Source: an uncultured bacterium (GTDB taxonomy: Bacteria > Bacteroidota > Ignavibacteria > OLB7). Taken from it: 64,000 nt of DNA. The notes under the pieces are model-generated. The model saw nothing but the letters and a program-made list of their open reading frames with translations. It was not told where the DNA came from and made no database searches. Location of the stretch: NCBI GenBank assembly GCA_966128725.1, contig CBHYLN010000003.1, forward strand, positions 17,177-81,176, in the 5' to 3' direction. Position 1 is the first letter of the stretch. Every line of letters begins with the position of its first letter. The position numbers and the translations under genes were made by a program. Shown piece after piece: positions 1 to 64,000 of the stretch.

Positions 1-419
1 AGGACATCGAAGGAATGCGGTTTAACACCGCGATTTCGGCACTGATGGTGTTCGTCAACGAGTTCATCAACGTGCCGGAGAAGCCACGCGCGGCAATGGA
101 AGCCTTTACGCTGCTGCTCTCCCCGTTCGCGCCGCACATGGCCGAGGAACTGTGGCTGCGTCTGGGACACGAGGCCACCATCGCCTACCAGGCATGGCCC
201 GCGTTCGATCCGGCGAAGGTTGCCGAGGACGAAGTGGAGATCGTGGTGCAAATCAACAGCAAAAACCGGGCAAAGCTGCGCGTTGCGGCCGGAATGGATG
301 CGGCGGGGCTGGAGCAGACGGCGCTGCAGAACGACGTGGTGCGCGAGCTGATCACCGGGAAGACTGTCCGCAAGGTGGTCGCCGTGGTGGACAGGCTTGT
401 GAATGTTATCGCCAACTGA
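1..419 (+). CDS. leuS: Leucine--tRNA ligase, C-terminal fragment (5' end lies outside the window).
   Basis: C-terminal anticodon-binding region typical of LeuRS (…EIVVQINSKNRAKLRV…). The ORF is open to the window edge. Stop TGA at 417-419. Confidence 0.85.
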   Translation, partial: DIEGMRFNTAISALMVFVNEFINVPEKPRAAMEAFTLLLSPFAPHMAEELWLRLGHEATIAYQAWPAFDPAKVAEDEVEIVVQINSKNRAKLRVAAGMDAAGLEQTALQNDVVRELITGKTVRKVVAVVDRLVNVIAN

Positions 420-526
420 GTGAATCTTTTGGGGGATTCGTTCGATAAGGAAGAAGTGCATCCGCCCTCGGGCTGTGCCGCTGTACGAATGCGCTGTTCC
501 GTTCACCTATTACTGTGCCCTCGCGT

Positions 527-1576
527 ATGGATGAGTCAACATCGATCCGATCAATCAAGGTCAAGTTTCCGAACATCAGCTCCAAGTCGTGGGAACATCC
601 GGCCGACCGGGCAACCCTCACTGGCCTGAAGAAGGTACCGGGACTCGACACCGTTCTGCAGAAGTTCGTTGGCGTTACCACCGAGCGTTCGATTCGGTTG
701 ATCACGCTTGCTTCGGCAGTGCGTGTATCCACCAATCAATTTCCCAAGCTCAACAGGCTCCATCGCGAGGCGTGCGACCTCTTCGACCTGAAGGAGATCC
801 CGGAACTCTATGTCTCACAGAGCCCGTTCCTGAACGCCGGCGCCGTGGGCGTTGAGAAACCCTTCATCGTGCTCAACTCGTCCATTGTGGACGGCATGAG
901 CGAGGAAGAGATACTCTACATCCTTGGCCACGAGATCGGCCATTGCATGAGCGGGCATGTGCTGTACAAGACGTTGCTGCAACTGTTGCTGCAGTTCTCC
1001 ACCGCGGCGCTGGCACTGCCGCTTACCGGCGTTTCGCTGCTGGCGATCATCCTGGCTTTGAAGGAGTGGGACCGCAAGAGCGAGCTCAGCGCCGACCGTG
1101 CCGGCCTGCTCGCCGTACAGGATCCGCATGTGTGTTATCGCGCGTTGATGAAGCTGGCCGGCGGCTCGCACACGTCGGAGATGGACATCAACGAATTCTT
1201 CGTGCAGGCGGCCGAATACGAACGTGGCGGCAGCATTGTCGACAGCGTGCACAAGCTTCTCAACCTGGTAAAGCAAAGCCATCCGTTCCCGGTGCTTCGC
1301 CTTACCGAGCTCAAGACATGGGTGGATTCCGGCTCGTACGACAAGATCCTCGGCGGCGACTACATCCGCCGTGACGAAAACGGCCGCGACGACGTGGGCA
1401 GCGCGTTCCGCGAGGCCGCCGACCAGTACAAGGACGACTTCAACAGCTCGAAGGACCCGCTGGCCGAGACGCTTCGTGGGGCAATGGAGGCAGCCGATTC
1501 GGTGCGCGCCAAGGCCAAGGAAGCGTTCAACTCGTTCTTCAACAACACGAACAACGGTTCCACCGAATCCAACTGA
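527..1576 (+). CDS. M48-family Zn metallopeptidase (HtpX/Ste24-like).
   Basis: HEIGH zinc-binding motif (LGHEIGHCMSGH) followed by hydrophobic segments. First ATG in frame at 527; the ORF-track start at 515 is GTG. Confidence 0.8.
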   Translation: MDESTSIRSIKVKFPNISSKSWEHPADRATLTGLKKVPGLDTVLQKFVGVTTERSIRLITLASAVRVSTNQFPKLNRLHREACDLFDLKEIPELYVSQSPFLNAGAVGVEKPFIVLNSSIVDGMSEEEILYILGHEIGHCMSGHVLYKTLLQLLLQFSTAALALPLTGVSLLAIILALKEWDRKSELSADRAGLLAVQDPHVCYRALMKLAGGSHTSEMDINEFFVQAAEYERGGSIVDSVHKLLNLVKQSHPFPVLRLTELKTWVDSGSYDKILGGDYIRRDENGRDDVGSAFREAADQYKDDFNSSKDPLAETLRGAMEAADSVRAKAKEAFNSFFNNTNNGSTESN

Positions 1577-1715
1577 TGGCCGAACCCGCCCCGGATTTCT
1601 CCGGGCCGCGGGCGCCAACCTGCAAGGGGGATCAAATCGGATCGCACGGCATCCCGGCTCACCAGATGAGCCCCGCCCTGCATTCAGTTTGGTTCCCCTT
1701 CACTATTTTCGCGCC

Positions 1716-2873
1716 ATGGCATCCAACCTCCGCTCGCATTTCCTTCTTCGTCCCGACGTCGCATTTCTCAATCACGGTTCATTTGGTGCGTGCCCCCGCC
1801 CTGTGTTCGATGCCTATCAGGCATGGCAACTGGAGCTGGAGCGCGAGCCGGTGGATTTCTTCGTGCGGCGGGCGCCGGCTTTGCTGCGCGAAGCACGCAT
1901 TTCGCTGGCCACCTACATCAACTGCAATCCGGACGATGTGGTCTATGTTCCGAACGCAACGTTCGGCGTCAACATCGTGGCCCGTTCGTTGAAGCTTGGG
2001 GCCGGCGACGAAGTTCTGGGCACCGACCACGAATACGGCGCATGCAATCGCACGTGGCGTTTCCTGGCGGCACAACGTGGATTCGCCTATCGAATGGCGG
2101 CCATTCCCTACCCGGCCACCACACCGGAGAACTTCGTGGAGCAGTTGTTCTCGCAGGTATCGCCCGCAACGCGCGTCATCTTCCTGAGCCACATCACCGC
2201 GCCAACGGCACTCATCCTTCCTGTTGCGGAGGTATGCCGCCGCGCACGCGAGATGGGGATCATGACAATTGTGGATGGCGCGCACGCACCGGGCCAGATA
2301 CCTGTGGACATCGAGGCGATCGGCGCGGACTTTTATACCGGCAACCTGCACAAGTGGCTTTGCGCGCCCAAGGGAGCGGCGTTCCTGCACGCTCGCCGTG
2401 AGTGCCAATCCCTGTTGGATCCACTGATCGTCAGTTGGGGCTGGGAGGCCGCGGTGCCCGGCGCTTCGCCGTTCATCGATCACCAGGAAATGTGGGGCAC
2501 GCGAGATATCAGCGCCACACTGGCAGTACCGGCGGCAATCCAATTTCAGCAGGAGTACAACTGGGACGCCGTACGCGCCGGCTGCCGGGAAATGCTGATG
2601 CAGGCCCGGCCGTTGATTGCCGCGGCGGTTGATGCCGAGCCATGCGCCCCGGACTCCGGCGACTGGTTCATGCAGATGAGCGCGTTCAAGCTTCCGCCCA
2701 CCATCAATGGCCCGGAGCTGCACACGCGTCTGTTCCAGGAACACAGTGTGGAAATCCCGGTGTTCCCGTGGGACGCGCAAACGTTCATGCTGAGGATTTC
2801 AGTACAGGGTTACAACACCTGGGACGATATCCAGCGCCTGCTGGAAGGGCTGAACACGATCATGGGCCGCTGA
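1716..2873 (+). CDS. Aminotransferase class V-fold PLP-dependent enzyme (isopenicillin-N epimerase / cysteine desulfurase-like).
   Basis: Strong family motifs: FLNHGSFGACPRPV, ITAPTALILP, IVDGAHAPGQIP and NLHKW (PLP lysine). The first 115 codons of ORF 1371..2873 are low-complexity Arg/Thr-rich read-through and are excluded. ATG at 1716. Confidence 0.8.
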   Translation: MASNLRSHFLLRPDVAFLNHGSFGACPRPVFDAYQAWQLELEREPVDFFVRRAPALLREARISLATYINCNPDDVVYVPNATFGVNIVARSLKLGAGDEVLGTDHEYGACNRTWRFLAAQRGFAYRMAAIPYPATTPENFVEQLFSQVSPATRVIFLSHITAPTALILPVAEVCRRAREMGIMTIVDGAHAPGQIPVDIEAIGADFYTGNLHKWLCAPKGAAFLHARRECQSLLDPLIVSWGWEAAVPGASPFIDHQEMWGTRDISATLAVPAAIQFQQEYNWDAVRAGCREMLMQARPLIAAAVDAEPCAPDSGDWFMQMSAFKLPPTINGPELHTRLFQEHSVEIPVFPWDAQTFMLRISVQGYNTWDDIQRLLEGLNTIMGR

Positions 2874-2945
2874 CGGCCCATCCTGCTTCATCGTCAGGCC
2901 ATTGCGCTGGCCACATGCATCACGCATTACTCGCCGCGCAAGGCA

Positions 2946-2974
2946 TTGACTGTGGCCGGCACCGATGCTACATT
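2946..2974 (+). promoter_or_regulatory. Sigma70-like promoter candidate (TTGACT-17 nt-TACATT).
   Basis: Near-consensus -35 (TTGACT, 2946-2951) and -10 (TACATT, 2969-2974) with a 17-nt spacer. It lies in a lower-GC 527-nt gap, about 110 nt upstream of the palindromic hairpin at 3083-3109. Confidence 0.35.
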
Positions 2975-3082
2975 AGCACCGCTGGCACGTATGTGTATCC
3001 CACCACTCTATCCCCATGGGCAGCAAGCACACTACCGAATGTTCGCGTATCGGCTTCATGGTAATGCCCGCCTCGCCAGTTG

Positions 3083-3109
3083 AAAAAGTACCCATGAGGG
3101 TACTTTCTT
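3083..3109. terminator. Palindromic hairpin AAAAAGTACCC-ATGA-GGGTACTTTCTT (bidirectional terminator-like).
   Basis: Perfect 9-bp inverted repeat (AAAGTACCC / GGGTACTTT) with a 4-nt loop. An A-run precedes it and a T-rich tract follows. A near-identical element occurs at 24656-24682. Confidence 0.4.
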
Positions 3110-3400
3110 GATAGTACATGAAAATGTGAAGTTACGGACCCTACGTTTCAAGGGAGCGTAACTCCCACAGCGCCATCGCTCATAGTCCTGACGATTTGCG
3201 GAGCGCCTCAGCCTCTCTCCAATGAAGTTCATCGAAGCACCCGTTCGCGGTGAAGGCAGTTTTGGGAGGTCATGTATTCGGTCATTGAAGCGCTATGGTT
3301 ATGTGCTTGCACTACCGACCCCCAAGGCAGTTATCCGCGACCAGTAATTCTCTTTGATCGGCGTTGATTACACGCCGGCTTCTGATAACGCACAGTTTCC

Positions 3401-4237
3401 ATGCCGCGTCAACATAAGATCGATTCTGCTGGAGGGGAGGAGTCACGGCAGCGAAGCCAACGACACTACGCGCCACCAACGGCAACAACAATACCCCCTG
3501 CGATTCTCGGCACGCTGTTCCAATTCCTCGGCAGGATACCAGCCACAGGCGACGTCATCGAATGGATCCATTCATTCGGCGAACTACTTTGCGCAGAGTT
3601 TCCGGACGTTGATCTGGTCTCGGTGCGCGTGAATCTGCATTGCCGGTTGGCGAACCTGGCATCCGAGTATCTTACACTCGACCACACCCCTCCCATCGAT
3701 CTGCTGACACAGTCGCTGGGCGGGCATACCAGCCAGTTACTGCATACCCCGCTGGTGGTGGAGGCCCCAACATTCCAGCCCGAGGCATTTCACGAACCAC
3801 GCGTGATCTCGTACGTCTATGCCGGCGACAGCCTGGGCTCGATCATGCTTCTGCGCAACAAGCGCGAAGCGCCCATCAGCGAGGCCACACTGGCGGCGTT
3901 CGAGGCACTGGAGCCCTTCCTCGTGTTCGCGCTGACCGATCTTGTCGCCCGCTACAACTACGCAAAACCGATCAGCCGGGTATTTCGCGATGTGCTTCGC
4001 GCCATCGGCGAAACCGCACGGCTTACCAGTCGCGAGCTGGAGGTGCTTACGCTGCACATGTTCGGCCGCAAGTACGACGAGATTGCCCGGCGGCTCTACA
4101 TCTCCATCGACACCGTTAAAAAGCACGTGAAGAAGATCCATCGCAAAACCGGAGCTCGCAGCGCCACCGAGCTGTTCGCGCGCTACTTCTCGCCGCTTAT
4201 CGACACCGATCCACCCGACCCCGGCCCGGAGGATTAG
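3401..4237 (+). CDS. LuxR-family transcriptional regulator (N-terminal sensory domain plus C-terminal LuxR HTH).
   Basis: C-terminal HTH: LTSRELEVLTLHMFGRKYDEIARRLYISIDTVKKHVKKIHRKTGARSATEL. Start is uncertain: ATG 3401 is the only canonical in-frame start, and GGAGGGGAGGAG lies just downstream of it. Confidence 0.7.
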   Translation: MPRQHKIDSAGGEESRQRSQRHYAPPTATTIPPAILGTLFQFLGRIPATGDVIEWIHSFGELLCAEFPDVDLVSVRVNLHCRLANLASEYLTLDHTPPIDLLTQSLGGHTSQLLHTPLVVEAPTFQPEAFHEPRVISYVYAGDSLGSIMLLRNKREAPISEATLAAFEALEPFLVFALTDLVARYNYAKPISRVFRDVLRAIGETARLTSRELEVLTLHMFGRKYDEIARRLYISIDTVKKHVKKIHRKTGARSATELFARYFSPLIDTDPPDPGPED

Positions 4238-4298
4238 GCACGCCAACAATGTGGCCACACCCCGCCTCAACGTGGGGGCGCATCCGTAAACGCAAAAC

Positions 4299-4327
4299 GG
4301 GGCGATGGTGTATCTCACCATCGCCCC
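4299..4327 (-). terminator. Rho-independent terminator for the desaturase gene.
   Basis: Perfect 12-bp stem GGGGCGATGGTG / CACCATCGCCCC with loop TATCT. On the minus strand it is followed by TTTTGCGTTTAC. Confidence 0.55.
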
Positions 4328-4374
4328 GCCGCGTATTCAGCATCAACCGTCGCCAGCCGTACTTGCGCCCTTCG

Positions 4375-5250
4375 CTACCGTGGCGACGCCTTCGCGGCGC
4401 GCAATCGCGCAAGCCGCATGGATTTGGTACGGAAGGCAGGAACGATCGGCGCCAGCAGATACACCCGGATGATGTACCACCAGAAGCTTCGTTCGTTCAA
4501 CGAGGGATCGATCAGATGATGCACCTTGGCATGCGCTTCCGGCAGAAGGCTCCAGTGAACACCGGCACGCTGATGATGCACCGTGTGATAGCCGTTGTTG
4601 AACAGCATCTTGTTCAGGAAGCCCAGGAAGTTGCGCGAGTGGTTCCACTCCGACTCCTCCTCGGCATGCACATGTTGAACGTAGTTGAACACGAGCACCG
4701 AGAACAGCCCGAACTGCTGCGGGATGATGATGTACAGCAGGGCCTTTTCCCAGTCAATGAGAAGGGCGCCGCCAACAAACGCGAACAGGGCAACGTACTG
4801 GAACACGGCCAGATAGAACTCGCGCCGATTGGTGCGCCACAGCCCCTTCAGGTAATCACGGATCGGCCGCTGCTGGAAATAGCTGCTGATGGTGGGGTAG
4901 ATGAGCAGTGTGAACAGGTTGTTCTTCTCGCTGACACGGTACGTTATGGTATAGTCACCCGCGCGATTGTTCAGCGCGTGATGGTTCTTGTTGTGGGTCG
5001 GGATCCATGCAAACGCCGGAAACCCATAGAACAGCGTCAGCCAGTAATCGGTGAGCGTGTTCAGTGTCTTCGATCTCCAGATCGGGAGATGATTATGATT
5101 GTGCGCGATCACCGCCACTGTTACGGCCATGTACATGCCGAGAGCGAACAGAAACGGATTCATCGCTGGAAGCGACCATTGCACCACAAGCAACGCGGTA
5201 GTTACCGCCATGTATGCGAGTGTGCGAATATCAGCATTGTACCTGAGCAT
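4375..5250 (-). CDS. Membrane fatty-acid desaturase family protein (possibly a lipid or carotenoid-modifying di-iron enzyme).
   Basis: Three histidine boxes (HNHNH, HNKNHH, HTVHH) and multiple TM helices. Start chosen at MLRYN (ATG 5250). The longer ORF to 5403 adds an Arg/Ser-rich non-protein-like extension. Confidence 0.75.
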   Translation of the reverse strand: MLRYNADIRTLAYMAVTTALLVVQWSLPAMNPFLFALGMYMAVTVAVIAHNHNHLPIWRSKTLNTLTDYWLTLFYGFPAFAWIPTHNKNHHALNNRAGDYTITYRVSEKNNLFTLLIYPTISSYFQQRPIRDYLKGLWRTNRREFYLAVFQYVALFAFVGGALLIDWEKALLYIIIPQQFGLFSVLVFNYVQHVHAEEESEWNHSRNFLGFLNKMLFNNGYHTVHHQRAGVHWSLLPEAHAKVHHLIDPSLNERSFWWYIIRVYLLAPIVPAFRTKSMRLARLRAAKASPR

Positions 5251-5627
5251 AGAAGATCTTCCGGGGAGTACCGTCGGCGTGCGGAGCAATCTTGAAACGC
5301 GCCGAGAAAGGAATGATTTGTAACGGGAGTAAGATAGCGAACGGATGCCCCTGCGACCATGATATTTCGCAAGCAATCCAACGGCATATCCGTGGCTACA
5401 CACGTTTGGCGGGCGGAAACCAGGCGCCCCGCGCGGCAGCGCAGCACGCCATCAACGGCTTGCATGCCTGCGTCGCGCTCGGTATTATCGGCCCACTAGC
5501 CGCCCCTGCACGGGCGTTGATGCATGCATGCCAGGGTAACGGCCCGCGACCGCCGATGGCAACGGCTCCTTGCGCATGCGCGGTTGGCCGCTCAGCCACA
5601 TTCACACACAGCCAGGACACGGACATC

Positions 5628-5957
5628 ATGGCCTACGATGAATCGGTAGCCGCACGGCTCCGCATCCACTTCGCCGATCGCGACGACGTTGTTGAGAAGA
5701 AGATGTTCGGCGGCATCGCGTTCATGGTACGCGGGCACATGTGTGTTGGTGTTGTCCGCGACGAGCTTATGGCTCGCGTAGGCCCCGATCAACACGCCGC
5801 GGCCATAACGCGACCAAACGCACGCCCGATGGATTTCACCGGCCGCCCGATGAAGGGATTCATATACGTCGCGCCGCAGGGATTTGCCACGGCAAGCGCG
5901 TTGAGCGATTGGGTGCGGCTCTGCGAGGCATTTGTTTCCACGCTCCCACCCAAATAG
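5628..5957 (+). CDS. TfoX/Sxy N-terminal domain protein.
   Basis: …KKMFGGIAFMVRGHMCVGV… matches the TfoX_N fold. ATG at 5628 preceded by AGGACACGG. The upstream part of ORF 5292.. is a low-complexity read-through. Confidence 0.6.
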   Translation: MAYDESVAARLRIHFADRDDVVEKKMFGGIAFMVRGHMCVGVVRDELMARVGPDQHAAAITRPNARPMDFTGRPMKGFIYVAPQGFATASALSDWVRLCEAFVSTLPPK

Positions 5958-5960
5958 CCG

Positions 5961-6455
5961 ATGCCAATGAACAACCAGAACGAAGCACACTACCAGATGC
6001 TGCGGCATACGCTGGCGACCGTGGCATATCGAGCCCGCAAAGCCCTGCACGATGCGCCCGATGGATTCAGCACCTTCCGCGCCCGGGAAGACTCCCGAAG
6101 CGGGGGCGAGATCCTTTCGCATATGTGCGATCTGTACGACTGGGCCATTCGGCTGGCCACAAACGAAAACATCTGGACCACATCGAGCGTTGGCGATTGG
6201 GATGGTGATGCCGAACGATTCTTTCAGTCGCTGGGACGGCTTGATGCATACCTGGCGCAGGGCAACCAGCTTCTGTGCCCGGCGGAACGCCTGTTCCAGG
6301 GTCCGATCGCCGACAGCCTGACGCACATTGGCCAGATCGCGATGCTCCGCCGATTGGCCGAGTCGCCCGTTCGCGGCGAGAACTACTTCAAGGCCACGAT
6401 CACGACCGGGACAACCGGGACGGACCAAGCGCCGCCCGTGTTCGAGTTCGATTGA
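5961..6455 (+). CDS. DinB/YfiT-like (DinB_2) family protein.
   Basis: Conserved His-containing segments (EILSHMCDLYDW, SLTHIGQIAMLRR) resemble the DinB-family four-helix bundle. Assignment is by recall only. Confidence 0.5.
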   Translation: MPMNNQNEAHYQMLRHTLATVAYRARKALHDAPDGFSTFRAREDSRSGGEILSHMCDLYDWAIRLATNENIWTTSSVGDWDGDAERFFQSLGRLDAYLAQGNQLLCPAERLFQGPIADSLTHIGQIAMLRRLAESPVRGENYFKATITTGTTGTDQAPPVFEFD

Positions 6456-6491
6456 GTTCGGCTCGTGCGCCCGCGATCCCCGGATCACGCA

Positions 6492-7133
6492 TCACGGAAC
6501 AACATCGCCGATCTCCCCGCCAAGGCGTTGGCACAACGCGCGATACCATGCCTCGGCCGCGGCAAGCTCTTCCTGAAAGCCCTGCACCCCCCATATCACC
6601 GACAGCGTGCGAACCGTGGCCGCCGCCGTTTTGGTGCGCTGCGAATCCTTCACCGCGTTGGCGCACGGGCCGTCGGCATCAAACAGGCACAGCAGGCCGG
6701 CTACATCGATCTCCTGAGCGGATGCGTTGAACACGTACCGCTGGCCCTGCCCGGCCAGGCCAATTCGCAGCGGTTGCCGGGCGCGGTCCAGATCCACAAG
6801 GCTGATCGGAAATCCGCTGGCCAGCGAGACCACATTGCACGCATCCACCGCCGCATTGATCGAACCCAGCTTCGCTTCCTCGGCCGCGCGCACCAGATAC
6901 TCCGAAGCCGGCTTGCCGCGCCCGGTGGGCTTATACCCCCCATGCCGCAGCATCTCGCGTACAGCCGAGCGCACTTCCTCGGTTCGGCGAACGGGCACGT
7001 CGGCATCAACGCGCAGAAGATCCGTAAGCCAATCAGGCGATGGATTCTCGGCCAGCGGCCGTGGGAACGTGGTTGTAAAGGCGCGCGCATCCAGCAATGG
7101 ATGCTGATCAACGTGCAGATTCATCGCAGGCAT
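6492..7133 (-). CDS. B3/B4 tRNA-binding domain protein.
   Basis: …LRHGGYKPTGRGKPASEYL…INAAVDACNVVSLASGFPISLVDLD… matches the B3_4 domain (as in PheT). Start taken at MPAMNLH (ATG 7133); an alternative ATG lies at 7124. Confidence 0.6.
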   Translation of the reverse strand: MPAMNLHVDQHPLLDARAFTTTFPRPLAENPSPDWLTDLLRVDADVPVRRTEEVRSAVREMLRHGGYKPTGRGKPASEYLVRAAEEAKLGSINAAVDACNVVSLASGFPISLVDLDRARQPLRIGLAGQGQRYVFNASAQEIDVAGLLCLFDADGPCANAVKDSQRTKTAAATVRTLSVIWGVQGFQEELAAAEAWYRALCQRLGGEIGDVVP

Positions 7134-7266
7134 CAACGGTATGGTGTACGGCTCCGGGATTGAACGAAGGAACCGACAATATAGCCAGCATGCAATCTCA
7201 TCGGATCGCGTTTCGCGCGGCCACCGATGCCGTTCTGTGTATTTTGGCGTTCCTCCCTCTTCCCTA

Positions 7267-7279
7267 TCTCTCTCTCTCT
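7267..7279 (+). repeat. (TC)6.5 dinucleotide microsatellite inside a 30-nt polypyrimidine tract, immediately 5' of mutS.
   Basis: tctctctctctct at 7267-7279 ends 11 nt before the mutS ATG (7291). The surrounding tract ttcctccctcttccctatctctctctctct runs 7249-7279. Confidence 0.9.
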
Positions 7280-7290
7280 GAAGCGAAGGC

Positions 7291-9972
7291 ATGGCCAAGC
7301 AGCGCACGCCGCTCATGCGGCAGTATCATCAGATCAAGGAACGGTACCCCGATACGATACTTCTGTTCCGTCTCGGCGACTTCTACGAAACGTTCGAGGA
7401 GGATGCCGGGATCACCGCGCGTGTATGCGGCATTACGCTGACCAAGCGAGGCAATGGTGCCGAGGAGGAAACACCGCTTGCAGGCTTCCCCTACCACCAG
7501 CTCGACAACTACATCCCCAAGCTGGTGCGGGCGGGATATCGTGTCGCCGTCTGCGAGCAGTTGGAGGACCCCAAGCTGGCGCGCGGCATCGTGCGGCGGG
7601 ATGTCATCGAAGTGGTGACCCCTGGCGTGGCCATGAGCGAGAAGCTGCTGGATGCCGGCAGGAACAATTACCTCGCGGCGGTCGATATCGCCAAAGGCGT
7701 GGCCGGCATCGCGTTCTGCGACATCTCCACCGGAGAATTCCAGGCGCTGGAGCTTTCGCTGGATGAACTGGACGAGGTGCTGGAAACGATCGGCCCGGCC
7801 GAGATCATCATCAACCGGGCACAGAAGGATCTGTTCGCTGCCCGCCGCATCAGCTCCGAGCCCCGGATAACGAAGCTGGAGGAATGGATCTTCGATGCCG
7901 AGTTCGCCAACGAACGGTTGCGCGAGCACTTCGGAACGCAGTCGTTGAAGGGCTTCGGGCTGGAACAGGAGGAACGCGCCGTAGTGGCCGCCGGCGCGAT
8001 CATGCATTATCTGATGGAAACCCAGCGCGCACGCCTGGGCCACATTCGCAAGATCACCCGCTACGCCCACGGCGATTACATCGCGCTGGACCCCGCAACC
8101 AAGCGGAATCTGGAAATCATCTTCTCGGCCAACGACGGTGGCCGCCACGGCTCGCTGATCGGCGTGATCGATCGGACCTCCACACCGATGGGCGGGCGCC
8201 TGTTGAAGCGATGGCTTGTGCATCCGCTGAAATCCCGAACGGCCATCGAGAAGCGCCTGTCGGCGGTGGATGCGCTGGTGACATCGGCGTCGATAGCCGC
8301 CGAGCTTGAAAAGGAGCTGCGCGCGACAAGCGATCTGGAACGCATCATCGCCCGCGTGGCAACCGCACGCGCAACCCCGCGCGATCTGGGTTCGGTGCGT
8401 GATACCCTGGCGCGGATCCCGCGCGTTGCCGATCTGCTGGCACGCTCGGATAACGCCACGCTTGGCGCACTTGGCGAGGCAATGGCCGCGCTTGATGACC
8501 TTGTGGCCCATCTGGAAGCCGCGCTCCCGGACGAACCGCCCGCAACGCTGGCCGATGGCGGGGCGCTGCGCTCCGGCTTTTCGCCGGAGCTGGACGAACT
8601 GCGCGACCTGCGCGCTTCCGGCAAAAGCTTCCTGGAGAGTCTTCAGGAGCGCGAACGAACACGCACCGGCATCAGCTCGCTGAAGGTTGGCTTCAACAAC
8701 GTATTCGGCTACTACATCGAGATCACCAACGCCAATCGCGATCGCACGCCGGATGACTACATCCGCAAGCAGACGCTGGCCAACGCCGAACGCTACATCA
8801 CGCCGGAACTGAAGGAGTACGAGGAGAAGATCCTGCACGCCGAGGAAAAGCTGTCGGCGTTGGAGCGCGAGCTATTCGGCGAGCTGCAGGCGTTCACGGC
8901 CGAACGGAGCGAGCCGATCCTGCGCAACGCGCAACTGCTTGCCATGCTGGATTGCTTCGTGGGGTTTGCCCGCCTGGCACGCGAGCGCGATTACCGCCGG
9001 CCCGACATCGAGGATTCCACGCGGCTGGAGATTGTTGGCGGCCGCCATCCGGTTGTTGAAACGCTGCTACCCCCCGGCGAGCGATATGTGCCGAACGGCA
9101 CGTCGCTCAACGCCGAGGATCGGCAGATCGCGATCATCACCGGCCCGAACATGGCCGGCAAGTCGTCCTATCTGCGCCAGGTTGGCCTGATCGTGCTGCT
9201 GGCACAGATAGGCTCGTTCGTGCCGGCGGAGTCGGCGGTGATCGGCGTGGTGGATAAGATCTTCACACGGGTTGGGGCGCAGGACAACATCGCCGCCGGC
9301 GAGAGCACGTTCCTGGTGGAGATGCACGAAGCAGCCAACATCCTCAACAACGCAACGCCAGCCAGCCTGATCCTGCTGGACGAGGTTGGGCGCGGGACAT
9401 CCACGTTCGACGGTATCTCCATCGCGTGGTCGATGACCGAATACATTCACGATCGGCTTGGCGCCCGCACGTTGTTCGCCACGCACTACCACGAACTGAA
9501 CGCGCTGGCCGACCGCTTCGAGCGGATCCAGAACTACAAGGTGGAGGTTCGCGAGCACGACGACCGCGTGATCTTCCTTCGAACCGTTACCCCGGGCACG
9601 GCCGATCACTCCTACGGCATCCATGTGGCCCAGATGGCCGGCCTGCCCGAGGCGGTTACCGCCCGCGCTCGCGAGATCATGGCGCAACTGGAAAGCGCTT
9701 CCGAAGGCAACCCGATAGGCGGAACCGAGGAGGCCCTTGCACACGCGGCCGCGCAACACGGCGGCGCCCGCAGGATGGCCGCGCACGAGATTGCGCAGCG
9801 AACCACCAACGAGCAGCGCGCCGCCACGCCGCAGATCTCCATGTTCGAGATCGCCGCCGATCCGGCGCTTGAAGAGCTTCGCACGCGATTGATGGGATTG
9901 AACCTGAACGCGATGACACCCGTGGAAGCACTGGTGGAGCTGGATCGCCTGCGCCGCATGCTGACCCCGTAA
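7291..9972 (+). CDS. mutS: DNA mismatch repair protein MutS.
   Basis: Full-length MutS, 893 aa: mismatch-binding N-terminus (MRQYHQIKERYPDTILLFRLGDFYETF), Walker A (GPNMAGKSSY) and a C-terminal HTH. Confidence 0.95.
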   Translation: MAKQRTPLMRQYHQIKERYPDTILLFRLGDFYETFEEDAGITARVCGITLTKRGNGAEEETPLAGFPYHQLDNYIPKLVRAGYRVAVCEQLEDPKLARGIVRRDVIEVVTPGVAMSEKLLDAGRNNYLAAVDIAKGVAGIAFCDISTGEFQALELSLDELDEVLETIGPAEIIINRAQKDLFAARRISSEPRITKLEEWIFDAEFANERLREHFGTQSLKGFGLEQEERAVVAAGAIMHYLMETQRARLGHIRKITRYAHGDYIALDPATKRNLEIIFSANDGGRHGSLIGVIDRTSTPMGGRLLKRWLVHPLKSRTAIEKRLSAVDALVTSASIAAELEKELRATSDLERIIARVATARATPRDLGSVRDTLARIPRVADLLARSDNATLGALGEAMAALDDLVAHLEAALPDEPPATLADGGALRSGFSPELDELRDLRASGKSFLESLQERERTRTGISSLKVGFNNVFGYYIEITNANRDRTPDDYIRKQTLANAERYITPELKEYEEKILHAEEKLSALERELFGELQAFTAERSEPILRNAQLLAMLDCFVGFARLARERDYRRPDIEDSTRLEIVGGRHPVVETLLPPGERYVPNGTSLNAEDRQIAIITGPNMAGKSSYLRQVGLIVLLAQIGSFVPAESAVIGVVDKIFTRVGAQDNIAAGESTFLVEMHEAANILNNATPASLILLDEVGRGTSTFDGISIAWSMTEYIHDRLGARTLFATHYHELNALADRFERIQNYKVEVREHDDRVIFLRTVTPGTADHSYGIHVAQMAGLPEAVTARAREIMAQLESASEGNPIGGTEEALAHAAAQHGGARRMAAHEIAQRTTNEQRAATPQISMFEIAADPALEELRTRLMGLNLNAMTPVEALVELDRLRRMLTP

Positions 9973-10017
9973 GCGATCATCGCGTAGCAGGAGTGCTCAG
10001 GCGCCGGCCACACTGCG

Positions 10018-10065
10018 GGCACGGCAACCGCATCCACACTGCGGGCATGCGATCGTTGCCGTGCC
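10018..10065 (+). other. Long imperfect hairpin with an internal 14-nt direct repeat, downstream of mutS.
   Basis: GGCACGGCAAC…GTTGCCGTGCC is an 11-bp stem. CCACACTGCGGGCA occurs twice (10008-10021, 10034-10047). No T-run follows, so terminator function is uncertain. Confidence 0.35.
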
Positions 10066-10469
10066 GCAATTACCCACCCTGCATCATTGCGGGGGTGGGG
10101 CCAGGCATGCTCCACACACCCACATCACCGTCCATTTGTAACGATGACGTAACCAAACATTTACGGTATTTCGTCGCGAGTTGCCTTTCCTGTTCCCTTC
10201 AGAGTTTGTAGAATAGCATCATACGCGCTGAACGTGTCGAGCAGACGTTATTCATCCCCCGCGCGTGAGTGTGTCCAGCACTCGGTCCCATGTCCCCCGT
10301 CACGTGTTCCTCCGACGGGGTTTCGACACACGACACATCAACAAAATCGACAACCCACTGCTGCCGGCCGCAGTGTCGCGCCGTGTATTGCCATGCATTG
10401 CACGTTGGCAGAGCAAGCTTTGCTCTGTCTTGAATCTCTTCATCCCAAACAATTCAGGAGAAATCGTCC

Positions 10470-13400
10470 ATGCGACGAATTTACGTTCCGCTTCTGGCGG
10501 TGCTCGGCGCGCTGTTGTTTACAGCGCTGCCTACGTATGCAAACCTTGCCGATTACGGCTTCTCGGTGGGGCAAGGTGGTTGGTTGAAATCGGAAACCAC
10601 AACAATCCTCAAAGCCGGCAGCAACGACGATGCCTCGGCTGTGAACGATATAGGATTCACGTTCTATTTCGACGGGCAGCCGTACACTCAGTTCTCCGTC
10701 AGCTCGAACGGCCTGATCGGCCTTGGTTCGCAGCAGGTTACGCCATGTTGGCTGAACCAGCTCACCACACCGAGCGGCGAGTGCGACGGCACCGGCGGGT
10801 ATGACTTCACGCTGGCGAATGTGCCGCACATCGCGCCGTTCTGGGACGATCTCCGCATCCCCGACAGCCGCAACGACGGCTTCGACAGCGACATCTCCTA
10901 CGGCCTGATCGGCGAAGCGCCGAACCGGATCCTGGTAATCAACTTCCGCGACATCGAGACCGATTACTTCAATTTCAACTACAGCAGTTTCCAGGTTCGC
11001 CTGTACGAGACATCGAACACAATCGAGTTCTTCTACAGCTATCTGAACCCGAGCTATTCCGGCAACGGTGCCTCGATTGGCCTGGCGATCAGCGATCGCA
11101 ACTACCTGAGCGTGTCGCCCGCCTTCGAAGGCGCGTATGTTAACGGCCAGGAGGTCAACGACTCGTATTACCCATCCGAGCCCTCGATCCCCGAGGGAAC
11201 GATGTACACCTTCCGCCCGTGCCAGATTACCTTCACCGGCAACGTTGACGAAGGCGGCACCAGCAGCATGGCCAACGGTGACGTGTTATTGGTTGGCAAG
11301 CAGGCGATGGTGTATTCGTACGCATCGTACATACCGTTTTCGATGACGATGGACGGCGCGTGCAGCTCGCGCGTGGTTACCGCATCGATTGTTGGGCCCG
11401 ACGCTTCGGATTATTCCTTCTCGCCGGAGAACTTCACCCTGTATGCCGGCAACGAACCCACGCAGGCATATGTTGGGTTCCACCCCACCGGCATCGGCGT
11501 GCGCCACGCCACGCTGGAACTGGTTGACGATCACGGCACCACGTATTCGTTCGAGCTTGCGGCCGAGGGCCTGCCGCGAATCATCTATATCGGCGATGTG
11601 AATCAGGGTGGTACCGACGGCATGGCCAGCGGCGACGTCCTGATGACCAACGTGCATGTGCATCGCAACGAAAGCGGCACGTTCACACCGTTCGCACTGC
11701 AGAACATCTCCGAGGAAAAGGAATCACAGGCTGCGGCCGTTTCCTACTGGATCAAGGGCATCAGCGGTGGCCAGTACTCCATCGATCCGCCGAACACGTC
11801 GATCGGCAGCGGCGACAGCCACACGCCCACGATCACATTTGCCCCAACCACCGTTGGCCCGGTGCTTGACTCGCTGTTTGTTACCGCCGACGGCCAGACC
11901 CGTGCGTTTGCGCTGCTGGCCACCGGCGACGGGGTCGGCGCCGAGTTCATCGCCGGCAACGAGAAGCTGCATGATTCATCGACCCTGTTCGTGAACTCGT
12001 ACAGCTGCTCGGGTTCCGGACCGATCACGATCGCCGTTCGCGTGCGCAACATTGGCAATCAGCCGATGAACATCACCGGCGCGGACTTCTACATCACCGA
12101 CTCGGTGTACCAGCAGGGCTCGCCACGGTACCCGCTGCTGTGGGGTAACCAGGAATCACCGGAACGCTCCAACGACTATATCATCACCGAGCATCCCCCG
12201 GTATTGCCGATCACCGGCGCGCAGGCCTCGTTCCCGATCACCGTGGAAACCGGCACAACCAAGGTGATCTACTTTACCTTCATCAGCCAGCAGCCGGGCA
12301 AGCGTTTCGCGCGCGCGTTCGTGCATACCGATGCGGAGAACTTCAGCTCGCATGGGATGTACGGGCAAAGCATCGAAGGCTTGCTGACGCTGGATCTGTT
12401 CGGTCGTGGCATTGGCGGAAACCTTTCGGACAACGCGGCGGGCGGTGTGCCCAAGAGCATCCTTATGCCGGCAACCAAGGTTGGCCAGTCGACCGATGCA
12501 ACCGTGAATCTCTTCAACGTTGGCACGTGCGACCTTCGCATCGCGATGAACTCCTTCCGATTCACCGCGGACGATGCCGATGAGTACACGGTTACATCAC
12601 TGCCCCTTGGCACGCTTGACCCAGCCACGAACGATCTGGTGCTGGCCCCGGGCCAGAGCACGTCGTTCCAGGTTCGGTTCACGCCGTCGCAGCTTGGCTC
12701 GCGCCGCGCCACAATGCACCTGCAGACCAACGATTCGTCGTACATCATCCCGGGCATCACCGAGCGCGGTGGCTACTACCTGGATTTCTACGGCAACGTC
12801 GGCAACGGCATCATGGTTAACGGCATCAATTTCGGCACCGTGCTGGCAACAGGCAGCAGTGTGGGCACGCTCGACGCCACGGCCGCGATTGTCAACGTGA
12901 CGAACGCACCGGTAACCATCACCAAGCTGGAGATCACCGGCGCCGACGCGGCCAGCTTTACGCCGGGCACGGGTGGCGCATGGACCACACCGCTGGTAAT
13001 CGCCCCGAACACGGTACACACCCTGCCGGTGCACTTCGCGCCGACATCGAACACCACCGGCCTGCGTACCGCGGAACTGGTGGCAACAACCGACGACGGC
13101 AACGTGATCAACGGCACGCTGAGCGGCATGGTGGGCACGCGCACGCTTACCGCAAGCGCAACGGATCTGAGCTTCGCGGTGGGTGTTGGGCGCACGCAGC
13201 GCCGCTCGGTAACGATCGCCAATAACGGCACGCTTCCGGTTCAGATCACGTCGGTGACGGTGGAAGGGACCGACAAGGGCAGCTACACGGTGCTTCCGCT
13301 GGAGCGCACCACGCTGATCCCAGGCCAAAGCGAGTTGGTGGAGCTTGCCTTCCGCCCAACGGCAACGGGTGCGACAACCGCCACGCTGGTGATAACAAGC

Positions 13401-13829
13401 AACTCCACCGACGGCGCCATCAACGTGACGCTGAACGGCATGGCCCGCACGGCTCGCCCGGTGGATGATCCCTCGGCCACGACCGGTGCCATCACCGGAC
13501 GCGCCGACGAGCTTGCGCATTCGGCAAGCGACTTGGTCAGTGGTCTGGCATCCGAAACAACGCTGAACGGTGTGGCGTTGCAGGCGAGCGTGCCGAACCC
13601 GGTGCGTGATGTGGCCACAATCGGCTACACGGTGCCAAGCCGTGGGAACGTGCTGATCGAGCTGTTCGACGCAACCGGCGCACTGGTGCGCGTGGTGGAA
13701 TCCGGAGCCCGTGAGGCCGGTTCGTACTCCGTGCAGGTCGATGTGCGGAATCTGGCATCGGGCGTGTATCATTACCGGCTTACGGCCAACGGCGTGCGCC
13801 TTGCACGCACGATGAACGTGGTGCGGTAG
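10470..13829 (+). CDS. Large secreted cell-surface protein with a T9SS (Por) C-terminal sorting domain.
   Basis: Signal peptide (MRRIYVPLLAVLGALLFTALPTYA), Ig-like/beta-sandwich-rich body, and a C-terminal ~80-aa Por_Secre_tail (…VPNPVRDVATIGYTVPSRGNVLIELFDATGALVRVV…YHYRLTANG…). AGGAGA RBS 9 nt upstream of the ATG. Confidence 0.8.
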   Translation: MRRIYVPLLAVLGALLFTALPTYANLADYGFSVGQGGWLKSETTTILKAGSNDDASAVNDIGFTFYFDGQPYTQFSVSSNGLIGLGSQQVTPCWLNQLTTPSGECDGTGGYDFTLANVPHIAPFWDDLRIPDSRNDGFDSDISYGLIGEAPNRILVINFRDIETDYFNFNYSSFQVRLYETSNTIEFFYSYLNPSYSGNGASIGLAISDRNYLSVSPAFEGAYVNGQEVNDSYYPSEPSIPEGTMYTFRPCQITFTGNVDEGGTSSMANGDVLLVGKQAMVYSYASYIPFSMTMDGACSSRVVTASIVGPDASDYSFSPENFTLYAGNEPTQAYVGFHPTGIGVRHATLELVDDHGTTYSFELAAEGLPRIIYIGDVNQGGTDGMASGDVLMTNVHVHRNESGTFTPFALQNISEEKESQAAAVSYWIKGISGGQYSIDPPNTSIGSGDSHTPTITFAPTTVGPVLDSLFVTADGQTRAFALLATGDGVGAEFIAGNEKLHDSSTLFVNSYSCSGSGPITIAVRVRNIGNQPMNITGADFYITDSVYQQGSPRYPLLWGNQESPERSNDYIITEHPPVLPITGAQASFPITVETGTTKVIYFTFISQQPGKRFARAFVHTDAENFSSHGMYGQSIEGLLTLDLFGRGIGGNLSDNAAGGVPKSILMPATKVGQSTDATVNLFNVGTCDLRIAMNSFRFTADDADEYTVTSLPLGTLDPATNDLVLAPGQSTSFQVRFTPSQLGSRRATMHLQTNDSSYIIPGITERGGYYLDFYGNVGNGIMVNGINFGTVLATGSSVGTLDATAAIVNVTNAPVTITKLEITGADAASFTPGTGGAWTTPLVIAPNTVHTLPVHFAPTSNTTGLRTAELVATTDDGNVINGTLSGMVGTRTLTASATDLSFAVGVGRTQRRSVTIANNGTLPVQITSVTVEGTDKGSYTVLPLERTTLIPGQSELVELAFRPTATGATTATLVITSNSTDGAINVTLNGMARTARPVDDPSATTGAITGRADELAHSASDLVSGLASETTLNGVALQASVPNPVRDVATIGYTVPSRGNVLIELFDATGALVRVVESGAREAGSYSVQVDVRNLASGVYHYRLTANGVRLARTMNVVR

Positions 13830-13883
13830 TGAGCAACACATACACGGCGGGCTGATACCGGCCTACGTGTTTCGCTGTGTGAT

Positions 13884-13925
13884 GGGGCGGCCCCGGCTAT
13901 CGGGGTCGCCCCACTGTTTATCGGG
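13884..13925 (+). terminator. Rho-independent terminator after the T9SS cargo gene.
   Basis: GGGGCGGCCCCG-GCTAT-CGGGGTCGCCCC forms a 12-bp stem with one mismatch, followed by ACTGTTTATC. Confidence 0.5.
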
Positions 13926-14043
13926 GATTCGCGATCTTTGTTGGCTGTGATGGCACATCTTCGTGCATCGGCGGCTCACCCTTCCCGTACGGCACGGCCG
14001 TGGTACCACACGGACCGTGGCTGCGGTATCCAACCGAATCGAC

Positions 14044-14787
14044 ATGACCAAGCTGAGTGTAAACGTCAACAAGGTGGCAACGCTGCGGAATACGCGCACC
14101 ATCGGGATACCGAGCGTAACCCGCCTGGCGCGTATCTGCCTGGATGCCGGCGCACACGGCATCACCGTGCATCCGCGGCCCGACGCGCGGCATATCCGGC
14201 CCCACGACGTTGAGGAAATCGCCCTGCTGATGAAGGAATATCCGAGCGCGGAGTTCAACATCGAGGGGAACCCGTTCCACGGCTACATGGAGTATGCCGA
14301 ACGATTCACGCCCGCGCAGTGCACGCTTGTGCCCGACGAACCGGAAGCCTTCACCAGCAATCAGGGCTGGAACCTGCGTCGCGATGCCGACCGGCTGCGC
14401 CCGATTATCGAGCGCCTGAAGGGATACGGATGCCGTGTAAGTCTCTTCATGGATGCCGGCACGTCCGATCTGGATCTGGCGGCCGCGATCGGCGCCGATC
14501 GCATCGAGCTGTACACCGAGCCATACGCGGCGGCGTTCGCGGGCAACCGCGACGGTACTGCCGCCGGTCCGTTCGCGGAGACCGCCGCGCAAGCCGCAAC
14601 GCGTGGCCTTGGGGTGAATGCCGGGCACGACCTGAACCTGGAAAATCTTGGCCCGTTCCTGGCCTCGGTTGGCAACGTGCTGGAGGTTTCGATTGGCCAC
14701 GCTCTTGTGGCCGACGCACTGGAATTCGGCATGGCCGAGACGGTCCGGATGTATCTCGATACAATCAACGGTGTCGGCAGGCGCTGA
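14044..14787 (+). CDS. pdxJ: Pyridoxine 5'-phosphate synthase.
   Basis: MTKLSVNVNKVATLRNTR… plus the PdxJ TIM-barrel motifs (GITVHPRPDARHI, EGNP). ATG at 14044. The upstream part of ORF 13963.. is read-through. Confidence 0.9.
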   Translation: MTKLSVNVNKVATLRNTRTIGIPSVTRLARICLDAGAHGITVHPRPDARHIRPHDVEEIALLMKEYPSAEFNIEGNPFHGYMEYAERFTPAQCTLVPDEPEAFTSNQGWNLRRDADRLRPIIERLKGYGCRVSLFMDAGTSDLDLAAAIGADRIELYTEPYAAAFAGNRDGTAAGPFAETAAQAATRGLGVNAGHDLNLENLGPFLASVGNVLEVSIGHALVADALEFGMAETVRMYLDTINGVGRR

Positions 14788-14832
14788 CGCCTGCCGCGGC
14801 ATCCACACCTTCATTGCTCAATCGGCAAACGC

Positions 14833-15225
14833 ATGAACTATCATCACGCAATCCACTTCACGCTTGGCGAAGCGCGGGCAATGCTTGACGACGCCATCAG
14901 GCTGCTGGAACGCATGCGCATGCTGAAGCAACAGCTCGACAGCAAGGGCTATGATCTGCACATGCACACGGCGCTGGGCGGCTTCGGCGCCAATGGCATG
15001 AAGGCATTCCCCGATCAGATGGAGGAGATCATCCGTCTGTACCACGAGCTGGCACGCAAGGGGATCCTTGTGAAGGATATCGACAAGGGATTGATCGACT
15101 TCCCATGCATTCGATCGAACGGCGAGGAAGTCTATATCTGCTACATGCTCGGCGAAGAGGGGATAGGGTACTGGCATCACATCGCCGACGGCCTCGCGGG
15201 ACGGCAACCAATCGAGACGCTGTGA
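14833..15225 (+). CDS. Conserved hypothetical protein (possibly DUF2203-like).
   Basis: 130-aa ORF with good coding character, in tandem with pdxJ and the cysteine desulfurase. No firm family assignment. Confidence 0.55.
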   Translation: MNYHHAIHFTLGEARAMLDDAIRLLERMRMLKQQLDSKGYDLHMHTALGGFGANGMKAFPDQMEEIIRLYHELARKGILVKDIDKGLIDFPCIRSNGEEVYICYMLGEEGIGYWHHIADGLAGRQPIETL

Positions 15226-15277
15226 ACGTGGCCACGCCGGCACGCCATCGTTGTACGGGCACGCTAGGGATGCACAT

Positions 15278-16441
15278 ATGATTTATCTGGACAACAGCGC
15301 TACCACGCCTCTTGACCCCGAGGTTGCCCGGTGCATGGACCAATGGCGCGCAACGAATTTCGCCAACGCCAGCTCGGCGCACCGTCTGGGACAGCAGGCG
15401 CGCGTTGCAATCGAGGAAGCCCGCGAACGGCTGGCAAATGCCATCGGCGCCGAATCGAAGGAGATTGTGTTCACCTCCGGCGGCACCGAGGCGAACAATC
15501 ATGCGCTGAAAGGGTACGCGCTGAGCGTGTTCGCACAGCATGGGACATGGCCAACAATCCTTACCACACGCGCCGAACATCACGCGGTGCTGCACCCGGC
15601 GGAGTTCCTCCGCACTATTGGCGCCAACCTGCTGTTGCTGGATGTTGACTCCAGCGGCCGGCTCGATCCCCAACATCTGCGCGAGACGCTGCGCGCGCTG
15701 CCGCCCGGAGCGCCGCCGCTTGTATCGGTAATGCACGCGAACAACGAAACCGGCAGCGTGAATCCGATTGCCGAGCTTGCAGCGGTTGCGCATGAGGCCG
15801 GAGCCATCCTGCATACCGACACGGTACAGAGCTTCGGCAAACTGGATGTTCGTGCCGAATCGCTGGGCGCTGACATGCTGACAATTTCGGCGCACAAGAT
15901 TCACGGGCCTAAGGGCATTGGCGCGTTATACATTCACCGTGCCATCGAGCTGGAACCGCTGATTCACGGAGGCGCGCAGGAACGCAACCGGCGCGGAGGC
16001 ACCGAGCCGGTGGAGCTGGTGCTGGGGTTTGATCGCGCGGCGCAAATAGCGCTCGCAGGCCGCACCGAAACCAGCGCCGGCATGCTCGCGCATATCGAGC
16101 TTCTGCGGAGCCTGCTGTCGTCGATCAACGGCATCCGATTCAACACGCCGCAGGCAGGCGTGTTGCCGAACATCCTGAACGTTACATTCGACGATGCCGC
16201 GGATCTGGACGGCGAAGCGTTGATCGTGGGGATGGATCTGGAAGGCGTGGCGGTGTCGAACGGATCGGCATGCACATCGGGAAGTCTGCAACCCAGCCAC
16301 GTGCTTGCGGCAATGGGTCTGCCGGCGGCACAGGCCCGTGCGGCGGTACGATTCTCGATAAGCCGCACTACGTTGGAGGATGACATCCGCCAGGCTGCAC
16401 AGGCACTGGCGCGCGTGGTGGCGCGCATGCGTACCACCTAG
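15278..16441 (+). CDS. Cysteine desulfurase (NifS/IscS family, class V aminotransferase).
   Basis: MIYLDNSATTPLDPEV…, PLP-lysine motif ISAHKIHGPKG, catalytic Cys in SNGSACTSGS. ATG at 15278; the ORF-track start at 15251 is TTG. Confidence 0.85.
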   Translation: MIYLDNSATTPLDPEVARCMDQWRATNFANASSAHRLGQQARVAIEEARERLANAIGAESKEIVFTSGGTEANNHALKGYALSVFAQHGTWPTILTTRAEHHAVLHPAEFLRTIGANLLLLDVDSSGRLDPQHLRETLRALPPGAPPLVSVMHANNETGSVNPIAELAAVAHEAGAILHTDTVQSFGKLDVRAESLGADMLTISAHKIHGPKGIGALYIHRAIELEPLIHGGAQERNRRGGTEPVELVLGFDRAAQIALAGRTETSAGMLAHIELLRSLLSSINGIRFNTPQAGVLPNILNVTFDDAADLDGEALIVGMDLEGVAVSNGSACTSGSLQPSHVLAAMGLPAAQARAAVRFSISRTTLEDDIRQAAQALARVVARMRTT

Positions 16442-16498
16442 CGCGAACGTTCGGCAGCGGCGCCGTCGCCGCCCGCAACCTTACATCTACGAATACCC

Positions 16499-17137
16499 GT
16501 GATCACGATACAGCCATTCGAATCCGGCCCCGTTGCAACGGTGGCATACCTTGTTATCGACGATACATCGCCCGGTGCGGTTATCATCGACGCTCCGCTG
16601 AATTCCTCAACGGCAATCATCGCCGCGGCCGAGAAAGCAGGCGTGGAGCCGGCGGCGCTTATTCTGACGCACACACATTGGGACCACACCGGCGACGCCG
16701 CAAAGCTGAAGGCTCGGTATCCCGACATGCTGATCTATGTGCATCCAGCCGACGAATATCGCCTTGAAGCCCCGATGGAGCACACGGTGTGGAAGCTCCC
16801 GTTTATTATCGAACCAATCGCCGCCGACCGTCACCTGCATCATGGCGACCGATTCGAGCTGGGCGATATCCACTTCGATGTAATTCACACACCCGGGCAC
16901 ACCGAAGGCGGGATCTGCCTGTACGATGCGGTACACGGCCTGCTGTTCGTGGGCGACACGCTTTTCGCGGGCTCGGTTGGCCGCACCGATCTGCCGGGCG
17001 GCGATTGGGAAACGCTTGCCCGCTCGATCCACGATCGACTGTTGGACCTGCCGGACAACGTGAACGTGTATCCCGGACATGGGCCGCCCACCACCATCGG
17101 CGCGGAGCGGGAGTCGAACCCCTTCGTGGGCACGTAA
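16499..17137 (+). CDS. MBL-fold metallo-hydrolase (glyoxalase II-like).
   Basis: THTHWDHTGD metal-binding motif plus downstream HTPGHTEG and DTLF. GTG start. Confidence 0.8.
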   Translation: MITIQPFESGPVATVAYLVIDDTSPGAVIIDAPLNSSTAIIAAAEKAGVEPAALILTHTHWDHTGDAAKLKARYPDMLIYVHPADEYRLEAPMEHTVWKLPFIIEPIAADRHLHHGDRFELGDIHFDVIHTPGHTEGGICLYDAVHGLLFVGDTLFAGSVGRTDLPGGDWETLARSIHDRLLDLPDNVNVYPGHGPPTTIGAERESNPFVGT

Positions 17138-17164
17138 CACATGTGCCCGAGCACCTGAACCAAC

Positions 17165-17206
17165 GTGGCCCCGGCGCATTGCTGCCCCGGGGCCACTGAT
17201 GTTTCT
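17165..17206 (+). terminator. Rho-independent terminator.
   Basis: GTGGCCCCGG-11 nt-CCGGGGCCAC is a perfect 10-bp stem, followed by TGATGTTTCTC. It lies between convergent genes. Confidence 0.6.
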
Positions 17207-17233
17207 CACGCCGTGTGCTGCGATGCAGGATGC

Positions 17234-17707
17234 TTACCGCACCTGATACCACACCGCGACATTCGCGCCGGGCACGTTGGTCCAACGCTTCTCGGCGGGC
17301 TGTACGCCACCGCTGGGCGTGGTCTTCTGCATTCCACCGCGTCCGGCATCACTGGCGGCCACATCGATCTGCACCTGGCCTACATACAGACGATCGCCGT
17401 CTGGGACGTCCTCGGCATACCGAATGGTAACCTCGGCGCGGCCACGGCCCTGAGTTGGCGAAGCCACCAGCCCGCGACCAATCGGACGTACACGCCAGTC
17501 GACGTTGTTATCGGTGGTTGGTACAATCGTAAAGCTCTTGACCTGGGTTTCAGGCCCCAACACCACTTCCTTGGTGCTCACCGTTACCGATCCGCCGCCA
17601 TTGGTGTTCGAGGAAAGGCCTGGCGCAACGGAGTTGTCGGCACAGGACACGAGCACAGTGGCCATCAGCGCAACGCTGCTCATGATAGTCAGAAATTTTG
17701 CACGCAT
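17234..17707 (-). CDS. Hypothetical lipoprotein.
   Basis: Lipoprotein signal peptide with lipobox (LMATVLVSC↓ADNS). 157 aa, no recognised domain. Confidence 0.65.
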   Translation of the reverse strand: MRAKFLTIMSSVALMATVLVSCADNSVAPGLSSNTNGGGSVTVSTKEVVLGPETQVKSFTIVPTTDNNVDWRVRPIGRGLVASPTQGRGRAEVTIRYAEDVPDGDRLYVGQVQIDVAASDAGRGGMQKTTPSGGVQPAEKRWTNVPGANVAVWYQVR

Positions 17708-18037
17708 TGTCGTATCGTATTAAGTAAACGTGTCGTTTCGCGCCATGTGTGATGGCGCATCCCGCGTGGATGCCGGGCTGTACGCCAGGCGGCGGGAATC
17801 TGTTAATGAAGCTTCGTGCACTGTGACGGTGAACCCTGCATGAAAGTTCCATCCGATAACGTAACGCGACGTATCGGGCGGCCACGGTGGGCCAGCCGCG
17901 GCATCGGCGGTACGCGCCGCGCCGTGCGCAGGCTGCCGTAATGCGCGGGGAAACTCGTCCTGTGCGGACCCCTTCCACCGAAGACATTCTTTCAGCCGCA
18001 GAGTATGTTCGGTACGGCATCGAACACCCCCAACGTA

Positions 18038-18074
18038 GAAGCCCCCTCACGTGATCTCCACGTGAGGGGGCTTC
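18038..18074 (-). terminator. Strong GC-rich hairpin (terminator) downstream of the minus-strand T9SS cargo gene.
   Basis: Perfect 16-bp stem GAAGCCCCCTCACGTG / CACGTGAGGGGGCTTC with loop ATCTC, about 100 nt past the stop of the 18170..21505 gene. Confidence 0.6.
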
Positions 18075-18169
18075 CCTATCCGTCGCTGCCTGGCTTTTCC
18101 ATCAACCGTCGTTGAGTCCCCCCAGACCATGTTCGGGTCGATGTCAAGCGCAGGCCCGACTGGGTTTGG

Positions 18170-21100
18170 TTACTTCACCACTGTCATGCTGCGGGTTTCA
18201 ACCAGCGTGCCGGCACGCAGCGTGTAGTAGTAGGTGCCGCTTGGCAGATTGTTGGTGTCGAAGAACACGGCATGTTCGCCGGCGCCAAGACGCTCATTAT
18301 CCATCAGGCGGGTTACCACTCGACCGCTTGCATCGGTCACCACCAGGCTTACCGACTCCTGCGACATTGGCAGGCTGAAGCCGATCGTTGCCGAGTGCGT
18401 GGCCGGGTTCGGGAAGCTCTGCCCGAGCATCGCGGTTGCGCCGGTGGCGCCATCATCGCCGCGAACCGAGGAGAGCGGGTTTGCCAGGGTGATCTCACCG
18501 TTTGTGAGAACCTGACCATCGGCGTCGTACGTGGTGAATCCAAGCGTCACCGTGTTGGCTTCCACGCCGGCCATCGTGATGTAGATCGGTCCGTGCTCCT
18601 CGCCCGGTGCCAGCGAAACCGCTGCATCGCCGATCTCCTCGCCCACGAAGCGTGTCTGCCCGTTGCGGCCCAGCTTCACGATCACCTGCTTGTCGCCCGC
18701 GGTAGGTCCTACGCCGATGATGCGCGCGCCGCTCTGGGTACCGGGCTCGCTGATCCCGAAGGCAGCCACCGGCAGGCCCGACGTGTTGGCATTGCGCAAG
18801 TGAATTGCGTAGGTCCGAACATTCGTCAGGTTGGTGTTGGCACCCGTCACCACATCACCGCCCAGCTCGTTTGCACGGCGGAACGTCACAAGCGCTTCCT
18901 CGCTCAGCGTGTCCGGCATACCCGTCTCCGGATTGGTTACCGTGTAGGTGAGCACCAGGCGGTGCCGCGCCGTACGGCGGCTTCCAAGGCCGTTGTACTT
19001 CAGGGCAAACGTCACGCTGCTGTTCGGCTGCGCATCAAACGCTGCCAGCATCTCGCCGTTGGCGAAGAAGAGATCGTAGCCCGCAACCGATGCCGAGCCG
19101 TCCTCGATGGTAAGACCCGAGTCAGCAGGTGTCATCGTCAGGCCGATGTAGTGCACCGTGCCCAGCTCCTGCGGCGGCACCGGGAAGTTGATCGCCAGGT
19201 AGGCACTGTCGGGGCCAACCAATGCTCCGGAAAGCGTTGGGCCATCGGCGCTCTGCAGGGTCTGCTCACCCTGGCGCTTGCTGGTACCAGGCGTCCAGAT
19301 GTTGACATCGTCCCACTTGATCAGGCGGAAGCGCAGACGCGAGAAGCAGAGCACGGTGTCACACGTCACGCAGTTCTTATCAGTGAAACGGAAGCGGATG
19401 CAGTAGCGAAGAACATCGAACCAACGGTTCGGAGCCATCGGCTGGAACTGGAGGTTCAGGTTGAACGGAACACCCATCCAGTTCACGGGCACCATCGGGC
19501 CCCACGTGATATCCTGCGGAACCGGATACCCTGGCGCCGGCGGAACCGTGCCCGGCATACCGTTGATGGTACCGCTGGTGAAGCTGCCCCATGCGGGCGC
19601 GCCGTTTACCGTCACGCTGACAAGTGTTGCCGAGGCCGCGCCAATCGGCGTTGCGCCGCTTCCGGCCGCCCAGAGGATGCCGCCAACATTGCCGGCGCCA
19701 TTGGCCGAGGCCGAGTTATGAAGCTGAGCGAATCGCTTCAGGAAATCCTTGCAGCAATCGATCGGCTTCGGGCAATCGGGAAGCTTGATCTGGAACGAAT
19801 CGCGGCAGCAATGCACGCGCTGCTTGTCGCAGATGGAGGCGTAGAGCGTGTATCCGCCGGGCACCGCGCCAGGACCACTGATGACCACGCATTGCATCGG
19901 CGACATCGTACCAGGAGCCACACCGCTTGGATACACGATCGTCATCGGCGAGAACGACATTCCCGGCGGAGGCACAATCGTGAAGTAATACACCGGGAAG
20001 CTGGACTGGTTAAGGAAGTTGAAGCACCACGAGTAGGCCGGCTGTCCGTTCGTCAGTGAGATGCACTTGACAAAGTTCTCCTTGATCTGGAAGCATCCGG
20101 TTGGGCACTCCGGCAGGCGCACCTTGATGGTGTCGGTGCAGCAACGCTGCTCACCCGTTGGCAGCACACAGCACGTACGCACGGCAATCGAGACAACCGT
20201 GCCTGGCACCGCGGCCGGGCCGGAGATCGAGAACACCACCTGCTGGTACGTGTTCGCAACGAGCGTAAACGTGCCGGGCGTAACCGTCACACCAACCGGC
20301 AACACGCTGACAACCGTGGCCGTCTGTGTCTGGCAGCCGGCAAGATGGCTGCGCAGCCACGTGGTCCACTGATATCCCATCTGGTTGCTGCCGGGGATCG
20401 GCTTGCACTCGATGTGGCTATCCTGCGACATGTCGATGCAGGTATCCTTCTGGCAGTTGCCGAAATCACGACCGGAAACGATCTGCCCGGCGGTCATCGC
20501 CACCGTATAGGTGAGGCTTGCAGGGTACGTCTGGGTCCATCCCGGCTGGTTGACTTCGTTCACGATGTACGAGCCAACAGGAACGTTGAAGAAGTAGTAG
20601 TTGCCGAGAACGTCGGTCACGGTGGTCCATCCGTTGGAAAGCTGAATCGTCCAGCCGGCCAATCCCGGCTCGTTGGCGTCCTTCTTTCCGTCGCAGTTGA
20701 GATCACGGAACTTCTGGCCGGTGATCACGCCGGTGGAATCGCAGCAGTTGGGCTTCACCAGACCAACACCGGGAGCGGTTACGTAACCGGCGATATCGAG
20801 GCCCATCGCAACGCTGCCGATGTTGTGCAGACGCACGCGGATGCAGTTGCGGCCGGGCTTGAAGAATTGCGGGTTGTTGGTGGCCAGGTGCGTTGGAACG
20901 GTAAAGCCACCCGTTGTTGAACCGATATAGTTACCGTTGAGGAACACGGCCGCGCTGTCGTCGGCAAGGATGTCGAACGCCATGCTCGGCTTCTGCGCAT
21001 TCGGGCCAAGACAGAAACAGTACTCGAACTCGTACAGGCCGTTCAGGATGTTGGTTGACGATGGATACGAGCTGATCCACTGGCTGTTGGTAAACGGGAA

Positions 21101-21505
21101 CGCCCACGCGGGATGCTTCAGGATCACACCGGCCGGCCGGGGCTCGGTAGTGCCGGGATCGGGATCGCTGATCACGCGCCACCAGGGCGTCATGCCGCCA
21201 ATCGGGAAAACGGTATTCGTGTTGTAGTTGAAGCCCGTGTTGATCTTTACCGTGTCGGTAAGGCAGGGGTCGTTCTGCGCGTGCAGGTTGGCCGAAGGAA
21301 TGGCCAACCCGAGCATCAGAAGAATCAGGGTAATCGCACCAACAACAAAACCCGGCACTCGACGGCCGGCGGTTGCAGTGCAATTGATCGCATCGTTGTA
21401 CCCAACGATGGTGTTGATCGGCTCATTCGCGAGCCGATTGGTAGCGCCAGTTGGCGCGTTGCCGGTCGTTCGCCGGCTCGTTGTTCTGGATGTTGCGGTC
21501 ATCAT
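18170..21505 (-). CDS. Large secreted protein with a T9SS (Por) C-terminal sorting domain.
   Basis: 1111 aa. N-terminal TM/signal region and a C-terminal Por_Secre_tail (…FPNPATHSATIGFSLPMSQESVSLVVTDASGRVVTRL…GTYYYTLRAG…). Confidence 0.8.
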   Translation of the reverse strand: MMTATSRTTSRRTTGNAPTGATNRLANEPINTIVGYNDAINCTATAGRRVPGFVVGAITLILLMLGLAIPSANLHAQNDPCLTDTVKINTGFNYNTNTVFPIGGMTPWWRVISDPDPGTTEPRPAGVILKHPAWAFPFTNSQWISSYPSSTNILNGLYEFEYCFCLGPNAQKPSMAFDILADDSAAVFLNGNYIGSTTGGFTVPTHLATNNPQFFKPGRNCIRVRLHNIGSVAMGLDIAGYVTAPGVGLVKPNCCDSTGVITGQKFRDLNCDGKKDANEPGLAGWTIQLSNGWTTVTDVLGNYYFFNVPVGSYIVNEVNQPGWTQTYPASLTYTVAMTAGQIVSGRDFGNCQKDTCIDMSQDSHIECKPIPGSNQMGYQWTTWLRSHLAGCQTQTATVVSVLPVGVTVTPGTFTLVANTYQQVVFSISGPAAVPGTVVSIAVRTCCVLPTGEQRCCTDTIKVRLPECPTGCFQIKENFVKCISLTNGQPAYSWCFNFLNQSSFPVYYFTIVPPPGMSFSPMTIVYPSGVAPGTMSPMQCVVISGPGAVPGGYTLYASICDKQRVHCCRDSFQIKLPDCPKPIDCCKDFLKRFAQLHNSASANGAGNVGGILWAAGSGATPIGAASATLVSVTVNGAPAWGSFTSGTINGMPGTVPPAPGYPVPQDITWGPMVPVNWMGVPFNLNLQFQPMAPNRWFDVLRYCIRFRFTDKNCVTCDTVLCFSRLRFRLIKWDDVNIWTPGTSKRQGEQTLQSADGPTLSGALVGPDSAYLAINFPVPPQELGTVHYIGLTMTPADSGLTIEDGSASVAGYDLFFANGEMLAAFDAQPNSSVTFALKYNGLGSRRTARHRLVLTYTVTNPETGMPDTLSEEALVTFRRANELGGDVVTGANTNLTNVRTYAIHLRNANTSGLPVAAFGISEPGTQSGARIIGVGPTAGDKQVIVKLGRNGQTRFVGEEIGDAAVSLAPGEEHGPIYITMAGVEANTVTLGFTTYDADGQVLTNGEITLANPLSSVRGDDGATGATAMLGQSFPNPATHSATIGFSLPMSQESVSLVVTDASGRVVTRLMDNERLGAGEHAVFFDTNNLPSGTYYYTLRAGTLVETRSMTVVK

Positions 21506-21695
21506 CTGATTACCTCGTTTGCGTTTGTATGTGTTGAAGGAGTCGATTCGTTTCTGATTTCAAGCTGCATACAGACTAATGCAGCCTCTTAAAGCACGCT
21601 TAAAGCGAATTCCCCATCCGTTTTTTTATTCCCCTCCGGCGCCGCCGTAGCGGACGCCGGAGGGGAGATTGTCCCCGTCACGGATCAAGAGGACG

Positions 21696-21863
21696 CTATG
21701 AGATCAGTGCCTTTACGCCTTTGCGCGCATAGGCCGCCACTACGTGATCGCTGCCTTTGCCGCGGCCGGCAAACGGATAGAAGCCTATCGCCGCCAGGCC
21801 GAAGCAGAACAGACAACCACCAATCAGTCGAAGTATCGAGCGGACATCGTTCAGCGTATTCAT
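21696..21863 (-). CDS. Possible small membrane protein (55 aa).
   Basis: MNTLNDVRSILRLIGGCLFCFGLAAIGFYPFAGRGKG… has one predicted TM helix. It sits in the promoter region of the large T9SS gene. Weak evidence only. Confidence 0.3.
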   Translation of the reverse strand: MNTLNDVRSILRLIGGCLFCFGLAAIGFYPFAGRGKGSDHVVAAYARKGVKALIS

Positions 21864-22083
21864 ATGATCACCCTGTATTGCGCATCGTTCGATCTGTGGA
21901 CATCCTTCCGCCTCCGGGCCGTTCATCACTCGATCATCGAACATGTATACACGCTATCGCGGGCGCTTAAAAGCGTCTTAAAGAGGTCTGGAAAGATTCG
22001 AGATGGTGGTTCCAAACAACCATGCCGGCGAAGACGGCTGGGGTTGGGAATGCTGAATCTGACTCAAAAAACGCGGATTCACT

Positions 22084-22124
22084 AAAAAAGAAGCCCCGCT
22101 CGGACACATGTGCCGTGCGGGACT
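22084..22124 (-). terminator. Rho-independent terminator for metH.
   Basis: On the minus strand: GTCCCGCACGGCACATGTGTCCGAGCGGGGC hairpin followed by TTCTTTTTT, about 80 nt past the metH stop. Confidence 0.55.
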
Positions 22125-22226
22125 TTTCTTTGAAGCGGAAATTCAGTTGTCGGTTGGGGCCAGCCCACGGCAACCGCGGCTATCCACACAGTGCCTGGCC
22201 GGCGTTACCACGCCGCCACGGCTATA

Positions 22227-24563
22227 TCACACTCGTACGTTGAAGTACTTGGCCGCCGGATGATGCACAACAATGGCGCTTGTGGATTGCTCGGGGTCGA
22301 GCATGAACTCCTCGGACAGCGAGATGCCGATCCGCTCCGGACGAAGCATCTCGAACATCTTCGTCTGGTCCTCCAGATTCGGGCACGCAGGATATCCAAA
22401 GGAGTACCGGCTACCACGATATCCCTGCGAGAACAGGCGACGGATGTCGGCCGCGTCGTCGCCGGCAATCCCCAACTCCACACGGATGGATTTGTGCCAG
22501 TACTCGGCCAGGGCCTCGGCGGTTTCCACCGACAAGCCATGGAAGTACAGATAATCCGAGTAGTTGTTCGCACGGAACAGCTCGCCCGCATATTCGCCGG
22601 CGCGTTTGCCCATGGTCACGATCTGCAGGGCCACAACGTCGTAGGCGCCGCTTTCAACCGGACGGAAGAAGTCGCTGATGCAGAGATGGCGGCCGTGCGA
22701 CTGCCGTGGGAACTCGTAGCGGATCCACTCCTCCAGCCCGGAATCATCCATCGGCACAACGGGCCACTCGCCAACAAGCGCGTCGCCGGCAAGCCCCTTC
22801 GGCCGATACACGATCAGCGTGTTATAGTCGGCACGGCAGGGATAATAGCCGTAGATCACCTTCGGTTCCAGCAGCCGCTCGCGCTTGGCGCGCAGCTTCA
22901 TTTCCTCCAGTTTCGGATGCACCACGTCCTCAAGCTCGCGGCGATATTCCTCGGCCGTCCGCTTCCCCTTCTTTACCTGCCACTGCCCCCGGATCAACGC
23001 AACCTCGTTGATGTACTCGAACACCTTCTCCAGGTGGATGTTATCCACCACACGCGACCCGTAGAACGGGGCCGTGGGTACCGGTACTTCGCGGTCCACA
23101 TCGGAGGTCACGCGCAGGCGATGCACGCCACGATCGGTCTGGAAATCCTGAGCACTTACCGGGAAATCCGCATCCTGACTTTGCTCCTCCTGCAACTGTA
23201 CCGACACCGCATACGCCGATACCCCGGTTGCATCGGCAAACGCGGAGGCCGGCTTCGAGATATACAGCGCCGGCGGGCGGCCGTAGGTATCGATGCAGAA
23301 ATCGATCTTGTCGTTGGCGATCACCGCGCGCGGATCGTCCACGGGCACATGATCGAACCCAAGCGTCCGATAGAACCGCCCAAGCTCGACATCGTCCGGA
23401 TCGCAGGTAACGTAGACTTCGGCCTCGCGATTGATCGCACGCGCCATCGAGCGCATGGTCCGGACCAGATCGAACCCGGCTCCGGCCGTCCATTGCTCCG
23501 GCAGCATCGTGATGTTGGTAAGCTCGTAGACGCCTTCGCCCATCGGCATCACACGCCCACCGCCCACCACGTCCTCGTGCAGCTCGGCCACCACCAGCTC
23601 GGCGATGTCGGCGCGCTCCAGATCCTCCCGAACCACATTCATCAGCACGGCCAGAGCATCAAGCTCGTCGTCGGCCGCGGGGCGCACACGCACCGCGCCA
23701 CGTTCGGATACCGAGCGCCGGGCATTGGCGTAGGCGTCGTTGGAAGCACGTTCCTCGGTGGACAGTTCAGCGGCATCCCCGGCCCCGATGTCGCCATCGG
23801 CTTCCAGCGGCATGTCCAGCGGATGGCCGCCAACGATGCGCTCCATGTAACGCAGTCCGGCAAACGCGTCGTTGGCATATGCCACGGTCGGGCCGTAGAT
23901 CTCGCGCAGATCCTGCTCCACGTACCGCCGCGTAAGCGCCGCGCCGCCCAGGATCACCGGCACTTCGATGCCGCGCCCCTTCATCAACTGAAGGTTCTCC
24001 TTCATGATGAGCGTGCTCTTGACCAGCAGGCCGCTCATGCCGATTGCGTGCGCGTGATGTTCGCGCGCGGCCTCCAGCATCGTTTCCACCGGCACCTTGA
24101 TCCCCAGATTCACCACCCGGTACCCGTTGTTGGTCAGGATGATATCCACCAGGTTCTTGCCGATATCATGCACGTCGCCCTTCACGGTGGCGAGCACCAT
24201 GGTGCCCTTCGCGGAGCTGTCGGACCGCTCCATGAACTGTTCCAGATACGCCACGGCCTTCTTCATGGTCTCGGCCGATTGCAGCACGAACGGGAGCTGC
24301 ATCTGGCCCGACCCGAACAGATCGCCAACCACCTTCATGCCGTCCAGCAGAATGGTGTTGATGATCACCAACGGCTCGTAGCCCTTCAGGGCCTCATCCA
24401 GATCAACATCGATGCCGATCTGATCGCCGTCGATAATGCGCTGCTTCAGCCGCTCCTCAACCGTGAGAGTGGCCTTATCCACCGTCTGCCGTTCGCTCTT
24501 CTTGTCCGCATAGTAGGCCATCAGCTCCACCAGCGGATCGTATACACACTTGCGTTCTACCAT
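22227..24563 (-). CDS. metH: Methionine synthase, B12-binding (cap plus Rossmann) and AdoMet-activation domains only. It lacks the Hcy- and methyl-THF-binding barrels.
   Basis: B12-cap and DxHxxG motif (ATVKGDVHDIGKN…GMSGLL). C-terminal reactivation domain (…FPRQ…LCISDFF…VTMG…HGLSVE…YRGSRYSFGYPACPNLEDQ…DPEQSTSAIVVHHPAAKYF). The ORF begins directly with the cap domain, and upstream is a divergent intergenic region. Confidence 0.85.
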   Translation of the reverse strand: MVERKCVYDPLVELMAYYADKKSERQTVDKATLTVEERLKQRIIDGDQIGIDVDLDEALKGYEPLVIINTILLDGMKVVGDLFGSGQMQLPFVLQSAETMKKAVAYLEQFMERSDSSAKGTMVLATVKGDVHDIGKNLVDIILTNNGYRVVNLGIKVPVETMLEAAREHHAHAIGMSGLLVKSTLIMKENLQLMKGRGIEVPVILGGAALTRRYVEQDLREIYGPTVAYANDAFAGLRYMERIVGGHPLDMPLEADGDIGAGDAAELSTEERASNDAYANARRSVSERGAVRVRPAADDELDALAVLMNVVREDLERADIAELVVAELHEDVVGGGRVMPMGEGVYELTNITMLPEQWTAGAGFDLVRTMRSMARAINREAEVYVTCDPDDVELGRFYRTLGFDHVPVDDPRAVIANDKIDFCIDTYGRPPALYISKPASAFADATGVSAYAVSVQLQEEQSQDADFPVSAQDFQTDRGVHRLRVTSDVDREVPVPTAPFYGSRVVDNIHLEKVFEYINEVALIRGQWQVKKGKRTAEEYRRELEDVVHPKLEEMKLRAKRERLLEPKVIYGYYPCRADYNTLIVYRPKGLAGDALVGEWPVVPMDDSGLEEWIRYEFPRQSHGRHLCISDFFRPVESGAYDVVALQIVTMGKRAGEYAGELFRANNYSDYLYFHGLSVETAEALAEYWHKSIRVELGIAGDDAADIRRLFSQGYRGSRYSFGYPACPNLEDQTKMFEMLRPERIGISLSEEFMLDPEQSTSAIVVHHPAAKYFNVRV

Positions 24564-24655
24564 AGGGCACCAAAGTTACGCATCCAATGCGTCACGCACC
24601 GTATCACTTCGCGAACGCCCCGGCAATCCCACCAGGCACCGGCACGGTGGCAATC

Positions 24656-24682
24656 AAAAAGCACCCTTTTGGGTACTTTTTT
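24656..24682. other. Second copy of the AAAAAG(C/T)ACCC-N4-GGGTACTTTTTT palindromic element, in the divergent metH / 24747 intergenic region.
   Basis: aaaaagcacccttttgggtactttttt has 10 of 11 bp complementary arms and a TTTT loop, flanked by an A-run and a T-run. Compare 3083-3109. Confidence 0.35.
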
Positions 24683-24746
24683 GTTTGCCTCAAACGTTGT
24701 CAGTTTGAACAATGAAACGGGCTCCCCCCGGTTTCAACGTATTCGG

Positions 24747-25148
24747 ATGGATAACATGACCGACGCAGAAATCGCAATGAAGGAACGCAGGGCTCGGGCC
24801 GCTGGCAGCATACAGGCAGGCGTGCTCAGAGCACACAGGAACAGGCCCTGGTGGCTCAGCACCCTGTTGAGCGGGTTATCGCTTGCAACGGTTGTTACGT
24901 GGGTGTTTGTCGCGGGAACGTGGCACGGCGGTGTGAACGACAAGCTGGATCACCTGGTTACCGCGCAGCAACTGCGCGATGCCGGCACCGACCCACAGAG
25001 CAGGGTAATGGAGGAACGCTTCAAGCGCGTTGAGGCACGCAACGAATCAACACGCGAGGATATCAACGCACTTCGCGAGGACGTGCGCGCTGTCAACGGC
25101 AAACTTGATCAACTGCTGGCCAGAGCGGGGGTCGCACACGAGCGCTGA
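24747..25148 (+). CDS. Hypothetical membrane-anchored coiled-coil protein.
   Basis: 133 aa with one TM segment (WWLSTLLSGLSLATVVTWVFVAG) and C-terminal heptad-like repeats. ATG at 24747. This is the only protein-like part of the long antisense ORF 22191..25148. Confidence 0.55.
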   Translation: MDNMTDAEIAMKERRARAAGSIQAGVLRAHRNRPWWLSTLLSGLSLATVVTWVFVAGTWHGGVNDKLDHLVTAQQLRDAGTDPQSRVMEERFKRVEARNESTREDINALREDVRAVNGKLDQLLARAGVAHER

Positions 25149-25211
25149 TCCGCTGTCTGTCCGCGCGCGGAGCACGATGGATGCCACACCCGGCACACGG
25201 CGTTTACGGAT

Positions 25212-25570
25212 TCAGCGGAGCAGATCCACCAACTGGCGTCCGGTTGTCGGTGACATCCCGTCCTGCCGATGCAGAACACGGCCGTTACGCACAACAAGCA
25301 CATCGGGATATCCACGAACGGAAAGGCCCAGCGCCAGTTCGGATGTAAGCGCCGCAACCTCAATGGACGCGCCGAAATCGCGGCGAGCTGATTCAACCCC
25401 TTCACGGCTGACCACAACCACCCTGCAGACCACACGCGAGTCCGCAAGCGTTTTCAGCACATCAGGAATGAACCGGCGGCACACGCCGCATAGCTCGCAT
25501 TCTGGATATCAGCAAGCACCTCACCGGCAAACGGGCTCCGCAGACGGAAGGCCTGTGCGCAGTGGTACAA
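25212..25570 (-). pseudogene. Thioredoxin-like gene, apparently frameshifted at the CxxC motif.
   Basis: The C-terminal 90 aa align to the thioredoxin fold (…GYPDVLVVRNGRVLHRQDGM…QLVDLL). A CGVC active site is encoded in the same frame just 5' of the annotated GTG, but is separated from any start by an in-frame TGA at 25509-25511. The N-terminal ~26 aa (TTG 25570, …SPFAGEVLADIQNAS) are in another frame. Confidence 0.5.
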
Positions 25571-25840
25571 ACAAGATCATTGTACCCCCGAACTGTTTGG
25601 AACGCCACGAAGTATGATGATGACAACCATAACTGTTACCGCAAATTCAGGATCAGACATCCGCCGCCACCCGTGCTGTCAATAACTGACCGCCGGCTGC
25701 GAACATCTTGTTGATTGCTCGTTTGGTATCATCGTATCAGTTTTGCCGACACTGATTGCGATCGGCGCAACAACGTTCGTACTATTCGGCCAACGCCCGA
25801 TCGCTCACAGCCGTCGCCGCTTTATACATTCGGACACCTC

Positions 25841-25861
25841 ACATTGTGTCGGCGGCAATGT
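25841..25861 (+). promoter_or_regulatory. Perfect inverted repeat ACATTG-N9-CAATGT, 43 nt upstream of the helicase-nuclease start. Candidate operator.
   Basis: ACATTGtgtcggcggCAATGT, with a further TACATT copy at 25825-25830. The spacer carries the 12-mer TGTGTCGGCGGC, which also occurs upstream of radA. Confidence 0.3.
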
Positions 25862-25903
25862 ATGGTCTGGGCTCGGCAATGCCAAGCTCGCTTACCCAAC
25901 CCG

Positions 25904-28900
25904 ATGGCAAACTTCACGCTCGATCAACAGAAGGCACACGACCCGCTTCGGCACCTGGCAATTACCGCCAACGCCGGCAGCGGTAAAACGCGCGTGCTGG
26001 TCAGCCGATACTGCGACCTTGTCGAGCTGTTCGGGGCCATGCCGGACCGCATCGCGGCCATCACATTTACGGAAAAGGCCGCCTCGGAACTGCGCGGAAA
26101 AATTGCCGGTGAGCTGGATAGCCGCCTGGCCAGCGACGACCACCGCCCGAACTGGGGGCGATTGAAACGCGCTCGCGAACGCTTCCCTTCGGCGATCGTC
26201 ACCACCATTCACGGCTTCTGCTCGCAGATGCTGCGCGAGTATCCAATTGAAGTTGGCGTGCCACCGAATTTCGGCATCGTGAGCGGTTATGAACGGCGGC
26301 GGATGCTGGACGAATCGCTGATGGAGGCGATCGAGGCCGCGCTGGAGCCGGAGTCGGCGGCATTCGACGTGGCGCGAAAAGTTGGGCGCGAGCGCATGGA
26401 GACGATCCTGCGCATGATGCTGGATAAGCGCGAGATCGTCGCCTACAGCCGGACGCACGGCGTGCTTGCAAACGAGCCGGCGGTTACCGTGCGCGGCTGG
26501 CTTGCCGCCATCGAGAAAGCCCTGCGCGCAATGCTTCTAGCGCCGGATGTTGAACGGGCCGTAACCATGATGGCCGGGCTGATGAAACCGGATAACGCGG
26601 CCGAGGCCCTGCAAGGGCTTGCCGACCTGCGGGCCGCCCGCGATATCGACGACATCATCCTGCGCGCCGGCGAACTCCGAACGCTGCTGCTGACCAACGA
26701 CGGCAAACCGCGCAAACGCTCCTACCCTTCAAAGGACGTCGACTTCACGCTTGTGGAAATATGGGCGGCGGTTGTTGGCGGGGCGATGCGGCGGGCGGCA
26801 CGATTCATCGATTCCAGCGGTGACCCGGCCCTGCATAACGAACTGCTGGCCGATACCAGACTGCTGCTGGCATTGGCCGACGACGCGATACGGCGTTATG
26901 ATGCGCGCAAGAGTCGCGCGAACGCCCTGGACTTCGAGGACCTTCAACTTCGGCTGCTGGACGCGCTGGCAAGCGAGTCGTTCGCGGCGGAAATCCGCGA
27001 GCGATTCGATCACATCATGATCGACGAATTTCAGGACACCAACGAGCTGCAGTACGCCATCGCCCGCCGGATGCTGGCCGGGCTGGACGTGGGCCGCCTG
27101 TCCATCGTTGGCGATACGAAGCAATCGATCTACGGCTTCCGCAATGCCGATGTGGAGGTGTTCCACCAGGCAAGCCTGGAGATTGCCGACGGCAATACCC
27201 GGCTGGGCCGCACAACGGCGCCACTTCGGTTCCGGAGCGAGGAAATCGAACCAGGCAACAACACCGAAGCCGGCGGCGTTATCAAGCTTACGGCCTCGTT
27301 CCGGCTTCTGCCCTCGATATGCGCATACGTAAACGAGGCCTGTGCCCCCATCCTGATACGCCGCGAGGCCACGGGGTTTGGCGTTGACTACGAACCGTTG
27401 GTGTGCGCACGGCGATCGGCCGGCCGTGGGCGCGTGGAGTTCATCCTGGCAACACCGTCGGATGCCCAGGCCGAGGATTCGGCCAACGAGCCGATCCTGC
27501 CGGCACCGCATGTGGACGAGCCCGATGCCGCAACGGAGGCGGCGACGTTGGAGCCGGAGATGATCGCGCGCCGCATCGCCTGGCTGGTGAACGGCGGCGA
27601 ACAGGTTGTGTGGGATACGCCGGCCGATGGGGTGGCCGAGGCCGCCCGCGCTGCTCGCTGGGGTGATGTGGCGATCCTTTGCCGCAAACGATCGATGTTC
27701 GAGGCTATCGAACAGGCATTGCGCGCGCACGGCATACCGTTTGCCACACACGGCGGCTCCGGGTTCTACCGCACGCAGGAGATATACGACATGCTCAACT
27801 ATCTCCGTGCAATCCTGAACGCGCGCGACGACATCGCCCTGATTGGCGTACTGCGTTCACCGATGTTCGCCGTTTCCGACGCCGAGATCTATCGGCTGAC
27901 GCTCGCTGCCGGTAACGAGGGCCACGATCTCTGGTCGCGCGCAATGCACCGCGTACGGAGCGGCACCGCCGCCGAATCGCTGGCACGCGCAACCGAGGCA
28001 ATCGAGGAGGACCGCGCAATGGCGGGCCGGATTCCGGCATCGTTGCTGTTGAAGCGTGCAATCGAGCGCACCGGCTGGCGCGGTACGGTGATTGGCGCCG
28101 AGCGTGGAGAGCAGAACCTGGCCAACGTGGAGAAGCTTCTGGAACTCGCGCGCGAGTACGAGGCGCGCGGGTTCACCAACCTGTTCGACCTCGTGGAACG
28201 GATCGGCGAGATGGTGGAGGTTGGCGAGATGGAGGGCGAGGCGCCGCTGAACACCGGGCGCGACGCCGTGCACCTGATGACGATGCATGCCGCCAAGGGG
28301 CTGGAGTTCCCTGTTGTTGTGCTCCCCTCACTACATGCGCCCACGCGTACATCAACCGAACCGTTCTTCGACAAGGACCTTGGTTTTGGGTGGACGTGGC
28401 GATTCAATCATCGCGAGTATCGGCCGGCCATCACCGCGTTGATGGGAATGCGCGCAACCGAACGCGAGCGCGCCGAGGAAGCACGGCTGTTCTACGTGGC
28501 CACAACCCGGGCACGCGATCTGCTGATTGCATCGGGCGAATACGATAGCGAACATCCACCCTCAGGGACAATGCTGGAATGGGCCTTGTCGCCGCTTGCT
28601 GCAATCCCCGACGGCAACACCGATGTGCCCCTGGCCGGTGCATCGCTCGGTTTTCTGGACCCGGATGGTGTGACGCTGCGCACGGAGAACTGGGAGCAGC
28701 AAGCCGGGGTCTGGCGCGCGATACCACCGCCCCCGGCCGATCTCGCCGAGAAGCTTACGCCGTTGCCGTTTCGGTCGGCCGCGTTGCGCATCGGTGAGCT
28801 CCCGGCACGCGCGCGCGGCGAGATCTATTCGGCCACGCAGTTTCTGGTGTACCATCAATGCCCAAGCAAGTACTATCTGAAGTATCGCCTTGGCATGCCC

Positions 28901-29644
28901 GAGGAGATCGCCGAAGGATACATGGCAACGGACGATGCGGAGCCGGACACCGACGATGGGCTGCCGTTCGCCCGGTTGTTCCGCATTGTCGCCGAACGGC
29001 TCGACAGGGCAGTGGACCCAGCAACCGGGCGCCTGCTGCGGGATGACGATGGCGTGGCGATCGGGCTGGAACGCCTGGTAACCGATGCCCTGCGCATGGA
29101 ACCGCTTTCGCCGGCCGACGCGGCACGGCATCGGGCACGCCTGACCGCGACGTTCACCAACCTCGACGAGTCGGATGCCGCACGCGCAATCCTGTTTCCG
29201 CCCGGTGCGGAGGCGATGACCGCGATGGGCTACACTCTTCCATTCGACGCCGATTTCATCACGGGCCAGATCGACAGGGTATTGCGGACCAACAGCGGGG
29301 AGCTTGCGGCCGTGCAGTTCAAAACGCGCCGCGTTGGCCGCGACCGCCTGGCGGCAACGGCAGCGGAGTATCTGCCACAGCTTCGGATGTACGCCTATCT
29401 GCTGGCAGCGCGCAATCGCGCACAGCAGGCAATCACATGCTCCGTTGTGTTCACCGAACACCCCGACGCCCCGCAGGCCTATACGTTTTCACGGTTCGAC
29501 ATCCGCCGCATCGAGGATGAGATCCGTACGGCTATCGAGCATATTCGCGCAATCACCTATTCGGGCCGCCACGATCTTCCAACCACCACGCCTCATTGCC
29601 GGTCGTGCGCCTACTGGGTGGAAGGGCGGTGTTTCCTTGGCTGA
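25904..29644 (+). CDS. UvrD/REP-family helicase fused to a PD-(D/E)XK (RecB/AddB-like) nuclease with an Fe-S cysteine cluster.
   Basis: Starts MANFTLDQQKAHDPLRHLAITANAGSGKTRVL (Walker A). UvrD helicase motifs throughout. C-terminal nuclease: …HQCPSKYYLKYRLG… plus terminal CRSCAYWVEGRC. ATG at 25904; the upstream part of ORF 25715.. is read-through. Confidence 0.85.
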   Translation: MANFTLDQQKAHDPLRHLAITANAGSGKTRVLVSRYCDLVELFGAMPDRIAAITFTEKAASELRGKIAGELDSRLASDDHRPNWGRLKRARERFPSAIVTTIHGFCSQMLREYPIEVGVPPNFGIVSGYERRRMLDESLMEAIEAALEPESAAFDVARKVGRERMETILRMMLDKREIVAYSRTHGVLANEPAVTVRGWLAAIEKALRAMLLAPDVERAVTMMAGLMKPDNAAEALQGLADLRAARDIDDIILRAGELRTLLLTNDGKPRKRSYPSKDVDFTLVEIWAAVVGGAMRRAARFIDSSGDPALHNELLADTRLLLALADDAIRRYDARKSRANALDFEDLQLRLLDALASESFAAEIRERFDHIMIDEFQDTNELQYAIARRMLAGLDVGRLSIVGDTKQSIYGFRNADVEVFHQASLEIADGNTRLGRTTAPLRFRSEEIEPGNNTEAGGVIKLTASFRLLPSICAYVNEACAPILIRREATGFGVDYEPLVCARRSAGRGRVEFILATPSDAQAEDSANEPILPAPHVDEPDAATEAATLEPEMIARRIAWLVNGGEQVVWDTPADGVAEAARAARWGDVAILCRKRSMFEAIEQALRAHGIPFATHGGSGFYRTQEIYDMLNYLRAILNARDDIALIGVLRSPMFAVSDAEIYRLTLAAGNEGHDLWSRAMHRVRSGTAAESLARATEAIEEDRAMAGRIPASLLLKRAIERTGWRGTVIGAERGEQNLANVEKLLELAREYEARGFTNLFDLVERIGEMVEVGEMEGEAPLNTGRDAVHLMTMHAAKGLEFPVVVLPSLHAPTRTSTEPFFDKDLGFGWTWRFNHREYRPAITALMGMRATERERAEEARLFYVATTRARDLLIASGEYDSEHPPSGTMLEWALSPLAAIPDGNTDVPLAGASLGFLDPDGVTLRTENWEQQAGVWRAIPPPPADLAEKLTPLPFRSAALRIGELPARARGEIYSATQFLVYHQCPSKYYLKYRLGMPEEIAEGYMATDDAEPDTDDGLPFARLFRIVAERLDRAVDPATGRLLRDDDGVAIGLERLVTDALRMEPLSPADAARHRARLTATFTNLDESDAARAILFPPGAEAMTAMGYTLPFDADFITGQIDRVLRTNSGELAAVQFKTRRVGRDRLAATAAEYLPQLRMYAYLLAARNRAQQAITCSVVFTEHPDAPQAYTFSRFDIRRIEDEIRTAIEHIRAITYSGRHDLPTTTPHCRSCAYWVEGRCFLG

Positions 29645-29741
29645 GATTTCCTCATAACACGCCGCGCCGGCCGCCCATTGATTGCGCCGAGAACGTTTCA
29701 GCAGCAGCCGAACGAAGCGGCACAGGAGCCAGGAAATACAA

Positions 29742-29776
29742 GCGGGGAGCGCTCCTGTTGATGAGCGCTCCCCGCT
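29742..29776. terminator. Bidirectional terminator between convergent helicase-nuclease and PBP1A genes.
   Basis: Perfect 13-bp stem GCGGGGAGCGCTC / GAGCGCTCCCCGC with a 9-nt loop. T-rich on the minus side (TTGTATTT) and TGAATGTGTT on the plus side. Confidence 0.6.
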
Positions 29777-29805
29777 GAATGTGTTCCGAGAAATTGCGTT
29801 GACGA

Positions 29806-32103
29806 TCAGGGAGGATTTTTTCCCTGCCCGAAATTCTTGTCCTGTTCGCCACCGCCCAGCGCGTTCGCCTTGTCGTCGGGCACGGTTGCGTCGGGTTTGT
29901 CGCCACCATCTCCGGAGCCGTCGCCCTCGCCGATCACCTCCCCTTCACCCGAGCCGATCACGTCCTGCGGCACTTCGCTGTTCTCAAGAGGTTCGCTGTC
30001 GTAGTTATACGGCAGGCGATCGTACGATCGGGTTTTATCACCCACAAACTCCCGCTGGTCGTACGGCAGGCGATCGTCCTTGTACACCTTCGCCATGAAA
30101 CGCCCCCACACGGGCGCGGCGGCCTTGCCACCCTGGCCGTACCAGCCGGTAAACTTGATCCGGTGGTCGTCGAACCCGATCCACACGCCGGCCACAAGCT
30201 CCGGGGTATATCCCACGAACCAGGCATCGGCGAAGTCCTGGGTGGTGCCGGTCTTGCCGGCGGCCGGGTAGTTGAACCACCGACGAATGGTGGTCGCGGT
30301 ACCGCCATCCACCACACCGCGCATCATCGACACCATTTGCGCGGCGATCTTGGGCTGGAGCACCTCGTGCATGGCCGGCTTGGCCTGGTAGATAACGTGG
30401 CCGTACCGATCCTCGATCTTCTGGATGAAGGTGGGCTCCACATAGATCCCCTCGTTGGGGAATGTACCGTAGGCTCCGGTCAGCTCCAGCGGCGTGACCT
30501 CCGAGCTTCCCAGAGCAATCGACGGCAACTCCGGAATCGGCGACTTGATGCCCATCTCCTTGGCAAGCTGTATTACCTTCGCGGGCGATGTCTTCTCCAG
30601 AATCAAACGGGCAGCAACGGTGTTCACCGAGTACTTCAGCGCGCTGCGCAGCGTCATGTAGCCGCCGCCGCCCTTGGGCCGCCACACGCCGCCGCCCGGC
30701 ATGCGGTACACCACCGGCGCCGCCGAAATGCCGGAGCCGGGATTCATCCCGCCTTCCAGCGCCGAGGCGTACACAAACGGCTTGAATGCCGAACCAGGCT
30801 GGCGCCGGATCTGCGTCACGTGATTCAGACCACGCCCGGACGTTATGTCGTTGCCGCCAACCATGGCGCGCACAAATCCGGTTTTGGGTTCGATCGCCAC
30901 GAAGCCGCACTCGATCTGTGTTGCCTCGCGTTTCACCGAATCGATGAACGCCGGATCGCTTGTCATCTCCTGCATCACGCGGGCGCGTTCGTCCTCGTTG
31001 AGCGCTGCCCGGTAGCGGTCGCTTTCGCGCACCGCGCGTGTCACGATCGATTTCAGCAGCCCTTCCTTGCGGCGCCACGACCACGTTCGGCCGAACAGAC
31101 GCTGGAACTCCTCGAGATGTTCGCGGACAGCCTCGTTGGCGTATTTCTGCATGCGGCTGTCGAGCGTGGTATAAATCACCAGACCATCGCGGTACAGGTT
31201 GTAGCCCTGCAGCTTCGGATCCTTCGCCAGGCTCAGGCGCACGGCCTCAACGAAGTGCGACGCGATGCCCACCTCGCGCTTTTTCTTGACGAACACGATC
31301 TGCTTTTTCGAGAGTGTGTCGTAGGCGCGACCGGAGAGATACCCTACCTGCGACATCAGATCCAGCACTGTATTGCGCCGTTCCACCGCACGATCATAAT
31401 GCTGATCGGCATCGTAGTTCTCGGGCGCCTTCAACACGCCCACCAGATATGCGCACTCATCCACCGAAAGATCGATCGGGCGCTTGCCGAAGTAGATTTC
31501 AGCGGCAACCTGAATGCCGTATGCGCCGTGACCGAAGTACACCGCATTGGCGTACATCTCGATGATCTCGTTCTTGGTGTAGGTGCGCTCGATCTGCACG
31601 GCGGTGAACTGCTCGCGCAGCTTGCGGCTGACGGTGACTTCCTGGGAGAGATACAGGTTACGCGCCAACTGCTGCGTGATGGTACTGGCACCTTCCTTCG
31701 CCAGGTTCATCGACATCACGTTCTTCACAACCGCCTTCACGATACGCTCCAGATTCACGCCCCAGTGATCGTAGAATTTCTGATCCTCGGTAGCAATCAA
31801 CGCGTCAACAAACGCGCGGGGGATGGAGTCGAACCGGATGTAGCTGCGGTTATGCACATAGAACATGTCCAACGGCTGCCCGTCGGCCGTGAAGATGCGC
31901 GTGGAGAGATCGGCGCGGGGGTTTTCCAGCTCCTCAAGCGACGGAAGCCCGCTGATGATCTCCACAACGTAGAGCGACACGGCAACCAGCAGGAACAGAA
32001 CCACGATGCCCGTGATCCCCGCCGCCGAGCGCAGGCTCGAAAGGCGCAATCCGGGCTTCTTCTGTGGCTCACCTGCTGGGATCGGCGTATAGGATGTGCT
32101 CAT
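29806..32103 (-). CDS. mrcA: Penicillin-binding protein 1A (bifunctional glycosyltransferase/transpeptidase).
   Basis: N-terminal TM anchor. GT51 motifs (EDQKFYDHWGVN, TITQQLARN). Transpeptidase SxxK in the PGSAFKPFVYA segment. Ends in a Gly/Asp/Glu-rich low-complexity tail. ATG at 32103 (MSTSYTP…). Confidence 0.9.
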   Translation of the reverse strand: MSTSYTPIPAGEPQKKPGLRLSSLRSAAGITGIVVLFLLVAVSLYVVEIISGLPSLEELENPRADLSTRIFTADGQPLDMFYVHNRSYIRFDSIPRAFVDALIATEDQKFYDHWGVNLERIVKAVVKNVMSMNLAKEGASTITQQLARNLYLSQEVTVSRKLREQFTAVQIERTYTKNEIIEMYANAVYFGHGAYGIQVAAEIYFGKRPIDLSVDECAYLVGVLKAPENYDADQHYDRAVERRNTVLDLMSQVGYLSGRAYDTLSKKQIVFVKKKREVGIASHFVEAVRLSLAKDPKLQGYNLYRDGLVIYTTLDSRMQKYANEAVREHLEEFQRLFGRTWSWRRKEGLLKSIVTRAVRESDRYRAALNEDERARVMQEMTSDPAFIDSVKREATQIECGFVAIEPKTGFVRAMVGGNDITSGRGLNHVTQIRRQPGSAFKPFVYASALEGGMNPGSGISAAPVVYRMPGGGVWRPKGGGGYMTLRSALKYSVNTVAARLILEKTSPAKVIQLAKEMGIKSPIPELPSIALGSSEVTPLELTGAYGTFPNEGIYVEPTFIQKIEDRYGHVIYQAKPAMHEVLQPKIAAQMVSMMRGVVDGGTATTIRRWFNYPAAGKTGTTQDFADAWFVGYTPELVAGVWIGFDDHRIKFTGWYGQGGKAAAPVWGRFMAKVYKDDRLPYDQREFVGDKTRSYDRLPYNYDSEPLENSEVPQDVIGSGEGEVIGEGDGSGDGGDKPDATVPDDKANALGGGEQDKNFGQGKNPP

Positions 32104-32183
32104 CGTAATCGTTAGACGTACAGAATTCGCGGAGTAACGAGCCGGGCCAACGGGGCAAACTTCGTGAATCGCGCAACGTGGGG

Positions 32184-32211
32184 CAATTGTGCCGCACCAA
32201 TTGTGCCGCAC
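32184..32211 (+). repeat. Tandem direct repeat (CAATTGTGCCGCAC)x2 in the dapD-mrcA intergenic region.
   Basis: ggggCAATTGTGCCGCACCAATTGTGCCGCACCaatcg is two exact 14-bp units in tandem, in the presumed mrcA promoter region. Confidence 0.8.
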
Positions 32212-32355
32212 CAATCGTCAGCCGATCAGTGCGTGCAACCGCACTTCCGCGCATGGCACGTTGGGCAGGCATTGGGGAATACACGTTGCGCGAGACGGCA
32301 TGTTACCGTGTTGGCCACCCCACCGCATGGGCTGCAAACAGCGCGTGCGGTGCAA

Positions 32356-33210
32356 TCAGCGCAGCGCGCCTTCCAGAGCGGTGCGCGCGTCGGTACGGTC
32401 ATCCCGGTACTTGACGATGATTGGCGCGGCGATCGCCAGCCCATGTTCCTCGGCGAAAGCGCCGCGCACGCGCCGCGTACCGCCAACAACAACGGCCCCT
32501 TCGGGGATTTCCAACGGGCTATCGGCGGAACCGGCAAACACGCGATCGTTCACCACATCGTACACACGCGACGACGCGGTGAGCACAACCCCGGCTGCAA
32601 GCACCGCACGGCGACGCACGATGGTGCCCTCGTACACACCACAATTGCCCCCTACGAGCACCTCATCCTCAACAATCACCGGATTGGCGCCCACGGGTTC
32701 CAATACGCCGCCAATCTGCGCGGCAGCGCTTACATGCACTCCCCGACCAATCTGGGCACAGGTGCCAACCAGCGCGTGCGAATCCACCATGCTGCCCTCG
32801 CCCACATACGCCCCGATATTGATATACATGGGCGGCATGCAGATAACACCAGGCGCCACATACGCACCGTCACGGATGGCCGAACCGCCCGGCACCAGCC
32901 GAACGTTGTCGGACGGAGCCAAGGTCCGCATGGGAAGGTTCTCCTTGTCGAAGAACGAGAAACCGCCGGTGGATACATCGGCCAGGCGACCCGCACGGAA
33001 CCCGACCAGGATGCCCTGCTTAACCCAGCCGTTGACACGCCATCCCCCGTTGCCATCGGGTTCGGCCGAGCGAATTGTTCCGTGGTTCAGCCCGTCCTTC
33101 AATTCGGAAAAGGCCGCGTTTGCCTCGTCCAAAGGCAGATCGGCAACCGGCAACGCATAAAGCTGTTCGATTCGCTGCTGAAGATTGTTCATGGGATTGG
33201 CGTAATCCAT
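32356..33210 (-). CDS. dapD: 2,3,4,5-tetrahydropyridine-2,6-dicarboxylate N-succinyltransferase.
   Basis: DapD N-terminal domain followed by left-handed beta-helix hexapeptide repeats (…[40 protein letters not shown]…). Confidence 0.9.
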
Positions 33211-33489
33211 GCGGGAAGAAATGTATGTGCCATGGGGATAACCGAAAGCGGCGCTGCCGCATCAACCATGTACCGCGAAGCGGACAAAGATCGTTAGTAT
33301 TCGGCCACGGTACGCGGTTCAAACAATCTATTTCACCCGTGCGCTACCAGCGAGCCGCTTGGGCTGGTTCAACCGGAAGTTGCCGCCGAGCGGATCCGCG
33401 CGTAGCGCCGGGCCTGGCCCAATGACGCGGGCAAATGCCGCCTGAAGCAGCGGGCGCAATCACATGAACGCAATCGCGAGGAGTCAACC

Positions 33490-34176
33490 ATGGAACGGAG
33501 GCAATTGATCGATCTCAGCCACGAAATCGAGGAAGGGATGATCACCTACAAGGGGCTGCCAGCGCCGATCATGTGCGACTTCCTGAGCCGTGGGGCATCG
33601 GCGGCGCATTATGCCGACGGGGTCACATTTCAGATCGGCAAAATCGAGATGGTGGCGAACACCGGCACGTATGTGGATTCGCCGTTTCACCGCTATGTAC
33701 ACGGGGCCGATCTGGCGGGTTTGGCGTTGGAGTCGCTTGCCGATCTCCCGGGAATTGTTGTGCACGTGGATGCAAGCCTGGGGCGAGCTGTTGATGCCGA
33801 AACATTCGCCGGATTGGATGTCGACGGTATGGCGGTACTAGTGTGCACCGGGTGGGACCGACATTGGCGCACCGACGCATACTTCGAGGGGCACCCGTTC
33901 CTTACACAGGCGGCAGCCCGGTATCTCGTGGACCACGGGGCGGCGCTTGTGGGCATCGATTCGTATAACATCGACGATACGGACAACCCTGCGAGGCCGG
34001 CGCATTCGGTGATTCTGGGAGAGGGAATCCCGATCGTGGAGCACATGTGCAATCTGTCCGCACTGCCGGATACGGGATTCCGGTTTCACGCCGTGCCGGC
34101 AAAAGTGCGGGCATTTGGATCGTGGCCGGTACGCGCCTACGCTGTATTGCCGAACCAGTCGGGCGAAGGCAAATAG
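33490..34176 (+). CDS. Cyclase-family protein (kynurenine formamidase-like).
   Basis: Cyclase-family signatures (HxGTHxDxPxH-like segment TGTYVDSPFHRY, and GIDSYNID). Confidence 0.8.
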   Translation: MERRQLIDLSHEIEEGMITYKGLPAPIMCDFLSRGASAAHYADGVTFQIGKIEMVANTGTYVDSPFHRYVHGADLAGLALESLADLPGIVVHVDASLGRAVDAETFAGLDVDGMAVLVCTGWDRHWRTDAYFEGHPFLTQAAARYLVDHGAALVGIDSYNIDDTDNPARPAHSVILGEGIPIVEHMCNLSALPDTGFRFHAVPAKVRAFGSWPVRAYAVLPNQSGEGK

Positions 34177-34223
34177 ACCGCGATTTTGCGAATTGGGGAA
34201 GGATTGGTGGCTGGTATACAACA

Positions 34224-34256
34224 AGCGTGGGTAGGAACATCGTCCCTACCCACGCT
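34224..34256. terminator. Bidirectional terminator between convergent cyclase and lexA genes.
   Basis: Perfect 12-bp stem AGCGTGGGTAGG / CCTACCCACGCT with a 9-nt loop, followed by TTTGG on the plus side and TTGTTGTAT on the minus side. Confidence 0.6.
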
Positions 34257-34475
34257 TTGGCTCCAGTCGGGTGTGATGGTGAACACTCGGATAACCAGAC
34301 TTCAGGTGCCAACTCGGAGGGCTCAGGGCGCCAACAGTTGCATGTGGTAATGCACCGTCGGACCCGCAATCCCACTCCCGGCCATCCGGGCAACTTCCCT
34401 CCGGACACGGTACCGCGGCAGACACGGCACTCGTGGCATCAAAACAAACCTCAGCGCCGATCCGATGAAAGCATA

Positions 34476-35153
34476 TCAGCGCGAACCGGGACGACGAAAC
34501 TTTTCGATGGACAGGGCGGCAACCAATACGCCCTGGATGCGGACGATATCAGCCGGATAGGTGCGCGCACGATACGCGCTGTTGGCCGGCTGCAGGCGGA
34601 CAAGGCCATCTTCGAGAAACACCTGCTTCAGCGTGCTGCCCTCCCCCTCAACCCAGACCGCGCAGATGTCCCCATACTTCGGTGTGATCTCCGGGCGGAT
34701 CACCACGTACTGCCCTGGCGTAAGACCGGCTTCGATCATCGAGTCCCCGCTTACCGACAGGAAGAAGTCACCGGGTTGAAGATCCGGTATCAAATCATCC
34801 AGACGGTCGATACGCGTTACCGATTCGTCGGCAAGCACTTCCGACAATGGGCCGGCGGGAATGGTGCCAAGCAGTGCCCACGATGAGCTGAACAGACGCT
34901 GAGCCATGTCGGTCAGGCGAATCCCCAGCGGCTTTCCCTGCCCCGTGCGAACCAACTCCACATACCCCTTCTTCTCCATGAGATGCAGGTGCTGATATGC
35001 GGGCGAAGGATCCTTGAAGCGAAACCGCGTCGCGATCTCCGGACCAGTAGGGGTGCGGCCCATACGGTCGCGGAACTCGACAAGGTACTCCAGGATTTCG
35101 CGTTGACGGGACGTGAGCACAACCAATACCCTTAAACTTATGGGTACAAACAT
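34476..35153 (-). CDS. lexA: LexA repressor (SOS-response transcriptional repressor, S24 peptidase).
   Basis: N-terminal winged HTH (LTSRQREILEYL…MEKKGYVELVRTG). C-terminal S24 domain with catalytic Ser (VSGDSMIEAGL) and Lys (TLKQVF). ATG at 35153; an in-frame GTG at 35120 would give the canonical M-LTSRQ N-terminus. Confidence 0.85.
   Translation of the reverse strand: MFVPISLRVLVVLTSRQREILEYLVEFRDRMGRTPTGPEIATRFRFKDPSPAYQHLHLMEKKGYVELVRTGQGKPLGIRLTDMAQRLFSSSWALLGTIPAGPLSEVLADESVTRIDRLDDLIPDLQPGDFFLSVSGDSMIEAGLTPGQYVVIRPEITPKYGDICAVWVEGEGSTLKQVFLEDGLVRLQPANSAYRARTYPADIVRIQGVLVAALSIEKFRRPGSR
35127..35147. promoter_or_regulatory. Imperfect palindrome TACCC-N10-GGGTA(C) overlapping the lexA translation start. 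Candidate operator.
   Basis: tacccttaaacttatgggtac, with a second GGGTAC at 35165-35170. It shares GTACCC/GGGTAC half-sites with the 3083 and 24656 palindromes but has different spacing. Confidence 0.25.
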
Positions 35154-35567
35154 ACGGCGTTCAGGGTACGGAGTCAAGCACTATTTAGAGCCGGTCACAC
35201 TTTTCTCAGAACGTCGTCGCGGTGTCAAAGAGCTGCAAAACATGCGATTTTAGCGCATTTAGGGACCTCGTTTCGATGACCCGCCCTCGCATGCCGGATA
35301 TTGGCGCGGCGCAGGACAGTCATTCGGAGCGGATCCAAAGATAGGGCATCCACGATTAATACCCAAAGCTCAAAGGGTGTTTATTTGAACTCCCACAAAG
35401 AAAGTTGGGGTCGGAGAAACGTACGTGATGGATGGAGCGGCTAGGGCAACGGTGGCAGGATGGGATTGTACGAAATCGGTTGCCGGAATGCAATTCACTG
35501 GCTGGCGCCCGTGGTGCGAACGCCTGCGATGGCATGAAACTGATCCCGTTACGATACCATGATCGCG

Positions 35568-36941
35568 TCAGATGATCGCGTTCATCGCCTCGGTCAGCGA
35601 GGCCACGGGGGTAAGCTCGATCGGACGGCCGCCAGTGAACGATTTCATGTTCGAGGCCGGCAACACAATTGCTCGAAATCCGAGCTTCGATGCCTCGGCA
35701 ACACGCTGTTCCGCCTGCACCACCGTACGAATCTCACCGCCCAGACCAACTTCGCCCACCACCACCGTGCCGGAATCGGCCGGGATATCGCGGAAGCTGG
35801 ACACGATCGCCCCGGCGACGGCCAGGTCGAGCGCGGGATCGTCCACACGCACGCCGCCGGCGATATTAACAAAGACATCGTACTGCCCAAGCCCAAGCCC
35901 GGTCCGTTTTTCGAGCACCGCAAGCAGCATCTGCAGGCGTTTGTAGTCGAACCCGGTGGCTGTGCGTTGCGGCACGCCGTAGCTGGTTGGTGTCACCAGC
36001 GCCTGCGCCTCCACCAGAATTGGACGCGAGCCCTCCAGTGTGGCGGTCACCACCGATCCGCTGGCCCCGTACGCACGCTCCGACAGGAAAACCGAACTGG
36101 GATTGGCCACCTCGATCAGCCCCTGCTCGCCCATCTCGAACACACCGATCTCGTTTGTTGAACCATACCGGTTCTTCGTGGTGCGAAGTATCCGATACAG
36201 ATGCGTGCGTTCGCCCTCGAACTGCAGCACGGTATCCACCATGTGCTCCAGCACCTTCGGGCCGGCAATCATCCCTTCCTTGGTAACGTGCCCAACAACA
36301 AACACAGGTATGCCGGAGCTTTTGGCCAGTTGCATCAGCAGGGCGGTGCATTCACGGACCTGCGTGACCGAGCCCGGCGCTGATTCGATATCCGGCCGGT
36401 AGGTAGTCTGGATGGAATCCAGAATCGCGAACGTTGGCCTGTGCGCGGCGATGGCGGCGGTGATCAGCTCCAGATTGGTTTCGGCCATCAGCATGACGCC
36501 GCTGCCGGCCACGCCAAGGCGGTCGGCACGGACCTTGATCTGTCGCAACGACTCCTCGCCGGTAACATACAATACGCTGCCACCACCGGACTCGCCGGTT
36601 ACCGCCCCGCACATCTGCGCCATCAGCGTTGACTTCCCAACGCCCGGATCGCCGGCAACCAGCACGATGGAACCATGCATGATGCCGCCGCCCAGCACAC
36701 GATCCAGCTCCGAGATGCCCGTGTGTATGCGGTGTTCGGCATCGACCGTTACGTCGGACAATCGAACAACATCACCGGCTACGGCCGACGACCTGGCCCC
36801 GCGCCCGGTGGTTGCCGGCGCCACGTGTTCCACCTCCTCCACGTAGCTTTCCCACGCGCCACACGACGGGCACTTGCCGATAAAGCGCGGCGAGGCGGCA
36901 CCACATGTCTGGCATACGTATCGAACGCGTTGTTTGGCCAT
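35568..36941 (-). CDS. radA: DNA repair protein RadA (Sms).
   Basis: N-terminal C4 zinc finger (CQTCGAASPRFIGKCPSCGAW), RecA-like Walker A (GDPGVGKSTL) and a C-terminal Lon-like domain. 457 aa. Confidence 0.95.
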   Translation of the reverse strand: MAKQRVRYVCQTCGAASPRFIGKCPSCGAWESYVEEVEHVAPATTGRGARSSAVAGDVVRLSDVTVDAEHRIHTGISELDRVLGGGIMHGSIVLVAGDPGVGKSTLMAQMCGAVTGESGGGSVLYVTGEESLRQIKVRADRLGVAGSGVMLMAETNLELITAAIAAHRPTFAILDSIQTTYRPDIESAPGSVTQVRECTALLMQLAKSSGIPVFVVGHVTKEGMIAGPKVLEHMVDTVLQFEGERTHLYRILRTTKNRYGSTNEIGVFEMGEQGLIEVANPSSVFLSERAYGASGSVVTATLEGSRPILVEAQALVTPTSYGVPQRTATGFDYKRLQMLLAVLEKRTGLGLGQYDVFVNIAGGVRVDDPALDLAVAGAIVSSFRDIPADSGTVVVGEVGLGGEIRTVVQAEQRVAEASKLGFRAIVLPASNMKSFTGGRPIELTPVASLTEAMNAII

Positions 36942-37155
36942 CGTCTGTTGGAGGATTTGGATGTGTCGGCGGCGCGCTGTTCATGAATCGTACGTGTCGC
37001 CGCTGGATCGCCACAAGATAGAGAGCGTTGTGTAACGAAACGCCGTCACGTTGGGCACTTTTAACAGCCGTACCGTGTTAGGATAACCAGCCTTCGCCAG
37101 TACATTGATCTGGCGACGCTCGGTCTGGAATCGCGGGCTTCACATCCGCACTTTC

Positions 37156-38052
37156 ATGCTCATGCTTGCTGCGATGAACGACGAGACTATCCAACACGCA
37201 TACACACACTGCCGAAGGGTAACGCTGAAACATGCAAAAACCTTCTACTTCGCATCGCTCTTTCTGCCGATCGCAAAACGCAACGCGTGTTATGCCGTGT
37301 ACGCCTTCTGCCGCTACGTGGATGACCTTATCGACAACAGCGTGACACAAACAGGCACCGAGGACAGGACCGCCCTGGCCTGCGTCATCGAGCAATGGCA
37401 ATCGCAGTTGGACATGGTGTACGCCGGGGCGACCGTCACAACGCCGGTGATGACGGCCTGGGCCGACACATTGCGCCGATTCTCGATCGAACGCACGCTG
37501 CCCGACGAGCTGATCGCGGGGGTGATGACGGATCTGCGCGACTCGGTACGTTTCGACACTTTCGATCAGCTCTACGACTACTGCTACAAGGTTGCCGCTG
37601 TGGTTGGTTTGATGACAAGCGCCATCTTCGGCCTTCGGGATCAATCGGCACGGGCCCACGCTGTTGATCTGGGGATCGCGATGCAGCTTACCAACATCCT
37701 GCGCGATATCAACGAGGACTTCCGCAACAACAGGATCTACATTCCCCGGGAGGACCTCGATCGATTCGGTGTGGATGAGCGCTGCATCGGCTCACGAACG
37801 GTAAATCCGGCATTCCGCAGGATGATGCAGTTCCAGATAGCGCGGGCGCACGAGTACTACAACAGCGCCGATGTCGGCATCGGAATGCTGGAGCCCGACA
37901 GCCGCCTGACCGTGAAATTGATGAGCCACAACTATCGCCGCATTCTGAACGTGATCGAGCGCAACGGCTACGATGTGTTCTCACAACGGGCGTCGGTGCC
38001 GCTGCACCGAAAACTCCTCACCGTTCCCACGCTCTGGTACGCAACACGCTGA
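37156..38052 (+). CDS. crtB: Phytoene synthase (15-cis-phytoene synthase).
   Basis: …AYTHCRRVTLKHAKTFYFASLFLP…RNACYAVYAFCRYVDDLID… (first Asp-rich motif) and a second DxxxD region (LTNILRDINED). Start at ATG 37156 or 37174. Confidence 0.8.
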   Translation: MLMLAAMNDETIQHAYTHCRRVTLKHAKTFYFASLFLPIAKRNACYAVYAFCRYVDDLIDNSVTQTGTEDRTALACVIEQWQSQLDMVYAGATVTTPVMTAWADTLRRFSIERTLPDELIAGVMTDLRDSVRFDTFDQLYDYCYKVAAVVGLMTSAIFGLRDQSARAHAVDLGIAMQLTNILRDINEDFRNNRIYIPREDLDRFGVDERCIGSRTVNPAFRRMMQFQIARAHEYYNSADVGIGMLEPDSRLTVKLMSHNYRRILNVIERNGYDVFSQRASVPLHRKLLTVPTLWYATR

Positions 38053-38169
38053 ACCGCGGGCCTCTATCAGCCTGTTGAAATACCTACAGGCCCTCAGGCT
38101 GTTCAACAACAGTGGTCTGCAAGGCGGCCGGGCAGGCCAACGCCGCGGATGGCGTTGGTCAACAGCCTG

Positions 38170-39321
38170 CTAGTGCTGAGGTGGTTGCGCCGTACGGATC
38201 TCCGTTGGTGTCAGCAACCGAATGGTCGACTGGCGCGCCGGACGCCTGGGTTTGCGCGTGGTCTGCGACGGCTTCGCCGGCGTTGTGCTGGTACGCGTGG
38301 TAGTTGTTGTTGCCGCCGGGCGCGTGGTTGTTGCGGGCTTCGGGGCTGTTGCAGGTCGCACCGCGGGCTTTGCCGCTGGGCGCGTTGCCGGAGCCTGCTG
38401 TACCGGCGCTGCCGGCGGCGGCGCTGCCGGTGCGGCCGTTGCTGGCTTCCGGCCCGGGGTTGCCCTGCGTACGCCGTTTGCGTCGATGGTCTGATTACGA
38501 ATGCTGGTGCGCAATGGGCCAAGCGCCCCAAGCTTCCGTTCGTTCAACGAAAGCTGAAGACCGCCGGCATTGCCAAGCGAAAGCTTGAATGTTTCGGCGG
38601 CACGCCACGTGCGCACCGAACCACTGTCCATCGTGCCGGTTTCGCTCCGCTTCCCGTCCATCACGATCGCGAACCAGATTTTCGCCGTGGCGCGCCCTTC
38701 AAGCGTCAGGCTGTCATCGGCGGCACCCGGCGTGCCGGCATCGGCTGCCACGGAATCACCCTCGCCTTCACCATCGCCGCGCGAAAGGATGCGCGTTGAG
38801 GTACCCGCACTGTCGGCGGAACCGGCGCCCTGCGAATGGCCGCCCTTGTTGTTGAAGAAGATGTAGTACGCACCAACCAGCAACAACAGGCCAACAGCGG
38901 AACCGATCAACCACGTTGTCAGCCTGGTACCACCAAGCTTTATCCCCCCACCCTGCGACAAGCGGTTCAGAAAATCGCTATAGGTTTTCCTGTCGCCGTC
39001 GGACAGGTTGGAGGCCGGTGGCGCGTGAGTTGAGCGCTGCCACAACGGCCGGCGCGCCTCGGCATCAACCGGCTCCGGCTGTGCGGGCGGCGGTGGAGGC
39101 GAGTACTCAGGCAATTGCTGCAAGAGCTCGTCGGCCGCGACGCCCACACATTTCGCGAATTCCCGAACAAACAGACGACGGTGCGACTCCGGTACAATCG
39201 TCAGGTCATCCTGCTCGATCGCCTGGATAAATTTTGGTTGGATGTACGTCCGCCGTGCGACGTCACCGATCGACATCCCGTTCGCTTCGCGCGCGTTGTG
39301 CAATCGCTGGCCAAGGGTCAT
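38170..39321 (-). CDS. RodZ-like HTH-domain cytoskeletal protein.
   Basis: N-terminal XRE-type HTH (LGQRLHNAREANGMSIGDVARRTYIQPKFIQAIE), a single TM segment, a Pro/Ala/Thr-rich linker and a C-terminal DUF4115-like domain. Confidence 0.7.
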   Translation of the reverse strand: MTLGQRLHNAREANGMSIGDVARRTYIQPKFIQAIEQDDLTIVPESHRRLFVREFAKCVGVAADELLQQLPEYSPPPPPAQPEPVDAEARRPLWQRSTHAPPASNLSDGDRKTYSDFLNRLSQGGGIKLGGTRLTTWLIGSAVGLLLLVGAYYIFFNNKGGHSQGAGSADSAGTSTRILSRGDGEGEGDSVAADAGTPGAADDSLTLEGRATAKIWFAIVMDGKRSETGTMDSGSVRTWRAAETFKLSLGNAGGLQLSLNERKLGALGPLRTSIRNQTIDANGVRRATPGRKPATAAPAAPPPAAPVQQAPATRPAAKPAVRPATAPKPATTTRPAATTTTTRTSTTPAKPSQTTRKPRRPARQSTIRLLTPTEIRTAQPPQH

Positions 39322-39492
39322 GAAGGGAAACCATCGAAGTGAAGAGTTGCTGCCTGAGGATAGGCTGAGAAGCTACTACCGAGTGGGAATCAAATTCAAG
39401 ACAACGGGCACTATTCTCAAAATAATAGTCGCGGGATCGGCGTGATGTGCCGCATTGGATCACCGGAAGGCGATCGGCGCGGCCCTGCTGGG

Positions 39493-41235
39493 TCAGGCGC
39501 CCTCGGCCGGGCAGCGGCGCAGCGCAACAATCGTGATATCGTCGGACTGGGGTGCTTCGCCCACAAAGACGCACAGGTCGTCGCGCAAACGTTGCAGTGC
39601 CTCGGACGCCGAACCCACGGCGCGCTGCTCGAACAACGCCCGAAGCCGGGCCTCGCCGTATTCATCCAACCTGGCGTTAAACGCCTCGCTTACGCCGTCG
39701 GTGTACATCACCAGCAGATCGCCCGGCGCAAAGCGGACAACGCCGACATCGTACGGTATCAACGAGGGCATGATCCCGAGGATCACCCCTCCCTGATCCA
39801 GACTCACCACGCCGTCGCTCTTGAACAGCAACGGCGGGTTATGGCCGGCGTTCACGTATGCAAGCACGTTCGAGGCTGGATCGAGCAGACAGAAGAAGGC
39901 CGTGATGAACTTGTCGGGGGCCGTATTCTGATAGATCACATCGTTGATGCGGCTCACCAGTTCGTCCAACGGCAGGCTCAGTTGCGACAGGGCTCGCACC
40001 GCGGCCTGCACGCTGGCCATCAGCAACGAGGCCGGCGTGCCCTTGCCGCTGACATCGGCGATTGTCAGCAGCACCCGGCCGTCGGCCAGTTCAATCGTAT
40101 CGTAGCAATCACCGCCAACCTGCTGTGTCGGGATGGTTTGCCCGGCAATCTCGAACCCGTCGATTGCCGGAAGCGTCCGTGGCAGCAACGCCTGCTGGAT
40201 TTCGGCGGCGATACGGAGATCTTCCTCCAAGCGCTCCTTGACGATCATCTCGTCCAGCATGCGCGCGCTTTCCAGGGCACCAATTGCCAGATTGGCCAAC
40301 GACGAAAGGTACTCCAGATCCTCGTCATCGATATCGTATCGCAACCTGGCGCCCACCAGCAGCAGGCCTCGCAGGGCACCCTGTGTCTCCATCGGAATGG
40401 TTGCCCGCACGCCCATATCGTACAGGGTTGCCTCCCGTTCGTTGAGCCCTTCACGCTGATTGAATACCCGCATCCCCCAGCCCGCAACAATGGTCAGCAC
40501 TTCCGTTGGGAAGGTCTGGGCGAAACGATGATTGACAACCATCGCGTAGCCGCTGCCTTCGTTCAGCGCAACGGCGAATCGCGAGATGGTCATCTCGCCC
40601 ATCAGCGTGTACCCCAGCAATCGGAGGATGGCTCCGCGATCAAGCAGGGCGTTGAACTCGCGCACTGCCTCGAACAGCGATCGCAGGCGATGCACGCGGC
40701 GCTCCAGCCGGCGATTTGTATCGTGGAGCACGCCGCGCGCGCGGCAGGCCACCAGCGCCATTGCCGTGATCGCGCACACCAGCAACGCGTAGCTGCGCGC
40801 CTCGGCGTCCGGTATGGTTCGCACCATCGGCGCGCCAAGCACAAGGATGGCCACAATACCATCCAACGATGCAATTGGCATCACGTGCTCAACCCGCGCA
40901 CGCGCGAAGGCTGCGGCATCCGCATCCGAAAGGCCCGCGCCCTCCAGCGTGTACAGGCCGTGGCGCCGATGATGGTCCCACGCAAAGGTCAGCCCCGCAA
41001 GATCGGCCCCGCTGCCCTTGACGATCGCCACGGCGAATGTGCCGTCATCGGCCGGCAACGCCACCGCCGCACGGCCCAGGCCCAGCTTCCCCATCAACGA
41101 CAGAAGCACGTTGTTGAAGATCACCGTGTCCGAATCGCATTCGATCAGGTGGCGACTGTAATCCAACAACGCGCGCAGATCGTATGCCGAGGCGGCTGTA
41201 AGCAGCGGTTGATCGGGTGTCATCATCAAGAACAA
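39493..41235 (-). CDS. GAF-domain PP2C-family protein-serine/threonine phosphatase (RsbU/SpoIIE-like).
   Basis: C-terminal PPM/SpoIIE domain (…GDCYDTIELADGRVLLTIADVSGKG…, …LLMYTDGVSEA…). The N-terminal region is GAF-like. Confidence 0.8.
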   Translation of the reverse strand: MFLMMTPDQPLLTAASAYDLRALLDYSRHLIECDSDTVIFNNVLLSLMGKLGLGRAAVALPADDGTFAVAIVKGSGADLAGLTFAWDHHRRHGLYTLEGAGLSDADAAAFARARVEHVMPIASLDGIVAILVLGAPMVRTIPDAEARSYALLVCAITAMALVACRARGVLHDTNRRLERRVHRLRSLFEAVREFNALLDRGAILRLLGYTLMGEMTISRFAVALNEGSGYAMVVNHRFAQTFPTEVLTIVAGWGMRVFNQREGLNEREATLYDMGVRATIPMETQGALRGLLLVGARLRYDIDDEDLEYLSSLANLAIGALESARMLDEMIVKERLEEDLRIAAEIQQALLPRTLPAIDGFEIAGQTIPTQQVGGDCYDTIELADGRVLLTIADVSGKGTPASLLMASVQAAVRALSQLSLPLDELVSRINDVIYQNTAPDKFITAFFCLLDPASNVLAYVNAGHNPPLLFKSDGVVSLDQGGVILGIMPSLIPYDVGVVRFAPGDLLVMYTDGVSEAFNARLDEYGEARLRALFEQRAVGSASEALQRLRDDLCVFVGEAPQSDDITIVALRRCPAEGA

Positions 41236-41295
41236 CGGGTACTAATGGGAGCAGGTATGCACATTCGTGCCAACGATCGCATCGTCATCGCGATG

Positions 41296-41988
41296 CTACA
41301 TCTGGCCAAACTCGTCCAGCACGGCAAAGCGTGCAAACAGATCCTCGCGATACCAGCGCTCATCGCGCGTTCGGCGCACCACATCACGATGTGGCGCATC
41401 GCCGTACGCAAACTCGCGTACGGCATCGGCGCTTTCCCACACCGACAAGGTGGCCTGCCGAACAAACGGCAGCTCGCCTATGCCAATCGAGCGTTGCAAT
41501 CCGCGAGCGCCCGCCAATGCGGCGCTCACCGCCGGCACACTCCGCCAGAACCTGCGAAGCCTGCTGGGACGTATCGTGGCTCGCGTGAGCACGGCTACCC
41601 GACCGCCCGTATCGCCCAACCGGGCCACAGCGGGCAGGAATGGATTGTGCCCATCCCACGCACCATGCGCGGCCGCCGTTTGCAGACACACGCTCCACTG
41701 GCTGATGGCACGACGCCCGTATCGCCGCATGAAACGCGAGTTGGCCAGGAACGAATGCGCATCATCACGGCTGTTCCACACGGCCAGCAGCGCATAACGA
41801 TCCCAATCGGGCGCAAGCGTAAATCCGATGCCCCGACCCGACCCCATCAGGCGACTGAAACGCAGGCCCTGTACATGCCGGAGCAATGGGCGCGCCAGGG
41901 CCATCTGCGCCAGCGCCCACGCCCGGGCACGCGGCGGGAATCGGAACACTGTAACGGTCGTAATCGGTGATTGTTTCTCTTCTGACAT
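41296..41988 (-). CDS. CrtA-like (spheroidene monooxygenase family) protein. Putative carotenoid oxygenase.
   Basis: The N-terminal pattern VFRFP…RAWALAQMALARPLL…GLRFSRLMGSGRGIGF…PDWDRYALLAVW resembles CrtA. Assignment is by recall only. Confidence 0.5.
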   Translation of the reverse strand: MSEEKQSPITTVTVFRFPPRARAWALAQMALARPLLRHVQGLRFSRLMGSGRGIGFTLAPDWDRYALLAVWNSRDDAHSFLANSRFMRRYGRRAISQWSVCLQTAAAHGAWDGHNPFLPAVARLGDTGGRVAVLTRATIRPSRLRRFWRSVPAVSAALAGARGLQRSIGIGELPFVRQATLSVWESADAVREFAYGDAPHRDVVRRTRDERWYREDLFARFAVLDEFGQM

Positions 41989-42040
41989 GTGAACATGGAA
42001 AACTCACCGGCCGATCAATCGGTTCCAGCGTCGCGCGCCA

Positions 42041-43273
42041 CTACCGTGCCAACGCCACATGCCGCGAGGCCATCCCACGCACACGGCTGTATTCGCTTAT
42101 GAACGCACGCGCCACCGCCGCGTTCTTGATGATCAACAGATTCTCATCGTTGTCGCCGGCAGCCGAGGCCGTGAAGTTATAGCTTCCAAGAATTGTCCAC
42201 TGCCCATCCACGATGATCACCTTGTGGTGCAGCATTGCGTTGTTGCCGTCGGGCAGCACGGTGATACCCGCACGTGCAAGGCGCGCGGATTGCGACCCAC
42301 GCCCATCGGCGTTGCGCGCCTCGACAACGCCTTCAACAGCAACACCGCGAACATGCGCGGCAATCATCGCGCCGCCGATCGCGGTATCGGTAAAGCTGAA
42401 GGCCATGAACCGAATCTCGCGACGCGCTGAACGAAGTATGCGCACAACCTTTGGCGCAACATCGTCCTCCGGAGCAAAGTAGTTGTAGATATCGATGTTG
42501 CCCAGGCGAACCTGCGTGTGCGGCGTGTTCGACGGGGAACGCGGACCAAACTTCCGGCCGACGAACATTTCACTGAACTCGCGTGCGTAGTTCTCGGCGA
42601 GCTCGGCCGATCGGATCACCACGGCATTGTTGTTGTTCCGGTAGGCACAGTTATCAGTGGTGTTGAAGGAGCCCGTCCATACGGCCGCGGAATCGGCAAC
42701 GAGGAACTTGTTGTGCATGAAGGCCGAGCGGCCGTCGAACACCACGGGGATCCCAGCGGCCATCACGCGCTGCATCTGCGGATTGTCGCGATAATCGGCG
42801 TCGGCCACCAGGCGCACAACAACACCGCGACGTTTGGCCGCGATCAGCGCATCGGCAATCCTGTCGGACTCCAGCTCGAACAGCGCGCAATCCAGGCGCC
42901 TGCGGGCAGCGCCGATGAAACGCACGGCATGGCGATCGATGTTACCGGTATCCTTGCGGCCAACGTCCGGATTGTTCCGGTAGGCGTTGCTGAAGTACAC
43001 ATCGATGCCGCCGCCGGCGACACCCTGTCCGGCGGGCCTGGCTGCGTTAAGCGGATGAACGGCGGGCGATGTGCTATCCGGCACCTCGGATGCTGTCTGG
43101 GGCTCCTCGGAGGAGTCGTACACGGCCTCGTCGTTGGCCAGCGTGGTATCGCCCAGCACGGTTCGGATTTCCTTGATCCTATCCTGTGCCCCCTCCCGAC
43201 AGCCCGGCAGCCCGCCCAGCGCCACGGCAAGCGCGACATACGCCAACAGTTGAACCCGCCAACAGCATCTCAT
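42041..43273 (-). CDS. Phospholipase D-family (HKD) lipoprotein.
   Basis: Lipoprotein signal (…ALGGLPGC). Two HKD motifs (HNKFLVADS…; HHKVIIVDG…). Confidence 0.8.
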   Translation of the reverse strand: MRCCWRVQLLAYVALAVALGGLPGCREGAQDRIKEIRTVLGDTTLANDEAVYDSSEEPQTASEVPDSTSPAVHPLNAARPAGQGVAGGGIDVYFSNAYRNNPDVGRKDTGNIDRHAVRFIGAARRRLDCALFELESDRIADALIAAKRRGVVVRLVADADYRDNPQMQRVMAAGIPVVFDGRSAFMHNKFLVADSAAVWTGSFNTTDNCAYRNNNNAVVIRSAELAENYAREFSEMFVGRKFGPRSPSNTPHTQVRLGNIDIYNYFAPEDDVAPKVVRILRSARREIRFMAFSFTDTAIGGAMIAAHVRGVAVEGVVEARNADGRGSQSARLARAGITVLPDGNNAMLHHKVIIVDGQWTILGSYNFTASAAGDNDENLLIIKNAAVARAFISEYSRVRGMASRHVALAR

Positions 43274-43608
43274 TCCATCTCCCCCGGGGAATTGTGGTCA
43301 TGGTACGGTTGTTCCATGCACAGCCGATCCATCATCGCAACGTCGCCGCTCCGGTTGATCGCGCGAGCCCGGGCGATCAAACCCCGCGCCTCGTTTTCGG
43401 TTCTACACTGGCGCAGACATTGCTCCAGACGTTGAAGCAAGGCCCGGGCGGCCCGATCGTCCAGATTATCAGTTAATGATTCATCCTGATACACGCGGTC
43501 GATCCAGACGGAATGATCCATGAGAATTGGCGATAACCGGGCTGATTCAAGAGTTTTCGGCCAAGATACGGCAACATGTTCCCGTAACCATTGGGCACGC
43601 CGGGCCAT
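43270..43608 (-). CDS. Hypothetical protein, translationally coupled to the PLD gene.
   Basis: Stop overlaps the PLD start by 4 nt. ATG at 43608 (MARRAQWLREH…). The longer ORF extends to 43728. No recognised domain. Confidence 0.4.
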   Translation of the reverse strand: MARRAQWLREHVAVSWPKTLESARLSPILMDHSVWIDRVYQDESLTDNLDDRAARALLQRLEQCLRQCRTENEARGLIARARAINRSGDVAMMDRLCMEQPYHDHNSPGEME

Positions 43609-43863
43609 GGCAGAATGTTGCGAATGAAGGCTCGTTGTAACCTTTCGGCGATGTAATTTGTATAGCTGTTGTCTGATTGGCGAAACCTGCCCCTGTTGGA
43701 ACGGCCACGCGATCAACCGGCATGACAATCAAGCGCGACACATAAACCCGTTGAATGTTGTCAGAACCAGTACCGAATGCATAACAACGTTTGGATGTGC
43801 CTGCACGCAATTGCAGTCACCTTCGAACCGACACGATCTCGACGAAGCAATCTCCTGAATCGA

Positions 43864-45027
43864 ATGACGAACCAGCTAGCACGATTGGCCGCAACCCTGT
43901 GCCTCGGCATCCTGAGTTATCAGGGTGTTGCTGCACAAACCACTGGCGAACGGCCACACCCCATCGAAGCGCCAACGCTGAGCGAGCAGACCGTGGCGAA
44001 GTTCACCGTGGCCACGCCAAGCTCCGGTGCCGCTAAGGCCGCCGTGGCGGCATACAGCCGTGTAAACGCCGCGCGTGCATTCACGACGATTATGTCGCAG
44101 GAACGCGCAACGGCCGCGCAGGTTACCGACGCTCATCTCGATCTCTATCCACAGACCGAATTTCTCCGCATTCTCGCAAGCTCGGGTCGCGCCTCGCTGG
44201 TAGCGGCGCCGTTCCATGCACATACCAGAGCGGAATCCGGATCGGGCTCGATGCCGGGTGTGCCGTTGGCAACACTCTCGCGCATCTATCGCACCGATTC
44301 GTCGGTTACGTCGTTGATCGGATGGTATCAGTCGGAATACGGTTTTGATTTCCGCACCCACCAGATGCCGCTTGGCAATGCCTCGCCGGACACATTGACG
44401 ATTGCTCGCGCGGTGAAGCGCATCGGCAATTCCGTGGTGACCGTGATGATCTGGAACCCAACGTCGACCTCGCGCGGTCGCAGCGCGCAAAGTGTGTCGC
44501 TGGCCAAGCGCACCAGCGTGGAGATACAGGAGCGCGCCTACAGGCCGCGCCAGGATCTGATTGTGGAAGGGCCGGACGCGGTTGTGGAGCTTACGTGGAA
44601 GGTGCCGTTCCGCGACATCATCCAGCGTATCAGCAGCAAGTATCAGATCGACCCGCATCTGGTTGCCGCATTGGTTCAGCAGGAATCCAACTTCAACCCG
44701 AACGCCATGTCCGTCGACAGCGCCATGGGGTTGACCCAGATGATTCCCGGCACCGCAGCGATGCTTGGGGTTTCCGATCCAACCAACCCACGCGAAGCGC
44801 TCGACGGCGGCGTACGGTACCTGAAGTCGTTGCTGCGAATGTTCAAGGGCAACGTGGAATACGCGCTTGCGGGATACAACGCCGGCCCCGGCAACGTGCG
44901 GAAGTACGGCGGTGTGCCGCCGTTCTCCGAAACCCGCGACTATGTGCGCCGCATCATGGCCCGATACAAGGAGAAGGCGGGCGGGCAACTTGCGCCGGCC
45001 GCCAAGGTTGTGCGCACAAAGATGTAG
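43864..45027 (+). CDS. Lytic transglycosylase (SLT domain) with signal peptide.
   Basis: Signal peptide (MTNQLARLAATLCLGILSYQGVAAQ). SLT motifs (ALVQQESNFNPNAMS…AMGLTQMIP…AGYNAGPGNV). ATG at 43864. Confidence 0.8.
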   Translation: MTNQLARLAATLCLGILSYQGVAAQTTGERPHPIEAPTLSEQTVAKFTVATPSSGAAKAAVAAYSRVNAARAFTTIMSQERATAAQVTDAHLDLYPQTEFLRILASSGRASLVAAPFHAHTRAESGSGSMPGVPLATLSRIYRTDSSVTSLIGWYQSEYGFDFRTHQMPLGNASPDTLTIARAVKRIGNSVVTVMIWNPTSTSRGRSAQSVSLAKRTSVEIQERAYRPRQDLIVEGPDAVVELTWKVPFRDIIQRISSKYQIDPHLVAALVQQESNFNPNAMSVDSAMGLTQMIPGTAAMLGVSDPTNPREALDGGVRYLKSLLRMFKGNVEYALAGYNAGPGNVRKYGGVPPFSETRDYVRRIMARYKEKAGGQLAPAAKVVRTKM

Positions 45028-45300
45028 GCGCGCCGCTTGCGCCACCGATATTCGGGTGGGTATCTGGCAGCGCGCCGGCCCACCCGATTGCCCGGCCGCC
45101 CGAACCAACCCCACTGCTCTTTCGCCTGGCACAGGCTTACCGCTGGCTCAGCAAAACGCGCCGCCCATCTCGGCCTTTCCCCCTTGGCCGAAAGGGGCTA
45201 TGTTGTTGGTCGTTCCCGAACGAGCCTTATCAGCTCATCCCAGTTCCGAATTTCGTGGCGTGGTGCTAACAACTGCCACGCCACTCGTGTTTGTGAGTCT

Positions 45301-47499
45301 ATGAACCGTATCCAGATCGCGGCAGTACTCCTGCTGCTTACCCTCCTGCTTCCTCGCGGCGCCCAGTCGCAACCACGCCGCGCAACCACGCCAACCAAGC
45401 CACCGGAACGGTCGGTCGCCATCGTCAACGGGCAGAAGGTCCCCTATCAGCGATACAGCGATCTGTACAAGGATCAACTGAGCTATCAGATGCGCATCGG
45501 CTCGGGCAGCACCGTGGACCAAGCCACCGACGATGCGTTGTTCCGGCAGTTGGTGGACGACGAACTGTTGCGCCAGGAGGCCGCGCGGTTGAAGATTGTT
45601 GTCACGCGCGACGCTGCCCTGAAGTATCTGCTGAGCAATCCGCCGGACTACCTTCGCGAGTTCTTCACCGATGAGAAGGGAGCGTTCCAGGCAGCAACGT
45701 ACCGCGATGTAATGCTGCATCCGGAGCTTGTGCGCAAGATGGTGCACTCGGGGCTGGACCCCAACACCGTGGTGACGCAGTGGAAGGCGGATATCGAGAA
45801 GGTGATCGTCTTTACGCAGACGCAGCTTACGCGCGAGAAGGTGACCGACGTGCTGATGGCCGAGAAGCCGCTCACCGCGTCGGTAATCCGCAACCGATAT
45901 TACGCCGAGCGCACGCAGTTCACCGGTTCGTTCATCCGTGTTCTGCACTCAACCATCCCCGACAGCCTGGTGCATATTACCGAGGCCGAGGCGCGGGCCT
46001 GGTACGATTCGCATCTGGAGGACTATCGTTTCGCAAGCGCACGGCAGATCGCGAATCTGATCATCCCGGTTGTGCCGCTTGCGGCGGACTCGGCGGTCCA
46101 GCGAGCGCGCATCGCCGCTGCACGCGACTCGATTGCCAACGCCCCGCTGCCGCAGCGCGCACGCATCGTAACGGGCATGCTGGGCTCCATGTTGCCGAAC
46201 CGCTTCCCGGCAACGCAGGCCATCAGTCTTGTGCTGGTTCCGCCGGTAGCGCGCGAGATGCTCGTTAAATCGAAACCGGGCGATCTGCTGGGGCCGGTGA
46301 AGCTGAACGATGAAGACGTCATGATCTTCGTGGACGATACCAGTACCATGCGCGACACCGTACTGCGCGCACGGCACGTGCTGGTGAAGGTTGCCGCCAA
46401 CGACACCGCGCAGGACCGGGAGACCCGCGAGCTGTTGACGGCGCTCAAGGAGAAGATCATTTCCGAGGAGCTGTTCCTGCAGGCGGTAAAGTTCTACAGC
46501 CAGGATGGGACAGCGCCGCAAGGCGGGGATCTTGGATACTTTGGTCGGGGCGGCATGGTGCAGGAGTTCGAGGACGCTGCCTTCAGCGGCCCGGTTGGGC
46601 AGTGCATCGGGCCTATCCGCACTCGTTTCGGTTATCATCTGATCTGGGTGAACGATCGCATCACAACGGGCTATCACCTGCGCGAGCTGCGATTCCCGTT
46701 CACCGCCTCCCCGGCGGCGCTGGAAGCCGCGCGCCACGACGCCATCGAGTACGCCACCGCGCTTCGCAACGGCACGGTTAACGACTCGATGTTCTTTGCT
46801 CTGAAGGGCAAATACCCGCGCACGATCGCCGACACATCCATCCTGCATCGAATGGACGTGTACGGCGATGGCATCGTTGCAGCCAACTTTGCATTCTCCT
46901 CGGAGACAGGCGATGTTGCCGTGCTTACGCTGCCGTACGATCGCGTAATGGTCTCCAAGCTGATCAACGGCTATCCAACCGGCGTGGCGCCATATGAGAA
47001 GATTCGCAGGAACTATGTGTACCCGCACGTGGCCCGCGCGAAGCAGATGGAGATGCTTCTGCCACGGGTGATGGCCCTGAAGGACACGATGACCGCCGAC
47101 ATGATGCTCGGCATCATTCGGTTGAAGGCGCCGTGGGCCGAGTCATTCATGGTGGAAAGCCAGCACCTGACATCCCCACCCGATGAGGACACAACGCTGA
47201 TCGATTCGCTGGTCCCGCTGACACCGGATAACGGCGTAACCGGGCCGGTTCGCGGCAAACATGGGTATTACTTCCTGCGTGTGATCCACAAGCAAATCGC
47301 GCCGACCGAGGCCGATTACGTTCGCGACCGTGAGGCCTTTACGGCCGAGTTTACCAAGCGTACGCGCGAACGCCGGCTGACCGAACTGATGGGTCGGCTT
47401 CGCGACTTCGCGGTGGTGGATGATTTACGCGCCGGCGCAACGCCAACAGGAGCAACAAGCCAGGGTGGAGGAGGCGGCGGGGCTGGTGGCCCACGCTAA
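45301..47499 (+). CDS. Periplasmic peptidyl-prolyl cis-trans isomerase (SurA/PpiD-like, PpiC-type).
   Basis: Signal peptide (MNRIQIAAVLLLLTLLLPRGAQS). PpiC/parvulin domain (…HVLVKV…GGDLGYFGRGGMVQEFEDAAFS…GYHLIWV…). Gly-rich C-terminus. ATG at 45301. Confidence 0.8.
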   Translation: MNRIQIAAVLLLLTLLLPRGAQSQPRRATTPTKPPERSVAIVNGQKVPYQRYSDLYKDQLSYQMRIGSGSTVDQATDDALFRQLVDDELLRQEAARLKIVVTRDAALKYLLSNPPDYLREFFTDEKGAFQAATYRDVMLHPELVRKMVHSGLDPNTVVTQWKADIEKVIVFTQTQLTREKVTDVLMAEKPLTASVIRNRYYAERTQFTGSFIRVLHSTIPDSLVHITEAEARAWYDSHLEDYRFASARQIANLIIPVVPLAADSAVQRARIAAARDSIANAPLPQRARIVTGMLGSMLPNRFPATQAISLVLVPPVAREMLVKSKPGDLLGPVKLNDEDVMIFVDDTSTMRDTVLRARHVLVKVAANDTAQDRETRELLTALKEKIISEELFLQAVKFYSQDGTAPQGGDLGYFGRGGMVQEFEDAAFSGPVGQCIGPIRTRFGYHLIWVNDRITTGYHLRELRFPFTASPAALEAARHDAIEYATALRNGTVNDSMFFALKGKYPRTIADTSILHRMDVYGDGIVAANFAFSSETGDVAVLTLPYDRVMVSKLINGYPTGVAPYEKIRRNYVYPHVARAKQMEMLLPRVMALKDTMTADMMLGIIRLKAPWAESFMVESQHLTSPPDEDTTLIDSLVPLTPDNGVTGPVRGKHGYYFLRVIHKQIAPTEADYVRDREAFTAEFTKRTRERRLTELMGRLRDFAVVDDLRAGATPTGATSQGGGGGGAGGPR

Positions 47500-47538
47500 C
47501 GGTATCAATGCCTGCATGCCAATCAACCGCGTAGACAT

Positions 47539-47587
47539 AACCGAGCCGCACCTGCCTTCGGCGCAGGTGCGGCTCGGTTGTTTTTTG
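47539..47587 (+). terminator. Strong Rho-independent terminator after the PPIase gene.
   Basis: 17-19-bp stem AACCGAGCCGCACCTGC / GCAGGTGCGGCTCGGTT with a UUCG-containing loop, followed by GTTTTTTGG. Confidence 0.7.
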
Positions 47588-47602
47588 GTATGCGTTGCGT
47601 GC

Positions 47603-50002
47603 CTACTGAACCACCACCATCGGGCAGCTCCAGCGCCCCCCGATTGCATCAACGGCCACAACGCGGTACACGCCCGCGGCAAGCGCGTCTCCCACCGGGA
47701 ACCGATGCTCGCCGGCAGGCATGGGACCATTGTGCAGCTCGGCAATCGTACGGCCCGCCGCATCCACCACCGACACCCGAAGTCGATCGAACCCATGCGG
47801 CAGGTTCAGCGCGATCACACCGGTTCTGCCAATCGGATTTGGAATCGCCCGCAGGTACATGCCGCCCGCAACCGAGCCGGCATCCACCGACGCATTGGCG
47901 TCAAAACCCAGCACATCGAAGTTGTCGATGCCGGCCATCACATATGCATTGCTCAACGTATCGCTTGCCCGATAACGGATGCGAACAATACCGTTGATCG
48001 GGATGTACGCCCCCACCTCGATGGAATCCCGCTTCCATCCCGGCCGCCCCTCGGTGTACGCGCGCACGGTTTGCCAGCTTGCTCCGTTGTCACCGGAAAG
48101 CTGCACAACCATGGTATCGCGAACGGTGTCGCGCTTGTAGTGCACAAACCAGTAATCGTACGCTATCCACGGGCTTGGATGGTCGTGCAGGTCCATCGGG
48201 GGCGACATGAGCGTGGTGTGCCCACCGTTGACATCTGAGTTCTGCGCCGGCGCGTCGCGCAATGGGGCGCCGGTCTGGAACACAAACCCCGTGGGATCGC
48301 CCGAGGGTTCGGTCGGCGGGAAAATCCAATCGGACCCGGTGAAGGCGTAATACGGCACAAGCCGTGTCCAACGGCCGGTTGAGGCATTGTCGTTCGGGTC
48401 CTCGAAGCTCCAGCCCAGATTCAGCGTTGCGTCGTCCTGATAACGCCGGGTAAGCGTTATCGTGGTATCCTGCGAACTGGCCGTCAGCCGCACCTGCACA
48501 CGCTCGATCGCATACCCCCACTTGCCTACAACAAGCGTAAAGACGGAGTCGCGCGGCAGCAGCAGCGTGCCCACGGCGCCGGCCGACGAACTGGAATGGA
48601 GGTACGGTTCAACGGCAAAGGAGAAATCCCGGATCTCATTGCCTTTGCGGTCGCGTGCGCGCACATGCAGGTTCAGCAGTTCCAATGGGTCCAACAGCAT
48701 GTCCTGCTGCTGATCGCCGTCGAGCGTGAACTGCTGAAGCTGGCCGGCATAACCGAATGGGCCAACGCGCAGGGTTCGCTTCGCACCGTTTGGCCCGCCG
48801 ACATAGAACCGCCCGTCGGCATCGGTCACGATGGTGCCTCCGGTTTCGCCAACGTTGATCGTTACGCCGGGCAGCGGATCGTTGGTAATCTTGTTGCGCA
48901 CCACGCCCGAGATTGAGCCCGCCGTTGCGTTGTTGAATTTCAGCACGTACAGCCCGGTTTGCCGATCGCTGGCGATCACCTTCCCGGAGGGGAAGAACCC
49001 GTACGCTTCCCACACGCCATTGTACCCGCCGGAGGAGCCCGGATATGTGTCGTAGCGCGCCACCTCGCGCGGATGCCGGGGGTCGATCATGTCGATGATG
49101 CGAACGCCGGCCGTGTACCATGCGGCAATCACGTATCGGCCACGCACGTGCACGTTGTGCACGATATCGTTCTGGTTGGGCGTGAACTCCGCAACCTTGG
49201 AGATGTTCTCCAGATCGTGAATGTCCCACACCTTCATTGTCTTCGGCGTCGCGCCAATCTCGTCGCTGGTAACCACGTATCCGCCATCGGACGTGATTTC
49301 GGCGTTATGTGTCCCACTGAACGGATACGCGATATTGGCAAGCCGCTTTGGATGCTCGCGATCGCTTACATCGTAGATATCGCAGCCGGGGCCGTTGATG
49401 GCCGCGCCCAGCAGGGTATCGTTGCGCTCCCATGCATCGTGGTAGTAATACGGATTCACCATGCCCAGACGCCTGGGCTGCAGCGGGTCCGGCTCCAGAT
49501 CGTAGATGATCGCCCCACCGTTGGCGCCGGCATCTGCCTGCGTGCCCATCACATACAGGTAGTGCTTGTTGATGAACACCGTATGCGCGCGGTTGAACAA
49601 CGCCGAATCGGTACGCACAAGCGTAGCCGTAACCGGCAGCGCGGCAAGGTCCACAATCTGCAGCCCCTTGCCCGGATCAACGGACTCGGTAACGATGTAG
49701 GCGTAATGGCCATACACCTTCATCTCGCGCCACACGCTGCGCGGACCCGGGATAAACGCCACCTGCCGGATTGGTGTGGCGGTGATGTCGATAATGTGCG
49801 TGCCGATCTGGCTGCCGAACAACGCGTACTCACGCCCGTCGGGCGCTACATACCCCCACAGGGCCGAGTTCGGCCCCAGCGAGTCGGTATTAACCGGGTT
49901 CAGCCGATCAATGAACTCCAGATTCAGCGGCTCATCGTTCTGCGCGTTCAGCGTTACGCAGGCCGCCATCAGCAGCATCGGTATCAGTAAACGATATCTC
50001 AT
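47603..50002 (-). CDS. LVIVD-repeat / beta-propeller protein with carboxypeptidase-regulatory-like domain and T9SS C-terminal sorting domain.
   Basis: Signal peptide. LVIVD-type repeats (…GLQIVDLA…, …VRIIDMIDP…). C-terminal Por_Secre_tail (…AIPNPIGRTGVIALNLPHGFDRLRVSVVDAAGRTIAEL…GVYRVVAVDA…). Confidence 0.8.
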   Translation of the reverse strand: MRYRLLIPMLLMAACVTLNAQNDEPLNLEFIDRLNPVNTDSLGPNSALWGYVAPDGREYALFGSQIGTHIIDITATPIRQVAFIPGPRSVWREMKVYGHYAYIVTESVDPGKGLQIVDLAALPVTATLVRTDSALFNRAHTVFINKHYLYVMGTQADAGANGGAIIYDLEPDPLQPRRLGMVNPYYYHDAWERNDTLLGAAINGPGCDIYDVSDREHPKRLANIAYPFSGTHNAEITSDGGYVVTSDEIGATPKTMKVWDIHDLENISKVAEFTPNQNDIVHNVHVRGRYVIAAWYTAGVRIIDMIDPRHPREVARYDTYPGSSGGYNGVWEAYGFFPSGKVIASDRQTGLYVLKFNNATAGSISGVVRNKITNDPLPGVTINVGETGGTIVTDADGRFYVGGPNGAKRTLRVGPFGYAGQLQQFTLDGDQQQDMLLDPLELLNLHVRARDRKGNEIRDFSFAVEPYLHSSSSAGAVGTLLLPRDSVFTLVVGKWGYAIERVQVRLTASSQDTTITLTRRYQDDATLNLGWSFEDPNDNASTGRWTRLVPYYAFTGSDWIFPPTEPSGDPTGFVFQTGAPLRDAPAQNSDVNGGHTTLMSPPMDLHDHPSPWIAYDYWFVHYKRDTVRDTMVVQLSGDNGASWQTVRAYTEGRPGWKRDSIEVGAYIPINGIVRIRYRASDTLSNAYVMAGIDNFDVLGFDANASVDAGSVAGGMYLRAIPNPIGRTGVIALNLPHGFDRLRVSVVDAAGRTIAELHNGPMPAGEHRFPVGDALAAGVYRVVAVDAIGGRWSCPMVVVQ

Positions 50003-50083
50003 TCGTGCTTCCTTGGATCATGCTCTCCGAGTCTCCGAAACCTTGGTCGGCGGCCCAACGAGGCACGCCCCAACGAACCGCCA

Positions 50084-51544
50084 CTATCCCCCAATCGCCA
50101 TACCAGCCGCGAAGGCGCCAACTTCGATCTGGCGCGTGATCTGCCGGGTGGCAACATCCACCACGTACACCTGCCCGGGATTATGCGGGCTTCCGATGGT
50201 TGGATGATGCTCACCGCCGGTCTGGTTTTCACAGCTTACAAAAGCCTTCTTTCCGTCGGCGCTGAAGATCACCCCGTGCGGTTGCGTCTTGAAGTCCGCC
50301 AACGTGGCGATCACACTGTGCGTGGCAACGTCGATAACCGACACCGAGTTGTCGCCCTGGTTCGGTATCCAGGCCTGGCGGCGGTCGGGCGTCATGCCCA
50401 GGATCAGCGGCGTTTTGCCGACGATGATGCTGTCGATAACGGCGCCGGATGCAAGGTCCACAACCCGCACCTGCGACGCGGCACGGCAGGTTACCCACAG
50501 TTGTTTGCCATCGGCCGAAAGCTCGGCCTGATATGGCTCGAACCTGGGCTTCTCGCCGGGCGCCAGCGGCTGGCCGGGCGAAATATTGATGCGGCGCGTA
50601 ACCTCCAGAGTCTGGGTGTTCACCTCGCTGATGTCGTCGCCGTTCGGGTTCATCGTATAGATGAACTGCTCATCGGCGCTCAACGTAAGGCCATGCGGCG
50701 CGGCGCCAACATCGAACAACGTATCAGTGACACGCATCTGGGCCGCATCAACACGCAGGATAAAACGTTGCTGGCCGGTGCGGTCGAAATTCGACACATA
50801 GAACCGCGAGCCATCGTGCGTGCACACAATCTGTGCCGGCGAAAGCCCAACCCGCACACTCCCCAGCTTCTCGAATGTGCGCGCATCGTACTTCTCCACC
50901 ACGCCGCCAACAATCAGATTCACATACAGGAAACGCTTGTCGGGCGACAGCACCGCATTGTGGGGCGCTTCCGGGGCACCGCCCTGAAGCGTGCCAACAG
51001 GTATGTATCGCATCAGATGCTCGGAGGCCAGATCGATTACCGAGATCAGGTCATCGGTCTGCGCTGTCACGAACAGTCGTGGCCTGGATTGATCGGCCAG
51101 ATATACCTGGCCTGCATCGTTCCTGGCGCCCTCATCGATCCACCGCTTGATCGTCATGATCTGCTCCTTCGGCAGCGAAAACCGCCCAAGCGGCATTGCC
51201 GGCGTGGATATCGGAGCAATCAGCGTATCAACATTGATGTGCTGGAACAGGTGGCTTTTGGCGGCATTGTAGGGCACAACTTCCGCTCCGTACTCCGGTG
51301 TGCCCGCCATCACATTCTCCCACGAATCCAGATACAGACTCTGAATGTTGTCGTGGTTCATGTGGCATCCGGAGCCGGCGCAGCCGTTGGCGAAAATCGG
51401 CTGGATATGCTTGGAATACAGGATCGCCTCGGTCGAATCCGGTATCACAATCGGCGGTGGGCCGGTGGGATCCTCGGTACATCCGGTAACAACGCAGCAC
51501 AGCACAAGTGCCGCAGCCAAGCCAATGCAGTGTACTCTTCTCAT
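50084..51544 (-). CDS. YVTN-family beta-propeller repeat lipoprotein.
   Basis: Lipoprotein signal (MRRVHCIGLAAALVLCCVVTGC). Repeated …FYVSN/…AYVTN-like propeller blades. ATG at 51544; alternative ATG at 51574. Confidence 0.75.
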   Translation of the reverse strand: MRRVHCIGLAAALVLCCVVTGCTEDPTGPPPIVIPDSTEAILYSKHIQPIFANGCAGSGCHMNHDNIQSLYLDSWENVMAGTPEYGAEVVPYNAAKSHLFQHINVDTLIAPISTPAMPLGRFSLPKEQIMTIKRWIDEGARNDAGQVYLADQSRPRLFVTAQTDDLISVIDLASEHLMRYIPVGTLQGGAPEAPHNAVLSPDKRFLYVNLIVGGVVEKYDARTFEKLGSVRVGLSPAQIVCTHDGSRFYVSNFDRTGQQRFILRVDAAQMRVTDTLFDVGAAPHGLTLSADEQFIYTMNPNGDDISEVNTQTLEVTRRINISPGQPLAPGEKPRFEPYQAELSADGKQLWVTCRAASQVRVVDLASGAVIDSIIVGKTPLILGMTPDRRQAWIPNQGDNSVSVIDVATHSVIATLADFKTQPHGVIFSADGKKAFVSCENQTGGEHHPTIGSPHNPGQVYVVDVATRQITRQIEVGAFAAGMAIGG

Positions 51545-51780
51545 GAGCGTAATTCGGGGGAAGGAACTCGACATATCTCTTTGAGTAGGAGAAGAGAACG
51601 GTCGCACGAAAAAAGATGCTTCGAAATCGGCGATCGGGCAAGCCGGAATTTGCTCACCAACCCCTTGGGAACCGTGCAAAACGGTCGCGCCACCCCACGA
51701 TTCGGCATGGGATGGCACGATTAATGAAACGGACGGACGTTGCAGCGAACCACGATCCGGATGGCCGGGCCTGCTGCATC

Positions 51781-53772
51781 CTACTTGTTGATCGTTGTTT
51801 CCACCACCACGTTCACAACACGGCAATAGAAGCGCCCTTCGGGCAGATCGTTATCGTACAACAACACCGATTCGCCCAGCCCTTCGTAGGTAGCACCAGG
51901 ATAGTTCAGCGCCCGCTGGGTTGAACGTGCCCGCTCCTCCGAAAGGCGCTGATTGATGCCGGCATCGCCGGCACGATCGGTGTGGCCGGTTACCGCCACC
52001 TTCGCCCCCGGCGCAATGCGCTGGCGGATGAAGTCCACGATCCGCCGGTTGGCGTCGCTTATCTCCGAACGACCGTATTCAAACAGAATCAGGCTGTACT
52101 TATCGATCTGCTTGTCGGCCATGCCGCGGTCACGCTTCTCCTTCACCGTCAACTGCTCCACATTAAACGTGCCAAGCGGCGTCACGACATTCTGATGGGC
52201 AAGGTCGGTAACCTCCAGGCGGTACTCCACCGGCGAGTTGCCGCGCGGTATCGATGCGCGGTCGGCTTCGATATCCCACTCGATCACCGGCGGCGGATTG
52301 CCAACACCCGTGAAGGTTTTCAGCTCGCGCCCGCCCTGCGTGGCCACCACGCGCCAGGAGTCCACGCCGGCAACCGAGGATACACTGGGCACGAAGCGCA
52401 CGGCACCGGGTTCGGTCACCAGCACGGTATCGATCGTAAACACCGGATCAAGAATTTCCGGCACGCTGGAGCGCAGCTCCACACGGCGATTCTCGGCCAT
52501 GCCATCGGGGCTGGACGAGGAAGACGGCTTCTCCGGGAGGTTGCGAGCGTCCACGGTGATGCGCCCCTCCTCGATGTTCCAGACATCGCGCAGATAGTTG
52601 CGCACATCCTCGGCACGCGTGCGGGCAAGGTCCTTGCGCCCCTTCTCCGCGCCCTGGTCGGAGTTGCACCCCGTTAACGACAGCGTCGCGGTTGGATTCT
52701 GCCGCATGCGCCAGCCAACCACGTTCAACAGGTTGTAGTAGGTGGGCAGCACATCAAGATTCTGAAGCGAGCCAAGATTGAAACGCGAAACCTGCGCCGG
52801 CGCCAGGCGCGTGTAGCGCGCGGGCATCGTGCCAACACCTTCGTCGAAGAACACGTAGTTCAGCAATGGCCGGAGCTGCGGCGAAACGAACTCCTCCACG
52901 CGCATCGAGGCCATCGAGCCTTCGTTCCGGAACGAATCGAGCTTGGAGGCGGTGATCGAGGCGCTCAGGTCCGGATTGATCCCGAACGTATCGCTTGGAT
53001 CGTTCCTGCCGACATCGAAACGGAAGGATGCCCCCACGCGCAACGCCGACATGGTCCAACTGGTATCGGTCATCACGTTCGACAGCCCGATCCGATAGGA
53101 GATCTCGGGCGTCACGCTCAGCTTTTTGGAGAGAGGGAACTCGTAGCCCACGCCGGCCAGCACCGCGCTGTGCGTCGAGGCCGCGCCCGGGATCTCGCCG
53201 GTGGACCGGTTCCGCACCAATCCTCCGTAGAACCGCACGTTGGTTGGCGACACGATGGTCTCCTTCTGCTCGTAATCGCTTGTGGTCACGATGCCGAACT
53301 GCATGCCGAGGCTGATGCTCAGCGGAATGGTGAACGGACGCAGCACAAGCTGGGGCTCGAGGTCGATCATGCCAAGGGTTGGCTCAATCGTGTGCTCGGT
53401 AAGCGCCTGTACCACCTGCCCGTTATCCAACGCATTGCCGATGTATTCCTGAGTGGCAAACGTCGCTTTCGACGACGACGTGCCCACGCGAAGCTGCACG
53501 GCCAGCAATGGGAACAAACGGTATTCGCCAAACACGCCAAGAGCAAAGCCCGAGCCCGAACCGCCGTCGAAGCCGGGTGCGCAGGTTGGGACACCGGGAA
53601 TTCCCGGGATCGTGGTTGCGTGCCATACCCCCTGAAACGCTCCGTACGCCCCAACGCTCAGATAGCTGCTGTCCACTTCCATCTGCGCGAGCAACGTGCT
53701 TGATGGCAACGCAGCGCAAAACAGCACGGCGATCGCAAGGCCGAGGATCGATCGGTAACAGTACTTCATCAC
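51781..53772 (-). CDS. OmpA-family outer-membrane protein (beta-barrel plus C-terminal OmpA peptidoglycan-binding domain).
   Basis: Signal peptide. C-terminal OmpA-like domain (…VAVTGHTDRAGDAGINQRLSEERARSTQRAL…). It lies 10 nt downstream of the preceding T9SS cargo gene. Confidence 0.8.
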   Translation of the reverse strand: MMKYCYRSILGLAIAVLFCAALPSSTLLAQMEVDSSYLSVGAYGAFQGVWHATTIPGIPGVPTCAPGFDGGSGSGFALGVFGEYRLFPLLAVQLRVGTSSSKATFATQEYIGNALDNGQVVQALTEHTIEPTLGMIDLEPQLVLRPFTIPLSISLGMQFGIVTTSDYEQKETIVSPTNVRFYGGLVRNRSTGEIPGAASTHSAVLAGVGYEFPLSKKLSVTPEISYRIGLSNVMTDTSWTMSALRVGASFRFDVGRNDPSDTFGINPDLSASITASKLDSFRNEGSMASMRVEEFVSPQLRPLLNYVFFDEGVGTMPARYTRLAPAQVSRFNLGSLQNLDVLPTYYNLLNVVGWRMRQNPTATLSLTGCNSDQGAEKGRKDLARTRAEDVRNYLRDVWNIEEGRITVDARNLPEKPSSSSSPDGMAENRRVELRSSVPEILDPVFTIDTVLVTEPGAVRFVPSVSSVAGVDSWRVVATQGGRELKTFTGVGNPPPVIEWDIEADRASIPRGNSPVEYRLEVTDLAHQNVVTPLGTFNVEQLTVKEKRDRGMADKQIDKYSLILFEYGRSEISDANRRIVDFIRQRIAPGAKVAVTGHTDRAGDAGINQRLSEERARSTQRALNYPGATYEGLGESVLLYDNDLPEGRFYCRVVNVVVETTINK

Positions 53773-53781
53773 GGACCCCGG

Positions 53782-54609
53782 CTAGTGAATAATGACAAGC
53801 GTCTGCGCGTCGCTGCGGAGCGGCGAGCGGAGAACCACCCGATACAGGCCGTTCGGCAGTTCGCGCGGCAGCGTAATTGTGCGCGCCATATCCACAAGGC
53901 GGGTGCCCACCGGGCGCCACATCGTTGAGTAGACACGGGCACCGTCGGTGCCGAAAATCTCAAGGAAGGTGTCCTCCTCCTCGATCGTGGTCACGTTCAC
54001 CGTTACCTGGCCGCTGGCCGGATTGGGCGCGATCTTGTTGATGCGCAGGCCGTTGGTGTACAGCAGAAGCCGGTCGCTGCCCTGTTCGCAGAAGCCCGGG
54101 ATATCGAAAATGCTTCCCCGCCGTACCGAGTCGGTAACCGGAGCACCACCGCAGGTCACGGCCAGATTGAAGTCGGTTGACTGCTCCGAGCCCACCATCA
54201 TATCACCAACAAGCTCGGTTACCACACCCTGCTGAACCGCGGAACTGCCGTTCATATCGATGTCAACGGTCACGATGTTCCCATTAACCGTGCGGCCGGT
54301 GATGGTACCACGTGTAACCGAGCGAGCAAAGAAGAGCGTGCCGTTGTAGCTGATGGAAAGGCGAAGCGTGGATGGGTCGCACACAGGCTGCGAGAGCGGG
54401 TTGGCCAGATACACCGGCATGTGGAAGTCGCGCATGTGCGGATCAACAATCGTATCCGGCATGAAGTAGATCACGCCAGGCGCGGCGGCCAGGCGGCCAC
54501 CCGAGCCCTGAGCATATGTGCTCGGCGACCAGAGCAACATTGCCAGGCCAGCAAGCAAGGCGATCCACCCGATTCCACGATATCGCGTAACAGTAGTGAA
54601 CGTGTTCAT
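53782..54609 (-). CDS. Secreted protein with T9SS C-terminal sorting domain.
   Basis: Signal peptide (MNTFTTVTRYRGIGWIALLAGLAMLLWSPSTYAQG). C-terminal Por_Secre_tail (…KIAPNPASGQVTVNV…GLYRVVLRS…). ATG at 54609. Confidence 0.7.
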   Translation of the reverse strand: MNTFTTVTRYRGIGWIALLAGLAMLLWSPSTYAQGSGGRLAAAPGVIYFMPDTIVDPHMRDFHMPVYLANPLSQPVCDPSTLRLSISYNGTLFFARSVTRGTITGRTVNGNIVTVDIDMNGSSAVQQGVVTELVGDMMVGSEQSTDFNLAVTCGGAPVTDSVRRGSIFDIPGFCEQGSDRLLLYTNGLRINKIAPNPASGQVTVNVTTIEEEDTFLEIFGTDGARVYSTMWRPVGTRLVDMARTITLPRELPNGLYRVVLRSPLRSDAQTLVIIH

Positions 54610-54956
54610 AGGCCTCGGAACGGATTTGCTGAAAGTGCGCAGCAAGGAACCATGGCAGCGCGCGGGCTCCGCATACGTTCGATGATGATTGTCTGAGGAG
54701 GGCATATTGGCCCGGACCGCCAAATGCACCGGTCCAATGTAGTGAACAGCCGATGGGCGCGCAACTCGACAGGTCGCCATACGATTACGGCTTCGGACCG
54801 AATTCCGAATGCGCCGGCGGGAATGGCCCGGAGAGGGCGTGGTCGGCGCTGTAAGGAGCAAGGCCAACCAAGGGCTCGCGTTCAGCAAGATGGGCTCGCC
54901 GTGGAAGCGTGCCGCGTGGGTTTGATACCGAGAGGGTCGCTTGCTACTCGCGCGTG

Positions 54957-55523
54957 TTACTTGCGCTTCTCGCTGGCCAATCGCTCGGAAAGTTCCTTCA
55001 TGAAGACACTTCGCGCACTTTCGCGAACCTCGGGCTCAACCGCATCGGTAAACGAAACGCCCATGATCGAGCTTGCCAGATACGCGGCGAGATCACCAAC
55101 ACAGTACTTGCGCTCACGATTGGTTGGCGCGTCGGGCCCGAGAAACGTCAGAAGGGCAGGATCGTCCATTTCCTTGAGAAGGTACGGAAGGGCTGCATCA
55201 CCAAAGCGGGTGAGCGTGGTTCCGAATTTCCCAAGGTGATGCCCGGGCAGCGCCCACCAGTTGTGCATGAACGCACCGGAGATCGCCTCGCAGTAAATGC
55301 GCACCATGCGTGGATCGGGATTACGACCCAGCATTACCAGCAGCTCGTGCGCCAAGACACGCAGGCGATGATCGCTCCGCTCGGACTTCGCGATCTTCTC
55401 CAAATCCTCCTGGGCTTTCGGGCGTGCTATCAGTCGATCAGCCTCGCCACGCTGGAACAATGCTTCCACCGAAGTGCTCTGAAGCTCTTCTCGCATTGTG
55501 CCTAAGCCGGTTACCGCCATCAT
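54957..55523 (-). CDS. Hypothetical protein (HEAT/ARM-like helical repeats).
   Basis: 188 aa, charged and helical, with repeated LP-x-LL motifs. Preferred over the overlapping antisense ORF 54909..55505. Confidence 0.5.
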   Translation of the reverse strand: MMAVTGLGTMREELQSTSVEALFQRGEADRLIARPKAQEDLEKIAKSERSDHRLRVLAHELLVMLGRNPDPRMVRIYCEAISGAFMHNWWALPGHHLGKFGTTLTRFGDAALPYLLKEMDDPALLTFLGPDAPTNRERKYCVGDLAAYLASSIMGVSFTDAVEPEVRESARSVFMKELSERLASEKRK

Positions 55524-55612
55524 GTTCCTCCTGCGATTGCTCGATTAATGAAAAAGAATCTACTACCAAAAATCATCCATTTCAAAGCCCAACACCGAAG
55601 TTTCACGATATC

Positions 55613-56326
55613 ATGTCACCACGGCGCATCGAACCGACCCGCGCGCGCACCGCTGGCGGCCAACAATGGGGGCCGTTTGGCGTTGCCCGGGCCGCATCAT
55701 CACCGGCATATGCCCGCGCATCGGTAACTTGGCGATCCATGACACCTGAACACGCAAAACCAGGCATTCCCTCGAAGGCCCACTACATCGTTATCGATCT
55801 GGAGGCCACCTGCTGGAACGACGACAGCCGTCGCGGCGACGGCGAGATCATCGAGATCGGCGCGGTACGGATGAACAGGGCAACCGGCGCGATCCTTGAT
55901 GAGTTCCAAACCTTCGTGCGCCCAACGCGCTACCCAAGGCTCAGTGATTTCTGTATCCGCCTTACATCGATTACACAGGCCGATGTGGATTCGGCGCCCA
56001 CGTTTTCGGCGGCGCTGGCGGAATTCACGGCATGGATTGGCGCCTCAACCACCGCTACGTTCTGCTCCTGGGGGGCGCTGGACCGATTCCTGCTGCGTCA
56101 GGCATGCCAGTTTCATCGCGTGGAGTTCCCCTTCGACGATGAGTACATCAACGTGAAGCCGGCGTTCAGCGACGTGTTCACCGGCCGCGGCGTCAGCATG
56201 GAACGCGCGCTTGAAATCGCCGAGATAGCCCCGGTTGGCACCAGGCACCGCGCGATCGACGACGCACGCAACGCCGCGCTGCTGTGGCAATGCGTGCTGC
56301 GCTACACCAGGCGCACACCCCGATAG
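55613..56326 (+). CDS. DEDDh 3'-5' exonuclease domain protein (ERI-1/KapD-like).
   Basis: Exo I motif (YIVIDLEATCW), Exo II (…EFTAWIG…CSWGALD) and Exo III (HRAIDDARNAALL). Start at ATG 55613 or 55739. Confidence 0.7.
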   Translation: MSPRRIEPTRARTAGGQQWGPFGVARAASSPAYARASVTWRSMTPEHAKPGIPSKAHYIVIDLEATCWNDDSRRGDGEIIEIGAVRMNRATGAILDEFQTFVRPTRYPRLSDFCIRLTSITQADVDSAPTFSAALAEFTAWIGASTTATFCSWGALDRFLLRQACQFHRVEFPFDDEYINVKPAFSDVFTGRGVSMERALEIAEIAPVGTRHRAIDDARNAALLWQCVLRYTRRTPR

Positions 56327-56377
56327 CCGAAGTTCGGCAACATCACCGGGCAACGCCATTCGTGCACGGCCCGCCGA

Positions 56378-56908
56378 TTACTCCACCGGCCGCACAAGCC
56401 GATCCACCATTCGCGGGTCGAGGTTGCTGTAGAACTCGATCGCATTCCGCTCCACCGGCTCGACGGTGGCGTACCCCGGGCGATACCCTGTAGGACGCAG
56501 TCCGAACCGTGCGAAGGCCCCAAGAAAGCTCTCCTGCCGGCGCACCAGATAACTTATCATCATCGGCTGCTGATCGTTGTATCGGCCAAGCACACGCATT
56601 GCATGCACAAGCTGCGCCAGCGACACGTTGAAGAATGGGGGATCGCAGACGATGAGACCAAATTCCTCACCCAACCAGTCCGGCCGTTCGAGATCGAAGT
56701 ACCGGAATCCCGGCAGATGTTCGAACCGGCGATCGATATCCAGAATGCGAACATCCACCCCCTGCCCTGCCAGCTCGGCGGCAAGCGTTGGCGCGCAGAT
56801 GCAGCAGGGCTTGCTGAATCCCGCCACAAATGCCGCAACAGCCCGAAGCGTTGGCTGGTCGAAGAAGTACTGCTCGTTTTCGTGAAGCTCGTGCATCGGG
56901 TATTGCAT
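56378..56908 (-). CDS. Putative N6-adenine/lysine methyltransferase-like protein (PF10237-like, DPPF motif).
   Basis: GLIVCDPPFFNVSL (motif IV-like). ATG at 56908. The upstream 90 codons of the ORF are Cys/Ala-rich and not protein-like. Confidence 0.45.
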   Translation of the reverse strand: MQYPMHELHENEQYFFDQPTLRAVAAFVAGFSKPCCICAPTLAAELAGQGVDVRILDIDRRFEHLPGFRYFDLERPDWLGEEFGLIVCDPPFFNVSLAQLVHAMRVLGRYNDQQPMMISYLVRRQESFLGAFARFGLRPTGYRPGYATVEPVERNAIEFYSNLDPRMVDRLVRPVE

Positions 56909-57144
56909 TACATGCGCAACGGCAGCGCTCTGGTGCCCGCAACGCGCGAAGATAATCAGCAATCCAGCCGAGGCACCAACATTCGGCACCGAACGGCACC
57001 CTCGCCACAAAACGGTACAACCTGGTGCAGAAAACGAAGGGGCGTATCTCATTACAAGACACGCCCCGTACAGGCTTGCGCAGCGCATATATGGCACCCG
57101 ATGATCGCGTGAATCGGCCTGCGGCATTCGCACGCCCGCGGCGA

Positions 57145-58185
57145 TCACTCCAGCTTGATGTAGTTGCGATGCACCCATTGGTCGGCGGCTTCACGGTCGC
57201 GGGTCTCGAACATTACGTTGTCCTTGGTTTCCTGGGTCACCACGCGCACCCGCTTGTTTACATCGCGCGATTCGGCCTTACCGGATGCCACGCTGCGCAG
57301 CACGGCCTGCACGGTATCGGCACTGGGCACATTCGTTGGCGCATCGGCGCGCTGCTCGGCGATCGCCTCGATGACCGCCGCGTTCAGCAGCTTGGGCCAC
57401 AACTTCTTGAACAGGGAAGCCGATGCATACACGTCGGCTGTGTTCACCTCACCGTTGATCGCAAACACGAACCCCACCACGTCGCTTTTGCCGTCGATCA
57501 CGCCCAGCAGATGCTTCACGTACGCGGCGGCACGTTCCTGCACTTTCTCGTTGGAGAGCGCAAGCTCCATGCTGCTCTCGGATTCGTCGCTGTTGACACG
57601 CTGGCCGACGTTCTCGCTCAGCTTCTTCTGCGTCTCGGCAACCTTGTTCCACACCTCACCCTGCTCGCGCGAATACTTGGCGGCCAGCCGCAGCGAACGC
57701 CCCGAAAGCTGATTGTTGGAGCTCTTGAATTCGGTTGAGGATTCCTGACCACGCTTGCTCCAGCGCCCGTGCTCCACACAGAACGAGGCAATCGGCACCC
57801 GGCCGGACTTCGGCGGCAGAATCAGATCGTACGAAAGCACGCGATCCTGGCGGCCGCCACGCACGATATCGCCCGACTGCACGAACACTTCACGATTGGG
57901 CGACTTGTTCTCGATGGCAAGCTCGTTTACCGAGCCGGTTTCGTACACGGCCACCACGTTCTTCTCGATCGCCTCCTGCAGCGTCAGGAACTGCTTGCCT
58001 TTCAACTGGTCCGCACCATGCACGAGGTAGATCGTGAGGTTGTCCTTGGTGTACGGACCCGACAGGCGGTACTGATGTGCCGACGCGTCGGCGGGCTGCG
58101 CATGCAGGCCCATGGCCAGGCACAGTGCGGCGATCAGTATGAAAACGGCGCTCGAGGTTCGGATCAGGTGTTCAACGGCATTCAT
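57145..58185 (-). CDS. Secreted hypothetical protein.
   Basis: Signal peptide (MNAVEHLIRTSSAVFILIAALCLAMGLHAQPADA). ATG at 58185 with AGGAGA RBS. 346 aa. Confidence 0.6.
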   Translation of the reverse strand: MNAVEHLIRTSSAVFILIAALCLAMGLHAQPADASAHQYRLSGPYTKDNLTIYLVHGADQLKGKQFLTLQEAIEKNVVAVYETGSVNELAIENKSPNREVFVQSGDIVRGGRQDRVLSYDLILPPKSGRVPIASFCVEHGRWSKRGQESSTEFKSSNNQLSGRSLRLAAKYSREQGEVWNKVAETQKKLSENVGQRVNSDESESSMELALSNEKVQERAAAYVKHLLGVIDGKSDVVGFVFAINGEVNTADVYASASLFKKLWPKLLNAAVIEAIAEQRADAPTNVPSADTVQAVLRSVASGKAESRDVNKRVRVVTQETKDNVMFETRDREAADQWVHRNYIKLE

Positions 58186-58517
58186 GGTTCGTCTCCTGTT
58201 AATACGTTCGGCAGCCCGCAACCCGGGCGCATGTACGGGCCGAACAATACAACCCCCCGCCCCATGCCGCAGTGCGCGGAACAGGGCGTGGCCGTTGGAA
58301 TGTGTTCGGCTGATTAGGCTGTGTTTGGCGCGGTTGAATACCGCATGGTGGGAAGACGCCGTGAGAATTGGGTGTAACAGCCCCGCCCATCGTCCGTATC
58401 GGTTTTCGCGTTTGGCGGCTGCGCGTATCTTTGCCGCCTGTTGCGCCAGCGTTGACGGGATGTAGAACCGGACCGCTCGCGACAAAACTCCCTGCTCACA
58501 CTGCCTGATTGGATTCT

Positions 58518-59297
58518 ATGCTCGAACTGTTTACCGAGCCCGCAGTACTTGCGAGCCTTGCCGCGCTCACGGTTATGGAAATCGTGCTTGGCGTGGACAA
58601 CATCATCTTCATCTCCATCCTGGCTTCGCGCCTGCCGAACGAAACGCGGTCGAAGGCACGCATGCTGGGTCTGATCCTTGCAGGCGCTATCCGCGTTGCG
58701 CTGATCTTCATGATCGGATGGATCATCGGCCTGGAACACCCGCTGTTCAGCATGTTTGACCATGCCATCTCCGGTCGCGACCTGATTCTGCTGGGCGGCG
58801 GCATCTTCCTGGTGTACAAGGCCACGAAGGAGATCTATCACAAGCTGGAAGGGCCCGACGATGCCGATGCCGGCGCAAAGGCACACGAGAGTTTCCTGCA
58901 GACAGTGGTACAGATCTCGCTGCTCAACCTCGTGTTCTCGCTGGACTCGATCGTTACCGCCGTTGGCATGACCGATCATGTGGAGGTGATGATCGTGGCG
59001 GTGGTTATTTCGCTGGGCTTCATGTTCTGGGTAGGCCGCCCGGTTGGCGATTTCGTGATGCGCCACCCCAGCGTGAAGATGCTGGCTCTGTCATTCCTGC
59101 TGTTGATCGGCGTATCGTTGGGCGCCGAGGCATTCCACAGCACCATCCCCAAGCCGTACCTGTATTCGGCGATGGCCTTCAGCGTGTTCGTGGAGATGCT
59201 GAATATCGCCTCGAAGCGACGCAAGCAGCGCAAGGCGGATATGCTGGAGCCCGTGCATCTTCGGCAGAACGTGGTGGGAATGAACCTGGACAAGTAA
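58518..59297 (+). CDS. TerC-family integral membrane protein.
   Basis: Seven predicted TM helices and TerC motifs (MEIVLGVDNIIFISIL…; VFSLDSIVTAVGMT). Confidence 0.85.
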   Translation: MLELFTEPAVLASLAALTVMEIVLGVDNIIFISILASRLPNETRSKARMLGLILAGAIRVALIFMIGWIIGLEHPLFSMFDHAISGRDLILLGGGIFLVYKATKEIYHKLEGPDDADAGAKAHESFLQTVVQISLLNLVFSLDSIVTAVGMTDHVEVMIVAVVISLGFMFWVGRPVGDFVMRHPSVKMLALSFLLLIGVSLGAEAFHSTIPKPYLYSAMAFSVFVEMLNIASKRRKQRKADMLEPVHLRQNVVGMNLDK

Positions 59298-59397
59298 CGT
59301 CGTCCACTCCAGGCACAATAACACGCCCAACAACACAAAGGGGAGCATCATGCTCCCCTTTTGCATTCAACCGGGCGGCGTTGCGCCTGCCGGCACA

Positions 59398-60378
59398 TCA
59401 ACCTTCCGCAGGGTCCGGGTTTGGCTTGCGATACACCACGAAGAACGTTGCCCCCTTGCCGGGATTGCGACGCAGCAGCCATCGGTCGTAGGATCGCAGC
59501 AGCGGCGCATCACCAAACTTGATCGAGAGCAGGCTCATCGGGTGGTAGGTCTCGTACTCCACAAGCTCGTAGTGGGGCAGCAGACGGTTGCCGTAAAACC
59601 CCTCGGCATCGCGGATATCGGTGATCAGGGCAACTTCGGCAAGGCGAAGCGGCTTGGTGATCAGGCCTTCGGCGAACAACGTGCCGTTGATCCGCTGCAT
59701 CATGGCATCCACCACGTGGCGTTTTGCCGGGCGAATCATGTAGTACAGCTTCTCGACCGCCGAGCGTAGTCCGGTTTTCAACAGTACGTCCTTCACCACA
59801 TTCTTTGGGATGAAGAATCCGCGCAACAGCGCGTAGTTCCACCGCAACAGGGCCGAATCGCTGAATGCACGATTCGGTTCGTGGCCGATCATCACAAGGC
59901 CACCGGGCCGTAGAACCCTGTTGATCTCATCCAGGAATGCCGCGGTTTCCTTCACATGGTGCAGCACCGAGTTCATCGTCACCACATCGGCCGAGGCATC
60001 GGCAAACGGCAGCCGGTACGGCACCGAGCGTTCGATCTTCACGAAATCAAGCTGCGGCGGCATCGCCAGGCGCGTAAGATTGCGGCGCGCAACCTCCAGC
60101 ATGCCGGCCGAGAGATCCGCGCAAACAAGACGGTCGTGCGGCCTGAGCACGGGACCAACCGACATCCCGACCAGACCGGCGCCACTGCCGATGTCGACAA
60201 CAACGGCCGGCCTGTTGGCATCGATCAGCCGTTGCGCGCGATCGCGCCACCGCTGACCTTCACGCCCCAACATCTCCTCATGCACATCGTGATAGTCCTC
60301 CTGTTCATTATCGTAGAACAGTTCGTTGACACGCAGTACCAGAGGCTCGCTATAACGCTCGGCCAGATTCACCGACAC
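59398..60378 (-). CDS. Class I SAM-dependent methyltransferase.
   Basis: Motif I VVDIGSGAGL, then LVCADLS and DVVTMNSVLHHV, then post-I GGLVMIGHEP. Confidence 0.8.
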   Translation of the reverse strand: MSVNLAERYSEPLVLRVNELFYDNEQEDYHDVHEEMLGREGQRWRDRAQRLIDANRPAVVVDIGSGAGLVGMSVGPVLRPHDRLVCADLSAGMLEVARRNLTRLAMPPQLDFVKIERSVPYRLPFADASADVVTMNSVLHHVKETAAFLDEINRVLRPGGLVMIGHEPNRAFSDSALLRWNYALLRGFFIPKNVVKDVLLKTGLRSAVEKLYYMIRPAKRHVVDAMMQRINGTLFAEGLITKPLRLAEVALITDIRDAEGFYGNRLLPHYELVEYETYHPMSLLSIKFGDAPLLRSYDRWLLRRNPGKGATFFVVYRKPNPDPAEG

Positions 60379-60565
60379 TTATGCTTCCGTTGATGTGGAA
60401 CATCGCGGCACCGGCGCAATCCCGGGCCTGTGAACCCTATGAACAACGGCGGCAGCCACGGACACCCGCTGCTGCCGCCAACATCCTCGTCAATTGAACT
60501 GATTTCCCGGGGGCTATCCAGGCACGGGCTGCCGCATGCAACAGCCCGCGTTGCGCAACCGTGTG

Positions 60566-62458
60566 CTATCCCCGAACGCGCTTGCGTTTCGGTTTCGCTT
60601 CGGCTGGCGTGGCCACTCGAACCTCGGGCATCGGGACATCCTGTGCCGTTGCAGCCGGTCCGTTGCCGTTGAGACCCGGCAGGTCGTCACGAATCTCCTG
60701 AACAGGCATCGCCTTCGCCTTGGCCGGCGTTGACGAACCTTTCTTGGCCGCGCCGCCGGCAACTCCTTTCCGGGCCCCCTTCACCAATCGCCCCGAGGCG
60801 CCGTTGCGGTGCGCCATCGCGGCCGCCACAAACGCCTTGAACAACGGGTGCGGCGCCATCAGCCGTGACTTCAGTTCCGGATGGAACTGGCACCCCACGA
60901 ACCACGGATGGCCGGGGATTTCCACGATCTCCACCAATCGTCCATCGGGCGACAGGCCACTCAGCAGCAGCCCCTTTTCGGCAAGCATGTCGCGGAACGC
61001 GTTGTTGACCTCGTAGCGATGGCGATGGCGTTCGGTAATGAACTGCTCGCGATACGCCGCAAGGGTTTTCGTACGCTTTGTGATGATGCACGGATACGAT
61101 CCCAGGCGCATCGTGCCGCCCTTGTCCTTCACGTCCTTCTGGTCGTGCATGAGATCGATCACCATATGTTCGCCGCGCGCGAACTCGCTGGAGTTTGCAT
61201 CGGCCAGGCCGCACACGTTGCGGGCGTACTCGATCACCGCGCACTGCATCCCAAGGCAGATGCCGAAGAACGGAATACCACGTTCGCGAACAAAGCGGAT
61301 TGCGCGAATCTTCCCTTCCACGCCGCGCGACCCGAAGCCGGGCGCAACCAGCAGACCATCCAGCCCGGCAAGCGCCGTCCTGACATCGGCCTCGGAGTGC
61401 AGCGTTTCGCTGTCCACCCAGTGCAGGTCCACGTGGACGTTGTTGGCGGCGCCGGCATGAATGAACGATTCGATGATGGACTTGTACGCATCCTGATACT
61501 GCGTGTACTTGCCGCAGATGCCGATGCGAAGTTCGCCATTGCTGGGCTGCTTGATGCGCCGCACCAGATTGGCCCACTGCTTCATGTCGGGTTCCGGAGC
61601 GGCAAACCCGAACTTGCGCATGACGATGTCGTCCAGCCCCTGCTGCGCGTAGATAAGCGGCACTTCGTAGATGGTGCTGACGTCACGGGCCTCCACCACG
61701 GCATCGCGATCCACGTTGCAGAACAGCGCGATCTTCTCGCGGATATCCTTGGTAAGCCGATGCTCGGACCGGCAGACAAGGATATTGGGTTGAATGCCGA
61801 GCTCCAGCAGCATCTTCACCGAGTGCTGGGTTGGCTTGGTTTTCAGCTCGCCAGCCGCCTTGATGAACGGAACGTAGGTGAGGTGGATGTGCAGCGTGTT
61901 ATCGCGCCCAAGCTTACGATCCAACTGGCGGGTGGCCTCCATGAACGGCAACGACTCGATGTCGCCAACGGTGCCGCCAATCTCGATCAGGATGATATCG
62001 TAGGCGCCCGAATTGCCCAGATCGGTCATCCGGCGGGCAATTTCGTCGGTAATGTGAGGGATTACCTGAACGGTCTTGCCCAGATAGTCGCCACGACGCT
62101 CCTTGGTGATAACCTCATAATACACCTGCCCCGTGGTGGTGTTGTTCTTCTGGGTCATCGACTGGTTCAGGAAGCGCTCGTAGTGGCCGAGGTCCAGATC
62201 CGTCTCGGCGCCGTCCTCGGTAACGTACACTTCGCCGTGCTGATACGGCGACATCGTGCCCGGGTCAACGTTGATGTAGGGATCGAACTTCTGAATTGTC
62301 ACGCGAAGGCCACGGGCCTTCAGCAACAATGCAAGCGACGCCGAGGTTATTCCCTTCCCCAACGAGGAAAGAACACCACCGGTAATAAAGATGTATTTGG
62401 CCGTACCATTCCCACCCTTGGTGGAAACAGCTGCCTGAGAGGAAGTCTGAGCTGCCAC
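60566..62458 (-). CDS. pyrG: CTP synthase (glutamine-hydrolysing) with a basic Ala/Lys/Pro-rich C-terminal extension.
   Basis: …[22 protein letters not shown]… synthetase domain and GATase domain (…GICLGMQ…). No in-frame ATG near the conserved N-terminus: a GTG at 62458 gives MAAQTSS…TAKYIF, and the ORF-track TTG at 62527 is the alternative. About 90 aa of low-complexity tail follow the conserved end. Confidence 0.9.
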
Positions 62459-62883
62459 TGTGCCGCGACGATCGTGTTCGGAATTGAGAGGAGACTCCGG
62501 AGAGCGGGCTCGGATGCAGGACCACAAAAATCCAGCGGCAACCGGTTGCAGGAAGGCGAAACCGGAGGAACGTATGGACTGCAGACGTGCGGAAATGTAC
62601 CGTGCCGTTGTAGGGAGCGCAACTTAGCGAAAGTTGACCAAACGACCGACCGGACGGTGTAACGATCGGACAAAAAAGCGGAATATTCTGGATGTGATGG
62701 GCAGGTGCAGGCACGAAGGCTGGGCGTGCCTGCCAACACCGGGGCCGGGCCGGACGGTTGAAACCCGCACCTCGTTCGATGGCGGCGGCAGGCCGATGGC
62801 TCAGAATGACAACTTGTGGATTCACCGCGGCATACGGCGCGGCCGTGGAGCAACCGCATGCAACGCTGCGGCTGGGCGCGGGA

Positions 62884-63471
62884 TCAACCGATTTCGATCC
62901 GCTTCCCCCCCTTTTCGATCACGATCCGGCCGGCCTTGCCGTCAATCGTGACGCTCTTGTCGCCGGTGCCGATGCGGAACTCGCGCGCATCGCGCTTGCG
63001 CTGCCGCGCCTCGCGCTCGAGCATCCGGCGCGCGCCACGCTCCACATCGCGATCCTTCGGAAAGAACGTATCGGAGGCATCGAACAACAACCCGATCCCC
63101 CACGAGAAGAGCACCCAATAGAACCAGGTCCCATCGCTGACGGCAATGTCGAGCAACAGGAGCATCACGTTAATGATGGCATAGGTCCGAAGGTGGTCGA
63201 AGAACTTCTTCTTGCGCTGCAGCTTCCACTTCTCGCGCGCCGCCTCGATCTGCCCAACTTCATCCTGTTCGCTGAGCACGGCCTCCACCTGAGCCGGATC
63301 GATGCCCAGCTCCCGGGCCGTTTCCACAAGGTCGTTATAGTTCAACGCACCCGGGGATGCGCCACCCTGGCGTTCCAATGCACGGCGCAGGATGGAGTTC
63401 ACCTCATCAGGGGTGAAACGGCGTGAGGACTGTTCAGGTGTCATAATGGGAATCGAAGTGCTTGGCATCAT
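62884..63471 (-). CDS. 2TM-domain (PF13239-like) membrane protein.
   Basis: …FFDHLRTYAIINVMLLLLDIAVSDGTWFYWVLFSWGIGLLFDA… is a paired-TM 2TM motif flanked by charged regions. Confidence 0.6.
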   Translation of the reverse strand: MMPSTSIPIMTPEQSSRRFTPDEVNSILRRALERQGGASPGALNYNDLVETARELGIDPAQVEAVLSEQDEVGQIEAAREKWKLQRKKKFFDHLRTYAIINVMLLLLDIAVSDGTWFYWVLFSWGIGLLFDASDTFFPKDRDVERGARRMLEREARQRKRDAREFRIGTGDKSVTIDGKAGRIVIEKGGKRIEIG

Positions 63472-63589
63472 AGCGCAGGTGTAACGTACGCCTCAGCCAC
63501 AGGTTTCAATCGATCAAAACGAACCGCCATTTACGAACCGAGCGTGTCGCGTGCGATCGGCGGACACGTGACAGGCGAAGTGGACGACA

Positions 63590-64000
63590 TTACGAAGTCT
63601 GGATTGCGAGCGTCGCCACCACGGGCGCATGATCGCTGGTCCCGAACGCACGATGCACAACGCAGGACTGGGCCTGAAGCGCCAGCGCATCCGCTGCAAA
63701 AATATAATCGATCCGCCACCCCAGGTTCCGCTGCCGTGCAACCTTCCAGGGCGGCCACCACGTGAACAACCGATCATTATCGGGATCCAGCCTGCGGGCG
63801 ATATCCACCAAACCGCCGCCGATCATGCCGGCCATCAACGCCCGCTCCTGCGGGCGCGTGCCGATGATATCCGGCTTGTTCTGCGATGGATGGATATCCC
63901 GGTCGGTAAGCGCCACGTTCATGTCGCCGCAAAGCACCATCGCCAGCCCCGCATCGCGTGCGGATGCCACATATCCCTGCATTGCGGTAAGGAAGGCGAT
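63590..64000 (-). CDS. xth: Exodeoxyribonuclease III, C-terminal fragment (5' end lies outside the window).
   Basis: …LVLCGDMNVA…GWRIDYIFAA…SDHAPVVATL matches the EEP-family C-terminal catalytic motifs. The ORF runs to the window edge. Confidence 0.8.
   Translation of the reverse strand: MAFLTAMQGYVASARDAGLAMVLCGDMNVALTDRDIHPSQNKPDIIGTRPQERALMAGMIGGGLVDIARRLDPDNDRLFTWWPPWKVARQRNLGWRIDYIFAADALALQAQSCVVHRAFGTSDHAPVVATLAIQTS

Follow-up and report, generated by a model that had tools for sequence, protein, structure and literature searches.

A palindrome kept beside a LuxR-family regulator gene in Kapabacteria-like Bacteroidota: a candidate operator with the form of a terminator

Is a palindrome that has the form of a transcription terminator, and of which one copy nevertheless lies in a divergent promoter region, a terminator, a binding site for a protein or a small repeated element? 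The question is raised by two short sequences in a 64,000-nucleotide stretch of DNA (the window) with a G+C content of 61%, whose nearest relatives are uncultured Kapabacteria-like Bacteroidota. Site 1, at 3083-3109, reads AAAAAGTACCC-ATGA-GGGTACTTT and consists of an A-run (3083-3087), a left arm GTACCC (3088-3093), the spacer ATGA (3094-3097), a right arm GGGTAC (3098-3103) and the T-rich flank TTTCTT (3104-3109). Site 2, at 24656-24682, reads AAAAAGCACCC-TTTT-GGGTACTTTTTT, with AAAAA at 24656-24660, GCACCC at 24661-24666, the spacer TTTT at 24667-24670, GGGTAC at 24671-24676 and TTTTTT at 24677-24682, and is identical in a 99% identical strain (contig L003). Both were read from the letters of the window, and neither is assigned to a strand; for site 1 the assignment also draws on hairpin folding and conservation. 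The palindromes span 22-27 bases, with a dyad core, AAAG(T/C)ACCC-N4-GGGTACTTT, of 20-22 bp. When site 2 is read on the minus strand, as AAAAAAGTACCC-AAAA-GGGTGCTTTTT, its single arm mismatch becomes a G.U pair in the minus-strand RNA.

The window was searched with the 18-base consensus AAAGTACCC-N4-GGGTACTTT, allowing up to five mismatches. Only site 1, with no mismatch, and site 2, with one, were returned, which bears out an earlier note that had described them as nearly identical elements of A-run, stem, four-nucleotide loop and T-run. Measured against random expectation in the window, the outcome depends on the length of the pattern. By our own estimate a second copy with at most one mismatch to the 18-base consensus has a chance probability of about 5e-5, and the 12-base core GYACCC-N4-GGGTRC alone is not significant (two found against 0.71 expected, with two or more in 21 of 100 shuffled sequences). 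The two N4 palindromes are real and go beyond chance. The hexamers are not enriched in the window (GTACCC 11 times against 16.4 expected, GGGTAC 10 times against 13.3), and the GTACCC count rules out a signal of the DNA-uptake-sequence kind. Site 1 folds into a hairpin of -14.4 kcal/mol on the plus strand and -14.8 kcal/mol on the minus strand, and site 2 into hairpins of -10.3 (plus strand, with a C.A mismatch) and -14.5 kcal/mol (minus strand, with the G.U pair). The hairpins are followed by U-tracts of 3-6 nucleotides that are partly paired with the A-run. Both sites thus have the G+C-rich stem-loop and U-tract of an intrinsic terminator. A consensus terminator scan missed them, as it counted the T-run into the stem, and the total of terminator-like sites that it found in the window equals the shuffled expectation.

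Site 1 lies 209 nt past the stop codon of a class-V aminotransferase gene (about 1716-2873, plus strand; Pfam Aminotran_5, start inferred from orthologs of 384-386 amino acids) and upstream of a gene for a LuxR/GerE-family regulator. The region 1-4200 of the window is syntenic with a contig of Candidatus Kapaibacterium sp. SMAG_U6034 (L010), with genes of 72-77% nucleotide identity, and altogether eight syntenic loci were compared: the window, L010, L079, L109, L102/L111, L105, L110 and L117, of which L079 is 89-91% identical to L010. As far as each locus reaches, they share the gene order M48 peptidase, a 100-aa gene (minus strand), aminotransferase, element, regulator and RNase T (minus strand). 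Site 1 is present at all eight. The intergenic region, of 475-600 nt, can be aligned only in one block of about 50 nt and at the start of the regulator gene. This block consists of A(4-5)-G(T/C)ACCC-N4-GGGTAC-TTT, a stretch of 15-16 nt and a second conserved box. The arms and the A/T flanks are constant in the orthologs except for one T-to-C change in L109, the same variant as in site 2, while the spacer takes five sequences among them (ATGA, GTGA, CGTA, CTAC and TATT) and is TTTT at site 2. In an alignment of nine instances, none of the ten pairs changes on both sides and six never vary, so the compensated arm changes expected of an intrinsic terminator in distant relatives are not seen. The distance from the dyad centre to the ATG of the regulator is 304.5-321.5 nt at seven loci, against 70-282 nt from the aminotransferase stop codon to the element. 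Invariant arms, a free spacer, the lack of covariation and unalignable flanks indicate a constraint on the primary sequence and not on structure alone, and the fixed distance on one side against the variable one on the other indicates that the element is tied to the downstream regulator gene.

The second box, GAAAATGTGAAGTT (box 2; consensus GAAAATG-W-S-AAGTT), is at 3120-3133 on the plus strand, 15-16 nt past the right arm, and is kept in all site-1 orthologs. It is possibly the -10 region of a promoter. An alignment by eye with a one-nucleotide gap suggested that box 2 is common to sites 1 and 2; its ungapped weight-matrix score fell short of significance both at site 2 (p about 0.07) and at a degenerate copy of the dyad in L117 (L117b), and this claim was dropped. 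Several known signals were compared with box 2 by eye and discarded over mismatched spacing or bases: the sigma-54 promoter (GG-N10-GC), the attC core of integrons (GTTRRRY), and the half-sites of CRP/FNR and Rex. Between the dyad and the regulator gene we looked for a conserved small ORF or peptide, and found similarity at the conserved block only, in all frames. A structured leader or small RNA in this spacer of 270-290 nt was rejected too, with folding z-scores from -2.8 to +1.9 that lie near zero without trend on both strands. A short G+C-rich hairpin does stand about 25-55 nt before the regulator ATG (window about 3360-3380; also in L010, L109, L102 and L105), and by eye its sequence differs each time. 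That is the look expected of a constraint on structure only, unlike the invariant N4 arms. A block TCCGCGGCC near 3333 is weakly conserved, and at two loci a weak promoter-like TnnnTTTG box is found about 52 nt before the regulator ATG.

The regulator gene (3401-4237, plus strand) encodes 278 amino acids. Pfam recognises in it the C-terminal GerE helix-turn-helix only (3.5e-11), with no receiver and no recognisable autoinducer-binding domain. Among solved structures, its HTH sequence is closest to VqmA (6ide), followed by VraR, NarL, VpsT, QscR and GerE. In the AlphaFold model (mean pLDDT 74.7) an alpha/beta domain at the N-terminus precedes a four-helix HTH, and the best whole-chain fold matches of the model are the quorum-sensing receptors SdiA, QscR and RhlR, at the low TM-score of 0.2-0.3. 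At the seven loci compared, the orthologous regulators are 43-57% identical to that of the window. Where the dyad is present, the recognition helix of the orthologs hardly varies and reads ISIDTVKKHVK(K/R)IHRKTG. In a group of paralogs it reads V(S/T)VDGVKHHLKMIHRKTG, and the dyad is lacking at L112, the only locus of that group sampled. A metagenome scan with the regulator protein returned two loci only. L117 (1664-4795) has three regulator paralogs in a row: a full-length one with a perfect dyad, a truncated one with a degenerate dyad, and a full-length one with a different recognition helix and no dyad. The degenerate dyad, AAAAGTACCG-AACC-GGGTACTGTT, is located 4 nt past a stop codon and about 25 nt before the truncated paralog.

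We propose that the N4 dyad is an operator, recognised through its sequence by a dimer of the LuxR/GerE-family regulator that is encoded about 305 nt downstream of site 1. Site 1 would then be a lux-box-like autoregulatory site, and site 2 another target of the regulator, in front of orf130 or of metH, the genes on either side. Operators of the LuxR/NarL type are placed at about -40 to -45, or about -65, relative to a promoter. If SAAGTT of box 2, with TG in front of it, served as a weak -10 hexamer, the dyad centre would fall at about -44.5, as at class II NarL/LuxR sites. We infer both the binding of the regulator to the dyad and this promoter geometry; the geometry is made uncertain by the misfit of box 2 described below, by the proximal box at about 52 nt and by the lack of significance at site 2. 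As in operators, the dyad measures 18-22 bp and has conserved half-sites and a free spacer. A GerE/LuxR-type regulator gene is linked to it at 8 of 8 syntenic loci, and in L117 the degenerate copy, too, lies beside a paralog; no gene of this type adjoins site 2. That the pair is a shared protein-binding site, as the earlier note suggested, is the best reading of the two copies, given the sequence-constrained arms; the palindrome at lexA, which the note had included, does not belong to it. The specific prediction, of a lux-box-like operator of the adjacent regulator with site 2 as second target, seems to us evenly poised between right and wrong.

The dyad resembles lux-box and tra-box sites and the 7-2-7 sites of NarL in its length of 18-22 bp; theirs are bound by a dimer with a GerE-type HTH, as is predicted here. 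As with lux and tra boxes, the gene of the regulator itself is the neighbour. Its half-sites begin like those of NarL, TACCC corresponding to the start of the heptamer TACYYMT, although the arrangement is TACCC-N4-GGGTA here and has N6 in NarL. The present dyads differ from these sites also in that the arms run into an A-run and a T-run, making the site a terminator-like hairpin as well, in the distance of about 305 nt to the regulator start codon and in host promoters of the Bacteroidetes type; the regulator, for its part, is without a receiver or a recognisable autoinducer-binding Pfam domain. In VqmA of Vibrio, the nearest solved HTH by sequence (6ide), a LuxR-type protein with a ligand-binding domain binds a G/C-rich palindrome in the promoter of the transcript just upstream of its own gene. 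The vqmA-vqmR arrangement differs in that no conserved small RNA is detectable between dyad and regulator gene here. Dimers of the NarL family activate from dyads centred at -43.5 and -44.5, and Lys188, Val189 and Lys192 of the recognition helix contact bases (PMC10853779). Provided that SAAGTT is the -10 hexamer, the dyad here would also lie at -44.5; by eye, the motif TVK-HVK of the helix, with the base-contacting Lys188 and Lys192 of NarL, is shared with the regulator.

Site 2 lies 74 nt upstream of orf130, an orphan ORF of 130 codons (24756-25148, plus strand). Among the six frames its own ranks first in codon score, and its protein, judged by eye, runs from a hydrophobic stretch into a charged, helix-like tail. 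Compared with the 99% identical strain L003, where the ORF has no gene call, six of seven substitutions fall at codon position 3 (seven of eight in metH), a bias for which we calculate a chance of about 0.007 for a pre-specified position. Judged by these substitutions, orf130 is a real gene under purifying selection. A search of 5.8 billion proteins detected no homolog of it, and orthologs are therefore unusable for a test of the regulon. On the other side, a metH-like gene of the truncated type, with B12-binding, GNAT and activation domains by Pfam, runs from 24563 to 22227 on the minus strand; the protein lacks homocysteine- and folate-binding modules, an architecture kept in a family of 65-79% identity. 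The sequence TAACTTTG at 24571-24578 (minus strand), a Bacteroidetes-type -7 promoter box, stands 7 nt before its ATG, and TAACTTTG or TATTTTTG is found 6-8 nt before the ATG in all metH orthologs (L001, L115 and L116), which implies that the metH mRNA is nearly leaderless. Since metH starts at 24563 and orf130 is real, site 2 occupies a divergent region without an upstream gene on either strand, and the placement given in the earlier note stands.

No copy of site 2 is present upstream of the metH orthologs in L001, L115 and L116. In L115 and L116 addA is the direct divergent neighbour of metH, and in L001 a different gene is inserted, in each case with no hairpin; site 2 thus belongs to a lineage-specific insert in the metH-addA interval. 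The content of this insert varies: there is none in L115 and L116, a Por_Secre_tail gene in L001, and in L003 (1-1766) a thioredoxin-like protein of at least 587 aa. Of this protein the window keeps, within 25149-25904, only the last 90 codons (25212-25484, minus strand), and similarity to L003 breaks at about 25490-25562, which could be a rearrangement or an assembly join.

The main alternative is that both copies are bidirectional intrinsic terminators or insulators only, their shared stem being a coincidence or the result of convergence. The hairpin at site 1 would end the aminotransferase transcript and shield the regulator promoter, and that at site 2 would keep antisense or read-through transcripts out of metH and orf130. 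The likeness to bidirectional Rho-independent terminators is close, comprising the A-run, a G+C-rich stem of 6 bp, a tetraloop and the T-run, with a stable hairpin on both strands and three to six U behind it. No other terminator-like hairpin is found between the aminotransferase stop codon and site 1; the element lies only 70-74 nt past that stop codon in L110 and L111, and the degenerate copy in L117 only 4 nt past one. The same genome uses a hairpin flanked by A- and T-runs, AAAGGGGAGCA-TCA-TGCTCCCCTTT (59337-59361), between convergent genes. Other hairpins in the window are a 19-bp stem with TTTTT (47537-47581), 3' of a gene ending at 47499, and a 15-bp stem (4296-4330, minus strand) between the genes for the regulator and the likely RNase T.

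The same sequence is also widespread. A scan of GTDB, with one genome per species, for AAAAAGTACCC-N4-GGGTRCTTT returned 98 stretches of DNA, spread over Firmicutes, cyanobacteria, bacteria of the candidate phyla radiation (CPR), Proteobacteria and others. Here the stem is typically extended on both sides, and some matches adjoin sequence resembling the ends of tRNA genes. In the Firmicutes contigs L009, L019, L046 and L059 the hairpin AAAAAAGTACCC-N4-GGGTACTTTTTT recurs with the same flanks on both sides in several Clostridia, one flank resembling by eye the 3' end of a tRNA gene. In these other bacteria the 24-base sequence is apparently an ordinary bidirectional terminator. Its terminator-like form and setting in many phyla mark it as competent to terminate in its own right, and count against the operator. 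So do further points. An operator for simple autoregulation would be expected closer to the regulator start codon than about 305 nt; the lexA promoters in the same genome have a TTG-N19/20-TAnnTTTG geometry that box 2 lacks; and both T-to-C variants (L109 and site 2) can still form a G.U pair on the minus strand, a change that an RNA hairpin would accept as well.

Several features are left unexplained by termination. The arms are invariant without compensatory change where the flanks cannot be aligned, which structure alone does not account for. Neither does it account for the conserved box 2, nor for a fixed downstream distance alongside an upstream distance that varies four-fold. At site 2, between divergent genes, neither strand has an upstream gene to end. 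Only a handful of strong hairpins exist in the 64 kb, two of them with one and the same stem, and the stems of the other terminator-like hairpins are unrelated to the N4 element. We consider it rather unlikely that the two are terminators and nothing else, and the earlier note's view that they are not coincidental terminators is upheld by arms that stay invariant at eight orthologous loci, with a variable spacer and no covariation.

Operator and terminator are compatible roles. Owing to its A-run and T-run flanks, the transcript of the dyad would fold into a hairpin able to terminate or insulate transcription in either direction, and a terminator function could accompany the sequence-specific site. 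The lack of any other terminator-like hairpin for the aminotransferase gene, together with the A/T flanks, makes a double role plausible. In a stronger form, one 22-bp sequence would have kept two linked roles across Kapabacteria, as the predicted operator of a ligand-sensing regulator of the LuxR type in DNA and as a bidirectional terminator in RNA. Occupancy by the regulator would be coupled to read-through between neighbours, and the element could be copied to new promoters, as at site 2, recruiting orphan genes. We think this extended version improbable.

The evidence from conservation does not itself identify the binding protein, and would serve equally for the operator of a different, unlinked transcription factor that regulates the LuxR-type gene. 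Such a factor would have to coincide with the joint presence of the dyad and this regulator family at all eight loci, and with the paralog in L117, and it offers no place for a recognition helix that is invariant where the dyad is invariant. Local autoregulation is, moreover, the commonest arrangement among LuxR-type regulators. An unlinked factor is quite unlikely.

The element might also be the 3' module of a minus-strand small RNA that has escaped annotation, in which box 2 (AACUUSWCAUUUUC) would form a single-stranded seed, followed by the terminator hairpin and four or five U. The minus strand does provide the better terminator, with 4-5 contiguous U; there the T-to-C variants are accommodated as G.U pairs, and the hairpin of site 2 is more stable than on the plus strand (-14.5 against -10.3 kcal/mol). 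In small RNAs, the seed and terminator are usually the best-conserved part. Against this, the minus strand has neither a conserved promoter nor any other conserved sequence ahead of box 2, site 2 does not share this box, and the spacer of 270-290 nt shows no excess folding energy on either strand. A search of the window against Rfam 15 gave no match at gathering score, as did a tRNA search; in E-value mode around both sites the best scores were 14-21 bits against thresholds of 39-75 bits, weak matches to families that end in a terminator. We regard a small RNA as very unlikely.

The presence of two copies in 64 kb, with site 2 inside the lineage-specific metH-addA insertion, might recall a mobile REP- or MITE-like palindromic repeat, or a chance likeness of two sequences, yet either is hardly credible when site 1 keeps the same orthologous place in all eight genomes, two related GTDB assemblies hold a single strict match each, the window has no degenerate copies and the chance probability is as low as that estimated above. 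The Kapabacteria-like matches of the GTDB scan were L010 and L079 only, in both cases at the regulator locus, and in about 95 kb of DNA from relatives the only N4 dyads are the orthologs of site 1 and the one degenerate copy in L117. In the window and these relatives the element is of low copy number and does not behave as a REP-like family with many copies of variable presence, and the earlier suggestion of a small repeated structural element is not supported. Megablast of 1-12000 and 20000-32000 against a plasmid collection gave no match.

The palindrome near the start of lexA, regarded in the earlier note as related to the two sites, proved to be of a separate class. The lexA gene (34500-35126, minus strand) has the Pfam domains LexA_DNA_bind and Peptidase_S24, and scores 109.4 bits with TIGR00498, for which the cut-off is 110.95. 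The palindrome, ATACCC-N10-GGGTAC at 35126-35147 (no strand; TACCC at 35127-35131, GGGTAC at 35142-35147), does not overlap the start of the gene as had been thought; it abuts the TTG start codon (35126, minus strand). On that strand it stands between the promoter TTGACT-N17-TATGTTTG, with the -10 element TATGTT(TG), and the lexA start. A twin, ATACCC-N10-GGGTGT, is found 233 bp away at 35359-35380 (no strand) in the same radA-lexA intergenic region, where it overlaps the TTG of a second minus-strand promoter, TTG-N20-TATCTTTG (TATCTTTG at 35343), which precedes a 32-codon ORF with its ATG near 35322. These two are the only sites in the window within one mismatch of the N10 pattern. They share the half-site TACCC/GGGTA with the N4 dyads, but the N10 spacing and the lack of A- and T-runs set them apart from the N4 family, as does their overlap with promoter elements. 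Their position, which is that of repressor sites in promoters, suggests that they are probably the LexA operators of this lineage, and we regard the N10 dyads as a candidate LexA box. For LexA and LexA-like proteins, the Bacteroidetes motifs GGA-N5-TCC and CTAA-N5-TTAG and the Balneolaeota motif TTACACATATTTTWTACATA have been published (PMC8565304, PMC7739468), and these match neither the N4 nor the N10 palindromes. The N4 sites do not repeat a dyad and spacing found at SOS genes: the lexA region contains N10 dyads only, and the neighbours of the N4 sites are the aminotransferase and LuxR-type genes, and metH and orf130.

The N4 element is thus most likely of an ordinary kind, a candidate operator of a LuxR-family regulator, and its consequence would be local, concerning one regulator and few targets. 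Comparison of genomes served here to separate a palindrome constrained in its sequence from an ordinary terminator. The N10 dyads, as a candidate LexA box, may be of more general use for work on the SOS regulon in this group. If the operator prediction is true, it would allow the regulon to be traced for a so far uncharacterised regulator of the LuxR type, which has a ligand-binding-like domain and comes from an uncultured lineage of Bacteroidota (Kapabacteria).

What the first reader, a model, noticed from the sequence alone, without database searches (positions are those of the whole stretch)
22227..24563. Truncated or split methionine synthase with a non-canonical insert
The ORF starts directly at the B12-cap domain. 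It carries cap, Rossmann B12-binding and AdoMet reactivation domains, but has no homocysteine- or methyltetrahydrofolate-binding barrels. Divergent intergenic DNA lies upstream, so the catalytic half must be encoded elsewhere or be absent. A ~230-aa stretch between the B12 and activation domains (roughly aa 250-480, …RFYRTLGFDHV…) has no counterpart in canonical MetH and carries a GNAT-like R-x-x-G-F motif. A short hairpin (ACGCAT-TGG-ATGCGT) sits 20 nt 5' of the start codon.
Basis: partly seen in the sequence, partly recalled or inferred. Interest (0 to 1): 0.55.

Follow-up and report, generated by a model that had tools for sequence, protein, structure and literature searches.

The report
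Split methionine synthase with nested GNAT domain
This gene encodes only the vitamin-B12-carrying, self-repairing half of methionine synthase, and an acetyltransferase-like (GNAT) domain has been spliced into one of its flexible hinges; this rare design is confined to uncultured Kapaibacteria, and what the extra domain does is not known.

Summary
On the minus strand (22227-24563) a 778-aa ORF encodes Cap, B12-binding and AdoMet-activation domains of MetH. It has no homocysteine or folate barrel, and none is encoded anywhere in the 64-kb window. An in-frame TAA 15 nt upstream closes the frame, so this is a split gene, not a truncation. Two-part MetH is already known, and Ignavibacteria-type relatives carry the N-half gene directly upstream.

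About 239 residues sit where Thermus MetH has a 23-residue disordered Cob:Act linker. Residues 289-442 form a complete GNAT fold (Pfam above cut-off; AlphaFold pLDDT 94-97; only GNAT hits in PDB), tethered by two low-confidence segments. It is under purifying selection (omega 0.04-0.28). It occurs in about 53 protein clusters and 11 Kapaibacteria-type MAGs, which form one clade. It has no close stand-alone relative among 1.84 billion representatives.

The window's subclade keeps the acetyl-CoA signatures; a third of the family has lost them. Related proteins carry a DinB-like domain at the same site. I found no riboswitch.

The GNAT function is unresolved, and the partner N-half was not located in this lineage. 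Verdict: a new variant of a known kind, of moderate interest.

The parts
22227..24563 (-). metH C-half gene (778 aa + stop): Cap - Cob - [tether - GNAT - tether] - Act
24240..24461 (-). B12-binding cap domain (aa 35-108). The preceding aa 1-34 correspond to the end of the Fol region and the Fol:Cap linker of fused MetH.
   Evidence: Pfam PF02607, 80 bits; aligns to P0108 from residue 607
23853..24203 (-). Cobalamin-binding Rossmann domain (aa 121-237) with GDVHDIG, MSGLL and GGA motifs
   Evidence: Pfam PF02310, 70 bits; motifs invariant in alignments A1 and A4
23700..23825 (-). Tether L1 (aa 247-288): poorly conserved, low-confidence
   Evidence: 4-50% identity among relatives; pLDDT < 50 for aa 256-288
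23238..23699 (-). Nested GNAT-fold domain (aa 289-442). Motif A is PEQWTAGAG (aa 355-363); motif B is D391...RFYRTLGF (aa 396-403).
   Evidence: Pfam PF00583 25.5 bits > 20.7; profile hits only GNAT structures; AF2 pLDDT 94-98; Foldseek top hit 2r8v, E 3e-9
23088..23237 (-). Tether L2 (aa 443-492). It includes the LQEEQSQDADFP motif shared with insert-less and DinB-insert relatives, plus a beta-hairpin leading into Act.
22230..23087 (-). AdoMet-binding reactivation (Act) domain (aa 493-778) with the RYSFGYPACP motif
   Evidence: Pfam PF02965, 120 bits; aligns to 8ssc_A 869-1149
24571..24578 (-). TAACTTTG, a match to the Bacteroidota -7 promoter consensus TAnnTTTG, ending 7 nt before the ATG. 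Its first three bases are the in-frame TAA stop.
   Evidence: Same motif at -14/-15 in L001, L008, L013 and near-variants in other relatives; only 5 matches in the whole window on both strands. The consensus is from my own knowledge of Bacteroidetes promoters.
24578..24592 (-). Its last base is the first base of the promoter box and of the TAA stop.
   Evidence: Read; appears in the MFE fold; not conserved
22085..22135 (-). Intrinsic-terminator-like hairpin plus UUCUUUUUU, about 100 nt after the stop. The gene appears monocistronic.
   Evidence: strand folding: -27.2 kcal/mol, z -4.19, 0 of 200 shuffles as stable

Best explanation
The gene encodes the cobalamin-carrier and reactivation subunit (Cap-Cob-Act) of a two-polypeptide, B12-dependent methionine synthase in a Kapaibacteria-type bacterium (Bacteroidota).

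Inferred mechanism: the Cob domain shuttles its cobalamin to a separately encoded Hcy+Fol subunit for the two catalytic methyl transfers. It docks on its own Act domain for AdoMet-dependent reductive remethylation, as in fused MetH. The break from the N-half lies at the Fol:Cap boundary.

The second mobile hinge, the Cob:Act linker (Linker IV), has acquired a complete GNAT-fold domain. That domain hangs on two flexible tethers like an extra bead on the string.

I consider the GNAT domain an accessory module, not part of the methyl-transfer chemistry. In the window's subclade it most likely still binds (acyl-)CoA. Its family-wide conserved role is more likely ligand sensing, regulation or docking than obligatory acetyl transfer.

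Shown: domain content, the split, the fold, the insertion site, selection and distribution. Inferred: the trans partner, CoA binding and the regulatory role.
For: MetH identity:
- Cap, Cob and Act domains score 70-120 bits each.
- TIGR02082 matches model positions 611-861 plus the Act region.
- 60-66% identity to the C-parts of fused MetH and of adjacent-split MetH.
- DxHxxG, SxL, GG and RxxxGY-type motifs are invariant.
- omega is 0.04-0.16.

Split, not truncated:
- An in-frame stop lies 15 nt upstream and the neighbouring gene is divergent.
- A 100%-identical protein occurs on an independent ENA contig.
- The start MxE(R/K)KCxYDPL recurs in 11 GTDB species genomes.
- In relatives a 615-aa PF02574+PF00809 gene ends where the C-half gene begins (L003), and several other loci show the same adjacent split.

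GNAT domain:
- establish the fold.
- The site is Linker IV, which is disordered in the full-length Thermus structure (PMC10567725).
- The tethers have pLDDT < 50 and the full-length pTM is 0.48.

The insert is functional rather than junk:
- omega is 0.04-0.28.
- It is retained through a monophyletic clade down to about 25-30% insert identity.

Accessory or regulatory rather than obligatorily catalytic:
- 17 of 54 members replace the motif-A G/A with L/V/M/S (13 L, 2 V, 1 M, 1 S), and 17 of 54 replace the motif-B Tyr with W/F/L. E356, Q357, G334, L366 and F403 stay (near-)invariant.
- Adjacent-split and fused relatives work without any insert.
Against: - No N-half gene was located in this genome or in any insert-bearing MAG. 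It is absent from the window and from all available +/-10 kb flanks. A different methyl-transfer partner, or an orphan protein, cannot be excluded.
- In the window's own subclade the G-x-G loop, D391 and Y398 are intact, so genuine acetyltransferase activity is quite possible.
- No ligand, substrate or interaction was tested.
- AlphaFold gives no confident placement of the GNAT domain relative to Cob or Act.
Confidence: 0.6

Rival explanations
1. Bifunctional enzyme. The nested GNAT is an active acetyl-CoA-dependent N-acetyltransferase. Its substrate could be an amino acid such as methionine or homocysteine, or a lysine or N-terminus of MetH or its partner. This would couple acetylation to methionine synthesis.
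For: - The fold is complete and confident.
- The closest structures are amino-acid N-acetyltransferase (NAGS/ArgA) GNAT domains, and there are weak NCBIfam hits to amino-acid N-acetyltransferases.
- The window subclade keeps P-x-x-x-x-x-G-x-G, D391 and Y398 (37 of 54 sequences).
- Purifying selection is as strong as on the MetH domains in the closest pair (omega 0.04).
Against: - A third of the family has lost the G/A and Tyr signatures yet keeps the domain.
- The R/Q position of motif A is Trp.
- No stand-alone relative is closer than 53 bits, so no substrate can be transferred by homology.
- Identity to NAGS is only 16-18%.
Confidence: 0.25
2. Thiol-cofactor module. The Cob:Act linker of these split enzymes hosts interchangeable domains that bind a low-molecular-weight thiol: GNAT for CoA, DinB-like for bacillithiol. 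These would serve cobalamin handling, for example reductive reactivation, protection of cob(I)/cob(II)alamin, or processing and loading of the cofactor.
For: - An unrelated DinB_2/DUF1706/MDMPI_N domain sits at the same linker site in other split C-halves, including a Kapaibacterium MAG.
- These DinB inserts are homologous to each other and keep a His ... HxxxH triad.
- DinB-family enzymes include bacillithiol and mycothiol transferases (PMC5815605).
- Bacillithiol-pathway genes were reported in all but one of the Chlorobi/Ignavibacteriae genomes examined (PMC6282198).
- Thiol (Co-S) chemistry is used for B12 loading onto human MetH (10.1101/2023.07.25.550549).
Against: - The idea is circumstantial: two enzyme folds sharing one permissive site need not share a function.
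- GNATs bind acetyl-CoA for acyl transfer, not CoA as a reductant.
- No contact with the cobalamin face was predicted.
- The basal GNAT subclades have degenerate CoA-loop motifs.
Confidence: 0.08
3. Neutral passenger. A GNAT gene fragment landed in a linker that tolerates insertions and persists without function.
For: - Linker IV is disordered and variable. The region corresponding to window aa 247-495 is 39-113 aa long among insert-less relatives.
- The insert evolves faster than the MetH domains.
- AlphaFold shows no fixed contacts (pTM 0.48).
Against: - omega is 0.04-0.28, far below 1, whereas tether L1 reaches 0.2-1.2.
- The domain is kept intact throughout a deep clade and has several invariant residues.
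- There is a parallel acquisition of DinB at the same site.
Confidence: 0.05
4. Artefact or pseudogene: a 5'-truncated or mis-assembled metH with chimeric filler sequence.
For: The gene lacks half of MetH, and neighbouring genes are unrelated to methionine metabolism.
Against: - The architecture and start are identical in many independent assemblies.
- The frame is intact and under purifying selection.
- There is a promoter-like box and a strong terminator.
- The GNAT domain folds confidently.
Confidence: 0.02

Closest known systems
C-terminal half of fused MetH (Thermus filiformis 8SSC/8SSD; E. coli 651-1227 fragment 1K7Y/3BUL)
   Same: Cap, Cob and Act domains in the same order. Window aa 4-253 and 493-776 align to 8ssc_A with E 9e-153. 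The His-ligand and AdoMet-binding motifs are kept.
   Different: It is a separate polypeptide with no Hcy or Fol barrel. About 239 residues, including a GNAT fold, replace the roughly 23-residue Linker IV.
Two-part split MetH (recognised by GapMind, e.g. Sphingomonas koreensis; PMC7857596) and the adjacent-split forms found here in Ignavibacteria/Chlorobi-type MAGs (L003, L023, L024, L030, L046, L048, L051, L053)
   Same: N-half (Hcy+Fol, about 615 aa) and C-half (Cap-Cob-Act, about 570-640 aa) are separate genes. The break point is the same as in this gene.
   Different: Here the two genes are unlinked, and the C-half carries the nested GNAT domain. I did not compare the break point of the Sphingomonas enzyme.
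Three-part split MetH of Phaeobacter inhibens (10.1101/192971)
   Same: MetH functions are distributed over separate polypeptides, with a stand-alone corrinoid protein.
   Different: That system, as described in the paper, has separate Hcy and pterin proteins and a corrinoid protein annotated MtbC-like (Cap + B12-binding domains). Here the Act domain is retained.
GNAT superfamily: the N-acetylglutamate synthase GNAT domain (2R8V, 5YO2) and small uncharacterised GNATs (3FNC)
   Same: Same fold (Foldseek E 3e-9, prob 1.0). Motif A G-x-G and motif B D...FY..GF are present in the window protein.
   Different: Only 16-18% identity. The motif-A R/Q position is Trp. The domain is nested inside another enzyme's linker. 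It has no stand-alone close relative. The catalytic signatures are lost in a third of the family.
Split MetH C-halves with a DinB-like insert (P0054, P0066, P0085, P0089; L044, Ca. Kapaibacterium sp. LS1_sbin.25)
   Same: Same host protein, same insertion site in the Cob:Act linker, and a similar size of about 150 aa.
   Different: The inserted fold is unrelated: a four-helix DinB bundle with a His triad. These proteins are scattered in the tree rather than forming one clade.

Membership tests
Full-length cobalamin-dependent methionine synthase MetH (TIGR02082 equivalog) | Homocysteine-binding barrel (PF02574) in the same polypeptide | tested here: not met
   No Pfam hit. No tblastn match anywhere in the window. 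The frame is closed by a TAA 15 nt upstream.
Full-length cobalamin-dependent methionine synthase MetH (TIGR02082 equivalog) | Methyltetrahydrofolate (pterin)-binding barrel (PF00809) in the same polypeptide | tested here: not met
Full-length cobalamin-dependent methionine synthase MetH (TIGR02082 equivalog) | Score at or above the curated equivalog cut-off | tested here: not met
   574.6 bits against a cut-off of 1010.85
Full-length cobalamin-dependent methionine synthase MetH (TIGR02082 equivalog) | Cap + Cob (DxHxxG...SxL...GG) + Act (RxxxGY) domains | tested here: met
   PF02607, PF02310 and PF02965 all above cut-off. GDVHDIG, MSGLL, GGA and RYSFGYPACP are invariant in A1 and A4.
Two-part split MetH, C-terminal (Cap-Cob-Act) subunit | Polypeptide begins at the Fol:Cap boundary and is orthologous to C-halves encoded next to an N-half gene | tested here: met
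   Window aa 3-4 align to P0108 residue 607-609. About 62-66% identity to the adjacent-split loci with full-length matches (L003, L023, L024, L030, L046, L048, L051).
Two-part split MetH, C-terminal (Cap-Cob-Act) subunit | A separate Hcy+Fol subunit gene in the same genome | not testable with these tools
   Not in the 64-kb window nor in the flanks of any insert-bearing locus. Whole MAGs could not be searched.
Two-part split MetH, C-terminal (Cap-Cob-Act) subunit | Methionine synthase activity when combined with the N-half | not testable with these tools
   Needs complementation or an enzyme assay.
GNAT (Gcn5-related N-acetyltransferase) superfamily | GNAT alpha/beta fold | tested here: met
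   AF2 pLDDT 89 (core 96-98). Of 1,061 Foldseek PDB matches, 434 have E <= 0.001, and all 50 listed are GNAT-fold proteins; the top hit is 2r8v at 3.4e-9. Nearly all hits to the family profile in PDB are GNATs; the best is 3fnc at 4e-5.
GNAT (Gcn5-related N-acetyltransferase) superfamily | Pfam Acetyltransf_1 gathering score | tested here: met
   25.5 bits against 20.7. PF00583, PF13508 or PF13673 is also precomputed for most close homologues.
GNAT (Gcn5-related N-acetyltransferase) superfamily | Motif A pyrophosphate loop Q/R-x-x-G-x-G/A | tested here: inconclusive
   The window has W-T-A-G-A-G: the G-x-G is kept, but R/Q is replaced by W. Family-wide, G361 is present in 51/54 and position 363 is G/A in 37/54, with L/V/M/S in 17/54.
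GNAT (Gcn5-related N-acetyltransferase) superfamily | Acetyl-CoA binding and acyl transfer | not testable with these tools
   Biochemical.
Stand-alone corrinoid proteins of methyltransferase systems (MtaC/MtbC/MtgC, TIGR02370) | Cap + Cob only, scoring above the family cut-offs | tested here: not met
   134 bits against 215.3 for TIGR02370; all others are also below cut-off. The protein has a MetH-specific Act domain.
Riboswitch-controlled met/B12 gene (cobalamin or SAM riboswitch leader) | Rfam covariance-model match in the 5' region | tested here: not met
   No family reaches its gathering score in the window. In 24450-24900 only chance-level hits to unrelated families appear (E 0.28-5.8).

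The most novel reading that the evidence does not exclude
In Kapaibacteria and neighbouring Bacteroidota lineages, the Cob:Act hinge of split MetH may be a dedicated slot for exchangeable cofactor-binding modules. GNAT would bind CoA or acyl-CoA, and DinB-like domains a bacillithiol-type thiol. These modules would take part in cobalamin redox repair, protection or loading. That would be a built-in, thiol-based counterpart of the accessory proteins (flavodoxin/MSR, CblC/MMADHC) that other organisms supply in trans.
Probability: 0.08. Interest if true: 0.75.

Novelty: new variant of a known kind. Interest (0 to 1): 0.42.

Why it matters
MetH is a textbook example of an enzyme that works by large domain rearrangements, and its two mobile linkers are thought to orchestrate them (PMC10567725).

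- This lineage has cut the chain near one mobile linker (Fol:Cap) and inserted a whole folded domain into the other (Cob:Act). The Cap, Cob and Act domains nevertheless remain under strong purifying selection.
- That makes it a natural experiment on how much the 'beads on a string' design tolerates. It also offers a possible handle for regulating or repairing a B12 enzyme.
- An unrelated DinB-like domain occupies the same site in sister proteins, which suggests the position is functionally exploited rather than accidental.
- Practically, NCBI names one member just 'GNAT family N-acetyltransferase'. Such naming can hide the B12-dependent methionine synthase in metabolic reconstructions of these MAGs.

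Tried and rejected
1. Upstream in-frame extension or frameshifted barrels: rejected. There is a TAA 15 nt upstream and a divergent ORF, and tblastn with full-length MetH finds nothing in the window.
2. B12 or SAM riboswitch, or any other Rfam family, in the leader: none.
3. It is 6 bp, expected by chance, and not conserved in ten relatives. It overlaps a conserved TAnnTTTG box that probably places the transcription start at or next to the ATG, in which case the hairpin would not be in the mRNA.
4. An operon partner: none. Neighbours are a T9SS-sorted surface protein, an AddA-like helicase and PBP1. The rest of the window is housekeeping.
5. An N-half adjacent in any insert-bearing relative: none within the available flanks of up to 10 kb in L001-L002, L007-L017, L058 and L059.
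6. Finding the lineage's N-half by protein search: not attempted. All available N-half queries are about equally distant from this lineage, and only the best 120 hits are listed, so the search would almost certainly have been wasted.
7. Foldseek against AFDB50: the library was unavailable.
8. A stand-alone ancestor of the GNAT insert: none closer than 53 bits among 1.84 billion representatives.
9. The sigma-70 promoter and terminator consensus scan found nothing relevant. The two terminator-like hairpins were seen by folding instead.
10. Literature on a GNAT insertion in MetH: nothing found.
Full report
**What is there.** The ORF reported at 22227-24563 is real but lies on the minus strand (778 aa, ATG start). 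A 985-aa plus-strand ORF largely overlaps it. Over the metH-C region I treat that ORF as a shadow frame of this 61% G+C DNA, because all domain and homologue evidence lies on the minus strand.

Pfam finds four domains:
- B12-binding_2 (cap), aa 35-108
- B12-binding, aa 121-237
- Acetyltransf_1 (GNAT), aa 318-403, at 25.5 bits (cut-off 20.7)
- Met_synt_B12, aa 538-776

NCBIfam's MetH equivalog TIGR02082 matches only its C-terminal part (model positions 611-861 plus the activation region). It scores 574.6 bits, below the 1010.85 cut-off. There is no S-methyl_trans or Pterin_bind domain. tblastn with two full-length MetH proteins finds no Hcy/Fol half anywhere in the 64 kb.

**Not a truncation.**
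- An in-frame TAA (24576-24578) lies five codons before the ATG. A 183-bp intergenic region then leads to a divergent 133-aa ORF at 24747-25148.
- A 100%-identical protein occurs on an independent ENA contig. About 53 clusters of 720-850 aa share the whole architecture.
- Eleven species-representative MAGs carry the same gene with the same start, MxE(R/K)KCxYDPL. They are labelled Candidatus Kapaibacterium, Kapaibacteriota, 'Chlorobiota' or 'Bacteroidota', and two are labelled Alphaproteobacteria.
- Synteny with the AddA-like helicase, PBP1 and a T9SS-sorted SdrD_B protein is conserved in the closest relatives.
- T9SS sorting domains and the NCBI lineage of Kapaibacterium place the window in the Bacteroidota.

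[quoted passage not shown] Among the loci fetched here I found three arrangements:
- Fused MetH, with open frames of 1160-1240 aa, mostly in MAGs labelled Chitinophagaceae/Chitinophagales or Bacteroidota.
- Adjacent split. For example, in L003 a 615-aa PF02574+PF00809 gene ends at the base where a 580-aa Cap-Cob-Act gene starts. L023, L024, L030, L046, L048, L051 and L053 are similar.
- Unlinked split, in Kapabacteria-type MAGs and some others.

Every insert-bearing locus is of the unlinked kind, including the basal subclades (L058, L059). The C-half begins where P0108, a fused MetH, reaches residue 607. That is at the Fol:Cap boundary.

The partner N-half of this lineage was not found. The tools gave no way to search whole MAGs. 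Its existence is inferred from strong purifying selection on Cap, Cob and Act (omega 0.04-0.16) and from the invariant cobalamin- and AdoMet-binding motifs.

**The insert.** Window aa 4-253 and 493-776 align to positions 596-845 and 869-1149 of the Thermus filiformis full-length structure sequence 8ssc_A (E 9e-153). So 239 residues stand where that enzyme has 23. This is Linker IV (Cob:Act), one of the two linkers too mobile to be modelled in the crystal structure (PMC10567725).

- A profile of the insert from 33 homologues hits almost only GNAT structures in the PDB; the best is 3fnc at E 4e-5.
- AlphaFold2 on that alignment gives pLDDT 89, with 96-98 across the core.
- Foldseek returns 434 matches at E <= 0.001. 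All 50 listed are GNAT-fold proteins, led by the GNAT domain of N-acetylglutamate synthase (2r8v, E 3.4e-9).
- In the full-length model, the GNAT core (aa 289-442) and the MetH domains are confident. Residues 256-288 and 443-454 have pLDDT < 50, and pTM is only 0.48.

The picture is an extra bead on two flexible tethers.

**Is the GNAT functional?**
- It evolves faster than the MetH domains. At 70-75% MetH identity it falls to 25-40%.
- It is nevertheless under purifying selection: omega is 0.04 and 0.18 in the two closest pairs and 0.16-0.28 at about 76-79% identity. It reaches 0.58 only in the most diverged pair, L013-L014. Tether L1 runs higher, at 0.2-1.2.
- In a rough neighbour-joining tree of the MetH parts, all GNAT-bearing proteins form one clade, which implies a single old insertion.
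- Among 1.84 billion cluster representatives, the only strong hit to the insert profile is the family itself (268 bits). The next best are generic small GNATs at 53 bits or less.
- The window's subclade has PEQWTAGAG, which keeps the G-x-G of motif A with Trp at the R/Q position. It also keeps D391 and Y398 of motif B.
- In 17 of 54 members, the second Gly/Ala is instead L/V/M/S (13 L, 2 V, 1 M, 1 S), and in 17 of 54 the Tyr is W/F/L. E356, Q357, G334, L366 and F403 are (near-)invariant.

I therefore think (acyl-)CoA binding is likely in this protein (roughly even odds or better). Acetyl transfer is not the function conserved across the family. A ligand-sensing, regulatory or docking role fits better, but none was tested.

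**A parallel insert.** Other split C-halves carry a DinB_2/DUF1706/MDMPI_N domain at the same position: P0054, P0066, P0085, P0089 and L044 from Ca. Kapaibacterium sp. LS1_sbin.25. L044 scores 49 bits over aa 272-405. These DinB inserts are homologous to each other (25-41% identity). They keep a His ... HxxxH triad and mostly a WLPDC cysteine. They are scattered in the tree.

Both inserts lie N-terminal to a linker motif (…L.L..EQ..DADFP…) that insert-less Kapabacteria proteins also have. DinB-family enzymes include bacillithiol transferases (PMC5815605). Bacillithiol-pathway genes were reported in all but one of the Chlorobi/Ignavibacteriae genomes examined (PMC6282198). This motivates the speculative thiol-cofactor reading. 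I give it low probability.

**Regulatory claims.**
- No Rfam family reaches threshold in the window. The leader gives only chance-level hits to unrelated families.
- The hairpin ACGCAT-TGG-ATGCGT is present at 24578-24592, 14 nt from the ATG. It is the size expected by chance, and upstream regions are not conserved.
- What is conserved is TAACTTTG (24571-24578). This matches the Bacteroidetes -7 promoter consensus TAnnTTTG (my own knowledge) and ends 7 nt before the ATG.
- The same motif sits at -14/-15 in L001, L008 and L013, and close variants occur in most other relatives. The whole window has only five matches on both strands. This suggests a leaderless or nearly leaderless mRNA with no room for a riboswitch.
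- A strong hairpin plus U-run about 100 nt after the stop (-27.2 kcal/mol, z -4.2) indicates a monocistronic gene.

**Verdict.** The split is a known kind. The nested GNAT in the Cob:Act hinge is, as far as my literature searches show, undescribed. Annotation pipelines do detect it:
- IMG: 'methionine synthase I/N-acetylglutamate synthase-like GNAT'.
- NCBI: 'GNAT family N-acetyltransferase'.

It is a new variant of a known kind, rare and lineage-restricted, with an unresolved accessory function. Interest is moderate.

Noticed in passing
L044:10001-12250 (Ca. Kapaibacterium sp. LS1_sbin.25); also proteins P0054, P0066, P0085, P0089: Split MetH C-halves carry a DinB_2/DUF1706/MDMPI_N domain at the same Cob:Act linker site as the GNAT. 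These inserts are homologous to each other (25-41% identity). They keep a His...HxxxH triad and mostly a WLPDC cysteine. They are scattered in the tree rather than forming one clade.
   Followed up: partly
window 24571-24578 (- strand): TAACTTTG (the Bacteroidota -7 box TAnnTTTG) ends 7 nt before the metH-C start codon. The same motif lies at -14/-15 in L001, L008 and L013, with near-variants in other relatives. There are only 5 matches in the whole window. This suggests a leaderless or near-leaderless transcript.
   Followed up: partly
window 24656-24680: A 10-bp hairpin, AAAAGUACCC-AAAA-GGGUGCUUUU, flanked by T-runs on both strands. It looks like a bidirectional intrinsic terminator, yet it sits in the divergent intergenic region between metH-C and the 133-aa ORF. 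It may insulate metH-C from read-through, but this is unexplained.
   Followed up: no
window 24747-25148 (+): A divergent 133-aa ORF with one predicted transmembrane stretch and a coiled-coil-like C-terminus. It has no Pfam hit, and the closest relative L001 has a different gene at this position.
   Followed up: no
window 22191-25148 (+): A 985-aa open frame runs antisense to metH-C. It is a long shadow ORF in GC-rich DNA that a naive ORF caller would prefer by length. Its 3' end is the real 133-aa gene.
   Followed up: yes
loci L003-L057: Within one protein family, the Bacteroidota-group MAGs show fused MetH, adjacent-split MetH (stop/start overlap) and unlinked-split MetH. The region corresponding to window aa 247-495 (Cob:Act linker) varies from 39 to 113 aa among insert-less members.
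   Followed up: partly
L012 and L017 (record titles): Two MAGs carrying the Kapaibacteria-type gene (76-78% identity, same architecture) are titled 'uncultured Alphaproteobacteria bacterium'. This is probably a mislabelled taxonomy. L017 also has a frameshift that splits the gene.
   Followed up: no
window 10470-13829 (+) and 18170-21505 (-): Two proteins of about 1100 aa with Ig-like/SdrD_B repeats and C-terminal Por_Secre_tail (T9SS) sorting domains. They support a Bacteroidota-group origin.
   Followed up: no
L013:5795-12334: The reading frame stays open for 2179 codons upstream through the metH-C gene of this MAG. No N-half similarity was found there, so this is probably a chance open frame in GC-rich DNA.
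   Followed up: no
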